Source: Promethearchaeota archaeon (GTDB lineage Archaea > Asgardarchaeota > Hermodarchaeia > Hermodarchaeales > Hermodarchaeaceae). Taken from it: 61,124 nt of DNA. The translations under genes were made by a program, and so were the position numbers. Numbering within the stretch: the stretch's first letter is position 1; each line of letters begins with the position of its first letter. The stretch is from assembly GCA_048938385.1 (NCBI GenBank), contig JBHLMG010000014.1, positions 1 to 61,124 on the forward strand, given 5' to 3'. Below, piece after piece: positions 1-61,124 of the stretch. A model generated the notes under the pieces. It was not told the DNA's origin. It was given only the letters and a program-made list of their open reading frames with translations, and ran no database searches.

Positions 1-627
1 ATCAACGAAGGTGAGAGCTGTTTTTTCCACATATTCGTGCCCTAGATGGGGAGGATTGCGGGTTTGAAAAGCGACAATGGTTCGCCAACCGCGTTCTTTA
101 AACAAGATGCGGGTTTCCATGGGATAGAGGGTGACATCGGCGAAAGTCGTTGGCGTGCGGGGTACTACGGCTAGTTGACCGCTTAGTAGGAATTGACCCA
201 TTTCCTGCACACGCCCAACCCCTGGATGCTCGGCATCGGTGGTGCCAAAGATTTGCTGTGCGTAGTGTTTTTTGTCAACCTGATAGATTTCTTCAACGGA
301 GAGCTGGGCTACTCCCGCGTCATTGAGGGTAAGAGCAACCTGATCGCCGGCGGAGAAGCCGTTTGTTTGTTCAAGGTCTAAGACGATGGGAATGGTCCAG
401 GGGACATCAGAGGGGAGTCGCATGGAAGCGAGCACGGTCTGGGTGGCTTCTTCGGTCATGAATCCGGTGAGGGGGCTCAGAATGCCGTGTCCGATATTTT
501 GGATGATATCGCCCATCGCATCGGATATCGCGATGGTGGGATAATCGGATAACTCGGCGTGGAATTTCGTAGCTTGTTGTTCAGAGAGTAACTGTGAGAT
601 GAGGATACCACCATGGGGAGCATTCAC
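1..627 (-). CDS. sat: Sulfate adenylyltransferase, N-terminal part (runs off left edge)
   Basis: Manual translation from GTG 627: MNAPHGG...LSPLTGFM...WTIPIVL...AFQTRNPPHLGHEY, the ATP sulfurylase QTRN/HxGH motifs. Confidence 0.93.
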   Translation of the reverse strand, partial: MNAPHGGILISQLLSEQQATKFHAELSDYPTIAISDAMGDIIQNIGHGILSPLTGFMTEEATQTVLASMRLPSDVPWTIPIVLDLEQTNGFSAGDQVALTLNDAGVAQLSVEEIYQVDKKHYAQQIFGTTDAEHPGVGRVQEMGQFLLSGQLAVVPRTPTTFADVTLYPMETRILFKERGWRTIVAFQTRNPPHLGHEYVEKTALTFVD

Positions 628-642
628 TGTAGAGTTCGCCTC

Positions 643-876
643 CTAGTCGAGGTATCCTAACGCACGGAGCCGGTCTTTGACGCGCTTTTCGTCTTCGGGG
701 GTGAACGCTTGTTCCTTTGCTTGTTTGGCGTTCTCCTCTTCTGCAAAGATTTCCCGGAGAACATAGGTGACATATCCGGATACAGAGGAAAAACCGGTAT
801 CTTGAATGCGTTCTTGGATTTTATGGAAGAGCGTAATGGGGATGGATACCGTGGTATGTTTTTTAGCCTTGGGCAT
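643..876 (-). CDS. CopG/ribbon-helix-helix protein
   Basis: TTVSIP...GFSSVSGYVTYVLRE RHH pattern; C-terminal RLRALGY. Confidence 0.8.
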   Translation of the reverse strand: MPKAKKHTTVSIPITLFHKIQERIQDTGFSSVSGYVTYVLREIFAEEENAKQAKEQAFTPEDEKRVKDRLRALGYLD

Positions 877-993
877 GAAAGGGGGTCTCCAAGAAAGTTA
901 ATGGTATGGCATTAAGTGTAATGCCGTAGCATTAGCCCATATATTAACTCTTCGCTAGCAGGATGAAAAAGGAGCTGCAGAATTTAGTGGATG

Positions 994-2910
994 CTAATAG
1001 AGCCGAACCGTCTCAAAGTTCTGGAGGGCTCGTGTCTCTAACCGGCGTCGCTGTCCGATGTTACGGTGAAGGTGACTTGCCAAATGAATGCATTTACTGG
1101 CTTCACCGTGGCATGTGAGGATGCGTTCGGGTTTGGGTTGGATCCGGTGAGCGTAGTCGACGAGCTGCCGGCGGTCGCTGTGCCCGGAAAAGCCTTCTAC
1201 GGTGTGGATTTGGAGTTCAACCTTGATGACTTCACGGCGTTCGCCCGCGTTGCGGAAGGGGAGTTGACGCCGCCCTTTCTGGATGCGGCGACCTAGGGTG
1301 CCTTCGACTTGGTAGCTGACGAAGATGATCGAGTTGTCGGGATTACCAGCAAGTTGTTTGAAGTATTCGACGGAAGGGCCTCCGGTAAGCATACCGCTGG
1401 TGGCGAGGATAATGCAGGGGCCGGATTCAAGGATTTCATCTCGGACTTGGTGTCCGTTGACTTGGGTGAAGTATTCAGCCAAGAAGGGGTTTTGCCCTTG
1501 GTGGAAGATTTTATCGCGAAGTTCGCGTGCGAGATATTCAGGGTGCGCTGTGTGGATGGCAGTGGCTTCAATGATCATGCCGTCGACGAAGACTGGAGCT
1601 TCTAGAAGAGTACCGCGTCGCATGTATTCATCGAGGACGACAAGGAGTTCTTGTGCGCGTCCTACGGCGAGGACGGGGATGAGTACTTTGCCTCCTCGTT
1701 CGAGGGTGCGATTGATGTAGTCGACGAGTTGGCGTTCGGAGTTTTTCCGGGAAGGCATCAGATCTTGGGGTGCCCCGTAGGTGGATTCCATGATGAGGGT
1801 TTCGAGCCGTGGGAAGCGATCCGTCGAGGGTTCGAGGAGGCGACTCCGGGCGTACTTGAAGTCACCAGTGTAAGCGAGGTTGTACAATCCGTCGCCAATA
1901 TGGAGGTGGGCGATGCTGGACCCGAGGATGTGCCCAGCGTTGTGGAGGGTGAGGCGGACATCGGGGGCGATGTCGGTGACTTCGCCATAGTTGAGGGGGA
2001 TGGTGTGCATGATGAGTTTGCGAACATCTTTGAGTCCGTAAGGGGCAAGTTTGCCTTCTCGGTGGGCAACTTCGAGGTAATCCACTTGAAGCATGGTCAT
2101 TAGGTCTTGGGTAGGTGCGGTGCAATAGACAGGGCCTTCATATCCATATTTTAGAAGAAAAGGTACGAAGCCACAGTGATCGAGGTGGGCGTGGGTGATG
2201 ACGACGGCGTCGAGGGTGTTGAGGTCAAATTCGGGAAGGTCAAATCGTGGGAAGGCTTGGTCGGTAGCGCCAACATTCACACCGCAGTCGACCATGACAT
2301 TGGATTCCGGAGTTTGGACTAACATGGACATGCGACCGACTTCGCGGAAACCGCCTAGAGGTGTGAGGCGGATGTAGCTGCTGGGAAGGATGGAAGGGCG
2401 GTGGATGCGGCGACCGATGGTGCGGAGAACGGTTTTGCGTTCTTCGCTGGCGTTTTGGATGGCGTGGCGGACTTTAAGTACGGTATCAGATTTTAGGGGG
2501 GGTGTACGAATTACGGTTGGACGCCATAGAGTTTTGAGCCGGATTTCTTCTAAGGTGGTTCCGGTGCGTCCAATCACTAGACCTGGTTTTTTGGCTTCGA
2601 TTATGACCTCGCCGATGGTTTCGTTGAAAGTGATGCCGGTGATTTCGGCTTCTTCGGGAACGACTTTACGGATTTCTTCTTCTGAAATATCGTGGGGTTT
2701 ACGGATATTGGGGTCAGATCGGATTACAATGCGTTTCCGAAATTGTTTGGCCAGTTCTTTTATTGCGGTTTGGTCGCCAAAGGTCTGGGGTTTTTGGGCG
2801 TAAATGGCGATTTCTGGACCTTCGAATTCGATGTGCGTGACCTGAGCTGCTTTCGGAAGTTCTTTCGCAAGTGCTTGACGAAAATCTTCCAGCGGGTCTT
2901 CGATTGCCAT
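994..2910 (-). CDS. fttA: beta-CASP ribonuclease aCPSF1 / termination factor FttA
   Basis: N-terminal KH domains, HAHLDH metallo-beta-lactamase motif, GFSGHSD. Confidence 0.96.
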   Translation of the reverse strand: MAIEDPLEDFRQALAKELPKAAQVTHIEFEGPEIAIYAQKPQTFGDQTAIKELAKQFRKRIVIRSDPNIRKPHDISEEEIRKVVPEEAEITGITFNETIGEVIIEAKKPGLVIGRTGTTLEEIRLKTLWRPTVIRTPPLKSDTVLKVRHAIQNASEERKTVLRTIGRRIHRPSILPSSYIRLTPLGGFREVGRMSMLVQTPESNVMVDCGVNVGATDQAFPRFDLPEFDLNTLDAVVITHAHLDHCGFVPFLLKYGYEGPVYCTAPTQDLMTMLQVDYLEVAHREGKLAPYGLKDVRKLIMHTIPLNYGEVTDIAPDVRLTLHNAGHILGSSIAHLHIGDGLYNLAYTGDFKYARSRLLEPSTDRFPRLETLIMESTYGAPQDLMPSRKNSERQLVDYINRTLERGGKVLIPVLAVGRAQELLVVLDEYMRRGTLLEAPVFVDGMIIEATAIHTAHPEYLARELRDKIFHQGQNPFLAEYFTQVNGHQVRDEILESGPCIILATSGMLTGGPSVEYFKQLAGNPDNSIIFVSYQVEGTLGRRIQKGRRQLPFRNAGERREVIKVELQIHTVEGFSGHSDRRQLVDYAHRIQPKPERILTCHGEASKCIHLASHLHRNIGQRRRLETRALQNFETVRLY

Positions 2911-3247
2911 AATTTGTTCTACCTCGTGGGCTTTACTGATAGAGTGGAGCTGGATAGCGCAGAAATGGTTGAGGCTTACGCGAAGCCGTTGGAGCTAGTG
3001 AGATGTTCAAGGTGTTTCCCTACAGATGTCCCGGCAGTATGCCTTGACAATAAGTACGATAAGAGTTGGAAGTAATCGAAAACGGCGGTTCGGTGCGAAA
3101 ACCAGCGCGTAGCCGATTCGCCGTGGTTTGGTGACAGATGGCAATATATAAACTTTTTCAACCTTTCGGTGACAGAAATAATTGGAAAAGGAAAAACTAC
3201 TTGTTTGGTTGAACCTCGGTTTTCATTAGACATGTACTTTAAATCTG

Positions 3248-3700
3248 GTGGCTTTTGTGACGATTATTACCCTTGTTGGAAAGCGACAAGCTGAAGTGGG
3301 CAAAGAATTCGTGTACATGGGACGCACGAAGGAATGCATCGAATGTCCACTCCGTAAGGTGTGTTGTGATAAGTTGGAACCAGAACGAGTCTATATCGTA
3401 ATTAGCGTGCGAGACCGGGAGCATGAGTGTCCCCTGCATGAAGATGGCGTTCAGCTTGTAGAGGTGGAAGAATCCGGGCAACAGATCACCTTGCCTACTC
3501 ATCAGCTCTTTGAGGGGGCCGTGTTTACAGTGCATGTCCACCCCTGTGATCAGTGGGATTGTGAATACCATACCGCCTGTAATCCGACGGGAATTCGGGA
3601 TGGAGATCGGTGTCGAGTCGAAAAAGTTCACAATCGATCAAAGGTGAAATGCTCAAAAGAGCGGAAATTAGGTCTAGCAGATGTACAGCGCGTGAGCTAA
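3248..3700 (+). CDS. UPF0179 family protein
   Basis: ITLVG...CxxC...C...HxCxxH Cys pattern. Confidence 0.85.
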   Translation: MAFVTIITLVGKRQAEVGKEFVYMGRTKECIECPLRKVCCDKLEPERVYIVISVRDREHECPLHEDGVQLVEVEESGQQITLPTHQLFEGAVFTVHVHPCDQWDCEYHTACNPTGIRDGDRCRVEKVHNRSKVKCSKERKLGLADVQRVS

Positions 3701-3711
3701 CCAGAGTAGAG

Positions 3712-4524
3712 CTAGTCTGTGGCGGGTTTGGCTCCGAGTTCCCAGTCTTCGATGAAGCTGACTTGGGTGTACTTGTCTTTCATGTAGGTTTCAATGTCAT
3801 GGGTGAGACCAAGTTTCCAAAGTTGGAGAGATTGGTTGAGTAACACCCGTGGATCGGCTGTGATGGTGACTGTGACGGTTTTCCCTTTCGCGGCGACTTT
3901 GAGGCTGGTGGGATCTACACCTTCGAAGCGACGATGTAGAAAGGCTTCTAATTTTTCTTGCGTTCTGGTGAGTCTTTTCTTGACGACGATGTCGTAGTTT
4001 ATGGTATGTCCGGCCAGGATGTGATTGAAGTCGACGGTGACTCGACCCCCGCCCACATGGCGTACGGTTCCTGACTGATTGCCGATGCGAACACGCATAC
4101 CGCGGACTAGTTTCTGGTCGGTTTTGATACGGGCCCGAGGTATGATACGCACTTGGCTGCTGTCACGCACTCCAAAGGCTTTCTCAGGTTCGAGTTCAAT
4201 TTTTTTCGTTTCACCGACTTTCATGCCGAGGAGGGCCTCATCCACGCCTGGAACCATCCAGCCTTGTCCAACGATGACGAGGCGGGGTGCATAGGTTTCC
4301 TTTTCGTCGAAGACGCCTTCGGCTTTTGCCACCTCTTCCTTGGTTGTATCGAAAAGACGGTTGTCCTCACTGGTATAACCGGTAAAATCAGCGTAAATGA
4401 AGTCGCCTTCTTTCACTAATGGGATGGTTGCAGGAGGTTTGGCTTTGCTCGGGGTTTTTTTCGCCGTGGTGGTTTTTTTGGGTTTGGAAGACTTGGACAA
4501 TTCGTTCACCTTCGATGCGTGCAT
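3712..4524 (-). CDS. slyD: Long-type FKBP peptidyl-prolyl isomerase (SlyD-like); true start may be 4509 or 4500
   Basis: LFDTT, GVDEALLGM, PEKAFG, VDFNHILAG. Confidence 0.9.
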   Translation of the reverse strand: MHASKVNELSKSSKPKKTTTAKKTPSKAKPPATIPLVKEGDFIYADFTGYTSEDNRLFDTTKEEVAKAEGVFDEKETYAPRLVIVGQGWMVPGVDEALLGMKVGETKKIELEPEKAFGVRDSSQVRIIPRARIKTDQKLVRGMRVRIGNQSGTVRHVGGGRVTVDFNHILAGHTINYDIVVKKRLTRTQEKLEAFLHRRFEGVDPTSLKVAAKGKTVTVTITADPRVLLNQSLQLWKLGLTHDIETYMKDKYTQVSFIEDWELGAKPATD

Positions 4525-4594
4525 GGGAACGGCACGCTTAAGATTTTAAAATCCTTTTGTCTGCTAGCCTTAGTGTCTTGTTTCGAGTAATTTT

Positions 4595-5779
4595 GTGACC
4601 AAAAATTCGGTGATGAACCTCGTGAAGATTCTCATGGTTGTTGAGGCACATGTCAAGGGCGCAGGAGGGGGTCCGATGTATTGGGCTCAACTCAGTGAGC
4701 ACCTGGTTCGTCGTGGACATCAAGTGCAGATCCTCAGTGGTTTTAAACCTGATTCCGAGTTTGTTTCACCGAATACCGTGGGCTTGATACCTATTCGGGG
4801 GGATCTGCGTAGCCGATCCGGATGGACCCTGCTGAGCCGTTATTGGTTTCGGAAACGGTTTGTCCCTGTGGTTCGAACATTTGTTGAGCAATGGCAGCCG
4901 GATATCATTCACACGGTTCCCCCTATTGCTTCGGAAGCAGCCTTGCGAGCAGGAGTTGCCTTAGATATTCCAGTGGTGGCGTCAATTCTATCCCATGTAG
5001 AGGCACAATGGTCCCAGCTTGAACCTAACTGGTTGCGGGCTTACTTGTTCCGTCAACTGGAATTGCGTGCAATTCATCGCCCGTTTCGGCGTATCATCTG
5101 TTTGACGCGTCGGTCTCAGCAGGTATTACAGGCGGAGGGGATTCCTGAGGCGCGGATCGTGTATGTACCTCATGCAGTGGACACCGAGAAGTTCGGTTCA
5201 AAAGCTGTTGCGCGATTTCGCACTCAACTGGCATTGTCTGACGAAACTTTTGTGATTGGATATGCTGGTGTGCTATCGCGTGAGAAGGGAACCTTTCAGT
5301 TGTTTGAAGCGATGGCTCGTCTAGCCAATCTGCATAATCTTGCACTTTTAGTCGCAGGAGAACCTCTTCCAAGCCGTAGACGCCCACTAGCATTGAGAAA
5401 GGCTTTTCGCAATGTGTACTTTTTGGGACGGGTTGAACACGAAGATATGCCTGCGTTTATGGCTTCGTTAGATCTATTCATCATCCCGTCGTGGACGGAA
5501 ACCTTGCCCACCACTCTGCTCGAAGCCCTCGCTACAGGGGTTCCTGTCATGGCGTCAGCTGTGGGTGGAATCAAAGAGTTTCTGAAAAATCGCCTTGGGA
5601 TCATATTGCCTTCACTCAGGACCGAAGACATCGTCCAGGGATTAAATGCATGGATGCCTCGGCGTGAGGATTTGGAGGCGATGGGTCAGGCTGGTCAACG
5701 GTATGTACGGGAACATCATAACTGGAAGCGAACCAGCGAACTTACCGAAGGAGTCTATCAAGCATGTCTCAAGGGCTAG
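4595..5779 (+). CDS. Glycosyltransferase family 4
   Basis: GT-B fold; ETLPTTLLEALATGVPV. Confidence 0.9.
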   Translation: MTKNSVMNLVKILMVVEAHVKGAGGGPMYWAQLSEHLVRRGHQVQILSGFKPDSEFVSPNTVGLIPIRGDLRSRSGWTLLSRYWFRKRFVPVVRTFVEQWQPDIIHTVPPIASEAALRAGVALDIPVVASILSHVEAQWSQLEPNWLRAYLFRQLELRAIHRPFRRIICLTRRSQQVLQAEGIPEARIVYVPHAVDTEKFGSKAVARFRTQLALSDETFVIGYAGVLSREKGTFQLFEAMARLANLHNLALLVAGEPLPSRRRPLALRKAFRNVYFLGRVEHEDMPAFMASLDLFIIPSWTETLPTTLLEALATGVPVMASAVGGIKEFLKNRLGIILPSLRTEDIVQGLNAWMPRREDLEAMGQAGQRYVREHHNWKRTSELTEGVYQACLKG

Positions 5780-7425
5780 AAACTGGGAGTTCCCCTGGAA
5801 AGGGACCTAACATTGAAGCCAGGTTGACTCACAATATTGGAGCCGAAGTCATCACCGTTATCATTCAAATCGTGTTTGGGGTTGCTTCATCGATGTTGAT
5901 TGTCCGGGGTTTACCCCAAACGCCTGTATACGAGTTCTACATCTACATCCTAATTTTTGCCTGGGCAAATATCCTCGTTCCCGTGGGTATTGGTGGCATA
6001 GATGTGGCCCTGATGAAGCACATTCCCGAGGTAATGAGTAGCCAGTCCTCATCGCTGTACCGGGTTATCAGGTGGGCATGTGTAGCAAGTCTGGCAGCGA
6101 GCCTAGGAATTATTTTCTTGGTTAATTTACTCCTGGTGTGGCTACCACTAGGTTCCTTAGTCCCCGTGTATGTGGTGCCTTTCTTTCAACTCGCCTTAAT
6201 CACGGTGCCACTGGTAGCCGTGAGTATGATTTTACAGGGCGTGTTTCGGGGAATGCAAAAGATGCGCTTTTGCGCTGAAGCGATGGGAGTGTTCCACGGC
6301 ATCTTTGTCGCTGGACTCGTGTACTTGTTTTTCACAGGGACCATGAATATCCTCAGTGTCATTGTGATAAACCTTGTAGCCTCGACAGTGACCATCATTT
6401 TCGAAGTTGGTATCCTGGCGATGCTGTTACGGCAATACCGAAGAGAAGGCGTGATGGAAGGGGAGTCGGTATCTTCGCGGTTGATAACTGGAACGGCCTT
6501 ACAGGCGTTTGTTTTGACAATGCTTGGTGCTCTCTTTGTGAATAGCCCTTTGCTCATCGCTAACTTGTTTCGGACATCGGATGTGATTTTTGCAGGTTTG
6601 GGTCTAGCCTTGGGTGTATCGGTCTATCTTCACCAGGGGCAAGCTGCACCCTTCCGTGTGTTGATTCCTCGGGTGTCTGGTGATGTGAAAGCACAAGCTT
6701 GGGTGTCTTTGAAGCAATATACGCAACGAGCCTGGAAGCTGGGTCTGTTAGTTGCAGCCTTTGTAATGGTAACGATTGCCTTCTTTGCTAATCCTGTAAT
6801 GGTAGTGTTTTTTGCAGAAGCCGGAGTCGTGGCAGCACCCTTTCTTGTGTTGATGACTGGCAGCTTTCTGATTTATCCGCTAGCTACGATGTTAATGGAT
6901 ACTCTCATAGGGTTAGGAAAAATCCGCTCAGTTTTGGTAACCTATGCCGTGTGGAATGTAGTTAACATAGCGGCGCTTTGGCTGCTTTGCCCTCTAGCCG
7001 GAGAATTGGTCGCCGCGCTGATTTGGTTGGTGGGACTTCCCTTCCTTTCCTTCCTCATTGTGGTATTTAGGCAGCGTATCGCTATTCGAATGACGGTTCC
7101 GTTTCTCTCGCGCATCATTGGAGTACTACTCGGAATTAGTTTGGTGTCTTGTGTGGTTGTATGGGTAGGGGGCATGTTGATGGCGTTTTTGAGTCTTAGC
7201 GGGAGTGTGGCGTGGTTCTTCCAGATCGTGCTTCTGTTGGTATTATTACCGATTTCTGCTCTCTACTTTTGGAGCCTTATTAGGATCAGAGTACTAGATG
7301 CGATTGATGTGAATGCGTTAGTCCAAATCGTGGGTGTCCTTGATCCGATATCGCGTCCCATTGTTTGGTTCATTAAACGACTGAGCCGCATAACTGATCG
7401 GGAGCGAGTTAATTCAGCGGGATAG
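5764..7425 (+). CDS. Oligosaccharide flippase / polysaccharide biosynthesis membrane protein
   Basis: About 14 hydrophobic segments, Wzx/MOP-like, located between two GT4 genes. Confidence 0.75.
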   Translation: MSQGLETGSSPGKGPNIEARLTHNIGAEVITVIIQIVFGVASSMLIVRGLPQTPVYEFYIYILIFAWANILVPVGIGGIDVALMKHIPEVMSSQSSSLYRVIRWACVASLAASLGIIFLVNLLLVWLPLGSLVPVYVVPFFQLALITVPLVAVSMILQGVFRGMQKMRFCAEAMGVFHGIFVAGLVYLFFTGTMNILSVIVINLVASTVTIIFEVGILAMLLRQYRREGVMEGESVSSRLITGTALQAFVLTMLGALFVNSPLLIANLFRTSDVIFAGLGLALGVSVYLHQGQAAPFRVLIPRVSGDVKAQAWVSLKQYTQRAWKLGLLVAAFVMVTIAFFANPVMVVFFAEAGVVAAPFLVLMTGSFLIYPLATMLMDTLIGLGKIRSVLVTYAVWNVVNIAALWLLCPLAGELVAALIWLVGLPFLSFLIVVFRQRIAIRMTVPFLSRIIGVLLGISLVSCVVVWVGGMLMAFLSLSGSVAWFFQIVLLLVLLPISALYFWSLIRIRVLDAIDVNALVQIVGVLDPISRPIVWFIKRLSRITDRERVNSAG

Positions 7426-8586
7426 TAATGCGTAGTAGAGGGCTTCGAGCTTTTTGGTGATTGGTTCTCGAGTGAAATGCTTTCGGACCCGCTCTCGTCC
7501 TGCTAGTCCAAGTTGATGGCGATAGAGAGGATTTTGCAGAAGCGAAATGATTGCTTGAGCCAATGGAATGGGATCGAAGGGCGGGACGAGCAGACCCGTT
7601 TCTCGATCATTTACTACATACGGAATTCCACCAACTTGAGTTGCAACGACGGGTTTGCCCTGAGCCATGGCTTCTAAGAGAACGATACCAAAGGCTTCAG
7701 ACCGAGACCGGGATGGCAAAACAAAGAGATCGCAGGCAGAATAGGCGTCTCGCAGGCGTCGCTGGGAAAGCACTCCGAGAAACTGGACCGCCTGGGAAAG
7801 CCCATGCTGTGTAACCGTGGATTGTAACTCCGATTGTAGAGGACCCCCACCTACAATGAGAAGTTGAGCTGTGGGTATTTTCACAAGAACTCGACGAAAA
7901 GCCCGAAGAAGCACCCGAAGCCCTTTATAGGCAACTAAGCGCCCAACGAACAACAGTAAAGGCGTTTCAGCGGTGAAGCCAAAACTTTCCTTTGCGTGAA
8001 CAGAATCTAAGGGTGAAGCCAGAAAGTAGGGATTGACAGGTGGTGGAATTACAGAGGTTTTGCCTCGGTACCGTTGTAGGAAGGATGAACTTTCGAGGTA
8101 AATTGGAGAGGTCACAATAAGGCGTCTAGCGATGTTGGCAGCAATATGGCGAGAAATCCAATAGACCTGACTGAGCCATCGATGGAAGAACCGAGTTTTT
8201 GTGGCAATGTCACTGGGGAGTGCATCAGCGTGGTAGGTAATGACTAAAGGAAGCCCCGTCAGTCGACTGGAAAAGGCGGTGAAATCCACAGTCATTGGGG
8301 AGTTAATGTGGGCATGAAGAAGATCGCATCGATCCCGGATGAGTGCGGGGATTAATCCCGGTATGAAAGGATAGCTGAACGGACGACTAATCGCATGGAA
8401 GCGATGAATGTGAATGCCATCCCATAGTTCATACCAAGGCAGCCCGGGTAGATGTGCAGTATACACTTTCACATAGTGACCAGCATCAACCAGGCCTTTG
8501 GCGAGATTATAAGCGTATGTTTCGATTCCCCCTACGACCGGATGAAAGTCGTGAACGACCTGTGTGATACGGAGGGAATGCTCCAT
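7414..8586 (-). CDS. Glycosyltransferase family 4
   Basis: FHPVVGGIE N-terminus, FVGRL..YKG, EAFGIVLLEAMA. Confidence 0.92.
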   Translation of the reverse strand: MEHSLRITQVVHDFHPVVGGIETYAYNLAKGLVDAGHYVKVYTAHLPGLPWYELWDGIHIHRFHAISRPFSYPFIPGLIPALIRDRCDLLHAHINSPMTVDFTAFSSRLTGLPLVITYHADALPSDIATKTRFFHRWLSQVYWISRHIAANIARRLIVTSPIYLESSSFLQRYRGKTSVIPPPVNPYFLASPLDSVHAKESFGFTAETPLLLFVGRLVAYKGLRVLLRAFRRVLVKIPTAQLLIVGGGPLQSELQSTVTQHGLSQAVQFLGVLSQRRLRDAYSACDLFVLPSRSRSEAFGIVLLEAMAQGKPVVATQVGGIPYVVNDRETGLLVPPFDPIPLAQAIISLLQNPLYRHQLGLAGRERVRKHFTREPITKKLEALYYALLSR

Positions 8587-8593
8587 AAGGGTT

Positions 8594-9094
8594 TCACCCC
8601 GTTACATTCATGGGTAAATGCACCCAGAGCCCGTTGCCTCGTTGATTGCGAACCCACACTATTGCATCTGTAGCGGGATCGTATCGCCATAATTCAAAGG
8701 TGAGTCGGAAATTATTACCCACTTGGGTCATGTTCAGTTCAATGGGAATGACCCATCGGCTACCATGGCTTAGAATTCGCTGGTGTTCTAATAAGATGGG
8801 GGCTGAAGAAGGCGTTGACGCGGTTGCCATGGTAGTCGCATTCGCTAGCTTTGTGCGGACATAGTAGTACTGTGCGACTCCCATGTAATTGTAGATGTCC
8901 ACATTCACCGTGACATTACTGTATTGGGTGACATTGGTAGGGTACGGACCGGCTTGCATGTTTTCATTGAGTAGTGCAATTGTAGAAGTGTATTCCACAG
9001 GAGGAAGGAACCATACGGAAACCAGGAGGGTTCCTGTGGTGAAAACGATGGCGAACATGAGTATGGTCAGAACGGTCTGGGTATGCCTTCTCAT
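8594..9094 (-). CDS. DUF1616-like membrane-anchored extracellular protein
   Basis: One N-terminal TM; YPTNV...NYMG...RLTFELW...WVHL; several N-x-S/T sequons. Confidence 0.65.
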   Translation of the reverse strand: MRRHTQTVLTILMFAIVFTTGTLLVSVWFLPPVEYTSTIALLNENMQAGPYPTNVTQYSNVTVNVDIYNYMGVAQYYYVRTKLANATTMATASTPSSAPILLEHQRILSHGSRWVIPIELNMTQVGNNFRLTFELWRYDPATDAIVWVRNQRGNGLWVHLPMNVTG

Positions 9095-9642
9095 GATGCC
9101 GCCTCCAGTTGCTTTTCGGGTAGTTGGATCCGCATTTGAAGGAATTCGCGTTTTTTCTGTTTCCGATACCGCTGCCAGCGAGTAATGGCAAAGTACAAGA
9201 TTACCACGACTATAACGATGAGGGCAATGGTAATAGTCAGTTGGATTTGAAGTTGCAAAGTCACCGAATAGGAGCGGGTTTGCGCTTCGTTGGTAACGGC
9301 TTCCGCATCTATTTGCACGCTATTGGCTAGCGTGATGGCTTGTCCGTAATTAGCGGCATCGTATTCGCGTCGAGCCTGATTGAGGATGCCGATAGCATCG
9401 TTGAGTGAACTGATGAGGTCACTAACAGGGGCACCAGTTGCATCCGCTGTTCTCACATGCATGTATGCTGTATTGATTGCATCCTGCGCGGCGTTAATCG
9501 CTTGCAGCGCTTCTGACTGTTGTAATGGAGCCCTTGAGGAGGGGGGCGAGCTGTAGGACCAACCAGGGTAAACCCCAAGAAGCCCTGTTGTACCAAGGAG
9601 AACGAACACTGCAATAATGAACTTCCAGCGGTGAGGTATCAT
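9091..9642 (-). CDS. Exported helical protein with C-terminal TM anchor
   Basis: Signal-like N-terminus, Ala-rich helices, TM followed by basic tail. Confidence 0.7.
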   Translation of the reverse strand: MIPHRWKFIIAVFVLLGTTGLLGVYPGWSYSSPPSSRAPLQQSEALQAINAAQDAINTAYMHVRTADATGAPVSDLISSLNDAIGILNQARREYDAANYGQAITLANSVQIDAEAVTNEAQTRSYSVTLQLQIQLTITIALIVIVVVILYFAITRWQRYRKQKKREFLQMRIQLPEKQLEAAS

Positions 9643-9715
9643 ATGTGCCCGAAGAATAGGGAATGCAAAGGTTAAAAGAATCTTTGCTTAAGAGTCGAAG
9701 AAGAGCGTTAACCCC

Positions 9716-10369
9716 ATGTTACTCCGAGAGAAGGATACCTATGTCCCTGAAACAGTTCGCGAACTCATCTTGGAAGCCCTGCACAGCCGACGCTTCTCAA
9801 CAGTGCAAGGTGTAGTGAATGCGTTGAAAACAGCGGGGGTCCCAGAAGAGACCACATTAAAAGTGATTCGTGATTTAGCTCGTGAAGGCAAGGTTCTCCT
9901 CAATCTACCAGGAGGGGCCAAAGAAGCAGTAATGACCCCGGTTTCAACTATAGGGGGCTACCTGCGGAGTACACTCGCGTGGGATCTCTGGTTAACCCTC
10001 CTTTTACTCAGCCTGGGACTTGCCACTACCCTAGGAATCCCGGTTGATCTGTATCCGCTCGTTATTTTTCGATGGATTTTTGGCGGGTTACTCCTGGTCT
10101 TCGTGCCTGGATTTGCCTTTATTCGCGCTTTATTTCCTTTTGAACGATACATCGATCAGTGGGAGCGAATCGCCCTTTCGTTGGGGCTGAGCATCGCCTT
10201 AGCGGTACTGGTAGCCTTTGGGTTAAACTTCACGCCTTGGGGAATCACTTTATTACCGACAGCGACGGTCCTCGCAGTCATTACCCTTGGCAGTATTTTT
10301 ATTGCCACATTTCGTCGCGCAAAAATCTTAATCGCACCACCAGAAGCCTCTGAAGCTTCAGACAGTTAA
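9716..10369 (+). CDS. DUF1616 membrane domain protein
   Basis: FVPGFAFIRALFP...ERIALSLGLSIA...LNFTPWGI. Confidence 0.8.
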   Translation: MLLREKDTYVPETVRELILEALHSRRFSTVQGVVNALKTAGVPEETTLKVIRDLAREGKVLLNLPGGAKEAVMTPVSTIGGYLRSTLAWDLWLTLLLLSLGLATTLGIPVDLYPLVIFRWIFGGLLLVFVPGFAFIRALFPFERYIDQWERIALSLGLSIALAVLVAFGLNFTPWGITLLPTATVLAVITLGSIFIATFRRAKILIAPPEASEASDS

Positions 10370-11416
10370 TGACTGGTAGCCTTTGAGCAAACAAGTCGGG
10401 GGAGTTTCGCCCTTTTTGACATGGCAGTCCGGGCATATGAGCGCTCCTTCCGGAATATGGGCACCTGCATCTAGGCGAGCGCGATCTCCTACGAGCACGA
10501 ACTTGTCTAGATGTAAATTTGCACCGATCATGGCGCCTTGTCCGATTATCGATGAATCGATGATGGCTCCTGCTGCAATACAGGCATCATCGAAAATCAC
10601 TGAATTGTGAATTCGTGCCATGGGTCCGATTTGGACACGATCTCCGATCGAAACGTCGGGTCCAATCACAGCTGAGGAAGCGATCTGTGTCTTAGCCCCA
10701 ACTCGTGGGGCATCACTGAAGACTACTTGGTGGGCTTTGATGAAAGCCGAGGGCGTGCCTGTATCAATCCAAAACCCGGTATGCTCCCATCCGTATACCT
10801 TTCCAGATTGACATAATGAAGGAAAGACTTCGCGTTCGATTGATACTTCTCGATTGGGAGGTATGTCATCTAGTACCTGTGATTCGAGCACATAACAGCC
10901 AGCGTTAATTAAATTGCTTGGAGCTAGGCCAGGATCCGGTTTTTCGATGAAGTCGAGGATCTGTCCGTCACTAGTGATGTCTACAACGCCAAACCGGCTT
11001 GGGTTATCAACATGATACAGCCCAATGGTGGCGGTAGCTTCGTGTTGGTTGTGAAATTGAATGAGGCGAGTGTAGTCAATGTCTGAGATGATATCGCCGT
11101 TGACAACCAGAAAGGCGGGTTCGCCTTGAAGCAGAGATTCTGCGTGTTTGATGGCTCCTGCCGTTCCAAGCGGTTGGGGTTCGATAGAATAGTGCAGGGT
11201 TTGCCCAGTGGCTGTTTTTTTACCTAGCAGTCCTTTCAGGCGGTCTCCACCATAACCTGTGGCGAGAATGACCTCGGTGATTCCACTTTTTCGTAATTGC
11301 GTGAGAAGATGCCCAATTAGAGTGGTGGTGGCAAGTGGAAGGAGCTGTTTGGGTCGGCTACAGGTAAGAGGGCGTAATCGGGTACCAAACCCTCCAGCCA
11401 GTATTAAGGCTTTCAT
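10358..11416 (-). CDS. NDP-sugar synthase (mannose-1-phosphate guanylyltransferase-like)
   Basis: LAGGFGTRLRPLT..PK, EPQPLGTAG, FIEKP, hexapeptide repeat tail. Confidence 0.9.
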   Translation of the reverse strand: MKALILAGGFGTRLRPLTCSRPKQLLPLATTTLIGHLLTQLRKSGITEVILATGYGGDRLKGLLGKKTATGQTLHYSIEPQPLGTAGAIKHAESLLQGEPAFLVVNGDIISDIDYTRLIQFHNQHEATATIGLYHVDNPSRFGVVDITSDGQILDFIEKPDPGLAPSNLINAGCYVLESQVLDDIPPNREVSIEREVFPSLCQSGKVYGWEHTGFWIDTGTPSAFIKAHQVVFSDAPRVGAKTQIASSAVIGPDVSIGDRVQIGPMARIHNSVIFDDACIAAGAIIDSSIIGQGAMIGANLHLDKFVLVGDRARLDAGAHIPEGALICPDCHVKKGETPPTCLLKGYQSLTV

Positions 11417-11604
11417 TCAGATATGAACCACCAAATCGTCAGTCTTCTGAGCCGTCTCGTCTAATGGTCTGATTAAAGAAGAGGCATAAGTATTTATTTG
11501 AATGTTAGTTTCTCTTCGTTGTCTGGTACTGCTTGTGGGTAAGACTTAAGAACAAGCCCATAGCAAGGCAGTCGCAGATTCCCTTTCTTGAGGGGTAACC
11601 CATT

Positions 11605-11949
11605 ATGGCTCGTGATAAAGTCTACGGTTTCCTAATTCTCCTCTTTGCGATTCTCATCTTACTCTACTATACCTATTGGGCTCTGATCTATCCGTTCATG
11701 TTCTTCGGCGTCTATCCATCGGGTGGAGTTTTCGACTATCCTTGGACACACCCATGGGTTCAAGGTTTGCCGTTTCTCCAATTCATTCCAGTCATCCGAG
11801 AGCCCTACTTCGCTGTTGCTATTCCAATGTGGTTGGCGATTGTACTAGTGCTCTTCATTGTGGCCTGGATTGGCTGGACAATGCTTACAACGCCACCTCC
11901 AATTCCGCTTGAAGAAATCGAGGAAGAAGAGGAAGCCAAAGAAGAGTAA
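11605..11949 (+). CDS. Two-TM membrane protein, DPM2/PIG-P-like
   Basis: DKVYGF...YYTYW..PF...YFAVAIP...WTMLTTPPP, resembling eukaryotic DPM2 and PIG-P by eye. Confidence 0.6.
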   Translation: MARDKVYGFLILLFAILILLYYTYWALIYPFMFFGVYPSGGVFDYPWTHPWVQGLPFLQFIPVIREPYFAVAIPMWLAIVLVLFIVAWIGWTMLTTPPPIPLEEIEEEEEAKEE

Positions 11950-12061
11950 ACTGCCAAGCACCACCTAGTGGCATACGATCAGCGTATTTGGTGTCTCCCT
12001 TCACGGGAGACCGCCTTTTCCTATTTTCACATAACAGCTAGTTCGAATTCTGAATTCGTGT

Positions 12062-12298
12062 TTAGGTTTCAGGCGGAGTTTCACCAGCGAGGATTTCGCG
12101 CCACAGTTCTAAGCTTTCTTCAGCTTCTTTTCGATCCATTTTTTGGATGGCGTACCCGGTGTGAACAATGACATAATCACCTGGTTTTATCTGTTCTAAA
12201 AGGGCAATGGAAACAGCGCGTTTAACTCCTCCAAAATCTACGGTTGCAGTGTTACCCTCGATACTGACGACTTGCGCAGGAATTGCCAGGCACATCAC
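12062..12298 (-). CDS. hypC: [NiFe]-hydrogenase maturation chaperone HypC
   Basis: MCLAIPAQV...GDYVIVHTGYAI. Confidence 0.96.
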   Translation of the reverse strand: MMCLAIPAQVVSIEGNTATVDFGGVKRAVSIALLEQIKPGDYVIVHTGYAIQKMDRKEAEESLELWREILAGETPPET

Positions 12299-12327
12299 AG
12301 TTCATCTAGATACTGTGTGAAGGCGGA

Positions 12328-13329
12328 TTGTTCTTAAGCCTTCCCGCATTGCTAGAGATTAATGTGGTTATAGTGAAACTCTCCGAAGCAACCCGGCTCG
12401 CCAAGAAGTATGGGTATTTGGAATACATGGTGGAGCGGTATCTCCAGATATTCGGAGTAGACACAGAAGCGTTCCTAATTGGTAACGATGCACCGTTACC
12501 GAAAACTCTACGCGTCAATACCCTTGTGACTAGCCCCAAGGCGCTTGCTTCGCATCTGGGAGAAAAGGAAGTAGAACTCGAGCCTGTAGAAGGGCTTCCT
12601 TATGCCTTTCATGTTTTGAAGTCAGCGGTACCCTTAGGCGCGACGACAGAATATTTGCTTGGGCAGTACCTGCTGCAAAGCCCTGCATCGATGTGGACTA
12701 TTGAAGCCTTAGCTCCTGAAGCAGGGTCTCTCGTAGTGGACATGTGTGCAGCGCCCGGAGGAAAGACCACCCTCATTGCGCAAATGATGAAGAACAAGGG
12801 CGCCATTCTGGCAACAGATATCAATCGCCAACGAACACGAAGCCTTCGATCCAACCTTTCGCGCATGCAGGTGGAGAATGCTTTAGTTACACGAATGGAT
12901 GCCACCCAACTTCCAGAATGGGGAATTAAAGCTGATGCTGTGTTATTGGATGCCCCCTGCACAGGAGAGGGATTAATTCCAGTGGATCCAACGCGGAAAC
13001 AAAGCCGAACCAGTGAAGACCTAGCGAAGCTAGCCCAAGTGCAAAAACGCTTACTACTTGCTGGAATTTCACTACTTCAAGAGAAAGGGGTTTTAGTCTA
13101 TGTGACCTGCTCCTTTGCTCCTGAGGAAAACGAGGAAATAATCGATTATGCTATTCGACACTGTCCCATTCGCGTCATAGACACAGGGCTCCCCCTTGGG
13201 GCGCCTGGTTTAACAAGACCGTTCGAACAGGAGCTTCACCCTTCGCTTCGATTGGCACGACGGTTCTACCCTTACCAGCACCAAATGGAGGGCTTTTTCA
13301 TATGCAAGATAGAAAAGATCGCAGCATAA
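12328..13329 (+). CDS. NOL1/NOP2/Sun RNA m5C methyltransferase
   Basis: DMCAAPGGKT, LLDAPCTGEG, YVTCS..PEENE, GFFI. Confidence 0.92.
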   Translation: MFLSLPALLEINVVIVKLSEATRLAKKYGYLEYMVERYLQIFGVDTEAFLIGNDAPLPKTLRVNTLVTSPKALASHLGEKEVELEPVEGLPYAFHVLKSAVPLGATTEYLLGQYLLQSPASMWTIEALAPEAGSLVVDMCAAPGGKTTLIAQMMKNKGAILATDINRQRTRSLRSNLSRMQVENALVTRMDATQLPEWGIKADAVLLDAPCTGEGLIPVDPTRKQSRTSEDLAKLAQVQKRLLLAGISLLQEKGVLVYVTCSFAPEENEEIIDYAIRHCPIRVIDTGLPLGAPGLTRPFEQELHPSLRLARRFYPYQHQMEGFFICKIEKIAA

Positions 13330-13850
13330 CCTATGCTAGCCCCACAGATGAAGAGGTAGACCAGATTAGCCAAAGCCTGAGTCAGTACCTTCCTCGGCCA
13401 GCGATTGATCAACTCCTTGAGGAGCACCACCTTCTGATTGGTCGAGGGCGCCGCAGCGAGGTCTTCCTGATTTCGTCTCCCTTATGGACGCTGTATCAAC
13501 GCCTCCTGCCCCATCGAAACCCGTATTTCCTTGGAATTTTCCTCGGCGAGTTAACCCGTGACCGGTTTAGCCCTAGCTTGCAGATACTCTCCTTCCTCGT
13601 TCAAAGGGGTATGGATTCAATTAAGGTGGTAACAACTCCAGCAGGTGAGCAACTGTTCTTGTATGGACAAGCCCTTTCAAGGGAACACCTTGCAGTAATT
13701 CCACCTGATCTCAAAAGAGGGATAGGCGTACTTGTTGTAAACCAAAAAGGTGAAGGATTAGGGTATGGGCGCATTAAACAGATCAAAGGTGAAACCATTA
13801 CAATTTCAAATCAACAGGATCTAGGATGGTATCTACGGCGAGGTCAATAG
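13302..13850 (+). CDS. Nip7-like PUA-domain ribosome biogenesis protein
   Basis: GEQLFLYG, C-terminal DLGWYLRRG; overlaps the NOP2-like gene. Confidence 0.75.
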   Translation: MQDRKDRSITYASPTDEEVDQISQSLSQYLPRPAIDQLLEEHHLLIGRGRRSEVFLISSPLWTLYQRLLPHRNPYFLGIFLGELTRDRFSPSLQILSFLVQRGMDSIKVVTTPAGEQLFLYGQALSREHLAVIPPDLKRGIGVLVVNQKGEGLGYGRIKQIKGETITISNQQDLGWYLRRGQ

Positions 13851-13911
13851 CCTTCTCTAAACTAGATTAGTGAAAGATTAACAAGAAAGGTCAGACTGCC
13901 CGAGGACGAAT

Positions 13912-14217
13912 TTAGCCAAAGAGTGCACCGAGGCCGGCTACTTCTTCTGGCTTTTCTTCTTCTTTTTTCTCTGGCTTCTTTTCTGCGGGCTTTTCTGCAG
14001 GCGCTTCAGCGGCAGCGGGTGCAGCAGCAGGAGCAGCAGCGACTGGGACGGCCTTGATAGCTTCTTCAATGTTAATGTCTTTAAGCGTGGCGACAAGGGC
14101 TTTAATTCGACCTTCGTCTGGGGTCACACCTGCGGCTTCGAGTATCTTCGATATGCTGGAAGCTGAGATTTTTTTACCTGCTTTATGAAGCAACATTGCA
14201 CTGTAGATGTATTCCAT
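13912..14217 (-). CDS. rpl12: Ribosomal stalk protein P1 (L12)
   Basis: [11 protein letters not shown]...GLGALFG. Confidence 0.97.
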
Positions 14218-14322
14218 TTTTCATCGTCCTCCAAGTTTATGGTGGAAGACAGGGGCATTACCTGTGAGAGGGAACGCTTTAATTGAGGCGTATTTTAATC
14301 TTTTGTCTTGGTTATGCCAGGT

Positions 14323-15249
14323 TTAGTTAGGCATTGCCTCTGGGTTCTTCTTGCGGATCATTTGAGCAAGGGTTTTCGCACGCTGTTCGGCTTGAGCGAG
14401 GATGTCGCCCTTGGTTTCATCGGAAAGGATTCCGGCGAAGAGGGATAAACTTCGAGATTCTTGTACTGCTTTTTGAAGTAGGAGTGGAAGTATCTCAGGA
14501 TTGATATAGTTCGCAGCTATTGCAAGCGCCATACCCTCTTGGGATGCAGTCAAGAGTTGATTGACTATGTCACCACGACTAATCGTAAAGACATCCGCCA
14601 AGAGGAGAATTCCATCATCGTAAGCTACAGCAATTTTAAGGAAGATTTCATAGGGCTCCATGCCTAACCGTGACATGACCAAGGCTTGGTCTCGAGTAAC
14701 CGTTTCACCTGCATTTACGATGGTATGATCTGCTGTAATCCATATAGAACCGCCTTGAATTCGAGTTTTAAGCCCCACTTGCCCTAGCTCAGAAATGAGT
14801 GGCCCTGGTGGAAACCCAGTGTTTCCTGCTTCAATGACGATGTTAATCGGAGACACTGTGCCTGCCTTGGCTGGGGCCTTTGCCATATTCTCTTGGAGCA
14901 TATCGTTGAGTTCAAAGGGACTGACAGTGCTAAACGCAAAGGCGATTGTCCCTTCGATGTAAGGAAGGAGTTTGTCAAGGTTTTTCTTCTTTTTTGCAGC
15001 TTCCTCAACAGCACGGATCATGAGGGTGTTGCGAGACATGGTGATAATTGCCTGCGGGCGAATAGCCTTCTTGATCGCCTGTAATTGTTTTGATCCGATT
15101 TGCTCGGTTCGCATTAAAGAGATGTAATCATACTTTTCGAGGAGTGCCACAAGTTGGGCGACTTCTTTGAGTTTGGCTTGAGGAACAGGGCGTCCTTTGC
15201 CAGTATGAGGAGTTACTGAGTTTCCGGGTTTTTGTGGACTTGTACTCAT
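14323..15249 (-). CDS. rpl10: Ribosomal protein uL10 (P0)
   Basis: SRNTL, APAKAG, GNTGFPPGP; operon position. Confidence 0.95.
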   Translation of the reverse strand: MSTSPQKPGNSVTPHTGKGRPVPQAKLKEVAQLVALLEKYDYISLMRTEQIGSKQLQAIKKAIRPQAIITMSRNTLMIRAVEEAAKKKKNLDKLLPYIEGTIAFAFSTVSPFELNDMLQENMAKAPAKAGTVSPINIVIEAGNTGFPPGPLISELGQVGLKTRIQGGSIWITADHTIVNAGETVTRDQALVMSRLGMEPYEIFLKIAVAYDDGILLLADVFTISRGDIVNQLLTASQEGMALAIAANYINPEILPLLLQKAVQESRSLSLFAGILSDETKGDILAQAEQRAKTLAQMIRKKNPEAMPN

Positions 15250-15266
15250 TGCCTTTCACCAGCACG

Positions 15267-15917
15267 CTATACTGCGATTTTAACTGCGGGTCCCATCGTT
15301 GTTTTTGTGAAGATTGAATCGATATTTTGCATACCACGATCGAGGTTTCGCTCCAAAGCTGTGACAACAGCTTGTATGTTCTCTGCGACCTGCTTAGGAG
15401 CCATTGATCGTTTACCGACTTTTGCCTGGATGACTAAGGTCTTACGCATTCGCAGTTTCACTGAAGACGAGAACTCACTAAGCGTTTTTGCAAGATCGGC
15501 ATCAGGTGGAACGGGGCGAGGCATCTTCCCCCGAGGACCCAGGAATGGCCCTAGGACACGCCCAATGAGTGGCATTAGATCAGCTTGTGCGATGAAAAAG
15601 TTCATTTCGTCAGCTAAGGTCTTTGCCGCATCTTTATCAGTTTCAAGTTTTTCAACATCTTCAACTTCAAGGACTTTGCTCGCTCCGGCTTTTCGAGCGC
15701 GAAAAGCAAAGTCGCCAGAACCGATAATGCACACTTGCATAGCTTCTCCTACAGCATGTGGTAGATTAACATCGATGTTGAGTTGTTTTCCCCCTTTCTT
15801 CAAATCGATGCCCCTGAGGTTAACGATAACTTCCATGGCCTCTTCGAATTTCCGTTTCTTCGCCTTAGTTTGAGCTTCACCTACTGCAGAAACGATGTTA
15901 TCTATTTTTACGGACAT
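15267..15917 (-). CDS. rpl1: Ribosomal protein uL1
   Basis: LGPRGKMP, KTTMGP. Confidence 0.97.
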   Translation of the reverse strand: MSVKIDNIVSAVGEAQTKAKKRKFEEAMEVIVNLRGIDLKKGGKQLNIDVNLPHAVGEAMQVCIIGSGDFAFRARKAGASKVLEVEDVEKLETDKDAAKTLADEMNFFIAQADLMPLIGRVLGPFLGPRGKMPRPVPPDADLAKTLSEFSSSVKLRMRKTLVIQAKVGKRSMAPKQVAENIQAVVTALERNLDRGMQNIDSIFTKTTMGPAVKIAV

Positions 15918-15939
15918 CTTTGTTTCTCACCCTAAGTAA

Positions 15940-16419
15940 TCATTTGAGTTTTTCCGCATACAAACCCTGATCTAGTTCTTTTTGCACCTCTCGGGCATCT
16001 TTTCCATCTACTGTGACGCCCATGCTCACACAGGTTCCTAACACGGATTTTACTTGATTGACAAGGGAGCCTCCCAGTAAATCCTTCTCTTTTGCACGAA
16101 CTACCGTGAGGATCTTGTCAAAGGAAATATCACCGGTTACTTCAGTTCCGGTGGCACCTGTTCCCTTTTCTGCGTTCACTTCCTTCAAGATCAAGGCTGA
16201 AGTAGGTGGAAGGCCGACTTCAATTTCAAACTCTTTAGTATCATCATCTACAACGATGGTAACAGGAACCTTCAGTCCCTTCAAATCCGCCGTCAACTCG
16301 TTGATTTTCTGGACAATCATATACAAATTCGCCCCAGTAGGACCGAGCACTGGTGCTATGGGGGGACCGGCTGAGGCTTTACCGCCTTCGATGAGGGCTT
16401 CGCATACAACTTTGGCCAT
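15940..16419 (-). CDS. rpl11: Ribosomal protein uL11
   Basis: GGKASAGPPIAPVLGP, GTCVSMG; start reassigned to ATG 16419. Confidence 0.97.
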   Translation of the reverse strand: MAKVVCEALIEGGKASAGPPIAPVLGPTGANLYMIVQKINELTADLKGLKVPVTIVVDDDTKEFEIEVGLPPTSALILKEVNAEKGTGATGTEVTGDISFDKILTVVRAKEKDLLGGSLVNQVKSVLGTCVSMGVTVDGKDAREVQKELDQGLYAEKLK

Positions 16420-16513
16420 CGTTGGTGTCTCCTCTGGAGAGATTTCAGCTTCCTGAACTATACGCAATTTAAAAATGTTCTGTCTCTACCTAGACCCAGC
16501 AGATATTAGGTGA

Positions 16514-17023
16514 TTAGAGTTCGAGGATTTCTTCTTCCTCTTCGTCAGAGTCTCCGCGATCACTGCGCTCTACGATGCGGAGGAAGTCCGCGTGGACTTT
16601 GACAGGAATCGGTGAGGGGGCTTCGAAGAGTTCGAGTGTAATCTCGTTTTTAGCCGTGTCGATCCGCATGACTCTGGCGCGTTCACCCTTAAAGGGACCA
16701 CCGGTGATTTCGACGATGTCGCTGATTTCGAGGTCCTCAGTGGGCGGTCGGGGGACGAGTATGTGTTCAATTTCATCGAGGAGAATTTTACCTGGGATGA
16801 TGCCTTTAATGTGGGGGATTCCAGCGATGGCGAGTTCCACATCCCGAGAACTGCGGGCTTCAACGAAGATGTAACCTTTGAGAGGTTCAGGGACTAGAAT
16901 CGCTTTGATGGTCTGAAAATCTCCTGTGCGTTTTCGGACTCGGCCCCAGATGACATGCGCTATACCCTTCTCTTGTCCGATTGTGGTACGCACAATGTAT
17001 ATGTTGGAAGGCGTTGCTGACAT
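16514..17023 (-). CDS. spt5: Transcription elongation factor Spt5
   Basis: NGN domain (TTIGQE, KGYIFVE) plus KOW (GPFKGE). Confidence 0.96.
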   Translation of the reverse strand: MSATPSNIYIVRTTIGQEKGIAHVIWGRVRKRTGDFQTIKAILVPEPLKGYIFVEARSSRDVELAIAGIPHIKGIIPGKILLDEIEHILVPRPPTEDLEISDIVEITGGPFKGERARVMRIDTAKNEITLELFEAPSPIPVKVHADFLRIVERSDRGDSDEEEEEILEL

Positions 17024-17060
17024 GTCATGTCCCTCGAGACAGGTGTTTTTTGCTGGTTAT

Positions 17061-17264
17061 TCAAGTTTGCGCGAAAACTGGTGAGGCTGTGATGACGGTC
17101 ATGATTAAGCGAATGAAGAAACCGACAGCGCCAACTACGAAGAGACCTAGCATGCTGATTTTGAATTGCATCCAGATTTCTTGACGGGTTGGGCGTTTAG
17201 CTAGTTTGTAGATGCGTTTTGTGTTTTCCCAGAAGGTCGAAGCCTGACTTGACATTTTTTTCAC
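17061..17264 (-). CDS. secE: Protein translocase SecE/Sec61 gamma
   Basis: LAKRPTRQE plus TM with GAVGFFI; directly upstream of spt5. Confidence 0.92.
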   Translation of the reverse strand: MKKMSSQASTFWENTKRIYKLAKRPTRQEIWMQFKISMLGLFVVGAVGFFIRLIMTVITASPVFAQT

Positions 17265-17332
17265 CTAAAGTCGACTAGAGGTCTTGAGCTGTCTCACCGT
17301 CATCCCCTAATAAGTCTTTTCGCATTCGCACT

Positions 17333-18175
17333 TCACTTTGAGGACGGATGAAGCAGTGAGTTTACGCGTTTGACTTCAAGCTCTAAGGAGTCTAGGAGTG
17401 AAATTACTCGTTTTCGTTGATCCCCCTTCATCCCCTTCCAATCCAAAGCTGCAAAAATTGGCGGAGGGCTTGAGCGAGTTATAGCTTGTTGGAGAAGGTT
17501 TTCGGCAAGTTCATCGAGATAATACTTGGGGATAATGTGTCCAATGGCGTATGAGGATTCAAGGCAAAGTCGAGTAAAAGCGGGACAGTAATGAGGACCG
17601 CCAATACCGAGAACGACTGGGTAGGACTCCTGGAAGCGTTGAGCAACGGAGAGGATGCAGCGGGCAACGAGTTTTGCTGCAGGCACATGTTGCCATTCTT
17701 GTTCAGTGCTTCCGATTTCAATGAAGAGTGTTGGGGTCGATTCAACGAAGGGACCATGGTGGGTGACCTCTAATCCACAAGCCCATTCGGATAGGCCGAA
17801 TTGAGCTTTTTCAGAGTTTAATACTTGGAGGGCAACTTTGAGGGCGATTGGCGGAGCATAACAGAGAGTGGAAGCTTTCCCACCAAGGTCTGCGTTGCCC
17901 CAATTCCCTGGTACATGTGTGAGGAGTGCGGGTCGAAAAGCGGCGGATTTGTGCCGAGATGCAAAGATGAAGAGATCCGCGGTGAAGTTCTCATCGAGGT
18001 TCTCTGCATGGACACTATCCTGCTGTAAGGTTACCAAGGATAATTGCTCAAATTGATAAACGGGAAAGGAGTCGAAGGTATTTCCTGTGTCAGTGAAAGG
18101 ATATTGATCGAGAAGACACTGTTTGATGGTCTGGGCAGCCAAATCCTTCGAGGAGCAGAAACAGACAACTGACAC
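17333..18175 (-). CDS. dtdA: D-aminoacyl-tRNA deacylase (archaeal DTD2)
   Basis: SRH, LTHVPGN, EVTHHGP, FIEIGS, GGPHY; start reassigned to GTG 18175. Confidence 0.92.
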   Translation of the reverse strand: MSVVCFCSSKDLAAQTIKQCLLDQYPFTDTGNTFDSFPVYQFEQLSLVTLQQDSVHAENLDENFTADLFIFASRHKSAAFRPALLTHVPGNWGNADLGGKASTLCYAPPIALKVALQVLNSEKAQFGLSEWACGLEVTHHGPFVESTPTLFIEIGSTEQEWQHVPAAKLVARCILSVAQRFQESYPVVLGIGGPHYCPAFTRLCLESSYAIGHIIPKYYLDELAENLLQQAITRSSPPPIFAALDWKGMKGDQRKRVISLLDSLELEVKRVNSLLHPSSK

Positions 18176-18197
18176 AGCACGACTCCCCGTAAGAAGC

Positions 18198-19127
18198 TCA
18201 CAGGAGAAGCGCCAATACAGCTTTCGCGGTATGTAGACGGTTTTCAGCTTGGTCCCAGACCACGCTCTGGAAACCTTCAATGACAGCGTCTGTGATTTCT
18301 TCGTCACGATGAGCAGGAAGACAGTGCATGACGATGCTATGAGGAGCTGCGGCCTCTAATAACGCTTCATTAAGTTGAAACTTCGGCACAAAAGCTGCAA
18401 GTCGTTTTTCACGTTCCTTGTCTTGACCCATAGAAACGAAGACATCGGTATACAAGACATCCGCATCATTGGCAGCGGCTTTGGGATCAGTGGTAACTTC
18501 GATGCTGCTCATGTTCGCTTCTGCTCGTTCACGGGCGATCTTAGTGACATCCGCGTTAGGTTCATACCCTGAAGGGGTGGCTACGGCTACTTCCAACCCC
18601 ATGGTTGCACAACCAATCATAAGAGAATGGCAGACATTATTGCCATCTCCCACATACGCGAGTTTGAGACCTTCCAAATCGTGGAGTTTTTCATGAATGG
18701 TGAGGAGATCTGCGAGAATCTGGCAAGGATGGTACATGGGGGTGAGCGCATTGATTACGGGAATTGTGCTATGTTCGGCTAGTTCAACTACATGCCCATG
18801 GTCGGTGGCTCGTATGACGATGCCGTGCACATACCGACTGAGGACTCGAGCAGTATCTGCGATGGGTTCACCTCGGCTGAGTTGGAGCTCTTGTGCACTG
18901 AGAAATAGCGGATCACCCGATAGTTCGTTAATCGCGACTTCGAAGCTGACTCGAGTGCGTGTGGAAGGGCGTTCGAAAACCATGCCCACTGAACGGCCTA
19001 GAAGGCTTGTGCCCAGTTCACCTCGATAGCGTTGCCGTTTCAAATCAGCGGCTGTATCGAGAAAAAGTTGAATTTCTTCTCTACTAAAGTCTTTAAGCGA
19101 CAACAAGTGACGCCCTGCAAGGTTCAT
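18198..19127 (-). CDS. argF: Ornithine carbamoyltransferase
   Basis: STRTR, HPCQ, SMG, HCLP, QAENR. Confidence 0.97.
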   Translation of the reverse strand: MNLAGRHLLSLKDFSREEIQLFLDTAADLKRQRYRGELGTSLLGRSVGMVFERPSTRTRVSFEVAINELSGDPLFLSAQELQLSRGEPIADTARVLSRYVHGIVIRATDHGHVVELAEHSTIPVINALTPMYHPCQILADLLTIHEKLHDLEGLKLAYVGDGNNVCHSLMIGCATMGLEVAVATPSGYEPNADVTKIARERAEANMSSIEVTTDPKAAANDADVLYTDVFVSMGQDKEREKRLAAFVPKFQLNEALLEAAAPHSIVMHCLPAHRDEEITDAVIEGFQSVVWDQAENRLHTAKAVLALLL

Positions 19128-19223
19128 TGAATCAACACCTTGAGTGTAAATGCTGCGATGAATCCTGCAAGCGCCATGACTTTATAATGTTTGGCTCAGA
19201 GTGGACTGTATAAAAACTAGGGT

Positions 19224-20129
19224 TTAGGGAGCAATTTTCTGAGTGAACCATTCGGGATTGAACGCTTCTAAGTCTGGATATTTCTGTCCGACACCAACAA
19301 AGATGATGGGTTTTCCAGTGGCCACTGCGATAGAAAGAGCTGCACCACCTTTAGCATCTGCATCGACTTTGGTTAAGACAGCGGCATCGATGCCTATTTT
19401 TTCATTGAAGGTCTTTGCTTGTTCAATGGCATCGTTGCCCGCTAATGCGTCACCGACAAAGATTACAAGATCCGGTTCAGCAACGCGGTGGATTTTAGCT
19501 AGTTCGGCCATGAGGTTTTTGTCTGTCTGCATCCGACCTGCCGTGTCGATTAGCACAACATCAATTTTTCGAGCGCGGGCATGGTTGATTGCGTCAAAGG
19601 CGACAGAAGCTGGATCAGATCCATAAGGTCGACTCATCACTCGAACCTTCAGGCGATTGCCGTGGGTTTGGAGCTGTTCCGCACTTCCGGCGCGGAAAGT
19701 GTCAGCACAGGCAAGAACCACCGAGTATCCTTTAGTTTGTAGCATGTGCGTGAATTTCGCGATGGTGGTAGTTTTACCAGTCCCGTTGACCCCAAGAAAC
19801 ATTATTTTGAGCGGCTCTTGCTCTTTTTTCCGCTGCTCCAAGAGGGCGAAGAGATCAATGGGGGTTTCAGGAGTTAGAGCATCTAATATGGCAGTAGCCA
19901 ATGCTTTGCGAATCGTGTCCTTTTTACTTTGTAACCGACTGATTTGCTCTCCTTCTAAAAGTTCTTTAACGCGTTCATTGATTCGTTCTGCGGCTTCATA
20001 GGCTACATCGTTTGAAAGGAGCGCCATTTGAAGGTCACTGAAGGCGTCATCAAGGTTCTTTTCACTGATGGCTTTATGAGTCACTTTCTGGACGAAACCA
20101 TCCACTGCTTTACGGAGTTTTTCAAACAC
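19224..20129 (-). CDS. ftsY: SRP receptor FtsY
   Basis: GVNGTGKTT, DTFR, DTAGR, TKVD, KGG. Confidence 0.96.
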   Translation of the reverse strand: MFEKLRKAVDGFVQKVTHKAISEKNLDDAFSDLQMALLSNDVAYEAAERINERVKELLEGEQISRLQSKKDTIRKALATAILDALTPETPIDLFALLEQRKKEQEPLKIMFLGVNGTGKTTTIAKFTHMLQTKGYSVVLACADTFRAGSAEQLQTHGNRLKVRVMSRPYGSDPASVAFDAINHARARKIDVVLIDTAGRMQTDKNLMAELAKIHRVAEPDLVIFVGDALAGNDAIEQAKTFNEKIGIDAAVLTKVDADAKGGAALSIAVATGKPIIFVGVGQKYPDLEAFNPEWFTQKIAP

Positions 20130-20155
20130 TCAAGCGCCCTCCAAAAACGATACAA

Positions 20156-20614
20156 CTATCCTGGTTGTGTTGATTGCTGTTGCGTAGCCTGGATGAGTTG
20201 ATTAAGCTGGTTGCGATAATCCTCGATTCGTTCCTGGTTAGCTCGCATCTGTTCTTGTTGTTGTTTGGCTAGTTCAGCGAGTTTCTCTTGTTGTTCTTCG
20301 TACCGCTTGAGGGCTTCGTCTATGGTTCGTTCAACGGCGAAACCAGCACCAATTGAGGTGACGACCTGCTTTGTCTCTGTGAGCTTCACATACAGATGAG
20401 TTCCAGAGCCAATGTTAATCATGATTTCGTCTCCTGGTTGGTGATTCTTTAATTCTCGAACTGCCACTGCAGTTTCTATTAACCGTTGGATTTGCAATTC
20501 AATCATTTGTAAGTTGTTTTGACCTCGAACTATTTCCTCTTCCAATGCTTGAATGGCTAAAATGAATTGCTGGGCTGCTTCCTCAGGATTAAGGGATGGT
20601 TGCTTCATTTTCAC
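20156..20614 (-). CDS. pfdA: Prefoldin alpha subunit
   Basis: Coiled coils flanking IGSG/IGAG hairpins; synteny with eL20 and ftsY. Confidence 0.9.
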   Translation of the reverse strand: MKMKQPSLNPEEAAQQFILAIQALEEEIVRGQNNLQMIELQIQRLIETAVAVRELKNHQPGDEIMINIGSGTHLYVKLTETKQVVTSIGAGFAVERTIDEALKRYEEQQEKLAELAKQQQEQMRANQERIEDYRNQLNQLIQATQQQSTQPG

Positions 20615-20650
20615 ATAACCCCTTCAAAATTACTGAACCCTGTACTGCGC

Positions 20651-20884
20651 CTATTCTACACCACTCAACTTTCGGATTAATGTATTTTCTGCCTCTTCTG
20701 GCGGAATTATCTCAATCTGCTCAATAACGACGGCTCGACGCTTGACACGATGACATGACCCCAAGATGCTGTAGAGTTGTTCTCGAGCATCATCCTCAGT
20801 GGTTGCCCGAATTTCCTGGGAAAACCGGAACTGCCGTCTTAAACGCCGATAGGTTCCTTCTACACGGTATACCTGTACAGACAT
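20651..20884 (-). CDS. rplX: Ribosomal protein eL20 (LX/L18a)
   Basis: YRVEG...FSQEIRA...YSILGSCHRVKR. Confidence 0.92.
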   Translation of the reverse strand: MSVQVYRVEGTYRRLRRQFRFSQEIRATTEDDAREQLYSILGSCHRVKRRAVVIEQIEIIPPEEAENTLIRKLSGVE

Positions 20885-20983
20885 TCTAACCAGCTCTTTA
20901 CCGTTTGCAGTCACCCATCGAATAGCCATCGCTATTTTAACTCTTTCCACTCCGCAATCCTGGTTTTTACAATAGCTTAGATG

Positions 20984-21160
20984 TCAATGTGAAAGATCTA
21001 CGCAATGCCGGTTGAGGAGTAAAAACCAGCGAAGAACTGGCCAATACCCAGTAATTTCGCGTTCCTCGTCGAAGGTTCGTTTTGGGTGCGCCATTACATT
21101 CCAGGCTTTCTTAAAATCGGTGACTAGAAACATAGTTCCTACCATCCATTCGATACTCAT
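20984..21160 (-). pseudogene. Short ORF resembling a truncated Yip1-family N-terminus
   Basis: Manual translation: ...FKKAWNVMAHPKRTFDEEREITGYWPVLRWFLLLN, then early stop. Confidence 0.4.
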
Positions 21161-21256
21161 CTAAGGATGATAAGAAGACATTTTTGCAGCGTTTCCGTCG
21201 ATACAACCAAGGGTATTAGGGAATATGAGTGGTGAGAGCCCTGTAAACACCAGGGG

Positions 21257-21931
21257 TTAGAAAAACGCCTCTGTGATGCGCATGAGTTCGGGTCCGGTGG
21301 TCTCAAAGCCTGCGGCCGCCGCTTGGCTACTAGCGAGGAGACCGATGGAGATGTAGGGAACTCCACAGTTAATCGTGCCTACCTCGACACCCACGGAAAA
21401 GAAACTAGCTAACCACTCTTGCTCTTCGTCGGAAAGTGAGGTATGCGCAAGTAAACCTTTGTTGGTGACTACTCCATGGGATCCTACTAAACCTGAATCT
21501 GCGAGGAGTTTCGATTCAATTTCAACACCTAAGGCATCTTGGATTGCGCGAAGATCTGTTTTGTTAAACTCGGGGCTTACTAAAGCTGCATGATCGTTAG
21601 AGAGGATGAGGTTTCCTAACGCTGTCAGTTTGGATTTCAACGGGTACACCGGAAGGTCTAGTTTAGATTCGAGTGCTTCAGTTTCTTCATCGAGGACGAT
21701 ATGCGGAACTAATATTCCGTTTTGATTTCCGGCAGTTAAGATACCTACAAGGGTACTATGACCAATTGTGGTGCAAACGGATTCCATGTTGAAAAGGGAG
21801 GAAAGATCTCTGGTTGTTGTGGGATCACTGGGAGCTTGTAACAGCCAAGTATCGGTTACTCGGCTAAAAGCCCCAATATTGGAGCTACCATCAAATGCTA
21901 AGCGTTGAATCTTTCCTGTCATGAAGGACAT
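21257..21931 (-). CDS. eif6: Translation initiation factor 6 (aIF6)
   Basis: NIGAF, GNQNGILVP, ALGNLILSND, GTINCG, TTGPEL. Confidence 0.96.
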   Translation of the reverse strand: MSFMTGKIQRLAFDGSSNIGAFSRVTDTWLLQAPSDPTTTRDLSSLFNMESVCTTIGHSTLVGILTAGNQNGILVPHIVLDEETEALESKLDLPVYPLKSKLTALGNLILSNDHAALVSPEFNKTDLRAIQDALGVEIESKLLADSGLVGSHGVVTNKGLLAHTSLSDEEQEWLASFFSVGVEVGTINCGVPYISIGLLASSQAAAAGFETTGPELMRITEAFF

Positions 21932-21969
21932 CCTGCGGTTTATTGGCGTTATAGTGTGTGAACGAATGA

Positions 21970-22296
21970 TTACTGCCCTTCAACTAAAAAGACTTTGACT
22001 AACCCATCCCGATCCTTTGTAGCACGAACACGGACACGCCGGGGAGGTTTTTCAATGCTGCGAGTCCACAGGTAGTCATTTAGTGCAGGATCGATCGCAA
22101 GGTCATCCTCATTTTCGACCTTCATATGCCTGGTGATGAAGGTTTTGACTAAGGTGACCGCGCGTTTAGTCCGTTTCTTTCGGATCGCCTCATAGGCTTT
22201 ACCCAGGGGAATCGTATAGAGTCGCTCAACAACGATTTCTTCTGTCACTTCAGGACGCGCAGTAGTATCTGTAATACTTTCATCTTTTTCAGCCAT
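21970..22296 (-). CDS. rpl31e: Ribosomal protein eL31
   Basis: ERLYTIPL, RHMK, WTRSIEKPPRRVRV. Confidence 0.95.
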   Translation of the reverse strand: MAEKDESITDTTARPEVTEEIVVERLYTIPLGKAYEAIRKKRTKRAVTLVKTFITRHMKVENEDDLAIDPALNDYLWTRSIEKPPRRVRVRATKDRDGLVKVFLVEGQ

Positions 22297-22319
22297 TCCT
22301 GGGCACACTCCTTACAGGG

Positions 22320-22475
22320 TTAGGGTTTTAGTTTTGATTGCCGCCAGTTACGGCGTTTTGGATGGGTTCGAACCTTCCCGTTAGTTTTCACCATAATCCA
22401 GGCAGGAACTCCTACATTGGATTTGAGCTGGCGTCCAAGCCGAAGTTTTTTGGCTAAAGGTTTGTTACGTGCCAT
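22320..22475 (-). CDS. rpl39e: Ribosomal protein eL39 (absent from ORF track)
   Basis: Manual translation: [13 protein letters not shown]...VPAWIMVKT...HPKRRNWR. Confidence 0.96.
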
Positions 22476-22495
22476 AATTCATCACATTTTCATGC

Positions 22496-22828
22496 CTATC
22501 TGAACTCGATTTTGGTCTCTCGCTGACGTGATTTCACTTGCGAAAGCATGGTTTTCAGCGTTTTATCGCTAATCGGTACTTCAGGTAACCGGTTGACTTG
22601 GGCAAGTCGAATAAGCTCGTTTTCTAGCTGTTCAGCAAATCCGCGTCTAACCATTCGTAGGTTGGCGAGTCTTTCGCGTGCTTTGGGAGTGAGTATTTGA
22701 CGGAGAATGGCAGCGCGTTGCGCACGGATTTCCGCCTCTTGAGCTGCGGCTTGTTGTTCTAAGGCAGCCTGCTGCTGCAATTCTGCCATTTTTCGCCGTC
22801 GCAGCTCTTCTAGTTCATCCTCACTCAT
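22496..22828 (-). CDS. PDCD5-family DNA-binding protein
   Basis: ELEELRRRKMAELQ...QILTPKARERL. Confidence 0.92.
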   Translation of the reverse strand: MSEDELEELRRRKMAELQQQAALEQQAAAQEAEIRAQRAAILRQILTPKARERLANLRMVRRGFAEQLENELIRLAQVNRLPEVPISDKTLKTMLSQVKSRQRETKIEFR

Positions 22829-22849
22829 GATCTTGTTTCCTCCGCGGAT

Positions 22850-23278
22850 TTATTCTCCATCTTTTGTCTTCATTATATGCGCCAGTTTATCAAGGAAGGA
22901 TCGCCCTTGACTTGTCAGCTGTCGCCCCGTACCTTTGTCGTGTTCAACGAGGCCTGCTGATTCCAGTTGCTGTAATGCCTTTCGGACAATTGAGCCGCTT
23001 CCCTTCGCAAAATGATCAGGGCGAGATCCACGCCGATTTCGACCTCCGTATGCCGTCCGGAGTCGTGAAACTCCAGTTGGGCCTTTGACATAGAGCCGTC
23101 GAAGAATTGAAGCACACCGTAAATACCACCAATCTGGATCAGTAGGTGGTCGCTCCTTATGGACTCCCGTCTTCACGAAGTTTGTCCATTCAGGAGGTTG
23201 GACTTCCTTTGCCTTTTTGAGTTCTTCGGCGATTCGCGGAATCAGCTCCTCTGCCGGAACATCATATACAGTAGACAC
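22850..23278 (-). CDS. rps19e: Ribosomal protein eS19
   Basis: VKTGVHKERPP..DWWY.RCASILR, LQQLE. Confidence 0.97.
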   Translation of the reverse strand: MSTVYDVPAEELIPRIAEELKKAKEVQPPEWTNFVKTGVHKERPPTDPDWWYLRCASILRRLYVKGPTGVSRLRTAYGGRNRRGSRPDHFAKGSGSIVRKALQQLESAGLVEHDKGTGRQLTSQGRSFLDKLAHIMKTKDGE

Positions 23279-23377
23279 GATAAAGACCTCACGGGGCAAG
23301 CAGAAATTGACCCGTCGACGAGTCGGCAGAAGTGTTCGATGAAAGCTATAAAAATCCTTCGTAGTTTCCTTGCTACC

Positions 23378-23641
23378 TCATCGCTGTCGCAACGCTAAGA
23401 CTACTACGGAGCCACGACGACCCAAGACTTCACTTGCCGTCTGATCAGCTAGCGCTGCAGCGAGCGTATCCACATTCACTTCAGCAGTTGCGGTTCGAAG
23501 AAACCGCACCTTAATGATCTTCTGTTTCTTGAGCTGCCGGATTATCTCTTCAACAACTCCGGATTCTAATCTGGATTTCCCAACACGGACCGCTGGCTTC
23601 TTATCTGCCCAGATCCGTGCCAAATCACCCTTAGTTGGCAT
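23378..23641 (-). CDS. YhbY/CRM RNA-binding protein
   Basis: VRVGKS, IIKVRFL, RRGSVVVL. Confidence 0.85.
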   Translation of the reverse strand: MPTKGDLARIWADKKPAVRVGKSRLESGVVEEIIRQLKKQKIIKVRFLRTATAEVNVDTLAAALADQTASEVLGRRGSVVVLALRQR

Positions 23642-23644
23642 ACC

Positions 23645-24031
23645 TTATTCTGTTCCTCCCTGCATGGTCCGTTTAACAGTTGTAGGTTGAGGGAGTTTCC
23701 GGTGTCGTGTCCAAAGAACCTTACGCCGATACCCACAGGACAGACAAGTGATGACTACAGATCCATTGCGACCTGCCGTCCGGGTTCGCACTCGGGCATT
23801 TATGCCTGGTCGCAGGAACTGATCGCAGCGATGACAGTACCGATGCCGCCACTCGCGTGGCAATCGGACCCGCGTTCGCATGACAATACGTCGAGCCATC
23901 TGCACATACCGACGAGCCAGTTTCGGATCCTTAGGTGCTACTTCCTCGGCGAACTGAACGAGATTGCGCAGGTGCTGCATCACCATTGCACGCCACCGAC
24001 GGCTCCCACGAACACTCACAATTAACACCAA
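23645..24031 (-). CDS. rnp4: RNase P protein Rpp21
   Basis: LARRYV, YCHRC...PG..ARVR...CLSCG zinc ribbon. Confidence 0.9.
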   Translation of the reverse strand: MVLIVSVRGSRRWRAMVMQHLRNLVQFAEEVAPKDPKLARRYVQMARRIVMRTRVRLPREWRHRYCHRCDQFLRPGINARVRTRTAGRNGSVVITCLSCGYRRKVLWTRHRKLPQPTTVKRTMQGGTE

Positions 24032-24044
24032 AAACTTGGAAGAA

Positions 24045-24118
24045 TGGTGCGCTGTCCGGGATTCGAACCCGGGTACCCAGCGTGGCAGGCTGGAGTCATG
24101 CCACTAGACCAACAGCGC
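24045..24118 (-). tRNA. tRNA-Gly(GCC), CCA encoded
   Basis: Cloverleaf; anticodon arm CCAGC-CTGCCAC-GCTGG; GGTTCGAATCC. Confidence 0.96.
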
Positions 24119-24242
24119 ACGGAGCTATTCCAATCCGTCACTCCTTTTATTGGTTTTGGCTCTCTCTGCTTTCAAGGTCTGAGCTGCAATTGCATGGTTA
24201 AAGGAAACACTTAAACAACGGCACGCTACTCCTGCGGGCTAG

Positions 24243-24348
24243 GCGGTCGTGGTCTAGTGGTTATGATTTTGGCCTTCCACGCCGAATACCCGGGTTCGAA
24301 GGCTGCAACGCGCATTGCGTCAGCGCGAGACTCCCGGCGACCGCACCA
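24243..24348 (+). tRNA. tRNA-Gly(TCC) with 31-nt intron in the T-loop (59/60; 24301-24331)
   Basis: Cloverleaf is restored by removing the insert; BHB-like helix TTCG/CGAG. Confidence 0.9.
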
Positions 24349-24486
24349 CTCTTATTTTTTGCAGCACCTTCGGTGAAAACTGGCACCTAATTTGTATGGA
24401 AAAGGGGGAGAAGCGGTGAGGCTTCGTTTTCTTTCTTTAAATCGAAAATGTTCGATATTTTCTTATAAGTTTAGGGTAATAGTAAA

Positions 24487-24495
24487 TTTTATAAG
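24487..24495 (+). promoter_or_regulatory. TATA box for leader and ORF 24617
   Basis: TTTTATAAG in AT-rich context. Confidence 0.5.
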
Positions 24496-24616
24496 TGATT
24501 GTTGTATAGTATAGTTTAGAGCATATGTTTCCCGTTCTCCCCACGAGCAACGAGCCTAGCAGGCTCCAATGGAAACAATGGGGAGGGAGAGCTCACCTAC
24601 ATGGAGGTAGAGCTTC

Positions 24617-25012
24617 ATGGCAACAAAACAAACGCAATACATTCCCCCTGTGGAAATCCACGATTACCGACAGTTCCTAGCTTATGCTCGAGAAGCCGTA
24701 ATTGTGACCTTCGAGCCAGTGTATTATGTAGCACCCTTCGAAAGCGATGTAATCGGCGTACCAGCGCAGTGGCTCCGTGCCCTCCGCATCTACGCAATTG
24801 GCGTAAAGCTCAACGGAAGCTTCATGACCATGATGCATCGCATTGAATTTCCATCAAAAGCCCTAGATTATGAAGAAGGCGTCTTCGATTGTGTAGCGAA
24901 CGAAGAGCAGCTAGCCCATGTCGTTCGTGAACTGGAAACCGAATTTCATGCCGTACCAGGTGCGCCGGAGCAGCCTTCCTTGCATGACGAATGGATCCGG
25001 ACATTACGGTAG
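24617..25012 (+). CDS. Hypothetical protein
   Basis: GGAGG SD upstream, plausible globular composition. Confidence 0.7.
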   Translation: MATKQTQYIPPVEIHDYRQFLAYAREAVIVTFEPVYYVAPFESDVIGVPAQWLRALRIYAIGVKLNGSFMTMMHRIEFPSKALDYEEGVFDCVANEEQLAHVVRELETEFHAVPGAPEQPSLHDEWIRTLR

Positions 25013-25099
25013 CGAGCGTTTATCACCAACGGAACGAAAACAATATTAAGGCGCGAATCTTGACACACCAGAGCGTGTGCTTTCGAATTAGCACGCTTT

Positions 25100-25176
25100 G
25101 GGCCGGTGGTCTAGTTGGTTATGACGCCGTCCTGACACGGCGGAGGTCCCGTGTTCAAATCACGGCCGGCCCACCA
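25100..25176 (+). tRNA. tRNA-Val(GAC)
   Basis: Cloverleaf; CCGTC-CTGACAC-GGCGG; CCA encoded. Confidence 0.96.
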
Positions 25177-25179
25177 TCT

Positions 25180-25321
25180 GCCGACGTAGCTTAGCCCGGG
25201 AGTAGCCCGACTTACGAGTTGTGTGCTGCTATCCGAAAGCGCGGGACTGAAGGCGTTTTGCGCTTCAGGCAAAGCGCACGAGATCCCGTTGTCGCGTGTT
25301 CAAATCACGCCGTCGGCACCA
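25180..25321 (+). tRNA. tRNA-Phe(GAA) with two introns (about 22/23: 25203-25237; 37/38: 25253-25282)
   Basis: Exons join into a typical archaeal tRNA-Phe; CGGGA-CTGAAGA-TCCCG; both introns form hairpins. Confidence 0.88.
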
Positions 25322-25361
25322 TTTTTTTCTCAAACCAGCTATTAGTGGGCAGCATCACCGA

Positions 25362-25862
25362 TTAAGTGCGAAAAAGCCAGTCAAAGAGAACCGCGAGGGA
25401 CAGAGCGATGAGGGCCCCTGCAGTGTTGGCGATGATGTAGCCAACAAGGTAGGCGAGTTGAGCCCAAGGCGAGTAGAAGAAGATGAGGACATAGAACCCA
25501 GCCCAGATGATTAGGATTACGAGGAAGGCTAGGAGAAAGATGCCGAATCGTCGGAGATATTGACGGAGAGGACTTGGTTCAGGAACGCCTCGACGCGGAC
25601 GGTAGGGGAAAATCCGAACTGCAAAGAAATTCGCCAACACAGCGGTGGCGGTAGCTTGAGCCAAGACGACCCCAAGAGGAACCATAGCGAGAAGAATGGG
25701 GGAGACAATGAAGTAGATGTAGGCACCAGTATAGGAGAGGAAGATTTGGAGGGCTCCAAAGAGGCCGAAGACAATGAGAAGGAAAGCCCCGTCTTCTACC
25801 GTATTCCAGAAATAAGCCTGCGACATGAGTGGCACCTCGAGATAGGTTAGGGTGTGAAGCAA
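25362..25862 (-). CDS. Hypothetical membrane protein (about 4 TM)
   Basis: Hydrophobic segments. Confidence 0.7.
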   Translation of the reverse strand: MLHTLTYLEVPLMSQAYFWNTVEDGAFLLIVFGLFGALQIFLSYTGAYIYFIVSPILLAMVPLGVVLAQATATAVLANFFAVRIFPYRPRRGVPEPSPLRQYLRRFGIFLLAFLVILIIWAGFYVLIFFYSPWAQLAYLVGYIIANTAGALIALSLAVLFDWLFRT

Positions 25863-25923
25863 CGGGTTAGCTTTGTCTGTATTAATGTTTTCGTCTCAGA
25901 CGGTCTCGACTTGATAGCAAAAA

Positions 25924-26029
25924 TGGTGGACCGGCCGGGATTTGAACCCGGGGCCTCCGCCAGTTTGGTACATCCCTTGAATCGGATGATGTATGCCAAG
26001 ACGGCGATCTACCGCTGATCTACCGGCCC
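25924..26029 (-). tRNA. tRNA-Ala(GGC) with 31-nt intron at 37/38 (25963-25993)
   Basis: GGGCCGG acceptor with G3:U70; CCGTC-TTGGCA|T-GGCGG; CCA encoded. Confidence 0.92.
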
Positions 26030-26040
26030 ACAGATGTCGG

Positions 26041-26226
26041 TTAGACAAGGCGGGTGCGGGTTAAATCTTTACTCGCCCAGCTGAAATTCCGAATTCGACT
26101 GGATCGACCGAAACCACAAGCTGCACATCGCTTCTTCCGGATATGGTAAGAGCGACGTCCACAGCGGCGACAGCGAATGTGAGTTTTTTTGTTCTTTTTT
26201 CCAAAAGAGGGAGTGCCCTTGCCCAT
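26041..26226 (-). CDS. rpl37e: Ribosomal protein eL37
   Basis: [25 protein letters not shown]. Confidence 0.97.
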
Positions 26227-26232
26227 CGTTCA

Positions 26233-26490
26233 TCACTTGTTCTTTTTCTCGGTCTTTTTTGCGAGGGGTTTAGACGGTGACAGGAAAATGACATTATCAC
26301 CGCGTAGAATCACCGTTCCCAATTCTTGAACTGGATTCTCAGAGAGATCTTCTGCATCGTCTAGAATTAGATTCAGATGTTGGTCATAGCCCCTGAGGCG
26401 CCCTCGAAGTTCCCTGTCACCTTTCAGTTTAACAAGGACTTGGGAGTTCAGTGAGCGGCTAAGTAAATCCATTGGTCGATTTTCTGTCAC
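26233..26490 (-). CDS. Sm-like (Lsm) protein
   Basis: RGRLRGYDQHLNLIL, ILRGDNV; canonical neighbour of eL37. Confidence 0.95.
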   Translation of the reverse strand: MTENRPMDLLSRSLNSQVLVKLKGDRELRGRLRGYDQHLNLILDDAEDLSENPVQELGTVILRGDNVIFLSPSKPLAKKTEKKNK

Positions 26491-26564
26491 GGTGAAAGCT
26501 CCTGCCAGCTAACTGCAGTTGGGAAACATATGAGTCCTTATTAAAGTTTGCTACATTTTAGTAG

Positions 26565-27092
26565 GTGGTGCTAACTATGCGCGTTAAACATCGAACGCTT
26601 CTCCGAGTAAAGGAACTCCGAGTGCTACTTGGAGAGCTTGAGAAGTATCCAAGCATTATTCATCAGACGCTCAAGGACCCAGCGGGGATCAAAGGGACTG
26701 TGGAACGGGTATTACTTGCAGACAAAACCGAACTCTATTTCGTACAAGGAACCTTATGGCTCGTTGTAAAATCCAACCTCCTGTTTCCAGGTTTACCAGC
26801 CTTGCTTGAAGGAACAGTGCAGCTCCCCCAAGTAGTGGTGGACATGGGAGCAGTAGCGCATATCATTAATGGTGCAGATGTGATGGCGCCCGGTATCTTC
26901 GAGTTAGACCGCACTCTGACTGAAGGTATGTTAGCCGTTGTGATTGACCAAAAGAATCTGATGCCCTTAGCAGTAGGTCGCATGCTGATGGATGCTGCGA
27001 CGGTGTTGGAAACCCGGAGAGGACGCGCCATTGAAACCCTCCACTATATTGGTGACGCAGTCTGGAACCTTGTCAAAGAGCTCTCCGAGTGA
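26565..27092 (+). CDS. PUA-domain RNA-binding protein (MCT-1/DUF1947-like)
   Basis: VVDMGA..I.NGADVMAPGI, HYIGD. Confidence 0.9.
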   Translation: MVLTMRVKHRTLLRVKELRVLLGELEKYPSIIHQTLKDPAGIKGTVERVLLADKTELYFVQGTLWLVVKSNLLFPGLPALLEGTVQLPQVVVDMGAVAHIINGADVMAPGIFELDRTLTEGMLAVVIDQKNLMPLAVGRMLMDAATVLETRRGRAIETLHYIGDAVWNLVKELSE

Positions 27093-27159
27093 ATGGGCGA
27101 AGGGTTTTTTACAGTTCACCTTCATCGTTGAATTAAAATAATACGGAGGATGCCGCGGT

Positions 27160-27540
27160 TTGAGCCCATTAGGACGACGAAAGAAGAAGGACAAAGCTGA
27201 TGCAGCCACTGGAGCTACGCCAAGCACGAGCATTGACGCAGCATCCATGTATGTTCGATTCATGGAGTTAACGGGATTAATGGATGTTACCCCAATTTCT
27301 GAAGAAGTGCGGAAAGGGAATCTAATAGTGATGGATGTCTCGCCACTTGTGCAATCCGGAACTGAATTGCAGCTGCAGCTTAAGCGGGCTGTTGAGCAGC
27401 TACGAGCGGTCTGTATTAGTGTTGACGGAGATATTGCCCAATTAGGTAATCGCTACATCATCCTTGCTCCGAGCCGTGTAAAGATTTTCCGGGACTCGCC
27501 CCCTAAAGAACCAGGTTCGGAGACCTCCACTACAACCTGA
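27160..27540 (+). CDS. sepF: Cell division protein SepF
   Basis: GNLIVMDV...GDIAQLG.RYIILAPS.VKI. Confidence 0.85.
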   Translation: MSPLGRRKKKDKADAATGATPSTSIDAASMYVRFMELTGLMDVTPISEEVRKGNLIVMDVSPLVQSGTELQLQLKRAVEQLRAVCISVDGDIAQLGNRYIILAPSRVKIFRDSPPKEPGSETSTTT

Positions 27541-27554
27541 GCAGGACGCCCACC

Positions 27555-28634
27555 ATGAGAAAGGTGTGTATCCAGGTCCCCCAACACCTGGGAGAACGAG
27601 TACGAAGGCATTTAATGAAGCATGAACTCCTAGATACTGCGTTTCCCATCAACAAAGAAAATAGCCACTTGTTCTTTCCACTTCAGCACTCTTTATCAGA
27701 GGAAGACCGCAAGACACTGCACGCGTTGATTGGCGATTTAACCATTGTAACCAAAGAGCTCATCCCCCTGACCCGTAAACCTTCGGACCTAGTGACAGCA
27801 CTTGTAGGAAAACTCCCTGAATCACTGCTTGATGCACTCCCCCATTCATTCGACATTATTGGCGATGTCGCTGTCGTTGAGCTTAATTCCCACCTCTCAC
27901 AGTACGAGAACCTCATTGGCCAAGCCATCATGACGGTGAATTCACGAGTTAAAACAGTATACGCTAAGGAAGGCGGAGTTGAAGGGGAATATCGTGTTCG
28001 TCCCCTCCGTCTACTTGCGGGAAAAGCCCAGACTACCACCATTCACACAGAATATGGGCTACAAATTGCAGTAGATGTCACGAAGACTTATTTCAGTCCC
28101 CGTCTGAGCACTGAACATGATCGGGTAGCGCAGCTTGTCCAGCCGGGCGAGATCATTGTGGATATGTTTACAGGTGTTGGACCCTTCGCCCTCCTTTTTG
28201 CAAAACGCCATCGTGTGAAGGTGTATGCCATCGACATTAACAAGCGAGCAATTCAATGCCTACAAAAAAGTCTTGAATTGAATCGCCTTGAAGGTCAAGT
28301 GATTTCCCTTGTTGGCGATGCCCGAAATATCATTGACCAATCCTTAATAGGAAAAGCTGATCGGGTGATAATGAATCTGCCCCATGGCGCCCTCGAATTT
28401 CTGGATGCAGCGATTCACGCCTTGAAACCAACGGGGGGTATCGTTCATTATTACGGGATAACCACAGAAGACTACCCCTTAGACGCCCTGATCGACACCG
28501 TTCTTACGAAAATTTCTCGTTGTAAACGCAGCGGAGAAGTCATACACGCCCGGAATGTCCGCCCTTCAGCACCCCATGAATTCCAGGTCGTGTTAGACCT
28601 TCAAGTTTCACAGTCGATAACGAGTTCCACTTGA
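27555..28634 (+). CDS. trm5: tRNA (guanine-37-N1) methyltransferase Trm5
   Basis: FDIIGD, YFSPRL, DMFTGVGPF, MNLP. Confidence 0.9.
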   Translation: MRKVCIQVPQHLGERVRRHLMKHELLDTAFPINKENSHLFFPLQHSLSEEDRKTLHALIGDLTIVTKELIPLTRKPSDLVTALVGKLPESLLDALPHSFDIIGDVAVVELNSHLSQYENLIGQAIMTVNSRVKTVYAKEGGVEGEYRVRPLRLLAGKAQTTTIHTEYGLQIAVDVTKTYFSPRLSTEHDRVAQLVQPGEIIVDMFTGVGPFALLFAKRHRVKVYAIDINKRAIQCLQKSLELNRLEGQVISLVGDARNIIDQSLIGKADRVIMNLPHGALEFLDAAIHALKPTGGIVHYYGITTEDYPLDALIDTVLTKISRCKRSGEVIHARNVRPSAPHEFQVVLDLQVSQSITSST

Positions 28635-29044
28635 AGAGAAGTCTTTGGATTTTGCATCAATTCGACTAACCTCCGATCTAAATCTTGCGCAGCTTTATCA
28701 CAACGAACGGCAATAGTACGGTCATCAATGTGACTGCTCGTTCGCCAAACTACGGAAGAAGAAGCGGTGAGCAATAGCTTAGGAGAACCCCACCCGTGTA
28801 TAGTTTCTGAAACAGTACCCACTCTCAATGTTGTGTAAATTTGGCACAGTGGTTTTCGAAGGAGGTTTCCAAGAAGGGCGTTGAGGGTTCGAGCGGAGTG
28901 AGTTGCTTTGACACCGATGATGCAATCACCACGCAGGGTCAGATGGGAATCCGTCGTCACTTCAAAGGTTGAACGGTGGGATGCGCGAATATTGGTATGA
29001 CCCTGCGCAGTTAGAGTGAAAGTGGAGGGAGGTTGTGGCGCCAT
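28601..29044 (-). CDS. DUF371 family protein
   Basis: GHTNIRASHRSTFEVT..LTLRGDCIIGV, DKAAQDL. Confidence 0.9.
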   Translation of the reverse strand: MAPQPPSTFTLTAQGHTNIRASHRSTFEVTTDSHLTLRGDCIIGVKATHSARTLNALLGNLLRKPLCQIYTTLRVGTVSETIHGWGSPKLLLTASSSVVWRTSSHIDDRTIAVRCDKAAQDLDRRLVELMQNPKTSLQVELVIDCET

Positions 29045-29114
29045 AGTTGATTATTTAGTAGGGATGTTACAAATAGATAGCTAATGAGCACTTGATTCCC
29101 GGGCAGGTATTCAT

Positions 29115-29804
29115 ATGTCTCTGGAGGAGACCGATCGTAAGGCCAACAGAAAAGAAGCCACCCTGCAACGGCTCATCAAATCTGGCACCGTTGAGAAGGA
29201 GGAGACCATTCGAGCGTATCGAGCTGTGCCACGGGAATTATTCTTACCCGATCACTTGGTTCAGGACGCTTATTTGGATACGCCCCTGCCAATCGGAGAG
29301 GGGCAGACGATCTCTGCGATTCACATGTGCCTAATTTACCTTGAGTACCTCCAACTAGAGGAAGGAATGAAGGTTTTAGAAGTCGGAGGTGGCTCTGGCT
29401 ATCATGCGGCCTTAGTAGCAGAAGTGGTGTCCCCTACCGGAAAACCTGCTTCTGGTCATGTATTTACTATTGAACGTAAACCTACTTTGGTCGAAGATGC
29501 GAAAAAGAACCTTAAGCGATCCGGCTATGCAGATCGTGTTACGGTGATTTTAGGCGATGGTACTAAAGGCTATCTTGAGCAAGCCCCCTTTGACCGAATC
29601 ATGGTGGCAGCCGCGGCTCCACATATCCCGCAACCGCTGATTGATCAGTTGAAACCCGAAGGAATTCTCTTGATCCCGGTTGGAAGACACCAGTTTTGGC
29701 AGGATCTGCTACTGGTCTCGAAGAGCAAAACGGGTAAGGTGAAAGAAAAGCAGTTGATGTCTGTGGCGTTTGTACCATTAATTGGCGAAGAGGGCTGGTC
29801 TTAA
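29115..29804 (+). CDS. pcm: Protein-L-isoaspartate O-methyltransferase
   Basis: GQTISA, VLEVGGGSGYHAA, APFDRI, VAFVPL. Confidence 0.95.
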   Translation: MSLEETDRKANRKEATLQRLIKSGTVEKEETIRAYRAVPRELFLPDHLVQDAYLDTPLPIGEGQTISAIHMCLIYLEYLQLEEGMKVLEVGGGSGYHAALVAEVVSPTGKPASGHVFTIERKPTLVEDAKKNLKRSGYADRVTVILGDGTKGYLEQAPFDRIMVAAAAPHIPQPLIDQLKPEGILLIPVGRHQFWQDLLLVSKSKTGKVKEKQLMSVAFVPLIGEEGWS

Positions 29805-29810
29805 TCGCTG

Positions 29811-31004
29811 TTAGTTTTCTGGTTTCCGAAGTTTTGCAATAAAATGTCCAGGGAGGTCGTGAATATCAGGATAGATACGTTGGACGCGGCGGCAAAATTG
29901 TGGATTTCCCACGAGACCAATGGTTCCCTGATAAGGCGTATGGGGTTCCAAGGAGAAATTCAATGAATCCATCAAATACCTTATGTTATCTTCGTTTTCT
30001 TCCACCGTTAGAGTACATGTAGAGTAAACAAGAATTCCTCCAGGTCGGAGGGCTTTCACAGCCGATTCCAGAATGTCGCGTTGATAGGATGCCGTACTAT
30101 GAATTCGGGCAACGGTCGTATCATCATAGAGTTTCGGACGAACCCCTAAGGCAGTGCAAGGTGGGTCTACTAGAACACGATCGGCTTGAAGCTTGGGGTG
30201 TTGCGTTATAAATTCCTTAGCGCGACCGACAAAGGGGGTGATGCAAGTGATGCCTAAGCGAGCTGTTTCCGACACGAGGCGTTCAATTCGCCGAAGAGAA
30301 CGGTCAACTGCAATTACTCGACCTTGATTGTCGAGAAGTTGAGCAATATGCGTTGATTTACCACCGGGAGCAGCGCAGAAATCAATGATAGTGTCTTCCG
30401 GTTGGGGATTCAAAATGGGTGCTACTAACATCGCCGGAAGAGATTGCGAGTAAAAGAGTCCCCTTTGGTAGGCATCAAGATCGGAGATGCTTGGAAGGGT
30501 GTAAAAAGTATCGGTAATTTTCACCGCAATACCATGTTTTTGAGCCTGTATTTTATTACTGGCGATTTGGGCTTTACCGCTGCCAACGATATGACCCCGA
30601 GGATTCACAACCGTAACCTTTGCACCTTTTTCAAATCGATCAGTGCGTTTGACCCCCGGACAGAAGAGATGACTTCCCAGTAGAACATTTTCACTGCTGA
30701 CTTTATCTGCCACGATGAGGTGTTTATGGTGAGGAACTGGACCAGCGGGATCTATGCGAAGAGCTACGGCGTTGAGTTCTTCATTAGCGATTATCGCAGA
30801 TATTCCCTCTTTTTCCAACTGCGTGATGAGGGCTTCGCTGGTTATGCGCAAGGTATTGGTTCGAAGGAAAAAATGAGATCCTGGCTGCCTAAGTGCGGTG
30901 GCTAATCGGTGGGTTCGCTCTTCGCCAAAGAGGTCAATGAAATATTGTTGCAACTCAGCGCTAAATTGAGATTCCTTGGGTAGTGGGATCCCAGCCTTAA
31001 TCAC
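29811..31004 (-). CDS. PUA-containing RNA m5C methyltransferase (NSUN6-like)
   Basis: PUA insert plus DFCAAPGGKS, DPPC, YSTCT, EENE. Confidence 0.88.
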   Translation of the reverse strand: MIKAGIPLPKESQFSAELQQYFIDLFGEERTHRLATALRQPGSHFFLRTNTLRITSEALITQLEKEGISAIIANEELNAVALRIDPAGPVPHHKHLIVADKVSSENVLLGSHLFCPGVKRTDRFEKGAKVTVVNPRGHIVGSGKAQIASNKIQAQKHGIAVKITDTFYTLPSISDLDAYQRGLFYSQSLPAMLVAPILNPQPEDTIIDFCAAPGGKSTHIAQLLDNQGRVIAVDRSLRRIERLVSETARLGITCITPFVGRAKEFITQHPKLQADRVLVDPPCTALGVRPKLYDDTTVARIHSTASYQRDILESAVKALRPGGILVYSTCTLTVEENEDNIRYLMDSLNFSLEPHTPYQGTIGLVGNPQFCRRVQRIYPDIHDLPGHFIAKLRKPEN

Positions 31005-31028
31005 AGTTAGTCAGCTCTAGCATAGGGA

Positions 31029-31943
31029 CTAACCGGGATTAATGTAAAAGTTTCCTTCTGCGATGAGTTTCACTTTTCCAGATACATAGACGCTTTGAGG
31101 GGTATCCCCCCCGACGACTTCAGCTATAAGCTGGCTGGGTCGGCGAATTTCATAACCTTGTTCAATGATGATAGGCTCTCCTTGTTTCGCTCGTTTCAAA
31201 ACATCATGATATTCCAAGTACGCTGCGATAGGACCTGCTGCACTTCCTGTGGCTGGATCCTCTAACACGCCCACATCTGGAGCAAACATGCGTACATGCA
31301 CATCCGATTCAGAGTGGACAGTTTCCGTCGTGAGGAGGACAATGTTTGATGAGGTTTGGTTGGCGAGAATTTGGAGGATGAGCGACCCGTTAGGTTGGGC
31401 TCGTTGTATCGCCGCAAGAGATGTTATTGGGACGATGAGAAAAGGATGCCCCGTTGCGACAAAAAGCATGGGAAGTTCATCAGAGATGGCATTAGATGCC
31501 AAACCCACACTCTGTGCAATTCCCTCGTAATCTGTGAATTTATCGAGGTACTTTGGCTGTGGCTGGTTCATCCGGATGACATCTGCTGGGCCAAATTCAA
31601 CTGGAATAGCGCCGATTCCTAATTCTAAGGTTGCTTGAGTCATTTCCTCGGGGAGAAGTTTTTTGTGACGCAAGACAAAAGCGGTACCGAGGGTTGGATG
31701 ACCCGCAAAGGCAATTTCATTCGCAGGAGTAAAGATGCGTACCCGCGCTGCACAATCTTTTAGTTTAGAGGTTTCGATGAATGTCGTTTCTGAGAAATTC
31801 ATTTCTAAGGCGATGCCTTGCATGATTTCCGTGTTGATTTGAGCGTTCATATCCTTCTTCCAGAAAGTAGCTAGCTGATTACCGCCAAACGCATGACGAT
31901 CATCTACAAACACACTAGTCTGTACATAAGGGAGCATAAGCAT
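31029..31943 (-). CDS. PhzF family isomerase
   Basis: GGNQLA, NFSETTF, RIFTP, FAGHPT, EDPATGSA; start reassigned to ATG 31943. Confidence 0.92.
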   Translation of the reverse strand: MLMLPYVQTSVFVDDRHAFGGNQLATFWKKDMNAQINTEIMQGIALEMNFSETTFIETSKLKDCAARVRIFTPANEIAFAGHPTLGTAFVLRHKKLLPEEMTQATLELGIGAIPVEFGPADVIRMNQPQPKYLDKFTDYEGIAQSVGLASNAISDELPMLFVATGHPFLIVPITSLAAIQRAQPNGSLILQILANQTSSNIVLLTTETVHSESDVHVRMFAPDVGVLEDPATGSAAGPIAAYLEYHDVLKRAKQGEPIIIEQGYEIRRPSQLIAEVVGGDTPQSVYVSGKVKLIAEGNFYINPG

Positions 31944-32159
31944 TAACTTCACCATCGGGGAAATGTACTCAGATGAGGGGGAAGAGCTTTTCCATAGCGG
32001 TGAAACCAAAAATCGTTCTGAACTGGCACGAATGGTAAATTGGGGAGAATGGTAATTGCCTAATGCAAAACCCAATAGTGGTATTGCTTCAAGGCAAGAG
32101 CGCTTTATATAGTTCAAATCCAAGGGTAGGAGGAAAGGTTTGTTCTTGGTGATGTTGGA

Positions 32160-32363
32160 ATGATCGAGTTCAACGCGCATGTTACCAAAGGAAACAAGGT
32201 TCAGCTCCCTGAATGGCTCGTGGAAAGCGCTGGTCTGAAAGAAGGCGATGTGCTACGGTTAGCGGTACTTCATAAAGTCATCGTGCAAATGGAAGAACAG
32301 CCAGCGAAGCAACCCACCACGAAAGCGAAGCCTAAAACCAAAGCGGCGAAAAAATCCGAGTAA
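32160..32363 (+). CDS. AbrB/MazE-type DNA-binding protein
   Basis: KVQLPE...GLKEGDVL. Confidence 0.7.
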   Translation: MIEFNAHVTKGNKVQLPEWLVESAGLKEGDVLRLAVLHKVIVQMEEQPAKQPTTKAKPKTKAAKKSE

Positions 32364-32431
32364 CGCCCTTAATATTTTTGTTATCCTTTATTGAATTTCT
32401 GAACTCAGATGAAAACGCGTTCTCGGCTGGA

Positions 32432-35400
32432 CTAAAGTAAATTGTTGAGGAGCCGTTGAAGGTCTTCAAGTTGCGTTTGATTAGGTGGATTTATGAACAG
32501 CGCAGATCGAATCGTTTGCTCTTCTTTAGGATGAAGGTAGAGGAGATTGAGTGCGAAGAACCAGCTAACTTCATGGGTGGAGAAGATTAGCATATTTGAC
32601 TGGGTTGACGCGGTCAGAAAAGCGATCCCCTCTGAGGTGGTGGTTTCCGATGTATTGCGACGGAGCCAAGCGAGGTTGATATCGGGGCGGAATGCAGCAG
32701 GAATTGGACTGCCATGAAGCGTTGTTGAAGTACCACCCCATTGTGCTTGGAGAAGCGCGTTAGAGAGATCGCCATTAAATGCAGCATCCAAGCCTTGCAA
32801 GAACATTAATTGAAGAGGGGCTTTAGTGGCATTTCGGATTTTCCAGTTAGATAAGATTAAAGGACTGCCAGCGGCCGTTAGATATTGGAGCCGGAAATCG
32901 ACTCCACGACAGCAGTCCTGTAACTTACCTTTCCATTGAATTTCTACACCCCGCCAAAGTTCACCGACTTGACAGCTTTTCGCTCGCATCTTTTCTTGAT
33001 TGGTGTTCGCTTGGAAGATCTCTTCATCGACAGTTGATACAAAAGATTGCCATCCCCCGAAATAATTTTGTAAAAAGATCTTTGGTGTGGGTGTGGGAAA
33101 TGCGGAATTTAGAAGTTCAGTTCCAAACGAGTTTCTAAGTGAGTAGAGCGTCCCCCCATATTGAGGTGAGACTTTGAATTGGAGTACACCATTCGAGATC
33201 TGATAACTTAGTAACCCCTGATCTTCTTCTTCAAGGATTTTAACAGATTTTCTTGATGACCCCAATTGGACTATCGGAAACGATTGGCGTTCTTCAATAG
33301 GAATTTTCCAATTCACATATCCTTTGTAAATCGCAAAGGTGTTCGGAATTGTTTGGTCTGGTTTAAGAGTGAGATGAAGCTGGGGGTTATTCGATTTGGT
33401 AATGTTTTCTAACAGTAATGATGAGCTGGCTTTTCCTTCCTTTCCAGAACAAATGGTAGCCGTCCAACCTGATGGCGGATTAATGGTTAGTTGACCGGAT
33501 TGGGGCATGGCAGCGACATATTGAAGCTGATATTTCTGGTGTATGGTGCTTCTGTACGGAATGATAAGCGGTGGGGGGGCGATTTTCATGATGGGAGTAG
33601 TTGGTAGAAGAAGGTGTTCTTCCCGTTCAGAGAGAATTTGATGGAGAACCTTTTCCTGCCAGGTTCGCCGGATCGCCTCCCTACTTGCGGCTTTTGTAAT
33701 TTGCCATACTTGGCTTAGGCACTGTTTTTCCTGAGGTGCAAGGGTTATTGAGCAGTAGCTCAGCCTCGTGATTCGACCTAATGCAATTTGAATTTCTTCT
33801 ACATTTTGTGGGTTCCAAACTTGACCTCGCGTCAATGAGGGTAATTCTGCAGCTACCCAGGTTTCTCTAAAGTTCTTCGGGTCGCCAGGTATCGCTGGAT
33901 AAGTGGAGAGAAGACTTGACAAGCGGTCTTCAAGGATTCCGGATTGAAGAGGAATTATCACTTTTCCTCCCTCAAGCGATATTCCCCCTGGTCCATCTAA
34001 CCGTAGTTGGAAGGTGTGATTTTCTGATCCAATGTTGGTGACCCAAATTTCTTGTTGGACAACCGGTGAGTGATGATCAAAAATAACTCGTGTTTCAACA
34101 AGAAGTGGTCGTTCAAAGTGTTGCGCACTAAGAGAGACCACCGTGGAAGATTCAGTGTGTTCAATTTGGACTTCTTGTTCAGCATATCTGAAAGGACTGA
34201 GTCCAAAGGGTGGTCCAATTTCACGGCGAAGGAACAGTGAACTTCCGATCGCGAAAGGGTAGGAGAAAGTGACCGTACCACCTTCACGGGCTAGATGAAC
34301 AGTATAATCCTTAGTAATGGCAAGAATGCGGCGTCGTCGATCATCTTCTCCAATAGCTACATATCCATCCGTGATGTTAAAGATTGGAATTCGAAACCTG
34401 CGGGTCGTAACCGAGATTTCATTACCCTTTGTTGTGTTGAGTTGCAGCGATGCCCAGATATCATAGGTGCCTGGTGGGAGGTTTTTATCTGCGGCTATTT
34501 CTATTGTGGCTCCTGTAAATCCCTTTGATTTCATTTTTAGGTTCATTTCAGGTGAATCAATGGTGAGGGGAACTTCTGGGAGATGAAATCGGATTATTCC
34601 CTCGAAAGGGAGTGAGGTGTTATTTCTAATGGTCACTGGAAGGGTAATCTTTCCTCTTGGGACGAGACGACAATGCCCAAATTGCATCTGGATTTCTGCT
34701 ACTGGCTGAATCTTCATTCCCGTGTATAGCTGTGCTTGTTTTCCGTTGATGTGCAAGTTGGCAGTAATCATGGGGCTTTTGAAGTCCTTCCGAAATAGTG
34801 GGGCAGTTGAATCGAGGGAGAAGGGAATCCTGATGGAGGTTCCTCCATGAGGAGGGAGGGTTAAGGAATGATTGGTGTTGCCATCGAAGTGAAGCCCAGC
34901 AAAGCCTTTGAGCTCGACAGAAAAGGAGCAGGCCTCGTTTGATTCGTTTTTCACTTCAAGGATGTATTCAGAAGGGATTCCGCAGAAGACGACATGATCC
35001 TTGACTCGGGCATTTACTTGCAACCGGCGTCCTTCAACAGTGTAGTCGACTCCTGATATGGCATTGGCATATCGGTCAACAATGACCTGTAATTTGTCAG
35101 AACCGGCTTGAAACGAATACGTGTATACTTTCATACCGTCCTGCTGCATATCGTCAGGTGCTTGTGTAAGCTCTCGTTGCTGAAAGGTATACCACCCCAG
35201 TGGGTCATCGTGGACCAAGAAGAAGGGAGCACATAAGGGGTGCTGGAGGATGGCAGGTATGAAGCCGCGCATGAGCACGCCCTCGCCTTCAGGATCCCAC
35301 ATTAATCCCATTTTTTTGTACAAAGGCACTGCTCGAAGATTACCTGCCCATGTGTAAAGGTCGACGCGATGAAAGCCCTTTTGGGTGGCTATCGCTAAAC

Positions 35401-35737
35401 CGCGTAATAGTAGACGCTTGCCCACCTTCTTTCCAAGAACTCTTTTAGAGACTCCTAAAAGACCAATATACGCTGCTTCGGAATCTCGCCAATGCTGTAG
35501 GAGCGAACAATATCCAACCGTTTCCTTTGTCGTCTTATCCCAAGCAATCAGGTGTGCAATAACTCTCTGGGATCCAAAATCTCGATTAACCCGTTCCGGG
35601 GTATAAGGAACCCCTTGCGTAAAGCTACCAGGCCAAAGTTCATCCCACGCATTAAACATCGCAGCCATTGGTGCTGCTAAATCTTTCCGATAACCTTCAA
35701 TAATCTCCAGGTTCAGTTGATTCGTCATACCGTCCAA
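32432..35737 (-). CDS. Large protein with N-terminal GNAT domain
   Basis: GKKVGKRLL, TWAGNLRAVPLYKKMG; long beta-rich C-terminal region. Confidence 0.8.
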   Translation of the reverse strand: MDGMTNQLNLEIIEGYRKDLAAPMAAMFNAWDELWPGSFTQGVPYTPERVNRDFGSQRVIAHLIAWDKTTKETVGYCSLLQHWRDSEAAYIGLLGVSKRVLGKKVGKRLLLRGLAIATQKGFHRVDLYTWAGNLRAVPLYKKMGLMWDPEGEGVLMRGFIPAILQHPLCAPFFLVHDDPLGWYTFQQRELTQAPDDMQQDGMKVYTYSFQAGSDKLQVIVDRYANAISGVDYTVEGRRLQVNARVKDHVVFCGIPSEYILEVKNESNEACSFSVELKGFAGLHFDGNTNHSLTLPPHGGTSIRIPFSLDSTAPLFRKDFKSPMITANLHINGKQAQLYTGMKIQPVAEIQMQFGHCRLVPRGKITLPVTIRNNTSLPFEGIIRFHLPEVPLTIDSPEMNLKMKSKGFTGATIEIAADKNLPPGTYDIWASLQLNTTKGNEISVTTRRFRIPIFNITDGYVAIGEDDRRRRILAITKDYTVHLAREGGTVTFSYPFAIGSSLFLRREIGPPFGLSPFRYAEQEVQIEHTESSTVVSLSAQHFERPLLVETRVIFDHHSPVVQQEIWVTNIGSENHTFQLRLDGPGGISLEGGKVIIPLQSGILEDRLSSLLSTYPAIPGDPKNFRETWVAAELPSLTRGQVWNPQNVEEIQIALGRITRLSYCSITLAPQEKQCLSQVWQITKAASREAIRRTWQEKVLHQILSEREEHLLLPTTPIMKIAPPPLIIPYRSTIHQKYQLQYVAAMPQSGQLTINPPSGWTATICSGKEGKASSSLLLENITKSNNPQLHLTLKPDQTIPNTFAIYKGYVNWKIPIEERQSFPIVQLGSSRKSVKILEEEDQGLLSYQISNGVLQFKVSPQYGGTLYSLRNSFGTELLNSAFPTPTPKIFLQNYFGGWQSFVSTVDEEIFQANTNQEKMRAKSCQVGELWRGVEIQWKGKLQDCCRGVDFRLQYLTAAGSPLILSNWKIRNATKAPLQLMFLQGLDAAFNGDLSNALLQAQWGGTSTTLHGSPIPAAFRPDINLAWLRRNTSETTTSEGIAFLTASTQSNMLIFSTHEVSWFFALNLLYLHPKEEQTIRSALFINPPNQTQLEDLQRLLNNLL

Positions 35738-35837
35738 CCTACGATTAAGTAATCAGCAGAAGTGTTTCGATGTGGTCTGAGTGCAAATACATCAGTAAAT
35801 AGATTACCAAATTGGTGATTCCTAGAAAAAGGGGTCA

Positions 35838-35887
35838 AAAAATAAACATATCATTCGCCCGCTGTGCGTCCACAACGAGCGAATGAT
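35838..35887 (-). terminator. Hairpin plus U-tract after the small ORF
   Basis: ATCATTCGC/GCGAATGAT stem followed on the minus strand by GTTTATTTTTT. Confidence 0.45.
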
Positions 35888-35945
35888 GATGGGGACCTAC
35901 CCATCCCCACAGTAATCATTGTTTGTAGCAAACAGTGGTAATTTG

Positions 35946-36098
35946 CTACCATCTTTCGCCTTTGCGTGATGTCACGATCTTGTATGCTTGTTGAAAACCC
36001 CGTGTGGGATGGGGGTTGTGGCAGCCGAGGGCTGCGCGTTCTCCGACAGTAACCTTGTCGAAGTGTACTTTCTTTCCTTTCTTCTTTCCAAGAGCCAC
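35946..36098 (-). CDS. Small basic hypothetical protein (50 aa, absent from ORF track)
   Basis: GGTGA SD then GTG: MALGKKKGKKVHFDKVTVGERAALGCHNPHPTRGFQQAYKIVTSRKGERW. Confidence 0.55.
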   Translation of the reverse strand: MALGKKKGKKVHFDKVTVGERAALGCHNPHPTRGFQQAYKIVTSRKGERW

Positions 36099-36324
36099 TT
36101 TTGTTCACCATATCGATGGTTGCTCTGAGGGAAGGATAGCAGCGCAGGCTCATATATTCACGGGAACCGGACGGTTAGGAAATCCTCAAAAGTTTGGCTC
36201 TAAAGGTACTAAACGCGAACCACCAAGTTCACTTTTTTTCACGCTCAGAAAACGCACCTTAGATTCAAGCTTTCATCAAAAAAGGAAAAGGCGAGGAAGA
36301 GCAAGCCCTTCCTCGAGTTCAGAA

Positions 36325-37071
36325 CTAGCTGCTCTGAATTTTTCCAAGTTTTTGGGCGATTTCTTGGAGGATCTCCCGCATTTCCCGAAGGGTGAGAAGA
36401 ATCTCATCGTCTAAAGTGTCAGGAAGCCTTGGAACGGGTTCTTCGTGGCGTGACACGACTTCTGTCCCCGTGGCATAGGGTGCTCGGAACGTTCGTAGTT
36501 CTTGGAGAATGAAGTCGCGTAGCTCCTCGTAGAATTCAAAACCCTCTAATTTTTCTTCGGGGCCTGATTGTTTCCCAGAATACCCCGCGGTTTCGATATT
36601 AACATTACCAATACCGAAGAGCCGGTCAAAGGGTCCTGCGGTGGTGCTAATGTTGGTGATGGTCCGAAAAGGTACATGCTTTCGCGTAATTCGAATAATT
36701 CCTTTCCGTACATACACTTCAGGCATTGTTTCGCCCGACTCAGCGATAACCGAATATTCAATACTTCTGACATAGAGGGGTGTTAGGATCCAGGCCGGAA
36801 TCAACCAAATCAGGTTAAAAATCCACATCCCAATATTCAGCGACAGCCGCCAGGTTGTAAGCCACACTAATGCATCCGGATCTTCTAAAGCAATGAGGGG
36901 ACCAATTCCTTCAACAAATAATAGGAACAGACCATAAAAGACTAGGGCTACAACAATTTGCTCAAGCCAATTCTTATTTCGCAAAGCCTTAGAAGGCTTA
37001 AACACCCGACCGCTAGTGATCTTTTTGCCAGGAGGTTTAATCACCCGAGCTTCTTCAAATTCCTTACCCAA
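36325..37071 (-). CDS. Membrane protein with bacterial PH (bPH_2) domain
   Basis: 2 TM, then VPFRTITNI...GPFDRLFGIGNVNIETAG. Confidence 0.85.
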   Translation of the reverse strand: MGKEFEEARVIKPPGKKITSGRVFKPSKALRNKNWLEQIVVALVFYGLFLLFVEGIGPLIALEDPDALVWLTTWRLSLNIGMWIFNLIWLIPAWILTPLYVRSIEYSVIAESGETMPEVYVRKGIIRITRKHVPFRTITNISTTAGPFDRLFGIGNVNIETAGYSGKQSGPEEKLEGFEFYEELRDFILQELRTFRAPYATGTEVVSRHEEPVPRLPDTLDDEILLTLREMREILQEIAQKLGKIQSS

Positions 37072-37632
37072 TTATTCCACACTCCGTTGATACCGTGGTA
37101 TCTCTTTTGCGGCAAGTTTATTGAAAATTGCTATGGACTGCTGTGTCATGGGAAGTCTTGTTTCATCTGGGCGCAGGGTTATACCATATTCTTCTATGAT
37201 CGCATTGAGAGTTTGTCGACATTCATATTGTTTGGGACAGTCTTGGCAAAGCTTACCTGCATATGACTGGTGTTTGTACCAGACGACCATGCCCATTTTG
37301 ATTGTGAAGACGATGTAGACTTGGGTGTTGGCTTGATAGTCGAATCCTATCAAAAGTCCTTTGTAATCAAGCAAACTTTCGACATCCAAGCGATGACTCC
37401 GGGCATGTTCCTGCAGTACCTTCGCAATCTTTTTTCTTGCACGATTTAACACACGAGATACATACGACACAGACCAACTCTCCTTTTTGCTAGCGCTGGC
37501 GATATCGCTGGTTGAGTGTCCTTTTTGGAACTGCTGCCACACGATCTCTTCATCGGGAGAGAGAAGTCTCATCGCGTTTTTCCTCGTTTTCTCGTTTGTA
37601 CATGGCAAATTCCTATCTTTTCCTTTGGACAA
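37072..37632 (-). CDS. HTH transcriptional regulator
   Basis: STSDIA...SYVSRVLNRARKKI; CxxCP motif near C-terminus. Confidence 0.7.
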   Translation of the reverse strand: MSKGKDRNLPCTNEKTRKNAMRLLSPDEEIVWQQFQKGHSTSDIASASKKESWSVSYVSRVLNRARKKIAKVLQEHARSHRLDVESLLDYKGLLIGFDYQANTQVYIVFTIKMGMVVWYKHQSYAGKLCQDCPKQYECRQTLNAIIEEYGITLRPDETRLPMTQQSIAIFNKLAAKEIPRYQRSVE

Positions 37633-38162
37633 GATTTTGCCACATGTTTACTATAAATTAGTAAACATTTATAAACTTTTGTATAGCAGCAGGAGCCAAT
37701 TCAGGCTACATGCGAAGCTGTTACCGCATCTAGCCCGACACAGCCCGACACCCAATTCAGTAAAAACTAGGCGTCAAGGCCATTTTTCGATCGGAATTGA
37801 ATTGTAAAAGGAGAACCGGATTCCAATGCTTCCAAAGAACACCAGACACGGCACTCTTCATCATTTTCCTGCTTGCGAGCCTCGTTACAATATGTGACCT
37901 CAACACCTACATTTACTCACATTGTATAAGTCCCAAATGACCAATTTTGTACTCGGTATATGATAGGACACGCTGTATGTCCTCGATGACTACTTTTTGT
38001 ATGACTATATGACATGACACAGCCTGAATATCCCGATTACCGATTTTTTGGTCGTATAGTGATAGGACTCGCACTTGAAGAAGCGGATAAAAGAAGGAGT
38101 TGTTCACAAATATTGCATTTAAAGCACTGTAAAGGGTATGGATGAACACTTAGCACAATTAG

Positions 38163-39065
38163 TTGGAATTCCTCATGCCAGTTATTCGTACACCGGAGAA
38201 GCGATTCGAAATTATCCAAGATTTCCCGTACATGTCACGATACATGGAAGTCAATGGACTCCGCGTTCATTACATAGATGAGGGCAAAGGTCACCCGATT
38301 CTGTGTCTGCATGGTGAGCCAACATGGTCCTATTTGTATCGTAAAATGGTTCCTGCCCTATCAGCTAATCACCGGATGTTAGCATTCGACTTCATTGGAT
38401 TTGGACGGTCTGACAAATTTACTACTCACGCCGAGTACACTTATCAAATGCTCAAAGACACCCTTAAAGGCTTCATCTATAACCTCGACTTACTGGATCT
38501 GACACTAGTTGTACAGGATTGGGGTGGGATGGTTGGATTACGGGTTGCTACTGAAATTCCAGAACGGTTCGCCAGACTTGTAATCATGAATACAGGATTA
38601 TCCACAGGAAAACATGTAGGACGCGGTTTTCTTAACTGGCGTCAGTTCGTTGAGAGTGTACAAGATCTTCCCATAGGGCAAATCATACGCATGGGAACAG
38701 TGCAAGGTGACAAGCTTCCTCCAGAAGTAATCGCGGCATATGAAGCGCCTTTTCCCGACGCCTCCTATAAAACGGGGGCAAAAGTATTGCCATTAATGGT
38801 GCCTATCAGCCCGGATGATCTGCTTGTTCCTGAAATGCGTGAAGCTCGAGAACAGCTTGCGAAATGGAGTAAACCTGCACTTGTGATGTTTTCAGATAGT
38901 GACCCGGTTACAGGCAGGTCGTACAAATTCTTCCGTGAATTAATTCCCACAGCAAAAGAGCAGCCTGAAATCATCATCAAAGGTGCTGGACATTTTCTTC
39001 AAGAAGACAAAGGAGAGGAAATCGCCCAGCAGATTCTCGCATTCATCAATCGCACTCCCATCTAA
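38163..39065 (+). CDS. Haloalkane dehalogenase
   Basis: RTP..RF, HGEPTWSYLYR, GFGRSDK, QDWGG, HFLQED. Confidence 0.93.
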   Translation: MEFLMPVIRTPEKRFEIIQDFPYMSRYMEVNGLRVHYIDEGKGHPILCLHGEPTWSYLYRKMVPALSANHRMLAFDFIGFGRSDKFTTHAEYTYQMLKDTLKGFIYNLDLLDLTLVVQDWGGMVGLRVATEIPERFARLVIMNTGLSTGKHVGRGFLNWRQFVESVQDLPIGQIIRMGTVQGDKLPPEVIAAYEAPFPDASYKTGAKVLPLMVPISPDDLLVPEMREAREQLAKWSKPALVMFSDSDPVTGRSYKFFRELIPTAKEQPEIIIKGAGHFLQEDKGEEIAQQILAFINRTPI

Positions 39066-39553
39066 ATGAAGATTAATGAGCCAACAGGACAGGTTGGTTG
39101 TCATTCCTCCTCTTTGAAAATGATTATTACTACAAGTGATTCTAGTGATAGAAAAGGGTCGGGTCTTTCTCAAGGAATTTTGGTTAGAATAACCCTGAAG
39201 GTTATCGGTTTATCCTATTTTCACTATTTTACAAGATGTGAGTATAGTTACATTATGTGACCTCTGAAAGTGAGCCCAAATGGTGAGTCCGCCTTATATA
39301 AGCCGCAGCCTCATGCTTTCTTCGGTGACAACCGTTGCAAAAAATGAACAACACTCATGATATGAACAGGGGCACAGGACGCGATTATACCCGAAACTTG
39401 GTCTGGTTTACCTGCCGCAACTAAAACGGCAAGTTGGATCGTTCCGGATGTGCCCTGGCTTCAGGGGGCTCGGGCGGAAATGGGCACGAGTCCCGTCTTT
39501 TCTCTTTTTCTTAAACCTCTTATTGTCGTGTGTGAATAGATGTCTGGAGCTGA

Positions 39554-40204
39554 ATGATAATGCCCAACCAGAACACTGGGTGCTACTTGTGTCAGAACCC
39601 AGTCGAATTCGCGTGCACAGAATGCAACCGACACATCTGCGGAAAGCATGGACGAATCCGAATCCTCTGCACGGCTTGCGTGGAACTCGCAATTGCTCTT
39701 CAGGAGCCGGGTAAATACACAATAGGGCAAGCAAGCTGTGCTGATGTGGAGCCACTCGAAGAATTGGTGGTGCGCTTTTGGGGCGACCCGGAACAGCTGA
39801 TGTTTGATCAACGCTTCAGGGTTAGCAAGCAGCCAGCGATTGTGGCGAAAAGTGATAATAAAATCGTTGGGTTCATTTTCTACACCCCTTTTCAAGAAGC
39901 TGCTGTGCTCATTGTGGCATTAGGCGTTCTCGCCCCGTTTCAAGGAAGAGGCATTGGTCGTGCGTTGCTACAGCAAGTCGAAGATTACGCTAGAAATGAA
40001 GCTAAACAGGAGCTGCTCGTTGTCACCTCGAACGATAACCTTCCTGCTCTGGCTTTCTACCAACAACAGGGATTCCAGCTTTTTGAAGTCGCCCCGGATG
40101 TGATAGCACAAAAATTAGGAAGCCTTCAACTAGGCATCAGCAACATCCCAATTCGCGACGAACTCCGCTTCCGCAAATCGCTGACCCAATCTTCAACCGG
40201 TTAA
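39554..40204 (+). CDS. GNAT acetyltransferase with N-terminal zinc finger
   Basis: CxxC..CxxC..CxxH..CxxC; QGRGIG; TSNDNLPALAFYQ; IPIRDE. Confidence 0.85.
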   Translation: MIMPNQNTGCYLCQNPVEFACTECNRHICGKHGRIRILCTACVELAIALQEPGKYTIGQASCADVEPLEELVVRFWGDPEQLMFDQRFRVSKQPAIVAKSDNKIVGFIFYTPFQEAAVLIVALGVLAPFQGRGIGRALLQQVEDYARNEAKQELLVVTSNDNLPALAFYQQQGFQLFEVAPDVIAQKLGSLQLGISNIPIRDELRFRKSLTQSSTG

Positions 40205-41484
40205 TTCGTTAAAAGACGTTTTTCAGGTTTGTATAGGAACCCGTACAGAGCCGTTGCAATGCTGTAACAGATGAGCGTAAACCAGAAAGGCAACAGATAG
40301 AGCCCAAGGTCATACAGTTGTCCAGTAATTTGAGCGCTGATAGCTAGAGCGGCGTTGAAGAAGAAAGTGATTACTGCACTAAGATGCGTTCGCCACGACT
40401 GAGGAACAAGTTCCATTTGTAGCGCCCCATCAATCGGAATCGACGCCGTCATGAAGACTTGACGAAAGATATAGCCGATACTAGCGATGAAGGGATCGAC
40501 GATCACCGCCAGTGTTACTAAAAAGGGAAGAGAGAGCGTTTGGACAACAATGATCGCACGAACTTTTCCGATCCGTGAGGATAGAACCGGAGCGAGGAAA
40601 GTGCCCAAGGCCATGCTAGCTGAGCCCAGTCCCTGAATTAATCCCACAGCAGGAGTTGGTAAATTGTAAAAGTTCCAAAAGAACACATTCAGAAACGGTA
40701 CAATAAATCCTGCACCGATCCCAAGAATCACATACAACAGGGCAAACCATGCCACAATTCCGAAATTGCCCTTTGGTTCATTTTGAACTGTCGTCTGTTC
40801 GGGCTGCTTGACAGCGGTTTCAAGCTTTTGCTTTCGAAAACGGTTTTGTTCCCGGATCAAAAGCAATGGAATAACCGCTAGGAGAAGAGGGATAACCCAT
40901 GAAACCAAGGCAAGTTGAAAAGTAGGCGCACTATCAATGGGGAGCGATAACGCTACAGCAAACCATACAGGCAGCAGTCCTGCTAAAGTACTCCCAAGGA
41001 ACATGCTGATGATATTTAACGACTGGGTCGTCCCAAACAAATGCGTCCGTTCATAAGCAGTACTATATTCAGATAGAAAAGGCGAGAACGCCACCCATGT
41101 CAGCGAGATCCCTACCCCGCCGATAACCTCACCGAGGATGAGTACTTCTGGTACAGGATTGAGCACCCTCCACATCGCGGAGGCTGTGAGAATCACCACA
41201 CCTAAGATTGTCGTCCGCGCAGCACCAATTCGAGTACAGAGCGGACCGACGAAGAGCGCGCTAATAGCAATAGAGACATAACTGATGGAGAGGATGCCGC
41301 CCAAGAAGGTGTTCGAGTATCCCAAGGAGAGGAGGAAGAGGTTGTAAATTGCACCAGAGGTGCCATAGGCGAATCCGAGAATCGTATTAGCGATAATGTA
41401 CTGTTTGGCGTTTAGGCTGAAATGCCGAATTCGATGCCAATACCCATTCAAGGTACTTCCTGAAGTCTCGGTCAACACGGGCAC
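40201..41484 (-). CDS. MFS transporter
   Basis: 12 TM pattern. Confidence 0.88.
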   Translation of the reverse strand: MPVLTETSGSTLNGYWHRIRHFSLNAKQYIIANTILGFAYGTSGAIYNLFLLSLGYSNTFLGGILSISYVSIAISALFVGPLCTRIGAARTTILGVVILTASAMWRVLNPVPEVLILGEVIGGVGISLTWVAFSPFLSEYSTAYERTHLFGTTQSLNIISMFLGSTLAGLLPVWFAVALSLPIDSAPTFQLALVSWVIPLLLAVIPLLLIREQNRFRKQKLETAVKQPEQTTVQNEPKGNFGIVAWFALLYVILGIGAGFIVPFLNVFFWNFYNLPTPAVGLIQGLGSASMALGTFLAPVLSSRIGKVRAIIVVQTLSLPFLVTLAVIVDPFIASIGYIFRQVFMTASIPIDGALQMELVPQSWRTHLSAVITFFFNAALAISAQITGQLYDLGLYLLPFWFTLICYSIATALYGFLYKPEKRLLTN

Positions 41485-41632
41485 CCATTCTCAGTTTGTG
41501 CGAAACCATTCGCACATGGTAATATTAACTCTTTCGCTTTGGTAATAATCCAAAAATGGCTAACCCGAACCCCATCACCTGTCAACCAATAGACCTGAAC
41601 TCTTCAGGCAGTGACCAACTTCATACGAAGAA

Positions 41633-42310
41633 TTACGCGAGCAACACGCCGCCAAGCATCACGGTCTGCAACAGGATGACAGCGGCCAACAAGGCACCTA
41701 AGAACCCAACTCCCAAGGGAATATCCAGCCAATTGGTCCGTCCAAAGGGAATCAGGCTCGCAACCCGCCGTCTATAGGCGATGTATTCATCTCCGAAGGT
41801 CTTCGCCAAGTAGGAATCTTCGATCAATCCAAGCACGATGTAGGCCCCAAGTTGAGCAAGCCAGAGAGCGACGGTCGCTTCCTTGCTTAGCCAACCAACC
41901 CCAAAGGTGCTATTCAACCACCAGTAAGTCAATCCCGTGAAGCCCAGCGTCAACAAGAGGAAACCAGTATACTGAGGATGACGTACGAACCCGTATGGAC
42001 CGGAGGTCACTAACCCTTCCTTCCGGTGACGCCAAAGGTAAATAATCGAATAGATGGCAAAACTGCCTCCCGTAATGATTAGTACATATGAGATCACCCC
42101 GCCTAAGGACATTAGACTCGCTCGAACGAACCCTGCCACTTCTAAGATGAGACCTGCGGGATACTGAGTGAACAACAGAATCAAAAATAACACTACGGGA
42201 AGAGACATCAGTCCAACATACACTCCTAATGAAGGGATCTGTTGGATGAGGAGGAGGAGATAGCCCGCCCCTTTCAGGATGCCGTCCCTAAGTTTCTGTA
42301 ATGTTGTCAG
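41633..42310 (-). CDS. Isoprenylcysteine carboxyl methyltransferase / PEMT-like membrane protein (probable CTG start 42310)
   Basis: LVTSGPYGFVRHPQY, FGDEY..YRRRV. Confidence 0.8.
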   Translation of the reverse strand: MTTLQKLRDGILKGAGYLLLLIQQIPSLGVYVGLMSLPVVLFLILLFTQYPAGLILEVAGFVRASLMSLGGVISYVLIITGGSFAIYSIIYLWRHRKEGLVTSGPYGFVRHPQYTGFLLLTLGFTGLTYWWLNSTFGVGWLSKEATVALWLAQLGAYIVLGLIEDSYLAKTFGDEYIAYRRRVASLIPFGRTNWLDIPLGVGFLGALLAAVILLQTVMLGGVLLA

Positions 42311-42475
42311 AGTTTACACCTCCAACCTAAATCGACTAGTACATTCACAATGAGTACGATGTTATAAACCTAAATTTTAGAACACAGGAATCCGGGAAGA
42401 AGGCGCTAAACATGAGGAATAATCCATGAGAAGGACACTTCTTTATAGTGCCTGGTAAGCTACATCTAACACGAA

Positions 42476-43117
42476 GTGAACCCCATAGCAATTACAAAAA
42501 AAGGCTGGCTATTTCTCCTCAGCGTTGCGGTCTTATTCATCCTAGTCACGATTTTGGCAGTCCTGACCGCGTATACTGACCCCTTGAGTCTAGCGATCCG
42601 GTTGTTTGCCCTATATGGCTTCACCGCTCTAGCTATCGCCACCTCGATGACGCCCTTTCTCAAAGAAATCACTCAAGCCCTTGGTCGCTCCTTTCTTAAG
42701 ATCCATCACCTGTTCGCCATCTCAGGTCTTGTGTTCGCAACTTTGCACCCCGTTTCCTTCGCCATCTCCCAGATGGATCTCACTGTGTTCCTGCCCCGGT
42801 TTGATTCTTGGCAAATTTTCTGGGAACTTGCAGGACGCCCAGCGCTCTACATCCTCTACATCGCCGCCATCGCGGCATTACTACGGTCGATGATTCCTAA
42901 ATACTGGCGTTACTTTCATGCCCTCATGTACATCGTACTCACCTTCGTCATCGCGCACGGCAACCTCTTCGGCACTGACTTCCAGAACCTAGGCATCCTC
43001 ATCATCATGAATGCGCTCTTCGTCATCAGCGTTAGTGCCTTTTTCTTGAAACGATACCAATACTACCAACGGAAACAACGAGCTAAAACCAAACGCGTCC
43101 AAAAGTCGGAAAAGTAG
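42476..43117 (+). CDS. Ferric reductase-like transmembrane (heme-binding) protein
   Basis: TM helices with His motifs KIHH, LHP, WRYFH, IAH. Confidence 0.75.
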   Translation: MNPIAITKKGWLFLLSVAVLFILVTILAVLTAYTDPLSLAIRLFALYGFTALAIATSMTPFLKEITQALGRSFLKIHHLFAISGLVFATLHPVSFAISQMDLTVFLPRFDSWQIFWELAGRPALYILYIAAIAALLRSMIPKYWRYFHALMYIVLTFVIAHGNLFGTDFQNLGILIIMNALFVISVSAFFLKRYQYYQRKQRAKTKRVQKSEK

Positions 43118-43154
43118 CGTCACAGTTTTGTAAGAGCATAAGTATAGAACCCGC

Positions 43155-43607
43155 ATGTCAGAAGTGAAAGCTAACTCGCTTCGGCTGCGTGGACGAGTCT
43201 TGGTCCTGTGGATTTTGTACTTGTCCTTTCTAGCTTATGTACTGCTCACGGCGTTCTTAGTGTATCTGCGAGGGGGCACAGTACAGGTGACCCTCCTCTT
43301 CGTGGATAGCATCGCCAACCTGATCGCCCTCTTTCTCGTGGTGTTTTATTCAACCCTGGGCTTGTATCTTACCTGGTACTTCCTTCGTCGAGCACAAAGA
43401 ACCAGTCCAGAGGAAGGGTATGCCTACGGGTTAACCTCCGTGGTAATTGGGGTGTCAGCACCGTATATTTACGCGTTGCTGCTCTCCTTTATGGGAATAA
43501 TGCGCGATTTGCTTCCAGTCCTCTATGTGGGACTGCTCTACGCCCTAGGCATCATCGTTGGCCTCCGAATCATTCCTCCCCTCATCACTCACCTCAAATC
43601 GAAATAA
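43155..43607 (+). CDS. Hypothetical membrane protein
   Basis: 4 hydrophobic segments. Confidence 0.7.
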   Translation: MSEVKANSLRLRGRVLVLWILYLSFLAYVLLTAFLVYLRGGTVQVTLLFVDSIANLIALFLVVFYSTLGLYLTWYFLRRAQRTSPEEGYAYGLTSVVIGVSAPYIYALLLSFMGIMRDLLPVLYVGLLYALGIIVGLRIIPPLITHLKSK

Positions 43608-44016
43608 TCGAAGATTGTTGTAGTTACTTACAAGCCATCGCCTTCTACTAGTTTACTGCCATTGCGTCGAGATGGATACCAAAACAATAGCAAAGCAGGA
43701 GAGAAAATACCAGAACCTGGAAGGACCGTAATTGAACGCAAACGCGAATGTGCTGAAAATCGGCGATTTATTGAAAGAACCGGTGCAATTCAAGGTAACC
43801 GTGGTTCAAGCTGACCCGAGGGGTTTAGTTTTGTACCATTTTATTCATCATTTGATCCATCCTTTGAAGCACTGTCAAGTCGCCAACCGGTGCCCTCACT
43901 TGCTATGCTTTGCACCCACATGTTCATGGCATTGGTAAAAAGGAATCGTTAATCGACTGAGCAGCGCTTACAGGCACATCTTAGCAGGTTTATGATAGTT
44001 TCAACTATTAAAGCGA

Positions 44017-44442
44017 TTAAGGGGTTCTCACTGGAAAGAGAGCAGCGAATAATTGTTGCAAAGGGCGAGTGGAAAGATAAGTCCATGCTGTCCAAAATCC
44101 TTCTTCAACGATTACGCCTAGTCGGAATCCTGCTTCAGACAGTTTGAGGAGGTATTCGAGGTGGAGTATCAGTTCGTGCAAGACGGAGCATAGACGGCTG
44201 GTATGGTCTCTTTCTGCCTCATTGGTGCTTTGGGTTAAGCTTAAGGTTTGCATCCAAGTTGGGTATGAGACTTCGACGACGAGTTTTATTTCAGCATTAC
44301 TTGGAATTTCGCGAACAAGAAGAATCTGAACCCATTCAGTTTCATAGACCAGTTCTACCTTTTCGAAAGAATCTCTAATCAAATTAGGACCGTCGTCAGC
44401 GACAAACTGTTCATATGCCTTCACAAAATCCGAATAGTTCAT
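44017..44442 (-). CDS. Hypothetical protein
   Basis: GGAGG SD, plausible composition. Confidence 0.7.
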   Translation of the reverse strand: MNYSDFVKAYEQFVADDGPNLIRDSFEKVELVYETEWVQILLVREIPSNAEIKLVVEVSYPTWMQTLSLTQSTNEAERDHTSRLCSVLHELILHLEYLLKLSEAGFRLGVIVEEGFWTAWTYLSTRPLQQLFAALFPVRTP

Positions 44443-44662
44443 TGTTTGATTCCCTCCAACTTTTCAAATAGAACAGGATTGTACAATAGCATTCCTCCGT
44501 TTGCTTGATTTCCCAGAGCAAAAGGAAAGCTGCGATAGGGAATATGGCAATGTTCGATATTAGCTGGCGTGAAGTGAGGGGTTTACAAATGGTATGTCCT
44601 ATAAAAGGCAAGATGCGGCTTTGTCAACTCACCTTAGTTGCAGGGAATTCTCTGAAAAATAG

Positions 44663-45676
44663 CTAGTATTCTTGCGAAGTCTCTGTAGTAAATTGTTGAT
44701 TGGACGCTTCTGCTGTTCCAAGCAGTCGGTCCCAGAACCGATCAAAGAGACCCGAATAAAAATGATGGGAGAAATAGATGACTGGTTTCACTGATTCCAC
44801 TCCATCGAGTTCTTTAATGCGATTTATGATTTGAGGTGACAGATTAGCGATTTTAACGAGGAACATACTGAAGAGCACCGGCGCGGAGGCACTGGCAATC
44901 GAACGCCAGTACTCTATTGGATATTCGTCTGCAAGCACTTTGACGATATATCGTCGCTGCTCATCTCCCCCGTTGTAGGTGATGTATGCGAAAAACCGCG
45001 TATCGCCACCTTCGGCAATATCACAGTCCACTCGAGTATGAAAACACTGCTGAGAGGTGCGATAATCACCAACTCCTCTCTCGTGGAACCAGTATTCATC
45101 AGCAGACCCATCTGGTCCGATTAGGTCAACTAAAAGTTTACGAACGCGTCGCCGGGTCAGTCCAGTGGATTGGGCAATTTCACTTACTGGCATCCGCACA
45201 TCCTTGCGGAGACAACGCAGCACTTGTACATGCATCGAGTTGAGAGGACACTTTTTGCCCCGCTCAACCAGCAGTGTGTGAAATTCCACATCGCTTACCG
45301 GTTCCAAGCCATAGAGGAATTGAGTGAGTTCATCCAACTCACATGAACCTACATACTTGCCCCAGCACAGCACATTCCCATCGGCAAGTAAGTTTACATG
45401 GTCAATCATTTTGTAGGCGCCGAGGCGATCTCGGAAGGCCTCGCTCGGAGGAGGATGCTTGACTTTTAAGATGGTTAAGAAAAATTCAGCATTCAGCATG
45501 GCGAAACTAGGAAAGATGAAGTATCGGCGAATGACGCTTGTATCCTCAAGCTTCACAACCCGGTTTCGCACAGCAGTAACGGATAACTCAAGGCGACGCG
45601 CCAACGCCCGGAATGACATGCGAGGATTAGTGCAAAGCGCGAAGATTATCTGTTTATCTATGAGGTCTACAGGCAT
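44663..45676 (-). CDS. Tandem Lrp/AsnC-type wHTH regulator
   Basis: Two Lrp HTH repeats (NPRMSFRALA; DVRMPVSEIA). Confidence 0.85.
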   Translation of the reverse strand: MPVDLIDKQIIFALCTNPRMSFRALARRLELSVTAVRNRVVKLEDTSVIRRYFIFPSFAMLNAEFFLTILKVKHPPPSEAFRDRLGAYKMIDHVNLLADGNVLCWGKYVGSCELDELTQFLYGLEPVSDVEFHTLLVERGKKCPLNSMHVQVLRCLRKDVRMPVSEIAQSTGLTRRRVRKLLVDLIGPDGSADEYWFHERGVGDYRTSQQCFHTRVDCDIAEGGDTRFFAYITYNGGDEQRRYIVKVLADEYPIEYWRSIASASAPVLFSMFLVKIANLSPQIINRIKELDGVESVKPVIYFSHHFYSGLFDRFWDRLLGTAEASNQQFTTETSQEY

Positions 45677-45862
45677 CGGCAGCTACCCAAAGTTTTCTCT
45701 TATTTATTCTCATACGGTAAAAATTCAACGGGTCACCTACACTCAGTACGATTGATAGAGTATAACACCTAAACCGTCACGATGGTCACCACACAAAGTG
45801 AGGATGCCGCTTTCATAATTCAGAAAAACGGGGGTTTTTCAGTTTAGAAAGGAGGGAAAATT

Positions 45863-46234
45863 TTGGGTAAGTCTAGAACCCCCAAGGTTACACTGTATGT
45901 CAGCTCATTTAAAATTTCAGAAGGCTACTATGTTGACCGCGAGAGTGCTGTCCATGCTTGCGCGAAGGCAGGATCGAAGCCCTTTGAGAGCCTAAAAGGA
46001 ACATCCCAATTATTTGGTCGCGTTTTCTCAGACAAAGATTGGTACGCAATAACTCTTGCTCAAAGTTGCCACACCACGCAAGGCATCGATATTGAAATCA
46101 TTGACTTCTCAGAGAGCTTTTGGCAACGATTGAAGCTGCGTCGTCAAGGCATTAAGCACACCCCACAATTCGTAGTCGACGACCAACAGCTCCCACCGAT
46201 TACCAGCATCGCAGACTTACAAGGCTACCTTTAG
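45863..46234 (+). CDS. Hypothetical protein with thioredoxin/glutaredoxin-like C-terminus
   Basis: GIKHTPQFVVD cis-Pro-like motif; divergent from the Lrp gene. Confidence 0.55.
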   Translation: MGKSRTPKVTLYVSSFKISEGYYVDRESAVHACAKAGSKPFESLKGTSQLFGRVFSDKDWYAITLAQSCHTTQGIDIEIIDFSESFWQRLKLRRQGIKHTPQFVVDDQQLPPITSIADLQGYL

Positions 46235-46370
46235 ACTTGATCAACATTGTACCAAAATCTCATCACAGTTAATCGATTCTTAGAGCCTAACAGGTTTGAG
46301 AAGAGGACGCACTCCCCAAGATGGATATGACCAAAGGCTCAAATTTGATGATTGCGCAGGTCATGGCAGA

Positions 46371-47450
46371 ATGACGCTCGATGTCTCGATGGTAAAGGAG
46401 AATCCGTGTATCCGCGAAGCCCTCCTCTTTGAACAACTCCCACAGGAAAAGGTGCAGTGTGGTGTGTGCAACCGCCGCTGTATCATCCCACTAGGCAAAC
46501 GCGGGCATTGTCAAGCCCGTGCGAACATCGCGGGGCGATTGTATGTCCTAACTTACGGGGATATCAGCTCGATGAGCGCGAACCCCATCGAAAAGAAGCC
46601 CTTGCACCATGTGTTTCCAGGAACCCGAGCCTTAACGATTGGGAGCTGGGGCTGTAACTTTGATTGTGTCTGGTGTCAAAACTGGCGAATCACTAAACGA
46701 GCCCCCGATCCTTTTCACAGTAATTATTTGGCACCATACGATTTCGTCGATACCATCCCACAGCGACACTGCCAGGGAACGAGCTTTTCGTTAAACGAGC
46801 CCACTACCGCCTTCTTCGAATATTCCTTGGATGTCATGCCCCAAGCCCGTGACCGCGGCTTCTACAACACCTATGTCACCAACGGCTACATGACCGAGGA
46901 GACGCTGAGATGGTTAGCAGCCGCTGGGCTAGATGCGATGAATATTGACATCAAGGGGTGTCACGCTGCCGTTCGCAAATACTGTGGGATTGATGTAAAT
47001 AAGGTCTGGCAGACAGCCCGACAGGCCCTAGATTTGGGTATCTGGGTGGAGATCACGACACTGGTGATTCCAGGCATGAATGATACTACGCGCTGTCTGT
47101 CGAGTATTGCACATCGAATCCACCAGGAGCTAGGAGCTGAAGTACCGTGGCATGTAAGCGCCTTTCACCCGGCGTATCGCGCAACAAAACATGGATTGGC
47201 CACTCCCACGCCAGTGTCAACTCTCGAACGGGCTCACACCCTCGGGAAAAAAGCAGGGCTCCACTTTGTCTATGTTGGCAATGTGTTTGGGCACCCAGCA
47301 GAGCACAGCTACTGTAAGACTTGCCATGCCCAGCTCATCCGGCGAACCGGTTATGATGTAGCCTTCATCCACTTGTCAAAGGACAACACATGTACTCAGT
47401 GTGGAACCATCAACCCCTTCCGATTGACGCCTTCTACTCCAGAAAGCTGA
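46371..47450 (+). CDS. amrS: AmmeMemoRadiSam radical SAM enzyme
   Basis: PIEKKPLHH, CNFDCVWCQNW, NEPT, TNGY, YVGNV. Confidence 0.9.
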   Translation: MTLDVSMVKENPCIREALLFEQLPQEKVQCGVCNRRCIIPLGKRGHCQARANIAGRLYVLTYGDISSMSANPIEKKPLHHVFPGTRALTIGSWGCNFDCVWCQNWRITKRAPDPFHSNYLAPYDFVDTIPQRHCQGTSFSLNEPTTAFFEYSLDVMPQARDRGFYNTYVTNGYMTEETLRWLAAAGLDAMNIDIKGCHAAVRKYCGIDVNKVWQTARQALDLGIWVEITTLVIPGMNDTTRCLSSIAHRIHQELGAEVPWHVSAFHPAYRATKHGLATPTPVSTLERAHTLGKKAGLHFVYVGNVFGHPAEHSYCKTCHAQLIRRTGYDVAFIHLSKDNTCTQCGTINPFRLTPSTPES

Positions 47451-47458
47451 ACGAGAAA

Positions 47459-47547
47459 TTATTCCTCGAAATTTTTGAATCACTGGTGTGGTCTTATCAA
47501 GGCGATTATGACCTTCAACGAGTATCCATTTGCTTGTTTATCACACG
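47459..47547 (-). repeat. Degenerate copy of hydrogenase 3'-end repeat
   Basis: Translates (with frameshifts) to INKQM...HNRLDKTTPVIQNFEE*. Confidence 0.65.
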
Positions 47548-47555
47548 AGTTTAAT

Positions 47556-48161
47556 TCAAATTTCAGGTTTTATTGAGCCCCAAGGTTTTCCGTATTTTCC
47601 ATCGAATGCAATTTCGTCTAAAGCCTTTCGGGGACGAGCTGGAGGATGTTCATCAGGTACCCCAAGCGCTACTAATACGACGAGATCGACATCCTCAGGG
47701 ATGTCAAGTTGTTTTTTGACTTGTTGGATGAATTCAACCGATCGCGATTCATAGGTGGCAATCCAGCAAGTACCATACCCCAGTGCCGTTGCCGCTAAAA
47801 CGAGATGGTCGGCTGCTATCATCGGGTCTTGGAGATGCCATCGAGCCTGGTTTCCTGGACAGCATGCGTTCTCCCGTTTTCCCAAAACAACAATAATGGC
47901 ATTTGCATTCGCAATGAATCGTTGCTGTGAAGGTTGCGCTAAGAGCTGTATGGTTTGAGGATCTCTTACGACGATGAATCGCCAGGATTGGCTGTTATTC
48001 GTCGATGGGGCAAGTTGCGCTGCTTGAAGGATTTTTTCTAAATCAGAATCCGGAACAGCATAAGGTTTGTAGCGCCGGATACTACGCCGTTTTTGCAAGA
48101 CCTCGAAGAAATTCTTTGTTGGTTCAAGAATGGAATTATTCGATGATGTTTGTTTCACCAT
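47556..48161 (-). CDS. Nitroreductase family protein
   Basis: RRSIR, APSTNNSQSWRF, GYGTCWI. Confidence 0.92.
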   Translation of the reverse strand: MVKQTSSNNSILEPTKNFFEVLQKRRSIRRYKPYAVPDSDLEKILQAAQLAPSTNNSQSWRFIVVRDPQTIQLLAQPSQQRFIANANAIIVVLGKRENACCPGNQARWHLQDPMIAADHLVLAATALGYGTCWIATYESRSVEFIQQVKKQLDIPEDVDLVVLVALGVPDEHPPARPRKALDEIAFDGKYGKPWGSIKPEI

Positions 48162-48327
48162 GGCTATTTCTCACACTCCACGGTTTAACGCTCCCACTGC
48201 TGCATATTGTATGCATGTTTGGGCAAGGAGAGACAGGTGGCCGCGTCTATTAACTAAGGCTTTAACCGTTGAACGAGTTGGTTCTTTTTTCATCATTTTC
48301 ATCCCTCTTTTTGATACACAATTTACT

Positions 48328-48954
48328 TTACGCCTTCTCACCAATTGCTACGAAAATACTAATCTGGGCTTTCTCTCCGCCTGTACATGATTCGGAACTA
48401 CATTGCTCCCCTGTTGATTCTACACGAACTTGTTGTAATCCAGTTTCAGCAAACCAGGCGTGGATATCATCCCGTTCAAATCCTAACCACACATCATGTT
48501 GTTCATGGCGGAGAAATTCGAGATCATGCTTGTCTATATCGGTAATAACTAATTTTCCACTGGGTTTTAGGATACGGATCATTTCTCGAAGACCCATTAA
48601 TGGTTGGGGGAGGTGGTGCAGCACCATATTAGCAAAGACATAATCGATTGAATTATCCTCGATCGGTAATTGGAGCACATCGCCTTTCCGGAACTCCACA
48701 TCTTGATTGCCAGCGAATTTTTCGCGCATCACATCGAGCATGGCGCTGGATTGGTCCACCGCGATGACTTGGAGGCCATGCTCAAGCAACCCTGTGGTGA
48801 CATACCCCGTTCCTGCTCCAACATCAGCAGCCAGTTGACCCTTTTTTACGCCCGCGAGGATGAATGCCTTTTCGCGTACGGCAGGTGAAAAAAACATTGA
48901 TTGTAGGTGGTCCCAATCAGGAGCTATATGATCGAAGTAGTCCTTGGCGTTCAT
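48328..48954 (-). CDS. Class I SAM methyltransferase
   Basis: DVGAGTG, NMVLHH, LKPSG, WLGF. Confidence 0.9.
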   Translation of the reverse strand: MNAKDYFDHIAPDWDHLQSMFFSPAVREKAFILAGVKKGQLAADVGAGTGYVTTGLLEHGLQVIAVDQSSAMLDVMREKFAGNQDVEFRKGDVLQLPIEDNSIDYVFANMVLHHLPQPLMGLREMIRILKPSGKLVITDIDKHDLEFLRHEQHDVWLGFERDDIHAWFAETGLQQVRVESTGEQCSSESCTGGEKAQISIFVAIGEKA

Positions 48955-49067
48955 CGAGTTACCCCTTTAATTTTTGAGAGCATGAGTGCTTTGGCAAGGT
49001 AAGTGTTGTAACTCGCCGTTCGAAGCTGGGTCAAGTAAATTTGTTTTCCACATTTACTGCATGCCAT
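48951..49067 (-). CDS. 38-aa CxxC peptide coupled to the methyltransferase
   Basis: MACSKCGKQIYLTQLRTASYNTYLAKALMLSKIKGVTR; ATGA stop/start overlap. Confidence 0.5.
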   Translation of the reverse strand: MACSKCGKQIYLTQLRTASYNTYLAKALMLSKIKGVTR

Positions 49068-49086
49068 TTTTCAGCACCTTTCTATT

Positions 49087-49147
49087 TATTGGATGCCCAA
49101 TACCTATTATTGGGCACCCTATATTTAAATGTATTGGGCACCCTATA
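49087..49147. promoter_or_regulatory. Three palindromic operators TATTGG-N4-CC(A/T)ATA around a TTTAAAT box
   Basis: Sites at 49087-49102, 49108-49123, 49132-49147. Confidence 0.8.
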
Positions 49148-49223
49148 CCTTCACCCTAATTCCGTGAAAACCCCATGTAGAAAAACACGAGCCTGACCCG
49201 CGGTGGCTAAGGACCATCCACAA

Positions 49224-49565
49224 TTAGGTTGAGGGCTTGCGCGCCTCGATAATATCATCGAACACCCGGAAAAAGTACCGTGTGGCCTCATTTAACCCCG
49301 ATCGTCCCTCCTCCGTTAAAGAAAAGATCACTTGCCTCCCCTCTCGTGCCCGGCGAACAAGTTTCTTTTGCGCGAGCTCTTTGAGGGCGGGATATATGGT
49401 GCCAGGAGTGGGTTTGCTACCTCGTCGCAGTCCAATCTGCTCAGCGAGTTCTTGGCCATTCATAGGTTTTTTACTCAGCTCCCAGAGAATCTGAAAGGAC
49501 AGCATACCCCGCATATCGCAGCAGTCAGGAGGGCAGCATTCGTCGGTTTGTTTTTCGTCAGGCAT
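49224..49565 (-). CDS. PadR-family regulator with Cys-rich N-terminus
   Basis: CCPPDCCDMRGML..., PGTIYPALKEL, LTEEG; start reassigned to ATG 49565. Confidence 0.88.
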   Translation of the reverse strand: MPDEKQTDECCPPDCCDMRGMLSFQILWELSKKPMNGQELAEQIGLRRGSKPTPGTIYPALKELAQKKLVRRAREGRQVIFSLTEEGRSGLNEATRYFFRVFDDIIEARKPST

Positions 49566-49571
49566 AGTATT

Positions 49572-49638
49572 TATTGGGCACCCGATACATTTAAATGTGT
49601 TTGTTTCTTTACTCACCCCATATATTGGTCATCCAATA
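49572..49638. promoter_or_regulatory. Two further operators in the padR/arsM divergent promoter
   Basis: TATTGGGCACCCGATA 49572-49587; TATTGGTCATCCAATA 49623-49638. Confidence 0.8.
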
Positions 49639-49653
49639 ATAAAGTGACGCGAA

Positions 49654-50391
49654 ATGACCGAAACGAAACGCATAACCAAAATGAGCGATGAAGAAATTAA
49701 AAAAGAAGTACGAAAAGCCTACACCAAGGTAGCCCAACCTACAAGCTCCTGTTGCGGATCAGGCACCAGGAGCAATTATGCCAAAAACCTAGGGTATTCA
49801 GTGGACGGGCTTCCAGACTCAGTGACCGAATCCTTTGCCGGATGTGGAAATCCCGTAGCTCTCGCAAGCCTGAAAGAAGGCGAGGTCGTGTTGGATTTAG
49901 GTAGCGGTGCAGGGCTGGATGCATTCATGGCAGCCCGCCAAGTTGGACCAACGGGGAGTGTGATCGGTATCGACATGACGCCGGCCATGATTGATAAAGC
50001 GAACGATAACGCTGAAAAACTGGGAGTGAAGAATGTCGAATTTCGGTTTGGCGATATAGAAGCCTTGCCCGTAGATGATGAGTCTGTTGATGTCGTCATT
50101 AGCAATTGTGTCATTAATCTTGCACCCGATAAAGGCAAAGTGTTTGAAGAAGCCTTCCGAGTCCTCCGCTCAGGGGGGCGAATGCTCATTTCTGATATCG
50201 TCTTAGAAGCCTCCCTGCCCCAGAATATCAGGGACGAGGTGGCTTCGTATACTGGCTGTCTTGGTGGCGCAATCCTCAAAGAAGAGTATCTGCAACTCAT
50301 TCGTCACGCCGGATTCACGGATGTGCGTATTGTCAGCGAAGCTTCATTTAACATTGCCACCAGCGCAAAAATCGAAGCCATAAAACCCTAA
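49654..50391 (+). CDS. arsM: Arsenite methyltransferase
   Basis: SCCG, GCGNP, LDLGSGAG.D, ISNCVINL, GCLGGA. Confidence 0.9.
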   Translation: MTETKRITKMSDEEIKKEVRKAYTKVAQPTSSCCGSGTRSNYAKNLGYSVDGLPDSVTESFAGCGNPVALASLKEGEVVLDLGSGAGLDAFMAARQVGPTGSVIGIDMTPAMIDKANDNAEKLGVKNVEFRFGDIEALPVDDESVDVVISNCVINLAPDKGKVFEEAFRVLRSGGRMLISDIVLEASLPQNIRDEVASYTGCLGGAILKEEYLQLIRHAGFTDVRIVSEASFNIATSAKIEAIKP

Positions 50392-50442
50392 TCGCAATTT
50401 CACCCATGACCACCCAATCAAATCTAGAGCAACCATGGCATA

Positions 50443-51024
50443 TTGACAATTCAAAAGTGGGTGATCATCCTGATGAGCAACCAAAGCCAGCAAAAAGAAG
50501 CTTTTGAAAAGAATATGTTCAGCCCGCTCCCCATTGCCTTAGTTGGAGCCCTCGTCAACGATGTGCCCAACTACCTAGTAATCGGATATATTTGCCCCTT
50601 TGATTTTGGACGATACCTGTTCTTCAGTTTATACAAGAAACGGCATACTCGCATTGGCATCCACGAACACCGTACTTTTAGCGTAAATGTACCCTCCAAA
50701 AACCTCATCAAAGAGGTTACTATCTGTGGTAGCAAATCTGGACGCGACATCGATAAAAGCTTGCTTTTCACAGTGTTTTTTGGCGAGCTGAAAACCGCAC
50801 CAATGATTCACCAATGCCCCATCAATATTGAATGTGAAGTCGCAGAAATTTTAGATTACGGACAAAACGACGGCATCATAGGACGCGTCGTCAAATCATA
50901 TGTCAACCCAGAATGCCTCACGGAGGGCAAACTCGATATGCGAAAGGTTCACCCCATCATTTGGGCCACAGGCGGCGACTACAACTACTACGAGCTCGGG
51001 AACCGGATTAGTAACCCGATTTGA
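50443..51024 (+). CDS. Flavin reductase family protein
   Basis: FSVNVP, CGSKSGRDIDK, APMI..CPINIEC. Confidence 0.88.
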   Translation: MTIQKWVIILMSNQSQQKEAFEKNMFSPLPIALVGALVNDVPNYLVIGYICPFDFGRYLFFSLYKKRHTRIGIHEHRTFSVNVPSKNLIKEVTICGSKSGRDIDKSLLFTVFFGELKTAPMIHQCPINIECEVAEILDYGQNDGIIGRVVKSYVNPECLTEGKLDMRKVHPIIWATGGDYNYYELGNRISNPI

Positions 51025-51242
51025 ATCAGGATGCTTTCATCTATAATCCTAACAAAAAAGACAGACTGGCCTACAACAAGAGCAGACCAAAAGGGCTCTA
51101 ATCCGAGAAACAATGAATTGTCAGGGTTCACTCATCTTCGTATTTAAACACTTGAGCCACATTCTCATCACCCCATGACCGAGTCGCACAACAGGCCTAT
51201 GCATAACAGCGCGAACCCCTCATGCACCGCATGCACAGAAGA

Positions 51243-51734
51243 TTAGCGGTTCACCACTAAATAGCGTCCGTATTTTTGTGTTTCATGATAGAGGTATTCA
51301 AAGTTATCCATGTATTCGGGAAAATCAAGTTCTTTACGCAAATCACGGACTATCGGCCAGAGTTTCTCCCACCGTTGTTGGACAACAAATATTTTGTAGG
51401 CAAGTTTGATATCGATGAGGTTGTTCTTTAGCAGAATACCAACGGCCTCGAAAAACGCGGCAACCTGGCGAAACGCAATGTGCATAGGGTGCTCACCGGG
51501 ATAGGGACCATACTTGGCTTGATACTCCGCATAAGTTTGGACATCAAGCATCATGACCTTCACATCGGCTTCTTGAAACTCCTTTGACATGAATGTAGCA
51601 TACAACCGCATGATCAGGTCCGTTTTCCGCATCCGCGCTTGATTTTGGTGATCCTTCACATAGTAGATCACAGCCCCCACTAACCCAATTGACGCAACAA
51701 TCACCGACGCATACGCCACCAGCTCAACTTGCAT
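51243..51734 (-). CDS. DUF4760-like membrane-anchored protein
   Basis: N-terminal TM; FFEAVGIL, NFEYLY. Confidence 0.65.
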   Translation of the reverse strand: MQVELVAYASVIVASIGLVGAVIYYVKDHQNQARMRKTDLIMRLYATFMSKEFQEADVKVMMLDVQTYAEYQAKYGPYPGEHPMHIAFRQVAAFFEAVGILLKNNLIDIKLAYKIFVVQQRWEKLWPIVRDLRKELDFPEYMDNFEYLYHETQKYGRYLVVNR

Positions 51735-52051
51735 ACCCTACACCTAAGTACCTTTTACCATCAAGTGCATCTTAAAAGAGTATAGGACTGATAAAACGCA
51801 CAATCCAAAAGCCGACAATGTGATTAGCTAAATGAAACCTGTGGAAGAATGTTAACTCACGAATTCCTCGTAAAATTTCCATTGAAAATAGAGAGGCGAG
51901 GACTTGGTTCTCCCTCTGTGTTTTTTCGTAAGATCATCAAAGCATCCAAGAATCCAATCTACTTCGGTTGATGGTTGTTTATAAGTGGTAAAATTTCCCA
52001 GTCTGTTACACTTATCTTTAGGTAGCAAACCTAGCTTGGGTTATTGCGAAT

Positions 52052-54592
52052 GTGGCCATGTTGATGGAGGACAAAGCTGAGGCAGCACCGACGCCTCTCA
52101 TAATACGAATAATTGCAGGGTTCAACTGCTTTATTTTCCTACTCATAACCTTCAGTTTACTCAAGCTACTGCTTAACCCAATCCTAATCAGTTTAATAAT
52201 TGATCCAACACTTCTCATAGTGGTAGATGCGATAGTAAACCCGGTTTTAGCGTTATTTGGGCTTCCTTTAACAACGCTGTTAACCTATCCTGTTATCCTA
52301 GGTTTTTCCTACATATGCATTGGAGTGGTAGGGATCGTAATTACAGTAATGATCATTTATCGCAGATCACAGGCTCTGCTACTGGGTAGTATCATCTGTA
52401 CCATCAGTATCAGTGGTAGCATAATAAGCTACATTCTCATTGCGTCTTTTCTTTTCAATCCACTGGAGGAAATTTTTGTATTATTTCGAGCCCTCGTTAA
52501 TGGGTTTTTACCGCTGGTGTTTCTCTCGATTCCTCTTTTTCTCTGGTATTTCAATGAGTATTCTAATACCATCGCTCCGCTTCACCGCTTCATTTTCATC
52601 TGGAATCTTGATGCTGTCAGTTTATTGTGGACAATCTGGATCATTCCAGGACTCGTCGTATTCACCGTCGATACAGTAGTGCTGTTCGGGATTGTTTATA
52701 CAATTGTCGCCATCATCAGCGTAATTAATCTATTATTCCGCCCCCTCATAACCCGCCTGATCATTCAAACAGCCCGATGGGCCCTCGGCTTTTCAATCAC
52801 TTTTATTCTGATTGTTCTTCTCAATTCAGCGATTATTCGCCTTGTTCCGTTGATTACACCCGGCTTCATTGTACTTGGCCTTCCTATGGCGTTTCTCGCT
52901 AGCCTTTGTTTTACGGCAATTAACGCCCTTTATATTGGTATCATAGACTTGGACGATAGTACCTCATTCTTCCAAAACCGAGTATATCATCATCTCTTTA
53001 CCAAGGCGAGTCATCGTGGTGTATCCCAAACACCGGGGCTACTTTGCATCCAAATCGATGGATTAAGTTATCCCGCTTTACAAGAAGCCATTCAACGAGG
53101 TTATATGCCTACGGTCAAGTCGCTGATCGACTCTGGGAATTATAAAGCCATTCAGTGGGATTGCGGGCTTCCCTCAACAACTCCTTGTTGCCTTGCTGGT
53201 ATCATGCATGGTCACAACAATGACATTCCAGGCTTCTGTTGGTATCGGAAAAAAGAGGACCGGTTGCTTGTCTTCAACCGTCCCCGAGATGCAGGAGATA
53301 TCGAGAAGGACCAAACGACTGGAAAAGGTCTGATTCGGGGAGGAACAAGTGTTGGGAATGTCTTCAGTGGCGATGCAGCCTATAGCTTCTTTACCATGGC
53401 CAAACTCACTAAACAAGATGCTCAAACCAGTAAGCACCGCCGCGAAGACCTCTACTATTATCTTCTCCACCCTTACGCACTCATGCGAACAATAGTCCTA
53501 ACTTTTTGGGACGTGATTATGGCTTGTACACATCTGGTTAAATGGTGGATATTCCATCGAAAACCACGAATGGTCCAACCTCGAAGAAATTACATTTTTT
53601 ATCGACCGGGCACCAACATACTACTGCGAGATATTGTCACGAATATTGTCAGTCTGAACATCTCTCGAGGGTCCCCCGCAATTTATGCCACCTACTATGG
53701 CTATGATGAGATTGCCCATTATGCGGGAACATTCTCAACCACCGCGTTCAGGGCGTTATCTGGCATCGACAAGCAGGTTCGTCGCCTCTTGTATGTCATC
53801 CGAAAATATGCTCCCCGACCTTACGAGTTCTTTATGCTGGCGGATCATGGCCAATCTTTTGGCTTGACCTTTCGACAACGGTATCGTCATTCACTCCAAG
53901 ATACAATTTTCAACCTATTAGGAGGGAAGGCACGAGTCAGCGAAATCGATAGCCATGAACTCCCTGATACATTTGTCGGAGGGCTCATTGCTGATTTCAA
54001 AGAATCAAACTATAATGTAACAATACCTCACCAAGGGGACATTGAAGGCGAAAAAACCGTGGATCATTCAGAGATGTCGCAGCTTACAGATGATGTCATC
54101 GTCTGTCCATCAGGTAATCTTGCTCACATCTATTTCACGCATAAAGTGGGGCGTGTCACCTTAGAAGAGCTAGAGGCAAAATACCCAGGGTTCCTAACTC
54201 GTCTTGTCGCACATGAAGGAATTGGCTTCGTCATCGTGACGGACGCTGATGATGGTCCTGTTCTCCTTGGGGAAGAAGGCGCAGTCATTCTGCGTACTGG
54301 CCTTGTCCGAGGTGCGAACCCCCTTACCGCTTATGGGAAAGAAGATTTACGAATCCAACAGCTCCAGCGCCTTGCTGAGTTTCCTAGTAGCGGCGACCTT
54401 ATTTTAAACAGTCAAATTTATTCGGATGGCACAGTAGCTGCATTTGAGGAACTCGTTGGGAGTCATGGTGGACTCGGGGGATTACAGACTGCTCCTTTTC
54501 TTTTGCATCCTGCTGAAATCGAAGTGGATAGAGCCCGCCTAGTGGATTCTGATCAGCTTTATCCGCTTCTTAATCAACGACGCGCTCCTTGA
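52052..54592 (+). CDS. Membrane (holin-like) domain fused to alkaline-phosphatase-superfamily domain
   Basis: Multi-TM N-terminus; QIDGL, YDEIAH, ADHGQ, AAFEELVGSHGGLGG. Confidence 0.8.
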   Translation: MAMLMEDKAEAAPTPLIIRIIAGFNCFIFLLITFSLLKLLLNPILISLIIDPTLLIVVDAIVNPVLALFGLPLTTLLTYPVILGFSYICIGVVGIVITVMIIYRRSQALLLGSIICTISISGSIISYILIASFLFNPLEEIFVLFRALVNGFLPLVFLSIPLFLWYFNEYSNTIAPLHRFIFIWNLDAVSLLWTIWIIPGLVVFTVDTVVLFGIVYTIVAIISVINLLFRPLITRLIIQTARWALGFSITFILIVLLNSAIIRLVPLITPGFIVLGLPMAFLASLCFTAINALYIGIIDLDDSTSFFQNRVYHHLFTKASHRGVSQTPGLLCIQIDGLSYPALQEAIQRGYMPTVKSLIDSGNYKAIQWDCGLPSTTPCCLAGIMHGHNNDIPGFCWYRKKEDRLLVFNRPRDAGDIEKDQTTGKGLIRGGTSVGNVFSGDAAYSFFTMAKLTKQDAQTSKHRREDLYYYLLHPYALMRTIVLTFWDVIMACTHLVKWWIFHRKPRMVQPRRNYIFYRPGTNILLRDIVTNIVSLNISRGSPAIYATYYGYDEIAHYAGTFSTTAFRALSGIDKQVRRLLYVIRKYAPRPYEFFMLADHGQSFGLTFRQRYRHSLQDTIFNLLGGKARVSEIDSHELPDTFVGGLIADFKESNYNVTIPHQGDIEGEKTVDHSEMSQLTDDVIVCPSGNLAHIYFTHKVGRVTLEELEAKYPGFLTRLVAHEGIGFVIVTDADDGPVLLGEEGAVILRTGLVRGANPLTAYGKEDLRIQQLQRLAEFPSSGDLILNSQIYSDGTVAAFEELVGSHGGLGGLQTAPFLLHPAEIEVDRARLVDSDQLYPLLNQRRAP

Positions 54593-54678
54593 ATATGAAA
54601 ACTGATTAAAACTCAAGAGTACAGACAGCTGATAATCTTAAGGAGTAAAGGTCAAAATCAATACGAGTCTGATCTTTA

Positions 54679-55569
54679 ATGTCATATTGGATTGGGATTC
54701 TCCTTGCAATCTTTTCAGGCATCAGTAGTAATCTTGGGACTTTGGCGCAGAAGAAAGTAGTTAATGATTTGCCAACAGTAGCAAAACAAACAAAATTTCT
54801 TCGCACCCTCGTCAAGACGCCCCTTTGGCTTTTTGGGTTGGCTTTACAGTTTGTAGTTGGAACTATCCTTTTCATGTTAGCTCAGGTCATGATCGGTCCT
54901 GCGTTAATCCCCGGCTTAATGGCGGCGGGATTAATCATCCTCGCAATCGGGTCTGTGAAATTAATTGGGGAATCCCTCAAACTCCCAGAACTACTTGGAT
55001 TACTGATGATTGGATTGGCAATTATTACATTCACCTTTAGTGGATTAGTCATTGACATTCCCGGTTACGACTTTCTAACACTCAGTTTCCTGATAAGAAT
55101 TGGACTATTTACTACTGCCCTGACGGGAATCGTAGTGATTTTTCAAATTCTTCAATGGAAATGGGTTCAGCTTTATGCGATATCCCAAGCAGTCACTTCA
55201 GGATTACTGTTCGCAATCTCGAATTATTGGATTAGCCCCTTGCTGGCAACCTTCGTACATGTGTTTGCTGGTACCTTCATTCTTTCAGAGCTAGGCCTCT
55301 TCAGTATTGCCTCGATAATCCTTATCCTTACCAATATCTTCGGGACCACAACAATACAAAATGCGTTTAAAACAGGACAAGCCAGCTTAATGATTCCAAT
55401 TCAACAGGTACCCATTCAAATCATACCAGGGCTTGTCTATTTACTGGTATTCTTGCTTCCCCTAACTACCATCATTTCCCCAGTATTGTTCGTTATCGGA
55501 ATCATCTTGATCATCGTCGGCTCGTACCTCTTAGCCAAACGTCAACTCGTGCTCGAAGCAATTGAATAG
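54679..55569 (+). CDS. DMT-superfamily membrane protein
   Basis: About 9 TM; LAQKK..., PLWLFG. Confidence 0.7.
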   Translation: MSYWIGILLAIFSGISSNLGTLAQKKVVNDLPTVAKQTKFLRTLVKTPLWLFGLALQFVVGTILFMLAQVMIGPALIPGLMAAGLIILAIGSVKLIGESLKLPELLGLLMIGLAIITFTFSGLVIDIPGYDFLTLSFLIRIGLFTTALTGIVVIFQILQWKWVQLYAISQAVTSGLLFAISNYWISPLLATFVHVFAGTFILSELGLFSIASIILILTNIFGTTTIQNAFKTGQASLMIPIQQVPIQIIPGLVYLLVFLLPLTTIISPVLFVIGIILIIVGSYLLAKRQLVLEAIE

Positions 55570-55687
55570 TCGACAAAACGATTACCATGATTCTAAATCG
55601 TGCGCAGCACCTGCAAATTCAGAAGATGAGAAAAGAATAACATCGTCTAATCCAAAACCCAAAACGGTCTTCGATTAACAACTAAGC

Positions 55688-55783
55688 CTATTCTTGGAAG
55701 TTCTGAATCACCTGCGTCGTCTCACCCAAGTGATTCTTCACCGTCATACACAATATCATGTTCCCACTCATGGTGTGCATGGC
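55688..55783 (-). repeat. Hydrogenase 3'-end repeat copy
   Basis: In frame: AMHTMSGNMILCMTVKNHLGETTQVIQNFQE*. Confidence 0.85.
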
Positions 55784-55836
55784 AATCGTCTTCAGAAAAA
55801 TATTAAGACAACAGTCAAGAAAGCCACTTCAGAGGG

Positions 55837-56202
55837 ATGAATTTGCAGGAAAAGGACGCCATATCCTCTAGAAAAATCATTGGATTAGTTTTTGGTTATA
55901 TGGGGAGCTTTGAAGCATTTCTCGCATCCATCAACTTCTACCTCATGCCTGGCTGGATGTACTACCCGCTCATCCTCCCTATCAGCATCCCTTCCCTTTT
56001 GATCTTCTTCATCAGTACGACGCTAATCTTCAAAGCCCCCCAACCTGCAGGCTGCTTCCTCCTCGTAGGAAGCCTTGCCAGTGCCACGCTCACCCTCCTT
56101 TTCCCCTTCAGAATCCAAGGTCTCGGACTTGAACTCCTCATGGCAGCCCTCCTCGCTGGTATCGGAGGTACCGCAGCGCTACTCACAGGACGAACCAAAT
56201 GA
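55837..56202 (+). CDS. Hypothetical membrane protein
   Basis: 4 hydrophobic segments. Confidence 0.7.
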   Translation: MNLQEKDAISSRKIIGLVFGYMGSFEAFLASINFYLMPGWMYYPLILPISIPSLLIFFISTTLIFKAPQPAGCFLLVGSLASATLTLLFPFRIQGLGLELLMAALLAGIGGTAALLTGRTK

Positions 56203-56232
56203 TGGACACTAATTTTCAAAGGTCTGCAGCAG

Positions 56233-57084
56233 TTAACTAAATGCAACAGACCAAATCGCTTGTATTTCAGATTCAGTCAGCTGTCGTTGGGTTTTCGTTT
56301 GCTCATCGATGACTGTGACATTCACTTCACCGGGTTTCCGAGTTTTATCACGGAGAAGAGATTTCACGACCAGTGCCAGGGCTTGTTTAAAAGGTAAATC
56401 TGGTTTGACTCCTACCTTCAACAGCTCCTTAGCTGCTTTGCGATGTTGCCCCTCAGCCCAGGCGAGAACCTCCCGATAGGTGCCACTAGGATCCAGCACA
56501 AACAGGTGACTTCCCGTATCGTCAACGCCCCCAAGCAATGTCACGATTCCTAAGGGTCGACTTTCTTTTTTCGTCGTATACGAATGGATGAACAACGCCA
56601 ACTGGTTAGCTAGCTCTTCAACGAAAATTGGTGCCTTGGTCTCTGCTTTAAAGGCGTTCGCAAGGGAAATCGCATGATTCTTCAACAAATTAAAATCACC
56701 CGATAATCCCGTGGGCACCATCCCGATGTGATTGACAACCCGATAATTTTCCCAGGGATGATGGACCACGAAGGACAGGTCATCGTTCGCAGCCTCGCGA
56801 ACCCGCTCTTTGGCGAGGATAACCCCCTTATCATATCGCAGCCCCACAATCGTGACCCCCCGCGGTGGGGATTCCATGGCGTACTCGATTTGGAAGATGC
56901 GCCCATCCGGGGAAAACAGCGTGGTATCATCGTAGCCGCTGGGCATCCGAATCGGCAGGGTTTCAAAGTACCGGATTAGGGCGGCACGGATGAGTTCGGC
57001 TTTACTGCTGAACATGCCTTTCTGGACGACGGTGTCCATGAACCGGTCCAGTTCGGTGGAAACGACGACGCGTACTTCAGGCAT
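56233..57084 (-). CDS. RHH domain fused to a proteasome alpha-like subunit
   Basis: GMFSSKAELIRAAL RHH, then YDDTTLFSPDGRIFQIEYA, RPLG, LDPSG; GGAGG SD before ATG 57084. Confidence 0.85.
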   Translation of the reverse strand: MPEVRVVVSTELDRFMDTVVQKGMFSSKAELIRAALIRYFETLPIRMPSGYDDTTLFSPDGRIFQIEYAMESPPRGVTIVGLRYDKGVILAKERVREAANDDLSFVVHHPWENYRVVNHIGMVPTGLSGDFNLLKNHAISLANAFKAETKAPIFVEELANQLALFIHSYTTKKESRPLGIVTLLGGVDDTGSHLFVLDPSGTYREVLAWAEGQHRKAAKELLKVGVKPDLPFKQALALVVKSLLRDKTRKPGEVNVTVIDEQTKTQRQLTESEIQAIWSVAFS

Positions 57085-57163
57085 CCATAAAACCTCCAGA
57101 AAAATGGATATATAGCGGATAATATAAGTGTACCGCGGTAAACGGAGCAAAGGGAGCGACACC

Positions 57164-57280
57164 GTGAAGAAAATCAGCCTCCCCGAACCCAGCTACTGGA
57201 AACTCGTCGAGCTGAAAGCCAAGCTACGATGCGCCACTTGGAAAGAACTCATCGACACCCTCTACCAGAGGCTGGCGTAA
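57164..57280 (+). CDS. 38-aa RHH-like protein (absent from ORF track)
   Basis: MKKISLPEPSYWKLVELKAKLRCATWKELIDTLYQRLA; GGAG upstream; divergent from the proteasome-like gene. Confidence 0.55.
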   Translation: MKKISLPEPSYWKLVELKAKLRCATWKELIDTLYQRLA

Positions 57281-57300
57281 CAACGACTAGCAAAAAGGAA

Positions 57301-57407
57301 CTAATCCTCGAAGTTCTGAATCGCCTGCGTTTTCTCACCAAGATTATTGAGCATTTAATTTGCATCGCCATCTGTCCGTTAACCGCGTGAACTGCACAGG
57401 AAAGACA
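57301..57407 (-). repeat. Hydrogenase 3'-end repeat copy (full length, 1-nt deletion)
   Basis: CLSCAVHAVNGQMAMQI/MLNNLGEKTQAIQNFED*. Confidence 0.88.
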
Positions 57408-57459
57408 TCTTATTCAAGTGAATTCTCTAGCATCTTTAAAATGGGAATTTGTTTGCGAG

Positions 57460-59205
57460 TCACTCCCAGTCAGTGGAAGGAGTCGTTCCAAGTGGAAGAG
57501 GCTTGCCAGGTGTTGCAGGTGAATAGCGGAGTCCATTCCACAGAAAGTCAAAGGCAAAGACGAAGAACAACAAGAGCGTGCCAGGTATGAAGAGGACCAG
57601 AGGATTCGTAAAGAAAACACCACCGAACAGGAGGTCTTGAACCACCCAGCCGAGGTTCCACGAGAAACCGAATCCCAGGAATCCCGCCACAAAGGCGATT
57701 GCTCCACCCACCAAACAGTAAAGGACAAACAAGGGAATCAAGGACTTAGCCCATTCGCGTGGTATACTGGCACTCTTCCCAAGATTCGAGTTGCTGATTT
57801 TCCGGATTACTCCGGCTGAAAGGAGTACACCTACTATGAAAGTCATTCGTCCAAAAGTGCTGATGTAGAGGGCTGGAACCACGGGTAAAATGCACAAGGT
57901 GAGCACGATGACTGAAAATGGGAAGGCTAGCAGATAGTTGAGGGGCCAGGAAAGCTTGGTTCGAAGGGCATAGTACGCCCCTAACCCGATGAGCCCTCCA
58001 ACCACCGTGGCGATGAGGCTAATCTGTACGCTCTCCATGAGCAGAGGAAGCAGGCTCATTAACGAGTATTCCAGGGGAGCAGACCGGGGCCAGGGTTGCG
58101 CGGTAAAGGAGAACTGTCCGGCGATAGCTAATGCGACGAGGCTGCAGACGAGGACGATGCCAACAATGATGTGGGGTCGGTGAAGCGTTGATTTTTCTGG
58201 TGGGATCACCTGTTGTCCGTGGAGTTCGACTGGGTTCCGGTAGATAGTCCATCGCAGGATCCCTTCGAGGAGGATGGCAGCTAATCCAAAGGTAAGAATG
58301 TAGGTCACAAGAATCGCCAAGAGTCCTGGGAAATTCATCATGAAAATATAGGCTAAAAGTGCTCGCCCAATCCCATACCAGTTGTAGTAGATTTCAACGG
58401 GGACGGAAATGGAAACCGTCCAAACCAGCAATCGTGGAAGACCGTGGGAGAGCGGTGGCAGCTCATCACCGGGTGGTTGATAGAAGTAGTGCGTTGCCAC
58501 CGCGACAGAAAGGAGGGTAGTGAGCGTTGCTGGTGCAATGAGGTGCCAGCCACGATCTAGCAGTCCTGCAAGTGGATTCAAGGGGAGAGGAAAGCTATAG
58601 GTGCCCCCGAGCGGGAGTAAGCCGAGGAGACCTAACTGGAGAGCCCCCCAGAAAAAGGCGAAGGCAAGCAGTATCCACAGAAATTTTGAGAACACGATGT
58701 TGTACAGGTGTCGTTTCATCCCGTCGAGTGGGGTTGTCGCTCTGCGCCGAAACCAATAGAACACGACGAAAATAAATGACACGATGAGGAACGGTATAAG
58801 GACTAGCAGTAGGGTATTCGGGAACTGAGCACTGATTGGCTCTCCGACGGGACGGTAGCCTTCAATAAAAGAAGCAGTTTGCAAAAGCCGTCCTGAAAAG
58901 ATGTTGAAGAGAAAAATCCCGTATTGGATCGGTAAGGGGGAGTCGAATCCCCAGAGCGCCCTGATGAAAGCAGACAGCTCCTGCTGGTTTGCAGCCATGC
59001 TTCCTGAAATAAACAGCGCGATGGAATCACCCGGGACAATGCGCCAGTAGTAAAACAAGATGCTCGCCACGATGAACAGCACGAAGGCCGGCTTCACCAC
59101 CAAGTCAACAACCACCATCCATGTCGTGCGCTTTGTCCATTTCACCTGCGGCTCAATCAAAGACGAGTCTTCCATCAACGGTTCTTCTGATTCCAAACCA
59201 TCCAT
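57460..59205 (-). CDS. Peptide ABC permease-like protein (DppB-like N-half plus degenerate second permease)
   Basis: PGD, WGFDSPLPIQY, FPNTLLL, VEIYYNWYGIG. Confidence 0.75.
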   Translation of the reverse strand: MDGLESEEPLMEDSSLIEPQVKWTKRTTWMVVVDLVVKPAFVLFIVASILFYYWRIVPGDSIALFISGSMAANQQELSAFIRALWGFDSPLPIQYGIFLFNIFSGRLLQTASFIEGYRPVGEPISAQFPNTLLLVLIPFLIVSFIFVVFYWFRRRATTPLDGMKRHLYNIVFSKFLWILLAFAFFWGALQLGLLGLLPLGGTYSFPLPLNPLAGLLDRGWHLIAPATLTTLLSVAVATHYFYQPPGDELPPLSHGLPRLLVWTVSISVPVEIYYNWYGIGRALLAYIFMMNFPGLLAILVTYILTFGLAAILLEGILRWTIYRNPVELHGQQVIPPEKSTLHRPHIIVGIVLVCSLVALAIAGQFSFTAQPWPRSAPLEYSLMSLLPLLMESVQISLIATVVGGLIGLGAYYALRTKLSWPLNYLLAFPFSVIVLTLCILPVVPALYISTFGRMTFIVGVLLSAGVIRKISNSNLGKSASIPREWAKSLIPLFVLYCLVGGAIAFVAGFLGFGFSWNLGWVVQDLLFGGVFFTNPLVLFIPGTLLLFFVFAFDFLWNGLRYSPATPGKPLPLGTTPSTDWE

Positions 59206-59266
59206 CGTGAAAGGAAATCCCTCCGCGGGGTACTCAAAAATTCACTAATTTTAACTTATCGAGAAC

Positions 59267-59373
59267 TTATTCCTTGAAGTTCTGCAGCCCCTGCGTCGTC
59301 TCACCCAGATGGTTACGACCTCAATGCGCGTCGCCATGTGCCTATTCACAGCGTACACAGCACAAGAAAGACA
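59267..59373 (-). repeat. Hydrogenase 3'-end repeat copy (full length, 1-nt deletion)
   Basis: CLSCAVYAVNRHMATRIE/RNHLGETTQGLQNFKE*. Confidence 0.88.
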
Positions 59374-59467
59374 ATGCTCCCAAGGTTTAAAGCCAATAGT
59401 TGGTCTCTTCTAGCGGGTGGAGGGTGATGATGAACATCTTCCACAAATATCTAGGGATTGTGATGCT

Positions 59468-60661
59468 ATGGAGGCGGAGTGCTGGAACTGCGGTGCACCC
59501 GTCAAGCTAGACGAGGATCAGTTCTGTCCACAGTGCGGGGTCCAACTCCCCCGGTTCGTTATTAAAATCAAGTTGTGTGAAACTACTCATCCAACACCAC
59601 GATTCCATCCTGATCCTCTCAAACGCTTGGAAGGAGCAATGGCTACCCGGTTTCGTGAATTCCTCATCAAAGAAATCGCCCTACTCCCTGATGAAGCACT
59701 CCCCATTTCCGAACCATACCTACCACCTGTAATCCCCGCACCTCCACGAATAATACCAATACCGCCAACTGAGCCCCTTCCTCCAGGTACACCGTTGGCT
59801 GGCATGATTCACCACGCTTACATCATAGACGCGAGGGGCGAATTCGTGGTTAACGAAGAATTCTGGAACATTACAGTTGAAGAGGCTTGGATTACAGACT
59901 TTGCTGAGTGTGTTAAAGATGCCCAAGACACCCTCATCGAGGAAATTAACGGCACAAAGCTCATCGGGAAGCCCTTGGGTCGAGGGATAGTTGTCTTGAG
60001 TGCTGACAGTGCTGCAGGTGACGCCACGCTCCGCGAAAAACTCGACCGCGTCACCTACGAGTTCCGCCGCGTCATCAGCCACGAAATTGCATACGACGAC
60101 TTCATTGATAGAGTCGATGACTATGTCACCACCACATGCAAAATCAGCATCATCGGCTATGGTGGCGTCGGCAAAACCGACATCGTCACCCTCCTCAATG
60201 GCGGTGTCCCACCAACTGAGTATACACCTACGATTGCTATTGACATCCAGAGAATCGAAGATTTTCGCATCGGTACATTAGAAATCTCTACTTGGGATTT
60301 CCCTAGCCTAGCTCGGTTCCGAAAACTCTGGGAACTCTACTTCCGAGGTAGCCGAATCATCCTCCTCGTCACCGATTCGACGCTAGAAAATGTGCAGAAG
60401 AGCAAAAACATCATCGACTTCATACGCCGTAAAAACATTGCAGCCCAAGTCTTAGCCATTGCCTACAGACAAGATCGGCCAGGGGCTTTATCTCTCAATC
60501 TCGTGCAACGCTTTCTTGGCATCAAAGCACTGGGACTTACCGAAGGCGAAGTGAGATCCGGAGACCCAGCCACCGCCATGAAAATCATCACAGAAGCGAT
60601 GAAACTCGCTGCACCTAAAAAAGAACCAGAGACACCAAAGCCTGAAATGGTGTTTGATTAG
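59468..60661 (+). CDS. Zinc ribbon plus Ras/Arf-like small GTPase domain protein
   Basis: CWNC..CPQC; G1 GYGGVGKT, G2 YTPTI, WDFPS, AYRQD. Confidence 0.85.
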   Translation: MEAECWNCGAPVKLDEDQFCPQCGVQLPRFVIKIKLCETTHPTPRFHPDPLKRLEGAMATRFREFLIKEIALLPDEALPISEPYLPPVIPAPPRIIPIPPTEPLPPGTPLAGMIHHAYIIDARGEFVVNEEFWNITVEEAWITDFAECVKDAQDTLIEEINGTKLIGKPLGRGIVVLSADSAAGDATLREKLDRVTYEFRRVISHEIAYDDFIDRVDDYVTTTCKISIIGYGGVGKTDIVTLLNGGVPPTEYTPTIAIDIQRIEDFRIGTLEISTWDFPSLARFRKLWELYFRGSRIILLVTDSTLENVQKSKNIIDFIRRKNIAAQVLAIAYRQDRPGALSLNLVQRFLGIKALGLTEGEVRSGDPATAMKIITEAMKLAAPKKEPETPKPEMVFD

Positions 60662-60670
60662 ACCCTGAGG

Positions 60671-60765
60671 CTATTCTTGGAAGTTCTGAATCACCTGCGT
60701 CGTCTCACCTAGATGGTTCAGCACCTTGATATGCATTGCCAACTTCATTCACAGTTGAAGGCACA
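60671..60765 (-). repeat. Hydrogenase 3'-end repeat copy
   Basis: LAMHIKVLNHLGETTQVIQNFQE*; first 39 nt identical to the copy at 55688. Confidence 0.88.
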
Positions 60766-60948
60766 TCAAGGCTTGGGACCAAAGAGATTCGGAAAATACA
60801 CCGCTTTCCGTGTTATCTTCACAGAACATGTCCCCGTTGCACGACACCAATCTTCACAATCCTGCGCCGTTTTCTGATCCAAATACCCCAACCCACACAC
60901 CTCACATACATACAGCCCTTGCCCTTTTACCATCTTCTGCTTCACCAT
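60766..60948 (-). CDS. Small zinc-finger protein
   Basis: YVCEVCGLGY...AQDCEDWC...CSVKITRKAV; GGTGA SD. Confidence 0.75.
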   Translation of the reverse strand: MVKQKMVKGQGLYVCEVCGLGYLDQKTAQDCEDWCRATGTCSVKITRKAVYFPNLFGPKP

Positions 60949-61052
60949 TTACATCACCTAATTAACAACACCTACACCAAAACACCATCTAGCACAATAA
61001 ATGCATTCGTAACAAACGAAGCGAACAACCGACCCTACACCAGCCCGAATAA

Positions 61053-61124
61053 TTATTCTACGAAGTTCTGAATGACTTGCGTCATCTCACCGAGGTGATT
61101 CAACACTTTAATCCGCATCGCCAT
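61053..61124 (-). CDS. Probable 3' end of a [NiFe]-hydrogenase large subunit gene (or a further repeat copy), truncated by the window edge
   Basis: Uninterrupted MAMRIKVLNHLGEMTQVIQNFVE*; longer copies link this tail to CLSCAVH. Confidence 0.55.
   Translation of the reverse strand: MAMRIKVLNHLGEMTQVIQNFVE

Follow-up and report, generated by a model that had tools for sequence, protein, structure and literature searches.

DPM2 and PIG-P are small subunits of two enzymes of the ER that start the synthesis of Dol-P-Man and of GPI anchors, and the mechanism by which they act is poorly understood. DPM2 (PF07297), a protein of about 84 amino acids, is the regulatory subunit of the eukaryotic type-II Dol-P-Man synthase and also an accessory of the GPI-GlcNAc transferase; PIG-P, or Gpi19 (PF08510), is for its part an essential small subunit of this latter transferase.

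The yeast DPM2 homologue, Yil102c-A, binds both a Dpm1 that bears its own transmembrane (TM) segment and the GPI-GnT (PMC7728079). In the type-III Dol-P-Man synthase of P. furiosus (PfDPMS; 5MLZ), the helices TMH1 and TMH3 are similar to human DPM2, and the TM topology of the enzyme resembles that of the assembled DPM1/2/3 complex (PMC5526996). The mycobacterial GT2 enzyme PpgS (Rv3631) is paired with a small membrane protein, Rv3632 (PMC3485146). As to the origin of these subunits, a survey of 2008 did not find the GPI-GnT accessory proteins in archaea (PMC2446393), and in 2016 a proteoarchaeal origin was proposed for Dpm1, with the TM-less type as possibly ancestral (PMC4973528). Finally, the supplement of a 2025 Nature article, 'Dated gene duplications elucidate the evolutionary assembly of eukaryotes', gives 'Asgard' as the sister lineage of PF07297 and places at about 2.5 Ga the duplication from which DPM2 and PIGP arose (PMC12872463).

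The protein and its resemblance to DPM2 and PIG-P

The window—that is, the whole stretch of 61,124 nucleotides analyzed here, from a Hermod-type Asgard archaeon—contains on its plus strand an open reading frame of 114 codons starting with ATG, which we take for a real gene because it is conserved in more than 2,000 clusters. The initial annotation had described the product as a protein with two TM segments, a description borne out both by hydropathy, which placed those segments at residues 10–28 and 69–87, and by an AlphaFold2 (AF2) model from a 90-sequence alignment (mean pLDDT 86.7), which contained helices at residues 3–34 and 67–95 plus an acidic one at 102–113, the loop being less certain. 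By both methods the protein is accordingly a small two-TM hairpin, as DPM2 is. The gene comprises the following features:

11605..11949 (+): coding sequence, stop included, of a 114-aa DPM2/PIG-P-like two-TM protein (ORF list, Pfam)
11611..11706 (+): D-x3-G and TM helix 1 (residues 3–34, including YYTYW), the DPM2-like part (AF2, hydropathy, Pfam)
11707..11802 (+): variable, nearly uncharged loop (residues 35–66), predicted to lie outside (AF2, charge count)
11803..11889 (+): TM helix 2 (residues 67–95), with AVAIP at its start (AF2, hydropathy)
11866..11901 (+): W88-I-G-W-T-M-L-T-T-P-P-P99, at the predicted cytoplasmic end of TM helix 2, the most conserved element of the family (90-sequence alignment)
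11908..11946 (+): acidic C-terminal tail (residues 102–114), predicted to form a short helix (AF2, charge count)

The second helix was modeled with a pLDDT of 94–99, and the loop at residues 35–66 with one of 58–82 and with two short helices; this loop carries a net charge of −1 and is of very variable length among the relatives, that of the Hermod clade being longer than most. The tail belongs to a stretch with a net charge of −8, and acidic tails are found family-wide. Among the 90 aligned sequences G8, I89, and G90 are invariant, and D4, W88, T92, T96, P97, and P99 are each conserved in at least 90%. From the basic N-terminus, the near-uncharged loop, and the topology of the eukaryotic proteins, we infer that both ends of the protein would be cytoplasmic.

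All the motifs that the initial annotation had enumerated are present, namely D4-x3-G8 (loosely rendered there as 'D..G'), Y7GF, Y21YTYW25, W25A, P30F, A70VAIP74, and M93LTTPP98. With DPM2 the protein shares the two-TM hairpin, the D-x3-G and YYT-x-W in the first TM helix, and the AVAIP that starts the second; in contrast, the archaeal protein is 30 residues longer, has a loop of 32 residues, and possesses a WIGWT..TPPP motif and an acidic tail, both of which are absent from DPM2. The features in common with PIG-P are again the two-TM hairpin, the YGF near the N-terminus, the AVA-x-P, and, after the second TM helix, the M-x-x-T-x-P; whereas PIG-P has a longer C-terminal region, in whose place the archaeal protein has the short acidic tail.

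In the comparison with the Pfam DPM2 model the window protein scored 27.0 bits (E 5.7e-6), or 0.3 bits under the curated cut-off of 27.3, with the best stretch aligning residues 4–32 to profile positions 2–30; with the PIG-P model it obtained 19–23 bits (19.3 bits at E 1e-3, and 22.8 bits in a six-frame search), the cut-off of 39.3 not being reached. Among its relatives, the Asgard protein P0044 passes both thresholds with full-length alignments, at 39.8 versus 39.3 bits for PIG-P (positions 3–101 of 121) and 32.6 versus 27.3 bits for DPM2 (positions 2–71 of 75). P0007, from the Hermod clade and sharing 75% identity with the window protein, stands above the DPM2 cut-off with 27.6 bits, and another relative (P0250) attained 38.3 bits with PIG-P, for which the cut-off is 39.3. 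When the 90 relatives were scanned one by one and the matches counted at E ≤ 0.01, PIG-P was the commonest Pfam match, in 53 of them (best E 2.3e-10), and DPM2 was found in 43 (best E 3.9e-9); the PIG-P alignment spans the WIGWT..TPPP stretch after the second TM helix. The window protein is, in addition, 45–95% identical to Asgard members that carry PF07297 matches, and no NCBIfam model matches either this protein or the family. The likeness to DPM2 and to PIG-P put forward in the initial annotation thus goes beyond chance, in view of the E values of the window protein and of the consistent matches of its family, which include significant full-length ones.

We consider it very probable that the archaeal family is homologous to DPM2 and PIG-P. 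The window protein would then belong to the DPM2/PIG-P superfamily in an archaeal, pre-duplication form, a placement we take from the published PF07297 tree, where Asgard are sister to DPM2 plus PIGP (PMC12872463) and which speaks for the original proposal of an archaeal representative of the DPM2/PIG-P ancestor. That kinship is not new, since the Asgard-sister position is already in print in the same source; furthermore, the public annotation already places PF07297 and PF08510 on most of the relatives, and one Bathyarchaeota cluster has been automatically named 'Dolichol phosphate-mannose biosynthesis regulatory protein family'.

The search for similar folds was uninformative because the hairpin is too small: Foldseek with the AF2 model and a family-profile search of the PDB sequences returned no DPM2 or PIG-P chain and nothing meaningful. 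The ESM Atlas neighbors, all of them archaeal relatives with scores below 0.9, serve as leads only.

Distribution of the family and context of its genes

A phmmer search retrieved 176 representatives at 50% identity, and the 90-member profile, 2,277 clusters at 90% identity, the homologues being found at 95–30% identity. Our whole-genome survey covered Asgard and Thermoproteota and located the family in 138 of the 151 sampled Asgard genomes (70 of the 72 of high quality), mostly as a single copy, and in 187 of the 201 sampled Thermoproteota genomes, in up to five copies. Named relatives come from Hermod-, Thor-, Prometh(Loki)-, Odin-, Baldr-, Jord-, Hel-, Atabey-, and Heimdall-type Asgard as well as from Bathyarchaeia and other Thermoproteota. 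The family is a core gene of the TACK and Asgard archaea; and it is not an Asgard specialty, because it is near-universal in the Thermoproteota too.

Two Thermoproteota genomes each contain a canonical member and, convergent with it, a second paralogue that has diverged much further (E about 1e-13) (L102, 8870-9136 (+) and 9599-9871 (−); L103, 11106-11384 (+) and 11728-12021 (−)), at 6–9 kb from a pair formed by a DPM1-like GT2 and WecB; moreover, one Bathyarchaeia genome (G151) has five family copies. These paralogues and the five-copy genome suggest that the archaeal hairpin was duplicated independently.

Members of the family (P0044, P0271, and P0308, among others) are often called 'transcriptional regulator' by NCBI and 'predicted DNA-binding transcriptional regulator' by JGI, which looks like a propagated mis-annotation, since no NCBIfam model matches and the sequences give no hint of DNA binding. 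In another instance, the public label and the genome-based grouping disagree: JAPDJY010000039.1 (L048), labeled 'Thermoproteota archaeon isolate S9B3_HD70', has its family match at C1:97856-98257, the same coordinates as in G076, which is a sample of the Asgard phylum.

The surroundings of the gene in the window are the following:

4595..10369 (no strand): context block found in the Hermod clade only (Pfam, NCBIfam, TM counts, tblastn)
4595-5779 (+): GT4 (Pfam/NCBIfam)
5764-7425 (+): MOP-flippase-like polytopic protein of 553 aa (weak SpoVB/MOP-flippase match, E 5.3e-8)
7414-8586 (−): GT4 (Pfam/NCBIfam)
8594-9094 (−), 9091-9642 (−), 9716-10369 (+): three DUF1616-like membrane proteins (Pfam)
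10358..11416 (−): sugar-1-phosphate nucleotidyltransferase plus left-handed beta-helix (Pfam, NCBIfam)
11417..11604 (no strand): divergent intergenic region of 188 bp between the gene and the NTP-transferase gene (coordinates)

The NDP-sugar synthase that the initial annotation had placed in divergent orientation is there, across the gap of 188 bp, as a gene for an NTP_transferase domain (183 bits with Pfam) plus Hexapep, whose best curated match is mannose-1-phosphate guanylyltransferase (NF052502; E 1.2e-85 and 287.5 bits over the full length, below the cut-off of 440). The two GT4 genes and the flippase mentioned alongside are likewise present, 3–7 kb upstream of the 114-aa gene, the match of the flippase being weak; both GT4 proteins lack TM helices and have generic enzymes of the EPS, BshA, or MshA type as their best matches.

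The block is tightly packed: the last 16 nt of the upstream GT4 gene, which is on the same strand, also belong to the flippase-like gene (5764-5779), as do the last 12 nt of the convergent GT4 gene (7414-7425). The DUF1616 profile is split over three genes on both strands, with its positions 16–120 in 9716-10369 (+), which also has a winged-helix-like N-terminal region, 187–235 weakly in 9091-9642 (−), and 150–289 in 8594-9094 (−), an arrangement that recurs in the Hermod-clade loci L004, L005, and L007.

To survey the synteny, ORFs were called and the neighbors clustered in 75 loci from different species. Glycosylation contexts recur elsewhere in other forms, but the GT4-flippase-GT4-DUF1616-NTP-transferase-gene-HypC block is conserved only within the Hermod clade, whose loci L004–L007 have its genes at 44–79% identity (tblastn). 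In the 75 loci no glycosyltransferase is a conserved immediate neighbor, and no GT4 is conserved across lineages. What does recur beside the gene are sugar-nucleotide genes, in three unrelated arrangements from three lineages. Hermod-clade genomes have the gene back to back with that for the ManC-like NTP-transferase, the two divergent genes being separated by 151–188 bp (151–159 bp in L004–L006). In 15 loci of Thor/Prometh type it is convergent with an archaeal GlmM (TIGR03990, 554.7 bits versus a cut-off of 439), this score ruling out a phosphomannomutase (PMM) at that place. In 29 loci of Bathyarchaeia, AhcY precedes the gene on its own strand at a distance of about 75 bp, and in 6 of these a 250-aa NTP-transferase then follows, also on the same strand, at 43–69 bp or overlapping. 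Since the Thor-type neighbor is GlmM, the synteny is not specific to GDP-mannose; the sugar-nucleotide neighbors are a mixture of the GDP-Man-like and the UDP-GlcNAc pathways, in which mannose is not singled out.

Adjacency to DPM1-like GT2 genes (E ≤ 1e-30) was evaluated in the 201 Thermoproteota genomes up to 6 kb on each side. A family member lies within 2.1 kb in 4 of the 59 GT2 loci, each with a different gene order: the GT2 followed by the gene at 48 bp on the same strand (G344); the gene followed by the GT2 at 149 bp on the same strand, with a GT4 alongside (G338); the two at 1.7 kb, their cluster also containing a GT4 and a Wzx-like flippase (G222); and the two at 2.0 kb, clustered with WecB as well as sugar epimerases (G210). 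The chance expectation within 2.1 kb was about 0.2 loci versus the 4 seen (Poisson P about 8e-5, an indicative value because the genomes are non-independent). The link between the gene and the GT2 is real, but it is found in a minority of the loci. In the Asgard genomes there was no such adjacency, the closest pairs being 8–10 kb apart.

Candidate partners in the host genome

The host assembly (2.48 Mb) is 89.8% complete, and its only match to the DPM2 and PIG-P models is the ORF at 11605-11949, which is therefore in single copy. Within that 89.8%-complete genome, the PIG-A-specific domain (PF08288) gave no match at E ≤ 0.01, the best score for PIG-C/GPI2 (PF06432) was 14.4 bits, which is noise, and DPM3 (PF08285) gave no match at E ≤ 0.1, the lack of a DPM3 being one further difference from the eukaryotic DPM2 system. 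Three PIG-L-family deacetylases are present, a family that our controls indicate to be common outside GPI synthesis. The framing of the protein around the GPI-GlcNAc transferase, with which the initial annotation had associated both eukaryotic subunits and a GT4 catalytic partner, does not find backing in this genome, where neither the PIG-A-specific domain nor PIG-C was detected.

Two GT2 genes were detected in the genome, both short and devoid of TM segments. The first (contig 18) encodes 229 aa, and its best solved relative is 5MLZ, the Dol-P-Man synthase of P. furiosus (E 1.4e-19); because the alignment is confined to the catalytic domain, the four C-terminal TM helices of 5MLZ are missing from it. 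Among curated families it is closest to PpgS, which leads within NCBIfam (E 1.1e-37, below the cut-off), to AglJ, and to dolichyl-phosphate hexose transferase. A TM-less DPM1 homologue is accordingly present in the same genome as the hairpin, as in the DPM2 system, and many Asgard families have orthologues of it that likewise lack TM segments (identity of 50% or more, open frames of 221–263 aa). Of a 'type-II-like' Dol-P-sugar synthase, the genome therefore has the catalytic half and no obvious membrane half.

These enzymes permit a comparison with the other systems described. The 229-aa GT2 corresponds to the catalytic domain of 5MLZ; in the host, however, the hairpin is encoded by a separate gene, and the family profile had no match to 5MLZ at E values up to 10. 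PpgS and Rv3632 likewise combine a TM-less polyprenyl-phosphate sugar synthase with a small integral membrane protein that has its own gene, although that pair is bacterial and the parallel is an analogy only. Yil102c-A, in an interaction established by experiment, is a DPM2-type hairpin that works with a synthase having a TM segment of its own, to be compared with the co-occurrence, and at times the adjacency, of the archaeal protein and GtrB-like two-TM GT2s.

The second GT2 (contig 37, L089 32-793 (+)) is TM-less, has 236 aa, and is AglJ- or Dol-P-hexose-transferase-like. It is convergent with an RmlA/AglF-like sugar-1-phosphate nucleotidyltransferase gene (L089 788-1498 (−)), with an overlap of 6 bp, and the two may constitute a Dol-P-glucose-type module.

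The DPM1-like GT2s of the Thermoproteota have mostly 290–335 aa and two C-terminal TM helices, yet they co-exist with the small protein. This co-occurrence led us to reject the notion that the small protein is found only where DPM1 lacks TM helices, and for the same reason the protein is not a mere replacement anchor. Certain DPM1/GtrB-like GT2s of Asgard (L091, L093, L094, and L095; family f4 and others), of 390–418 aa, have an extra N-terminal TM hairpin besides two C-terminal TM helices; these N-terminal hairpins have no similarity to the DPM2/PIG-P-like family. With the family HMM, the hairpins of Asgard GT2s bearing TM segments at the N- or the C-terminus obtained about 0 bits, so that they do not furnish a Rosetta-stone link.

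Proposed role and alternative explanations

On balance, we favor the reading in which the protein would be an accessory subunit, itself non-catalytic, of a lipid-directed glycosyltransferase facing the cytoplasm; a Dol-P-hexose synthase of the GT2 DPM1/AglJ class would be the likeliest such enzyme. Taken separately, the accessory role toward some glycosyltransferase seems probable, and the designation of a DPM1/AglJ-type GT2 as the partner is a tentative one. According to this proposal, the two TM helices would hold the protein in the cytoplasmic membrane with the short basic N-terminus, the WIGWT..TPPP element, and the acidic tail facing the cytoplasm, where it would serve an enzyme transferring sugar to a lipid of the membrane; in this genome the candidate partner is the 229-aa TM-less GT2. 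The small protein might hold or stabilize that GT2 at the membrane, or else present dolichol phosphate to it, like the eukaryotic DPM2, and the WIGWT..TPPP element together with the acidic tail would be the candidate docking element.

The accessory role is favored by four independent glycan-related contexts in different lineages, and Yil102c-A and the PpgS–Rv3632 pair are precedents for it. Against the favored reading stand the adjacency to a GT2 in only 4 of 59 loci, none of them Asgard; the two TM helices that most Thermoproteota GT2s have of their own; the mixed pathways of the sugar-nucleotide neighbors; the DPM2 score of the window protein, 0.3 bits under the cut-off; the AhcY neighbor in the 29 Bathyarchaeia loci, which has no glycosylation role; the absence of DPM3; and the absence of fusions, for no longer or fused form joining the family domain to any enzyme was found, a result that constitutes weak evidence.

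A bolder version, which we regard as somewhat doubtful, would hold that the split Dol-P-Man synthase—a soluble GT2 plus a separate DPM2-type hairpin—predates the eukaryotes, so that the TACK and Asgard protein would be the long-missing membrane subunit of the archaeal dolichol-phosphate sugar synthases, with the WIGWT..TPPP element and acidic tail as the docking site. The matter is relevant to the question of whether lipid-linked glycosylation in eukaryotes has a multi-subunit design older than the eukaryotes themselves, and an archaeal pre-duplication relative in nearly all the Asgard and Thermoproteota genomes would offer a simpler system for approaching the function of the hairpin. Because the homology is already contained in the Pfam-based annotation and in PMC12872463, the remaining value is functional: what is new here is that this genome also encodes a DPM1-like enzyme without TM segments, that the GT2 adjacency in Thermoproteota, though modest, has been quantified, and that the sugar-nucleotide neighbors are of mixed pathways, with the TM-less and the GtrB-like GT2 synthases offered as candidate partners.

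It seems unlikely to us that the protein is a true but diverged homologue with a housekeeping function in the membrane, such as the stabilization of membrane complexes in general, the role in glycosylation having arisen only in eukaryotes. Such a function would agree with the near-universal and mostly single-copy occurrence, with AhcY about 75 bp upstream as the dominant Bathyarchaeia context, with the location in Thor-type loci between Etf genes and GlmM, convergent and non-operonic, and with the circumstance that no function has been assigned to what the family conserves best, the WIGWT..TPPP motif with the acidic tail; but the glycan-related contexts, which include same-strand adjacency to a GT2 of the Dol-P-sugar-synthase type, argue for the accessory role instead, as does the fact that the glycosyltransferases with which the two eukaryotic descendants work are lipid-directed (PMC7728079).

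A PIG-P-like role, as the accessory subunit of a GT4 N-acetylglucosaminyltransferase acting on an inositol phospholipid or another membrane lipid in a minimal archaeal GPI-GnT-like enzyme, we judge decidedly improbable. PIG-P is indeed the most frequent Pfam match of the relatives, in an alignment that includes the post-TM2 motif; GT4 genes are nearby in the window and in two Thermoproteota clusters; the GlmM that adjoins the gene in Thor-type loci belongs to the UDP-GlcNAc pathway; and the genome has its three PIG-L-family deacetylases. This last observation loses weight, however, given how common that family is outside GPI synthesis, and the missing PF08288 and PIG-C/GPI2 in the 89.8%-complete genome, the TM-less window GT4s with their generic EPS, BshA- or MshA-type matches, and the lack of a GT4 neighbor conserved across lineages all point away from such an enzyme.

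Finally, a chance or compositional resemblance—a mere hydrophobic two-TM protein, possibly holin-like, that matches the profiles of short TM proteins—is very improbable, for although Phage_holin_3_6 (PF07332) is matched by 48 of the 90 relatives (best E 2.4e-6), the window protein falls slightly under the DPM2 cut-off, and no solved structure backs the link with DPM2 and PIG-P, the window protein has no match to the holin model and no relative reaches its cut-off (at most 27.0 versus 28.4 bits), whereas those of DPM2 and PIG-P are passed full-length, the common motifs stand at equivalent positions, the independent published tree groups Asgard with DPM2 plus PIGP (PMC12872463), and the family HMM, in a negative control with the TM hairpins from eight GT2 enzymes, scored these at about 0 bits, so that the family signal is not one of generic hydrophobicity.

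Follow-up and report, generated by a model that had tools for sequence, protein, structure and literature searches.

What process leaves several partial copies of the 3' end of one metabolic gene in a row, with small and diverse genes between them? The question is raised by contig JBHLMG010000014.1 (C5; 61,124 nt) of a Hermodarchaeota MAG (GCA_048938385.1), the whole of which was analysed and is referred to here as the window. A first-pass annotation of this DNA had proposed an integron-like gene-capture locus between 47459 and 61124, with a hydrogenase gene as attachment site. The comparison set comprised 15 genomes of the genus and four of a sister genus (19 in all), all of them incomplete MAGs (72-91%). 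Variation within populations was assessed from assembled metagenome contigs (Logan; X1 and X2), not from raw reads.

Results

Copies of a hydrogenase gene tail

The repeat, termed T, is about 108 nt long and comprises the last 36 codons of an mvhA/vhuA-like gene, from the first Cys of the C-terminal nickel-binding motif DPCxxCxxH to the stop codon. An nhmmer profile built from intact orthologous hydrogenase tails recovered all six copies reported by the first-pass annotation at the right end of the contig, each in the same orientation on the minus strand and the one at 47459 only weakly.

T0, 61053-61124, minus strand: last 24 codons, including the stop, of the intact hydrogenase gene; E 2.9e-12, cut by the contig end
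T1, 60671-60774, minus strand: 3' 72 nt well kept (..KLAMHIKVLNHLGETTQVIQNFQE*), 5' part degraded; E 1.3e-13
T2, 59266-59380, minus strand: full-length remnant starting at the Cys codon of DPC|LSC, one frameshift; E 8.9e-18
T3, 57300-57407, minus strand: full-length remnant, one frameshift; E 3.4e-20
T4, 55687-55784, minus strand: remnant with intact 3' half; E 1.2e-9
T5, 47457-47531, minus strand: weak, decayed remnant; E 5.6e-4

Despite its weak score T5 is accepted as genuine, because a clear T (E 3e-11 and 3e-12) lies at the syntenic place, after the orthologous nitroreductase gene, in two relatives (G001:C8 and G012:C111). On the minus strand the copies translate, as had been claimed, to stop-terminated variants of CLSCAVHAVNGQMAM..NHLGETTQVIQNFxE*, and the frameshifts claimed for some copies were located at 57301 and 59267, one in each. 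Differences are concentrated at third codon positions, in agreement with the earlier description of many of them as synonymous or conservative; those between T3 and T0 affect 2/34 first, 4/35 second and 16/35 third positions. The 39-nt core that had been quoted for the repeat holds exactly for the copies at 55688 (T4) and 60671 (T1) only, where no match is expected by chance, while the remaining window copies are 63-81% identical. No T was found by blastn and tblastn on any other contig of the 2.48-Mb genome. A MITE or other dispersed repeat is thus rejected, since all copies in the genome lie within one locus of C5.

The intact hydrogenase gene

Extension of the contig past 61124, which had been suggested as a check, was possible through contig JBHLKQ010000014.1 (L075). 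This contig is 100% identical to the window over 55650-61124, links it across 325 nt to C46, another contig of that genome, and shows an intact 474-aa [NiFe]-hydrogenase large subunit ending in ...DPCLSCAVHAVNGQMAMRIKVLNHLGEMTQVIQNFVE*. As L075 connects the window end with the remainder of the gene, T0 at 61053 is the intact gene's own tail. The large subunit contains RMCGIC (N-terminal RxCGxC type) and DPCLSCAVH, the latter followed by 28 more residues, and its best NCBIfam model is VhuA (2.9e-105 for a 342-aa fragment). Its operon neighbours are VhuG, HdrA2, HdrB and HdrC by NCBIfam, with FlpD/MvhD called in L075, and mvhA is the last gene of an HdrCB-OFOR-HdrA-MvhD-MvhG-MvhA operon. Judged from its sequence, with nickel ligands, cleavable extension and operon criteria all met, the gene encodes a group 3c MvhA/VhuA-like large subunit, which bears out the MvhA-like identity first proposed for the tail. 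Orthologues in relatives terminate in the same tail.

Cargo of the island

Although the repeats do occupy the range first described, the variable island of the window reaches further left, from about 31953 to 61052. From right to left it contains the following units, listed here with the first conserved gene of the flank:

Cassette 1, 60775-61052: 382-bp unit with one 60-aa ORF, 60766-60948 (minus strand), a gene call in L075
Cassette 2, 59468-60661, plus strand: 1404-bp unit; 397-aa protein with a zinc ribbon and an Arf/Roc-type small GTPase (Pfam Arf 1.9e-12, Roc 3e-11)
Cassette 3, 57460-59205, minus strand: 1966-bp unit; 578/581-aa protein of unknown function, family F28
Cassette 4, 55837-57084: 1613-bp unit; 121-aa ORF 55837-56202 (plus strand) and divergent proteasome alpha-like gene 56233-57084 (minus strand), both L075 gene calls
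Large unit between T4 and T5, 47556-55569: nine genes
Radical-SAM gene, family F10, 46296-47450, plus strand: directly after T5
Distal variable island, 32181-46295: no recognisable T and no mobility gene
PhzF-like gene, 31029-32180, minus strand: first conserved flank gene (Pfam PhzC-PhzF 1.1e-54)

Leftward from the PhzF-like gene the window is syntenic with the sister genus (tblastn of the downstream proteins of G018:C78 against the genome). Small units homologous to cassette 1 lie between T copies in G005:C367 and adjoin a T in G014:C34. The GTPase gene of cassette 2, whose stop codon is 10 nt from T1, belongs to a family (F9) with different neighbours in G012:C52, G013:C93 and G004:C83. An F28 homologue with 62% amino acid identity stands between other genes, without flanking T copies, in G012:C36. 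The proteasome-like ORF of cassette 4 has a longer form reaching 57162 (Pfam Proteasome 2.2e-27) and gives the lowest score among the genome's four proteasome-family loci (97 bits versus 173-188). The nine genes between T4 and T5 encode a 296-aa unknown protein, an 842/846-aa phosphodiesterase-like protein, DUF4760, a flavin reductase, an ArsM-like methyltransferase, PadR, a second methyltransferase, an 86-aa ORF and a nitroreductase. In G001:C8 the stretch of genes running from flavin reductase to nitroreductase forms the first cassette behind the intact gene, bordered by T on both sides. The F10 radical-SAM gene is flanked by T copies in G004:C118 and G014:C34. The distal island encodes GNAT acetyltransferases, an alpha/beta hydrolase, an MFS transporter, an ICMT-like methyltransferase, a ferric-reductase-like protein and an AsnC-type regulator, and three of its families (F17, F31 and F42) occur in or beside the arrays of relatives.

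Arrays in related genomes

T arrays were found downstream of the orthologous gene in 12 of the 15 genus genomes and in none of the four sister-genus genomes. Across the compared genomes there are 58 T copies on 24 contigs, with a single shared orientation on any one contig. Wherever the assembly links remnants to the gene they lie downstream of it in the same orientation; the remaining copies sit on short contigs not linked to the hydrogenase gene. Nearly all T copies share a sharp 5' boundary at the Cys codon. Units from T to T (n = 34) measure 321-8229 bp, with a median of 1390 bp, and mostly hold one gene each. The cargo consists of diverse accessory genes in both orientations, many of the single-gene cassettes being convergent with mvhA. 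The island grows from 4.7 kb without T in the sister genus to 18 kb in G006 and 29 kb in the window genome.

All of these genomes are MAGs with contigs that frequently stop at T, so that chance similarity and artefacts of assembly or binning must be weighed. The same structure, however, occurs in independent assemblies from different studies and samples, and arrays are found within long contigs (G011:C46, 65 kb; G006:C25, 27 kb). Together with the genus-wide arrays, the bridging contig L075 and the zero chance expectation for the 39-nt core, these observations effectively refute such a reading, to which we attach virtually no credence.

Rearrangement and breakpoints

Common cassettes are non-colinear between species, and the synteny breaks fall inside T. 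The order is (F49-F50), a 258-aa gene, F9 in G013:C93; F9, (F49-F50), F45 in G004:C83; and F20, F45, two more genes, F9 in G012:C52. Both content and order of the cargo therefore differ downstream of the orthologous gene, a comparison that the first-pass annotation had put forward as a check of its proposal. In one pair (G011:C46 8045-9384 and G013:C412 890-2228) the sequences are 94-97% identical rightwards from inside T, whereas the cargo to the left is unrelated. Breakpoints within T map to profile positions of about 58-102, to 74-77 and, in one case, to the last 9-18 nt. As these do not coincide, a single fixed crossover is not shown, and the scatter is as compatible with homologous recombination or subsequent gene conversion as with a site-specific enzyme.

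The metagenome contigs suggest presence/absence variants of cassettes that break at T. Logan contigs end at 60680-60700, within T1; three independent assemblies break at T4; contig depth in X1 across T4 and T1 is 40.6, 26.1 and 36.2; and one X2 contig lacks precisely the 1404-bp unit with the GTPase. Neither circular nor excised forms were observed, raw reads not being part of the data.

Origin of the tail copies

Compared with the intact tail of their own genome, remnants differ at 0.26 of first, 0.20 of second and 0.51 of third codon positions. Simulated neutral decay passed through the same detection gave 0.30, 0.28 and 0.32. The third-position bias is thus not a product of detection, and we conclude that the remnants derive from functional tails of other lineages. 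A local tandem duplication decaying in place was rejected, as divergence biased to third positions is the opposite of the equal change it predicts. The earlier proposal that each insertion leaves a displaced gene tail is accordingly supported in that remnant tails are present, but these are mostly foreign (xenologous) and not simply the displaced native tail.

Similarity of intact tail and gene body is discordant between genomes: G008 and G012 agree at 0.66 upstream and 0.80 in the tail, and G014 and G005 at 0.78 and 0.62. This discordance, and the coding-type conservation kept in the remnants, would suit T copies serving as silent alternative C-termini for gene conversion of the hydrogenase tail, comparable to silent pilin cassettes, with the genes between them incidental. 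Yet about 47 remnants carry 14 stops and 29 frameshifts, and the cargo and its shuffling remain unexplained. Furthermore, the part of T beyond its first seven residues is the peptide cleaved off in [NiFe]-hydrogenase maturation, so that variation in most of T would be without evident benefit. We regard silent C-termini as highly improbable.

A second possibility is that no dedicated system exists, and that one ancient tail duplication was followed only by host homologous recombination (unequal crossing-over, loop-out and re-insertion, exchange between related cells), with T as portable homology. The differing breakpoint positions in T are in its favour, as are a putative deletion variant between two copies with an identical 39-nt core, the arrays without linked recombinase and a palindrome in T without covariation (see below). 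However, mean identity among T copies is only about 66%, and their identity to the resident tail is 51-89%, which makes them a poor substrate. The sharp 5' boundary and coding-type divergence also require repeated import of tails functional elsewhere, and the acquisition of T by dozens of unrelated cargos is not explained. Homologous recombination as the whole account is therefore doubtful in our judgement.

Recombinases and site structure

A six-frame search of the 19 genomes for integrases and their fragments (PF00589) yielded no hit on any of the array contigs, of which there are about 20, and the absence of an integrase from the window, noted at first pass, is upheld. No recombinase and no replication or structural gene of mobile elements is present among the cargo, and T was not found in IMG/VR. 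The sole tyrosine recombinase locus (PF00589) of the window genome, C26:15750-16694, is Xer-like and unlinked to the array; its score exceeds the cut-off of the XerA model (269.7 bits against 220) but not that of the integron-integrase model TIGR02249 (154.4 bits against 265). This answers the earlier call for a search for an unlinked recombinase; no serine recombinase was found in the genome. The Xer-like gene is conserved in the array-bearing genus, but its association with the array rests on a single genus-versus-genus contrast.

These results bear on the view that the locus consists of the remains of ordinary integrative elements (viruses or plasmids encoding a tyrosine integrase of their own), which integrated serially at an attachment site overlapping the last 108 nt of mvhA and then lost the integrase and most genes, as in tRNA-linked islands. 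Direct repeats of a target 3' end together with an intact target are, by established knowledge, the classic footprint of such elements, as in the tycheposon islands of Prochlorococcus, which arise by tandem accretion at the target gene's 3' end (10.1101/2020.12.28.424599). Additional tyrosine integrases do occur elsewhere in some genus genomes, and G014:C9 carries an 82-aa C-terminal piece of a different hydrogenase paralogue, at a distance of 5.4 kb from an integrase at the contig end. Against this view stand the missing integrases and mobile-element genes, the absence of T from IMG/VR and the very small units (minimum 321 bp), mostly of a single gene. Moreover, decay alone would not be expected to yield small non-colinear cassettes. 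We consider decayed elements a distinctly unlikely source.

In the T consensus GTTGAAT precedes ATTCAGAAC by 30 nt, an order opposite to that of attC. Whole-T folding is no better than that of shuffles (z -1.3 to +1.8). The consensus also holds a palindrome of two 10-nt arms with a 12-nt spacer; in this 12-pair local stem 77.5% of cells pair, and covariation equals that of shuffled controls. No canonical dif was found in the genome with an archaeal dif pattern.

Discussion

The repeats reported at first pass are confirmed, and the interpretation offered with them is supported. Taken together, the results make it probable, although far from settled, that this is a cassette-accretion island at the mvhA 3' end, driven by recombination at T. 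Units of one T and 0.3-4 kb of cargo would recombine with a T already in place, whether that of the gene itself or an internal one, such that the hydrogenase reading frame stays complete throughout and each event leaves one extra T copy downstream. Recombination between T copies would also delete, excise and re-order cassettes, and cassettes whose tails evolved as coding sequence would be swapped among the genus's lineages. As none of the cassettes codes for a recombinase, the reaction would have to be supplied in trans. Host homologous recombination on T has slightly less than an even chance of being that reaction; a site-specific enzyme, with the genus's single Xer-like tyrosine recombinase as candidate, is a real possibility to which we give a little less weight. 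Circular intermediates, insertion direction, crossover point and enzyme are all inferred only, and how new cargo first gains a flanking T is not accounted for by this proposal.

A bolder hypothesis, which we put forward only tentatively and think rather unlikely, is an undescribed archaeal gene-capture system whose site is the exchangeable 3' coding module of an essential gene. Cassettes would bring a working MvhA C-terminus, with nickel ligands and maturation peptide, and a recombinase acting in trans (the Xer-like one specific to the genus, or an unknown enzyme) would cross at DP|C or inside T. If so, selection on hydrogenase function would police the site, because each cassette supplies a working C-terminus.

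Accretion of integrative elements in tandem at a target gene's 3' end is known from tRNA and tmRNA islands; further cases are ICESt1/CIME at the fda 3' end of Streptococcus thermophilus and the ssrA islands of Dehalococcoides. The T array resembles these in repeated integration at one site with older units pushed away from the target gene, in partial copies of the target 3' end through the island beside an intact target, and in units without integrase (CIME-like). Of the criteria for genomic-island accretion, direct 3'-end repeats flanking units with an intact target are thus met; an integrase or its remnants for each element are not. The T array differs in that its target is an archaeal protein-coding hydrogenase gene and its repeat is long (108 nt), in the lack of any integrase or fragment, in units far smaller than typical elements, and in remnants with coding-type divergence, hence functional tails elsewhere.

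Xer-dependent modules (pdif of Acinetobacter plasmids; IMEX) lack a recombinase of their own and are moved by host Xer at short repeated sites. The Xer-like gene as sole tyrosine recombinase of the window genome is a likeness, but no dif-like core of the 11-6-11 kind is recognisable in T, and T copies are direct, in contrast to the inversely oriented sites on either side of pdif modules. That the Xer-like protein acts on T is pure conjecture.

The integron-like character first suggested for the locus stands as an analogy only: there is a cassette array at the hydrogenase 3' end, but the IntI and attC criteria were tested and not met. Archaeal integrons and CALINs have been described by Ghaly et al. 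2022 (PMC9668308). The likeness to integrons lies in small, mostly single-gene, diverse accessory cassettes at a fixed chromosomal point, separated by a repeated site of 60-140 nt in one orientation, in an order that varies between relatives, and without a recombinase in the cassettes. Integrons, however, have IntI, which the window genome lacks (no PF00589 on array contigs; C26 below the TIGR02249 cut-off). Their attC site is an imperfect palindrome (RYYYAAC ... GTTRRRY) that forms a single-strand hairpin, whereas T is a piece of protein-coding sequence with motifs in the order opposite to R''/R' and no covariation. Integron cassettes are mostly promoterless and co-oriented behind a common promoter, whereas T-array cargo runs in both orientations, and the anchor of the T array is the 3' end of a gene for energy metabolism, a gene that has to remain intact.

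Most of the shared cassettes show 57-84% amino acid identity between relatives, a divergence like that of core genes. Much of the array is therefore old, and it may now be largely static.

Repeated hydrogenase gene ends and the intact gene

The window comprises contig C5 in full, one of the 51 contigs of a 2.48-Mb MAG (G000) that is ~90% complete. The first-pass annotation had proposed that same-orientation copies of a [NiFe]-hydrogenase 3' end mark positions 47459-61124 as an integron-like capture locus. These repeats, referred to here as T, are real. A repeat search grouped five copies, at 55689, 57302, 59268, 60672 and 61054, and a nucleotide profile of intact tails from orthologues recovered all five together with a sixth, weak one (47531-47457). 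Read on the minus strand, every copy terminates with a stop codon and translates as a variant of CLSCAVHAVNGQMAM..NHLGETTQVIQNFxE*, with a single frameshift in each of the copies at 57301 and 59267. A 39-nt core matches exactly at 55688 and 60671, where 0 matches are expected by chance. Genome-wide blastn and tblastn searches revealed no comparable repeat on the remaining G000 contigs.

A Pfam NiFeSe_Hases search of the genome located a large-subunit gene truncated at the start of contig C46 (342 residues). Extension of the window beyond 61124 was possible with a second, independent NCBI assembly of this strain: its contig JBHLKQ010000014.1 (L075) matches window 55650-61124 at 100% identity and, past a 325-nt gap, C46 1-5212, also at 100%. 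In L075 the gene (mvhA) is intact and encodes a 474-aa protein with the C-terminus DPCLSCAVH plus a 28-residue extension. Thus, the copy at 61053 is the hydrogenase gene's own 3' end. The operon neighborhood encodes HdrC, HdrB, 2-oxoacid:ferredoxin oxidoreductase, HdrA2, VhuG and VhuA (NCBIfam), MvhD (FlpD) is called in the L075 annotation, and the operon is of the group-3c, Mvh type. T has a sharp 5' limit, at the codon for the first Cys of DPCxxCxxH, and the stop codon that forms its 3' limit follows ~108 nt downstream; one exception, G013:C93:949 in a related genome, retains ~15 extra upstream nt.

Distribution of T arrays

All 19 genomes of the family were subjected to a six-frame profile search followed by nhmmer on the fetched contigs, which identified 58 T copies on 24 contigs. 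Remnants besides the intact tail are present in 12 of the 15 genomes of the genus and in none of the four sister-genus genomes (80-83% complete). T copies on any one contig are uniform in orientation, and in contiguous assemblies the array immediately follows the intact gene (G011:C46, G006:C25, G012:C52, G001:C8, G005:C367 and G008:C37). Orthologues in related genomes carry the identical type of C-terminal tail and many lie at contig ends; it is because of this locus that the mvhA region is broken in most MAGs of the genus. The window becomes syntenic with the sister genus again at 31952, and the variable island spans ~29 kb in this genome, 18 kb in G006 and, with no T, 4.7 kb in G018. The last ~24 nt of G012:C111 (L059) equal the start of G012:C36 (L058), both inside T, and the two contigs probably join into a longer array.

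In other Asgard families, 45%-identical homologues have a different C-terminus, with no tail remnants within 20 kb. The homologues at L023, L024, L026 and L022 (genomes G024, G029, G039 and G023) end in ...KLKLPxPxxxx* when read in the match frame and have no DPCxxCxxH in the last 60 residues; they may represent a different hydrogenase-like class or a frame problem. Scanning JGI metagenomes for a 26-nt T core gave a sole match, a 1.3-kb contig with two T copies. This array fragment from a separate data set (L078, JABAOH010107267.1, 1322 nt) has its copies 816 nt apart. Searches of IMG/VR (viruses) with the T profile and a 17-nt core gave nothing related. Exact cassette proteins, searched for in other contexts, were found only in the same strain's second assembly, which provided no junction variants.

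Cassette units and cargo

The T-to-T units (n = 34) range from 321 to 8229 bp with a median of 1390 bp, and their cargo genes lie in both orientations.

Cargo of the T-delimited cassettes
59468-60661, plus: Arf/Roc-type small GTPase with zinc ribbon, single-gene cassette
56233-57162, minus: divergent fourth proteasome-family gene, alpha-type, between two T copies
48328-51024: block of PadR, ArsM-like methyltransferase, flavin reductase and second methyltransferase
Other cargo:
radical-SAM enzyme
nitroreductase
M28 peptidase
epimerase
FG-GAP protein
many proteins without a Pfam match

In three other genomes, homologues of the zinc-ribbon GTPase (57-70% aa identity) also occur as cassettes. The proteasome-family gene scores 97 bits versus 173-188 for the genome's other three loci, and its ORF runs ~26 codons past the start annotated in the other assembly. 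No recombinase, transposase or replication gene was found among the cargo, and a six-frame search of the 19 genomes gave 0 matches to PF00589 on array contigs, in agreement with the earlier statement that the window lacks an integrase.

Rearrangement and breakpoints within T

Cassette families recur across genomes with different neighbors and in non-colinear order downstream of the hydrogenase gene.

Cassette order in three related genomes, gene-proximal first (F, cassette protein family)
G013:C93: (F49-F50), 258-aa gene, F9
G004:C83: F9, (F49-F50), F45
G012:C52: F20, F45, two genes, F9

A flavin reductase-to-nitroreductase block is the T-flanked first cassette in G001:C8 and lies 10 kb from the gene in the window. 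Since the block at 48328-51024 is the T-flanked first cassette there, what may be a metalloid-methylation module behaves like mobile cargo. Family F28 is T-flanked in the window and unflanked among other genes in G012:C36. Overall, the observation made in the first-pass annotation is confirmed and its interpretation is supported.

The contigs G011:C46 and G013:C412 have 1340 nt in common at 94% identity (96-97% in the first 480 nt), compared with 85% for a conserved paralogous hydrogenase region from this genome pair. This shared stretch begins inside T, and the upstream cargo is unrelated. The pair G011:C46 and G013:C236 shows a second break, at profile position 74-77 of T. Such breakpoints, at differing positions inside T, favor homologous recombination, or later conversion, at T, as does the absence of structural covariation, since no hairpin covariation was detected in T. 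Most other shared cassettes show 57-84% protein identity, comparable to core genes, indicating that much of the array is old. Linkage of the T halves to neighboring cargo amounted to a weak trend only, in which the 3' part tracked the downstream cargo and the extreme 5' part the upstream cargo. Terminal overlaps expected of circular forms were seen in 0 array contigs.

Coding-type divergence of the remnants

Differences between remnants and the intact tail of the same genome are concentrated at third codon positions, as they are between intact tails of different species.

Differing sites by codon position (1st, 2nd, 3rd)
Remnant versus the intact tail of its genome: 0.26, 0.20, 0.51
Intact tails of different species: 0.21, 0.12, 0.56
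Simulated neutral decay: 0.30, 0.28, 0.32

In the simulation, real tails were decayed neutrally (d = 0.32) and passed through the same nhmmer filter; the result lacks such periodicity, and thus the codon periodicity of the remnants is not a detection artefact. For the copy at 57301 the differences are 2/34, 4/35 and 16/35. A rough two-phase Jukes-Cantor estimate assigns ~0.15 substitutions per site to neutral decay and ~0.7 to third-position divergence under coding constraint. A displaced tail of the gene's own lineage would be expected to carry much less of the latter. These sequence patterns indicate that the remnants were functional tails elsewhere. Furthermore, similarity patterns of intact tails conflict with those of the adjacent gene body, indicating that tails, and cassettes with them, moved between lineages.

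The 5' half of T carries roughly double the density of stops and frameshifts seen in its 3' half. Identity among T copies is 0.674 within genomes versus 0.656 between them and gives no clear sign of concerted evolution within a genome. A 'TAG' in T copies after the GTPase cassette was considered as a cargo-linked stop codon; because it is out of frame (AAT AGG CAG) and also occurs in ~7 T copies beside assorted cargos, it was discarded as evidence.

Possible population variation

Logan contigs from four sediment metagenomes of one study (X1-X4), two of which may be the source of this genome, were placed on window 44000-61124. Breaks between contigs fall at 55697-55717 and 60680-60700, within the two T copies that have the 39-nt core in common. 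Contig depths in X1 of 40.6 (44000-55717), 26.1 (55697-60352) and 36.2 (60680-61124) fit the absence of a 4983-bp block of three cassettes from ~1/3 of cells. Additionally, a 107-nt X2 contig (depth 3.4, three mismatches) links 59275 to 60680 and omits exactly the 1404-bp GTPase unit, with the joint within the last 9-18 nt of T. Contig depth in X2-X4 was too uneven for use, and coverage gaps in these runs are not evidence. As these are contigs and not reads, the population result is suggestive only.

Recombination at T and relation to known systems

The data require recurrent recombination at T in which mvhA is kept intact, T copies are added, cassettes are reordered and foreign tails are imported. 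Whether this reflects homologous recombination or conversion, or a site-specific enzyme acting in trans on T, remains open; the latter is favored by the sharp common 5' boundary, the low identity among T copies (mean 0.66) and the absence of a linked integrase. The genome does encode one unlinked tyrosine recombinase, an Xer-like gene at G000:C26:15750-16694 (L066:2754-3695, minus; XerA model, 269.7 bits) that is its only PF00589 locus, and no serine recombinase was found in it. The Xer-like gene is present in 13 of the 14 other genomes of the genus (11 at 71-76% identity, two diverged or partial), was not found in any of the four sister-genus genomes, and is patchy elsewhere in the phylum, where several near-complete Asgard genomes from other families lack it. 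Its link to the arrays rests on one phylogenetic contrast and is no more than a lead. A search for a dif site with a pattern that may be wrong found nothing.

In its working, the locus resembles an integron or CIME/tycheposon-type accretion. Unlike an integron, it has neither IntI nor attC and its gene orientation is mixed, and the integrases of tandem integrative elements are missing from it. Archaeal integrons in Asgard genomes were reported by attC and IntI detection (PMC9668308), and a survey of Asgard mobile elements described integrase-bearing elements with short attachment motifs (PMC11529989); neither describes hydrogenase-tail arrays. A full-text literature search for Hermodarchaeota and hydrogenase likewise returned no report of such arrays.

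Asgard archaea are the nearest prokaryotic relatives of eukaryotes and, to our knowledge, little is known of their gene gain and loss. The locus is a defined hotspot across the genus where accessory genes accumulate and are reshuffled, including eukaryote-like cargo (such as the Arf/Roc-type GTPase and the divergent proteasome alpha subunit), and the repeated junction is part of a core energy-metabolism gene without a linked integrase. If recombination is site-specific, this would be a third route to cassette capture besides integrons and Xer-dependent modules, and T would be a simple sequence tag to find such cassettes in metagenomes.

A separate observation concerns a second hydrogenase paralogue, whose G000 orthologue (G000:C2:129307-130620) encodes 437 aa. 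No intact copy was found in G014, where an isolated 82-aa C-terminal fragment ending in DPCISCSVHYIEVG* (G014:C9:115454-115699; L069:7452-7700, minus) is separated by 5.4 kb from a tyrosine integrase (350 aa) at the contig end and a shorter fragment occurs on another contig (G014:C29:8600-8680, L070). An integrase-bearing element in this genus may use a further hydrogenase 3' end as its target.

Follow-up and report, generated by a model that had tools for sequence, protein, structure and literature searches.

ICEs and CIMEs accrete in tandem at the 3' ends of protein genes, for example at Streptococcus fda. A different kind of 3'-end replacement is described for the WHO elements at FBA1 of Torulaspora and Lachancea yeasts (Coughlan et al. 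2020, PMC7282813; Osborne et al. 2026, 10.64898/2026.08.13.744650), where the FBA1 fragments begin just downstream of the inferred cut of a LAGLIDADG endonuclease (PMC7282813). Fungal mitochondrial endonuclease ORFs that bear the C-terminus of a host gene are summarised, for Allomyces atp6 and Ophiostoma rps3, in PMC4019555. Integrons and CALINs, including archaeal ones, are described by Ghaly et al. (2022, PMC9668308).

The arrays behind the hydrogenase gene mvhA of Hermodarchaeia work like WHO elements but are not members of the WHO family. As in WHO, a free-standing LAGLIDADG gene lies directly downstream of a conserved host gene (here at five related loci, not in the window, by which we mean the whole stretch of 61,124 nt that was analysed). 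The host 3' end is replaced and old ends are pushed downstream as fragments that start at about one position, live alleles are chimeric with a 3' part more diverse than the 5' part (G006 versus L127/L128, L175 versus L176), and the clusters are polymorphic. Unlike WHO, the host is archaeal, the target is a hydrogenase and cleavage is predicted from the sequence. The mvhA nuclease is antisense to its host gene and has no detectable intein or zinc-finger domain, whereas the WHO protein is HO/VDE-related, intein-like and carries zinc fingers; the fragments measure ~105 nt instead of ~400. While WHO clusters consist of nuclease genes and pseudogenes, most mvhA units are unrelated cargo, with nuclease relics behind six displaced copies only. 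In the literature searched, which covered few subscription journals, we found no report of WHO-type homing in archaea and descriptions from yeasts only. The present arrays would extend it to Asgard archaea, where in two hydrogenase families it is aimed at the codons of the nickel ligands and goes together with accessory-gene rows that change fast.

Allomyces atp6 and Ophiostoma rps3 likewise combine an inserted endonuclease ORF with a replacement C-terminus and a displaced original, but they consist of one or a few units in organelle genomes, without cargo arrays. Integrons and CALINs (PMC9668308) share with the mvhA arrays short accessory-gene units in a row, a repeated separator site and shuffling between genomes. 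In contrast to them, the mvhA separator is a dead protein-coding 3' end with no conserved fold, there is no IntI, and genes lie in both orientations; an attC hairpin with conserved R boxes was not found, as the tail has no sense-strand consensus fold and its inverted repeat is not enriched in displaced copies. Like ICEs and CIMEs, the units supply a protein gene with a new 3' end and accumulate as tandem rows, but the integrase, exact crossover and conserved att arms of those elements were not found at the mvhA arrays. By these tests the arrays match neither integrons nor integrase-driven islands. Our analysis adds a breakpoint map over 30 junction families, the linkage to nuclease relics and direct tests of the recombinase model.

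Displaced mvhA ends and cargo in the window

The window is the entire contig C5 of genome G000, a Hermodarchaeia archaeon whose nearest named relative is Ca. Hermodarchaeum yapensis. Its repeats are 3' ends of mvhA (group 3c [NiFe] hydrogenase), and their translation is the MvhA C-terminus of relatives. The body of the live G000 gene, 89% identical to the hydrogenase of Ca. Hermodarchaeum yapensis, is the terminal gene of an hdrC-hdrB-kor-hdrA-mvhD-mvhG-mvhA run on contig C46, where the contig end truncates it after residue 342. Since the G000 assembly contains no intact copy of the motif together with the codons upstream of it, the live mvhA end should lie in a gap beyond 61124. C46 and the window stay unjoined because no longer assembly of the strain was found. 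A split VhuU-type small subunit or a selenocysteine reading was rejected, relatives having a continuous MvhA of 472-474 aa with Cys codons.

Five clear mvhA 3'-end copies (E 6e-25 to 1e-17), a further faint copy (E 9e-7) and a doubtful one lie in the window. The displaced copies correspond to the last ~105 bases of the gene. From the contig end inwards the features are:

61053..61124, minus strand, mvhA 3'-end copy truncated by the contig end, frame open up to the stop, either live or displaced
60766..60948, minus strand, cargo, 60-aa Cys-rich ORF, present between tails in relatives too
60671..60765, minus strand, displaced mvhA 3'-end copy, initial codons decayed
59417..60661, plus strand, cargo, zinc-ribbon and Arf/Roc-type small GTPase, convergent on the upstream tail
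59267..59373, minus strand, displaced mvhA 3'-end copy, begins at the first Cys codon, breakpoint 59373, frameshifted
57460..59205, minus strand, cargo, membrane protein of 581 aa, N-terminus ABC-permease-like, found between tails of G012 as well
57301..57407, minus strand, displaced mvhA 3'-end copy, begins at the first Cys codon, breakpoint 57407, frameshifted
55837..57280, no strand given, cargo unit of three ORFs
57128-57280, plus strand, 50-aa ORF of that unit
56233-57084, minus strand, divergent proteasome alpha-like ORF of that unit, with N-terminal extension
55837-56202, plus strand, 121-aa membrane ORF of that unit
55688..55785, minus strand, displaced mvhA 3'-end copy, 5' part decayed
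51099..51184, minus strand, doubtful worn copy adjoining a flavin-reductase unit, E 0.036
47460..47544, minus strand, worn distal copy (the faint one) behind a methyltransferase/PadR/nitroreductase unit, junction same as in G001

A relative's contig that starts at the same base as the contig end of the 61053..61124 copy carries a displaced copy. Re-reading the minus strand confirmed what the first-pass annotation had seen, namely that the copies ending at 57407 and 59373 each open with TGT CTT TCY TGT GC behind the unrelated bases ATA AGA and GAG CAT, respectively. The two are 73% identical over 106 nt and carry one 1-nt frameshift each.

The GTPase unit has a matching unit in four relatives and is absent from a minority contig of sequencing run X2. 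Its protein, with a zinc-ribbon, a proline-rich linker and an Arf/Roc GTPase, has three genomic paralogues at 52-71% and is an Asgard-type signature protein travelling as cargo. The proteasome alpha-like protein is only ~30% identical to the other proteasome subunits of the genome, its N-terminal extension has, by eye, a ribbon-helix-helix look, and a 65% relative is found near a group 4 hydrogenase in G003. Across genomes most cargo units span 0.2-4 kb with one or few genes, and their order varies. The first ORF behind the tail is antisense to mvhA in 46 of 59 cases, most ending within 60 nt of the tail. Two otherwise divergent tails share 39 identical bases (55688-55726 and 60671-60709). Contig depth in run X1 drops between the 55688 and 60671 tails to about two thirds of the flanks, which fits a subpopulation without three units; the depths along the array (40.6, 26.1 and 36.2) are contig averages and fit a mixed population.

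Breakpoint map and live alleles

We ran the repeat profile on the other genomes of the genus and on the sister genus, took further arrays from metagenomes, and compared every displaced copy by score with 19 live alleles, beginning at -45. The profile detected tail arrays in 12 of the 14 other genomes of the genus, and a single copy only in each of four sister-genus genomes. Relatives and metagenomes together gave 44 displaced copies with an intact core, which form 30 unrelated upstream-junction families. In these families homology to live mvhA opens at -4 to +11 nt relative to the first Cys codon. The scan reached -45, yet none of the family medians is located further upstream than -4; two single copies start at -6 and -14. 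The 59373 junction has three orthologues with starts at +2, +2 and +8, so that the exact TGT start is not common even within this junction family. The boundary is a ragged, one-sided zone and not a single base, and its later starts can be explained by decay.

A plot of breakpoints across relatives, as the first-pass annotation had suggested, thus gave no scatter along the gene. The shared breakpoint proposed there from two copies is beyond chance and determined by the site, not random, although it does not fall on one exact base. An exact DNA pattern had no match in metagenomes. Several junction families are common to genomes by descent. Linkage of whole tails to their upstream cargo was rejected, as excess identity was absent, and the linkage to downstream cargo was slight and confounded by live copies.

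Near-identical strain pairs point to exchange at the end of the live gene itself. G006 and L127/L128 share ~98% identity over 2.1 kb, which drops to 87% across the final 60 nt ahead of the Cys codon and to 64-82% within the tail; between L175 and L176, identity falls from 87-96% to 67-77% from -30 onward. Live mvhA is thus chimeric, having taken in an incoming 3' end, and the clean evidence for this comes from near-identical pairs only, as upstream identity among distant live alleles is inflated by a saturated C bias. The incoming tract starts to the left of the boundary seen in displaced copies, a pattern more in line with co-conversion during break repair than with a reciprocal crossover.

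The maturation proteases of [NiFe] hydrogenases remove the extension after the His. Each event had been expected to replace the C-terminal ligands together with the maturation peptide. The strain pairs bear out a new 3' end, but all 19 live alleles encode one and the same ligand peptide, CLSCAVH, so the metal ligands are re-supplied and not diversified. Variation among alleles falls in the codons just upstream of the site and in the extension after the His.

Fourfold-degenerate sites are 75-78% C to the left of the site and 75% G+T to its right, against a genome mean of 27% C. This switch in composition is a mirror image centred near the site, and the C skew declines with distance and is weaker in the array-free G018. 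We read it as a putative footprint of repeated breaks.

Several side observations concern these loci. The genes richest in C at fourfold sites are cut off by contig ends (group 4 hydrogenase 0.90, actin 0.81, mvhA 0.76, ribosomal S19-like 0.72); such contig-end genes are located on G000 contigs C31, C15, C11, C46, C19 and C20 and at 1-627 of the window, and the skew may point to additional sites of invasion. Short dispersed repeats of four other families cluster near G000 contig ends (C9/C30, C12, C32/C41, C14/C42) and are likely other tail arrays. At L038 (contig C46 of G011) the live mvhA is sister-genus-like and without C skew near its end, the best-kept displaced copies are the distant ones, and one copy is preceded by 150 nt similar to the promoter side of the nuclease unit in G008. 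A 22-nt duplication in L128 is a probable assembly artefact.

A LAGLIDADG-fold nuclease family behind mvhA

Full-length antisense ORFs of 612-769 aa lie directly behind live mvhA (slot 1) at five loci (L107, L175, L176, L180 and L181; in L176 at 3452-5290, minus strand), and partial ones in G011 and G016. The model of one slot-1 ORF (pLDDT 88) found its best matches in the PI-SceI, I-Tsp061I and TliVMA endonucleases (E 1e-5 to 3e-4), the fold match to PI-SceI being only partial (TM 0.23-0.36), and acidic residues are retained in both LAGLIDADG helices. PDB sequences gave no match, and 15 family members contained no intein or zinc-finger Pfam domain. The nucleases are an uncharacterised long LAGLIDADG family. 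The tree groups four nucleases linked to mvhA in one clade (100/99) and six that are linked to the group 4 hydrogenase in another (100/100). Three further nucleases of mvhA loci remained unplaced, which suggests more than one invasion. The same family stands behind other host genes at L146, L157, L158, L161, L167, L170 and L172, some with duplicated 3' ends.

Relics of nuclease 3' ends were found behind six displaced copies, starting within ~30 nt of the copy end and scoring 22-133 bits, where shuffles reached no more than 6.5; a single unit is the ancestor of three or four of these relics. The relics keep the spacing of intact genes, so a nuclease gene must have come in downstream of some tails at least. 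Most of the ~100 stretches scanned behind tails are without a relic. The copies in the window have neither nuclease gene nor relic behind them (best 3.3 bits), and the G000 assembly contains no mvhA-linked nuclease, where slot 1 may fall in an assembly gap. The group 4 hydrogenase of G000 does carry the same nuclease family in slot 1, and its displaced copy likewise starts at Pro-Cys codons. Of the nuclease-bearing mvhA alleles, three show recoding immediately to the left of the site (RCFDP, RAFDP) and two retain RAYDP or RSYDP, so that resistance in these two would need synonymous changes. Nuclease-bearing units differ in their junctions and carry extra genes.

Origin of the shared boundary

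We consider, with good confidence, that the shared start would mark the cleavage site of a free-standing LAGLIDADG homing endonuclease targeting the DP|CxxC codons of mvhA. This is suggested by the hard left limit at -4, the one-sided ragged spread over 30 families and the lack of a conserved left flank, by the slot-1 nucleases, their relics and their host-gene-sorted clades, and by the group 4 hydrogenase copy with its nuclease, the recoded sites, the chimeric live gene, the composition switch and the WHO geometry. The case is weakened by the window, which holds neither nuclease nor relic, by the rarity of relics and by the RAYDP/RSYDP alleles.

The first-pass annotation had favoured a site-specific recombinase crossover at DP|CxxC. 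In full, this would mean that circular cassettes were integrated by a tyrosine or serine recombinase at an attB inside these codons, each restoring the gene end by tandem accretion as in ICEs and CIMEs. Such enzymes require binding sites flanking an exact crossover. The boundary is fixed, but ragged, and the upstream flanks of the 30 families, at 0.25-0.27 identity against 0.268 expected by chance, contain no conserved left arm. A search for inverted arms at DP|C, likewise proposed in that annotation, gave a best score of 5.1 of 11, with six other centres equal or higher. Modular cassettes do recur in varied order across genomes, and most genomes of the genus have a XerA-like gene, whose product could work in trans. 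Yet PF00589 has no match on the array contigs of 19 genomes (72-91% complete), the sole tyrosine recombinase of G000, XerA-like, lies on another contig, and G000 (90% complete) gave no match to the serine recombinase/resolvase PF00239 and nothing above cut-off for the integron integrase TIGR02249. No go-back (circle) joint was seen in the assembled contigs. They hold one deletion joint elsewhere in the tail, in the minority X2 contig, where 59275 is joined to 60680 and the GTPase unit is skipped; the crossover falls within a 9-nt common stretch ~90 nt downstream of the Cys codon. This joint, seen in one contig at depth 3.4 (X2 may be the source sample), is recombination between tails and not a reversal at DP|C. 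As the replaced tract of the live gene also begins upstream of the boundary and the slot-1 nuclease and its relics are left without explanation, we regard integration by a recombinase as highly improbable and a homing-nuclease cut site as the most likely origin of the boundary. A virus-borne attP was rejected separately, with no IMG/VR match by DNA pattern or peptide.

Tail-tail recombination, as in that joint, and junction families common by descent could also be expected if a single ancient duplication had set the boundary and ordinary homologous recombination and gene insertion had copied it, with no continuing site-specific activity. We find this very unlikely, given that 30 unrelated sequences adjoin the boundary, that a second hydrogenase family breaks at the same codons and that intact-looking nucleases of several lineages occupy slot 1. 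The tail might, finally, have been co-opted as an attC-like folded site of integron/CALIN type, kept whole by selection. The predominantly antisense first ORFs ending close to the tail make an integron-like layout, and the 3' half of the tail contains an imperfect 14-6-14 inverted repeat. However, tails decay freely, no consensus RNA fold was found on the sense strand, the repeat scores 8.2 of 14 in live and 8.3 in displaced copies (p 0.44), and an integron integrase above cut-off is missing in G000, all of which makes co-option extremely improbable. The inverted repeat was rejected as a recombinase site too, being no better kept in displaced than in live copies.

Cleavage by the homing endonuclease would proceed as follows. 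The nuclease would cut a sensitive allele at about the Pro-Cys codons, and the break would be repaired from a donor that carries a recoded mvhA 3' end followed by the nuclease gene on the opposite strand, an arrangement that we see as the product. On the left, repair would recombine 30-120 nt upstream; the right-hand end, starting at the cut, would become the displaced copy. The nuclease gene would then shrink to a short 3' relic or disappear while displaced tails decay, as both are found in the arrays, and recombination between tails, with one product seen, would remove or reshuffle units. Because 30 unrelated junctions need explaining, we further propose, at roughly even chances, that the right-hand cut end and the end of a fragment coming in may be joined non-homologously, giving a new cargo-tail junction; units that retain a whole gene with its promoter would persist. 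The differing junctions and extra genes of the nuclease-bearing units fit repeated non-homologous joining of this kind.

Homing at this site would explain why, in these genomes, contig ends frequently truncate such core genes. The claim is directly testable, as the map of breakpoints narrows the predicted cut site down to a few bases. More tentatively, Hermodarchaeia may possess an integrase-free cassette system in which nuclease breaks at nickel-ligand codons provide a standing point of accessory-gene capture and dead tails serve as shuffling sites. If so, its captured genes would include Asgard-type GTPases, and a selfish nuclease would have opened a second route by which integron-like arrays form.

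Elsewhere in the window, a set of three direct repeats of 37 nt, spaced 49-50 nt, and 23-nt palindromic repeats close to the PadR gene (37937-38072 and 49084-49591) are probably regulator sites. A tRNA cluster lies at 23900-26000, where ARAGORN calls Gly and Val only; at ~25290 and ~25920 there are additional 3' halves of tRNA-like sequence, which suggest tRNAs with introns.
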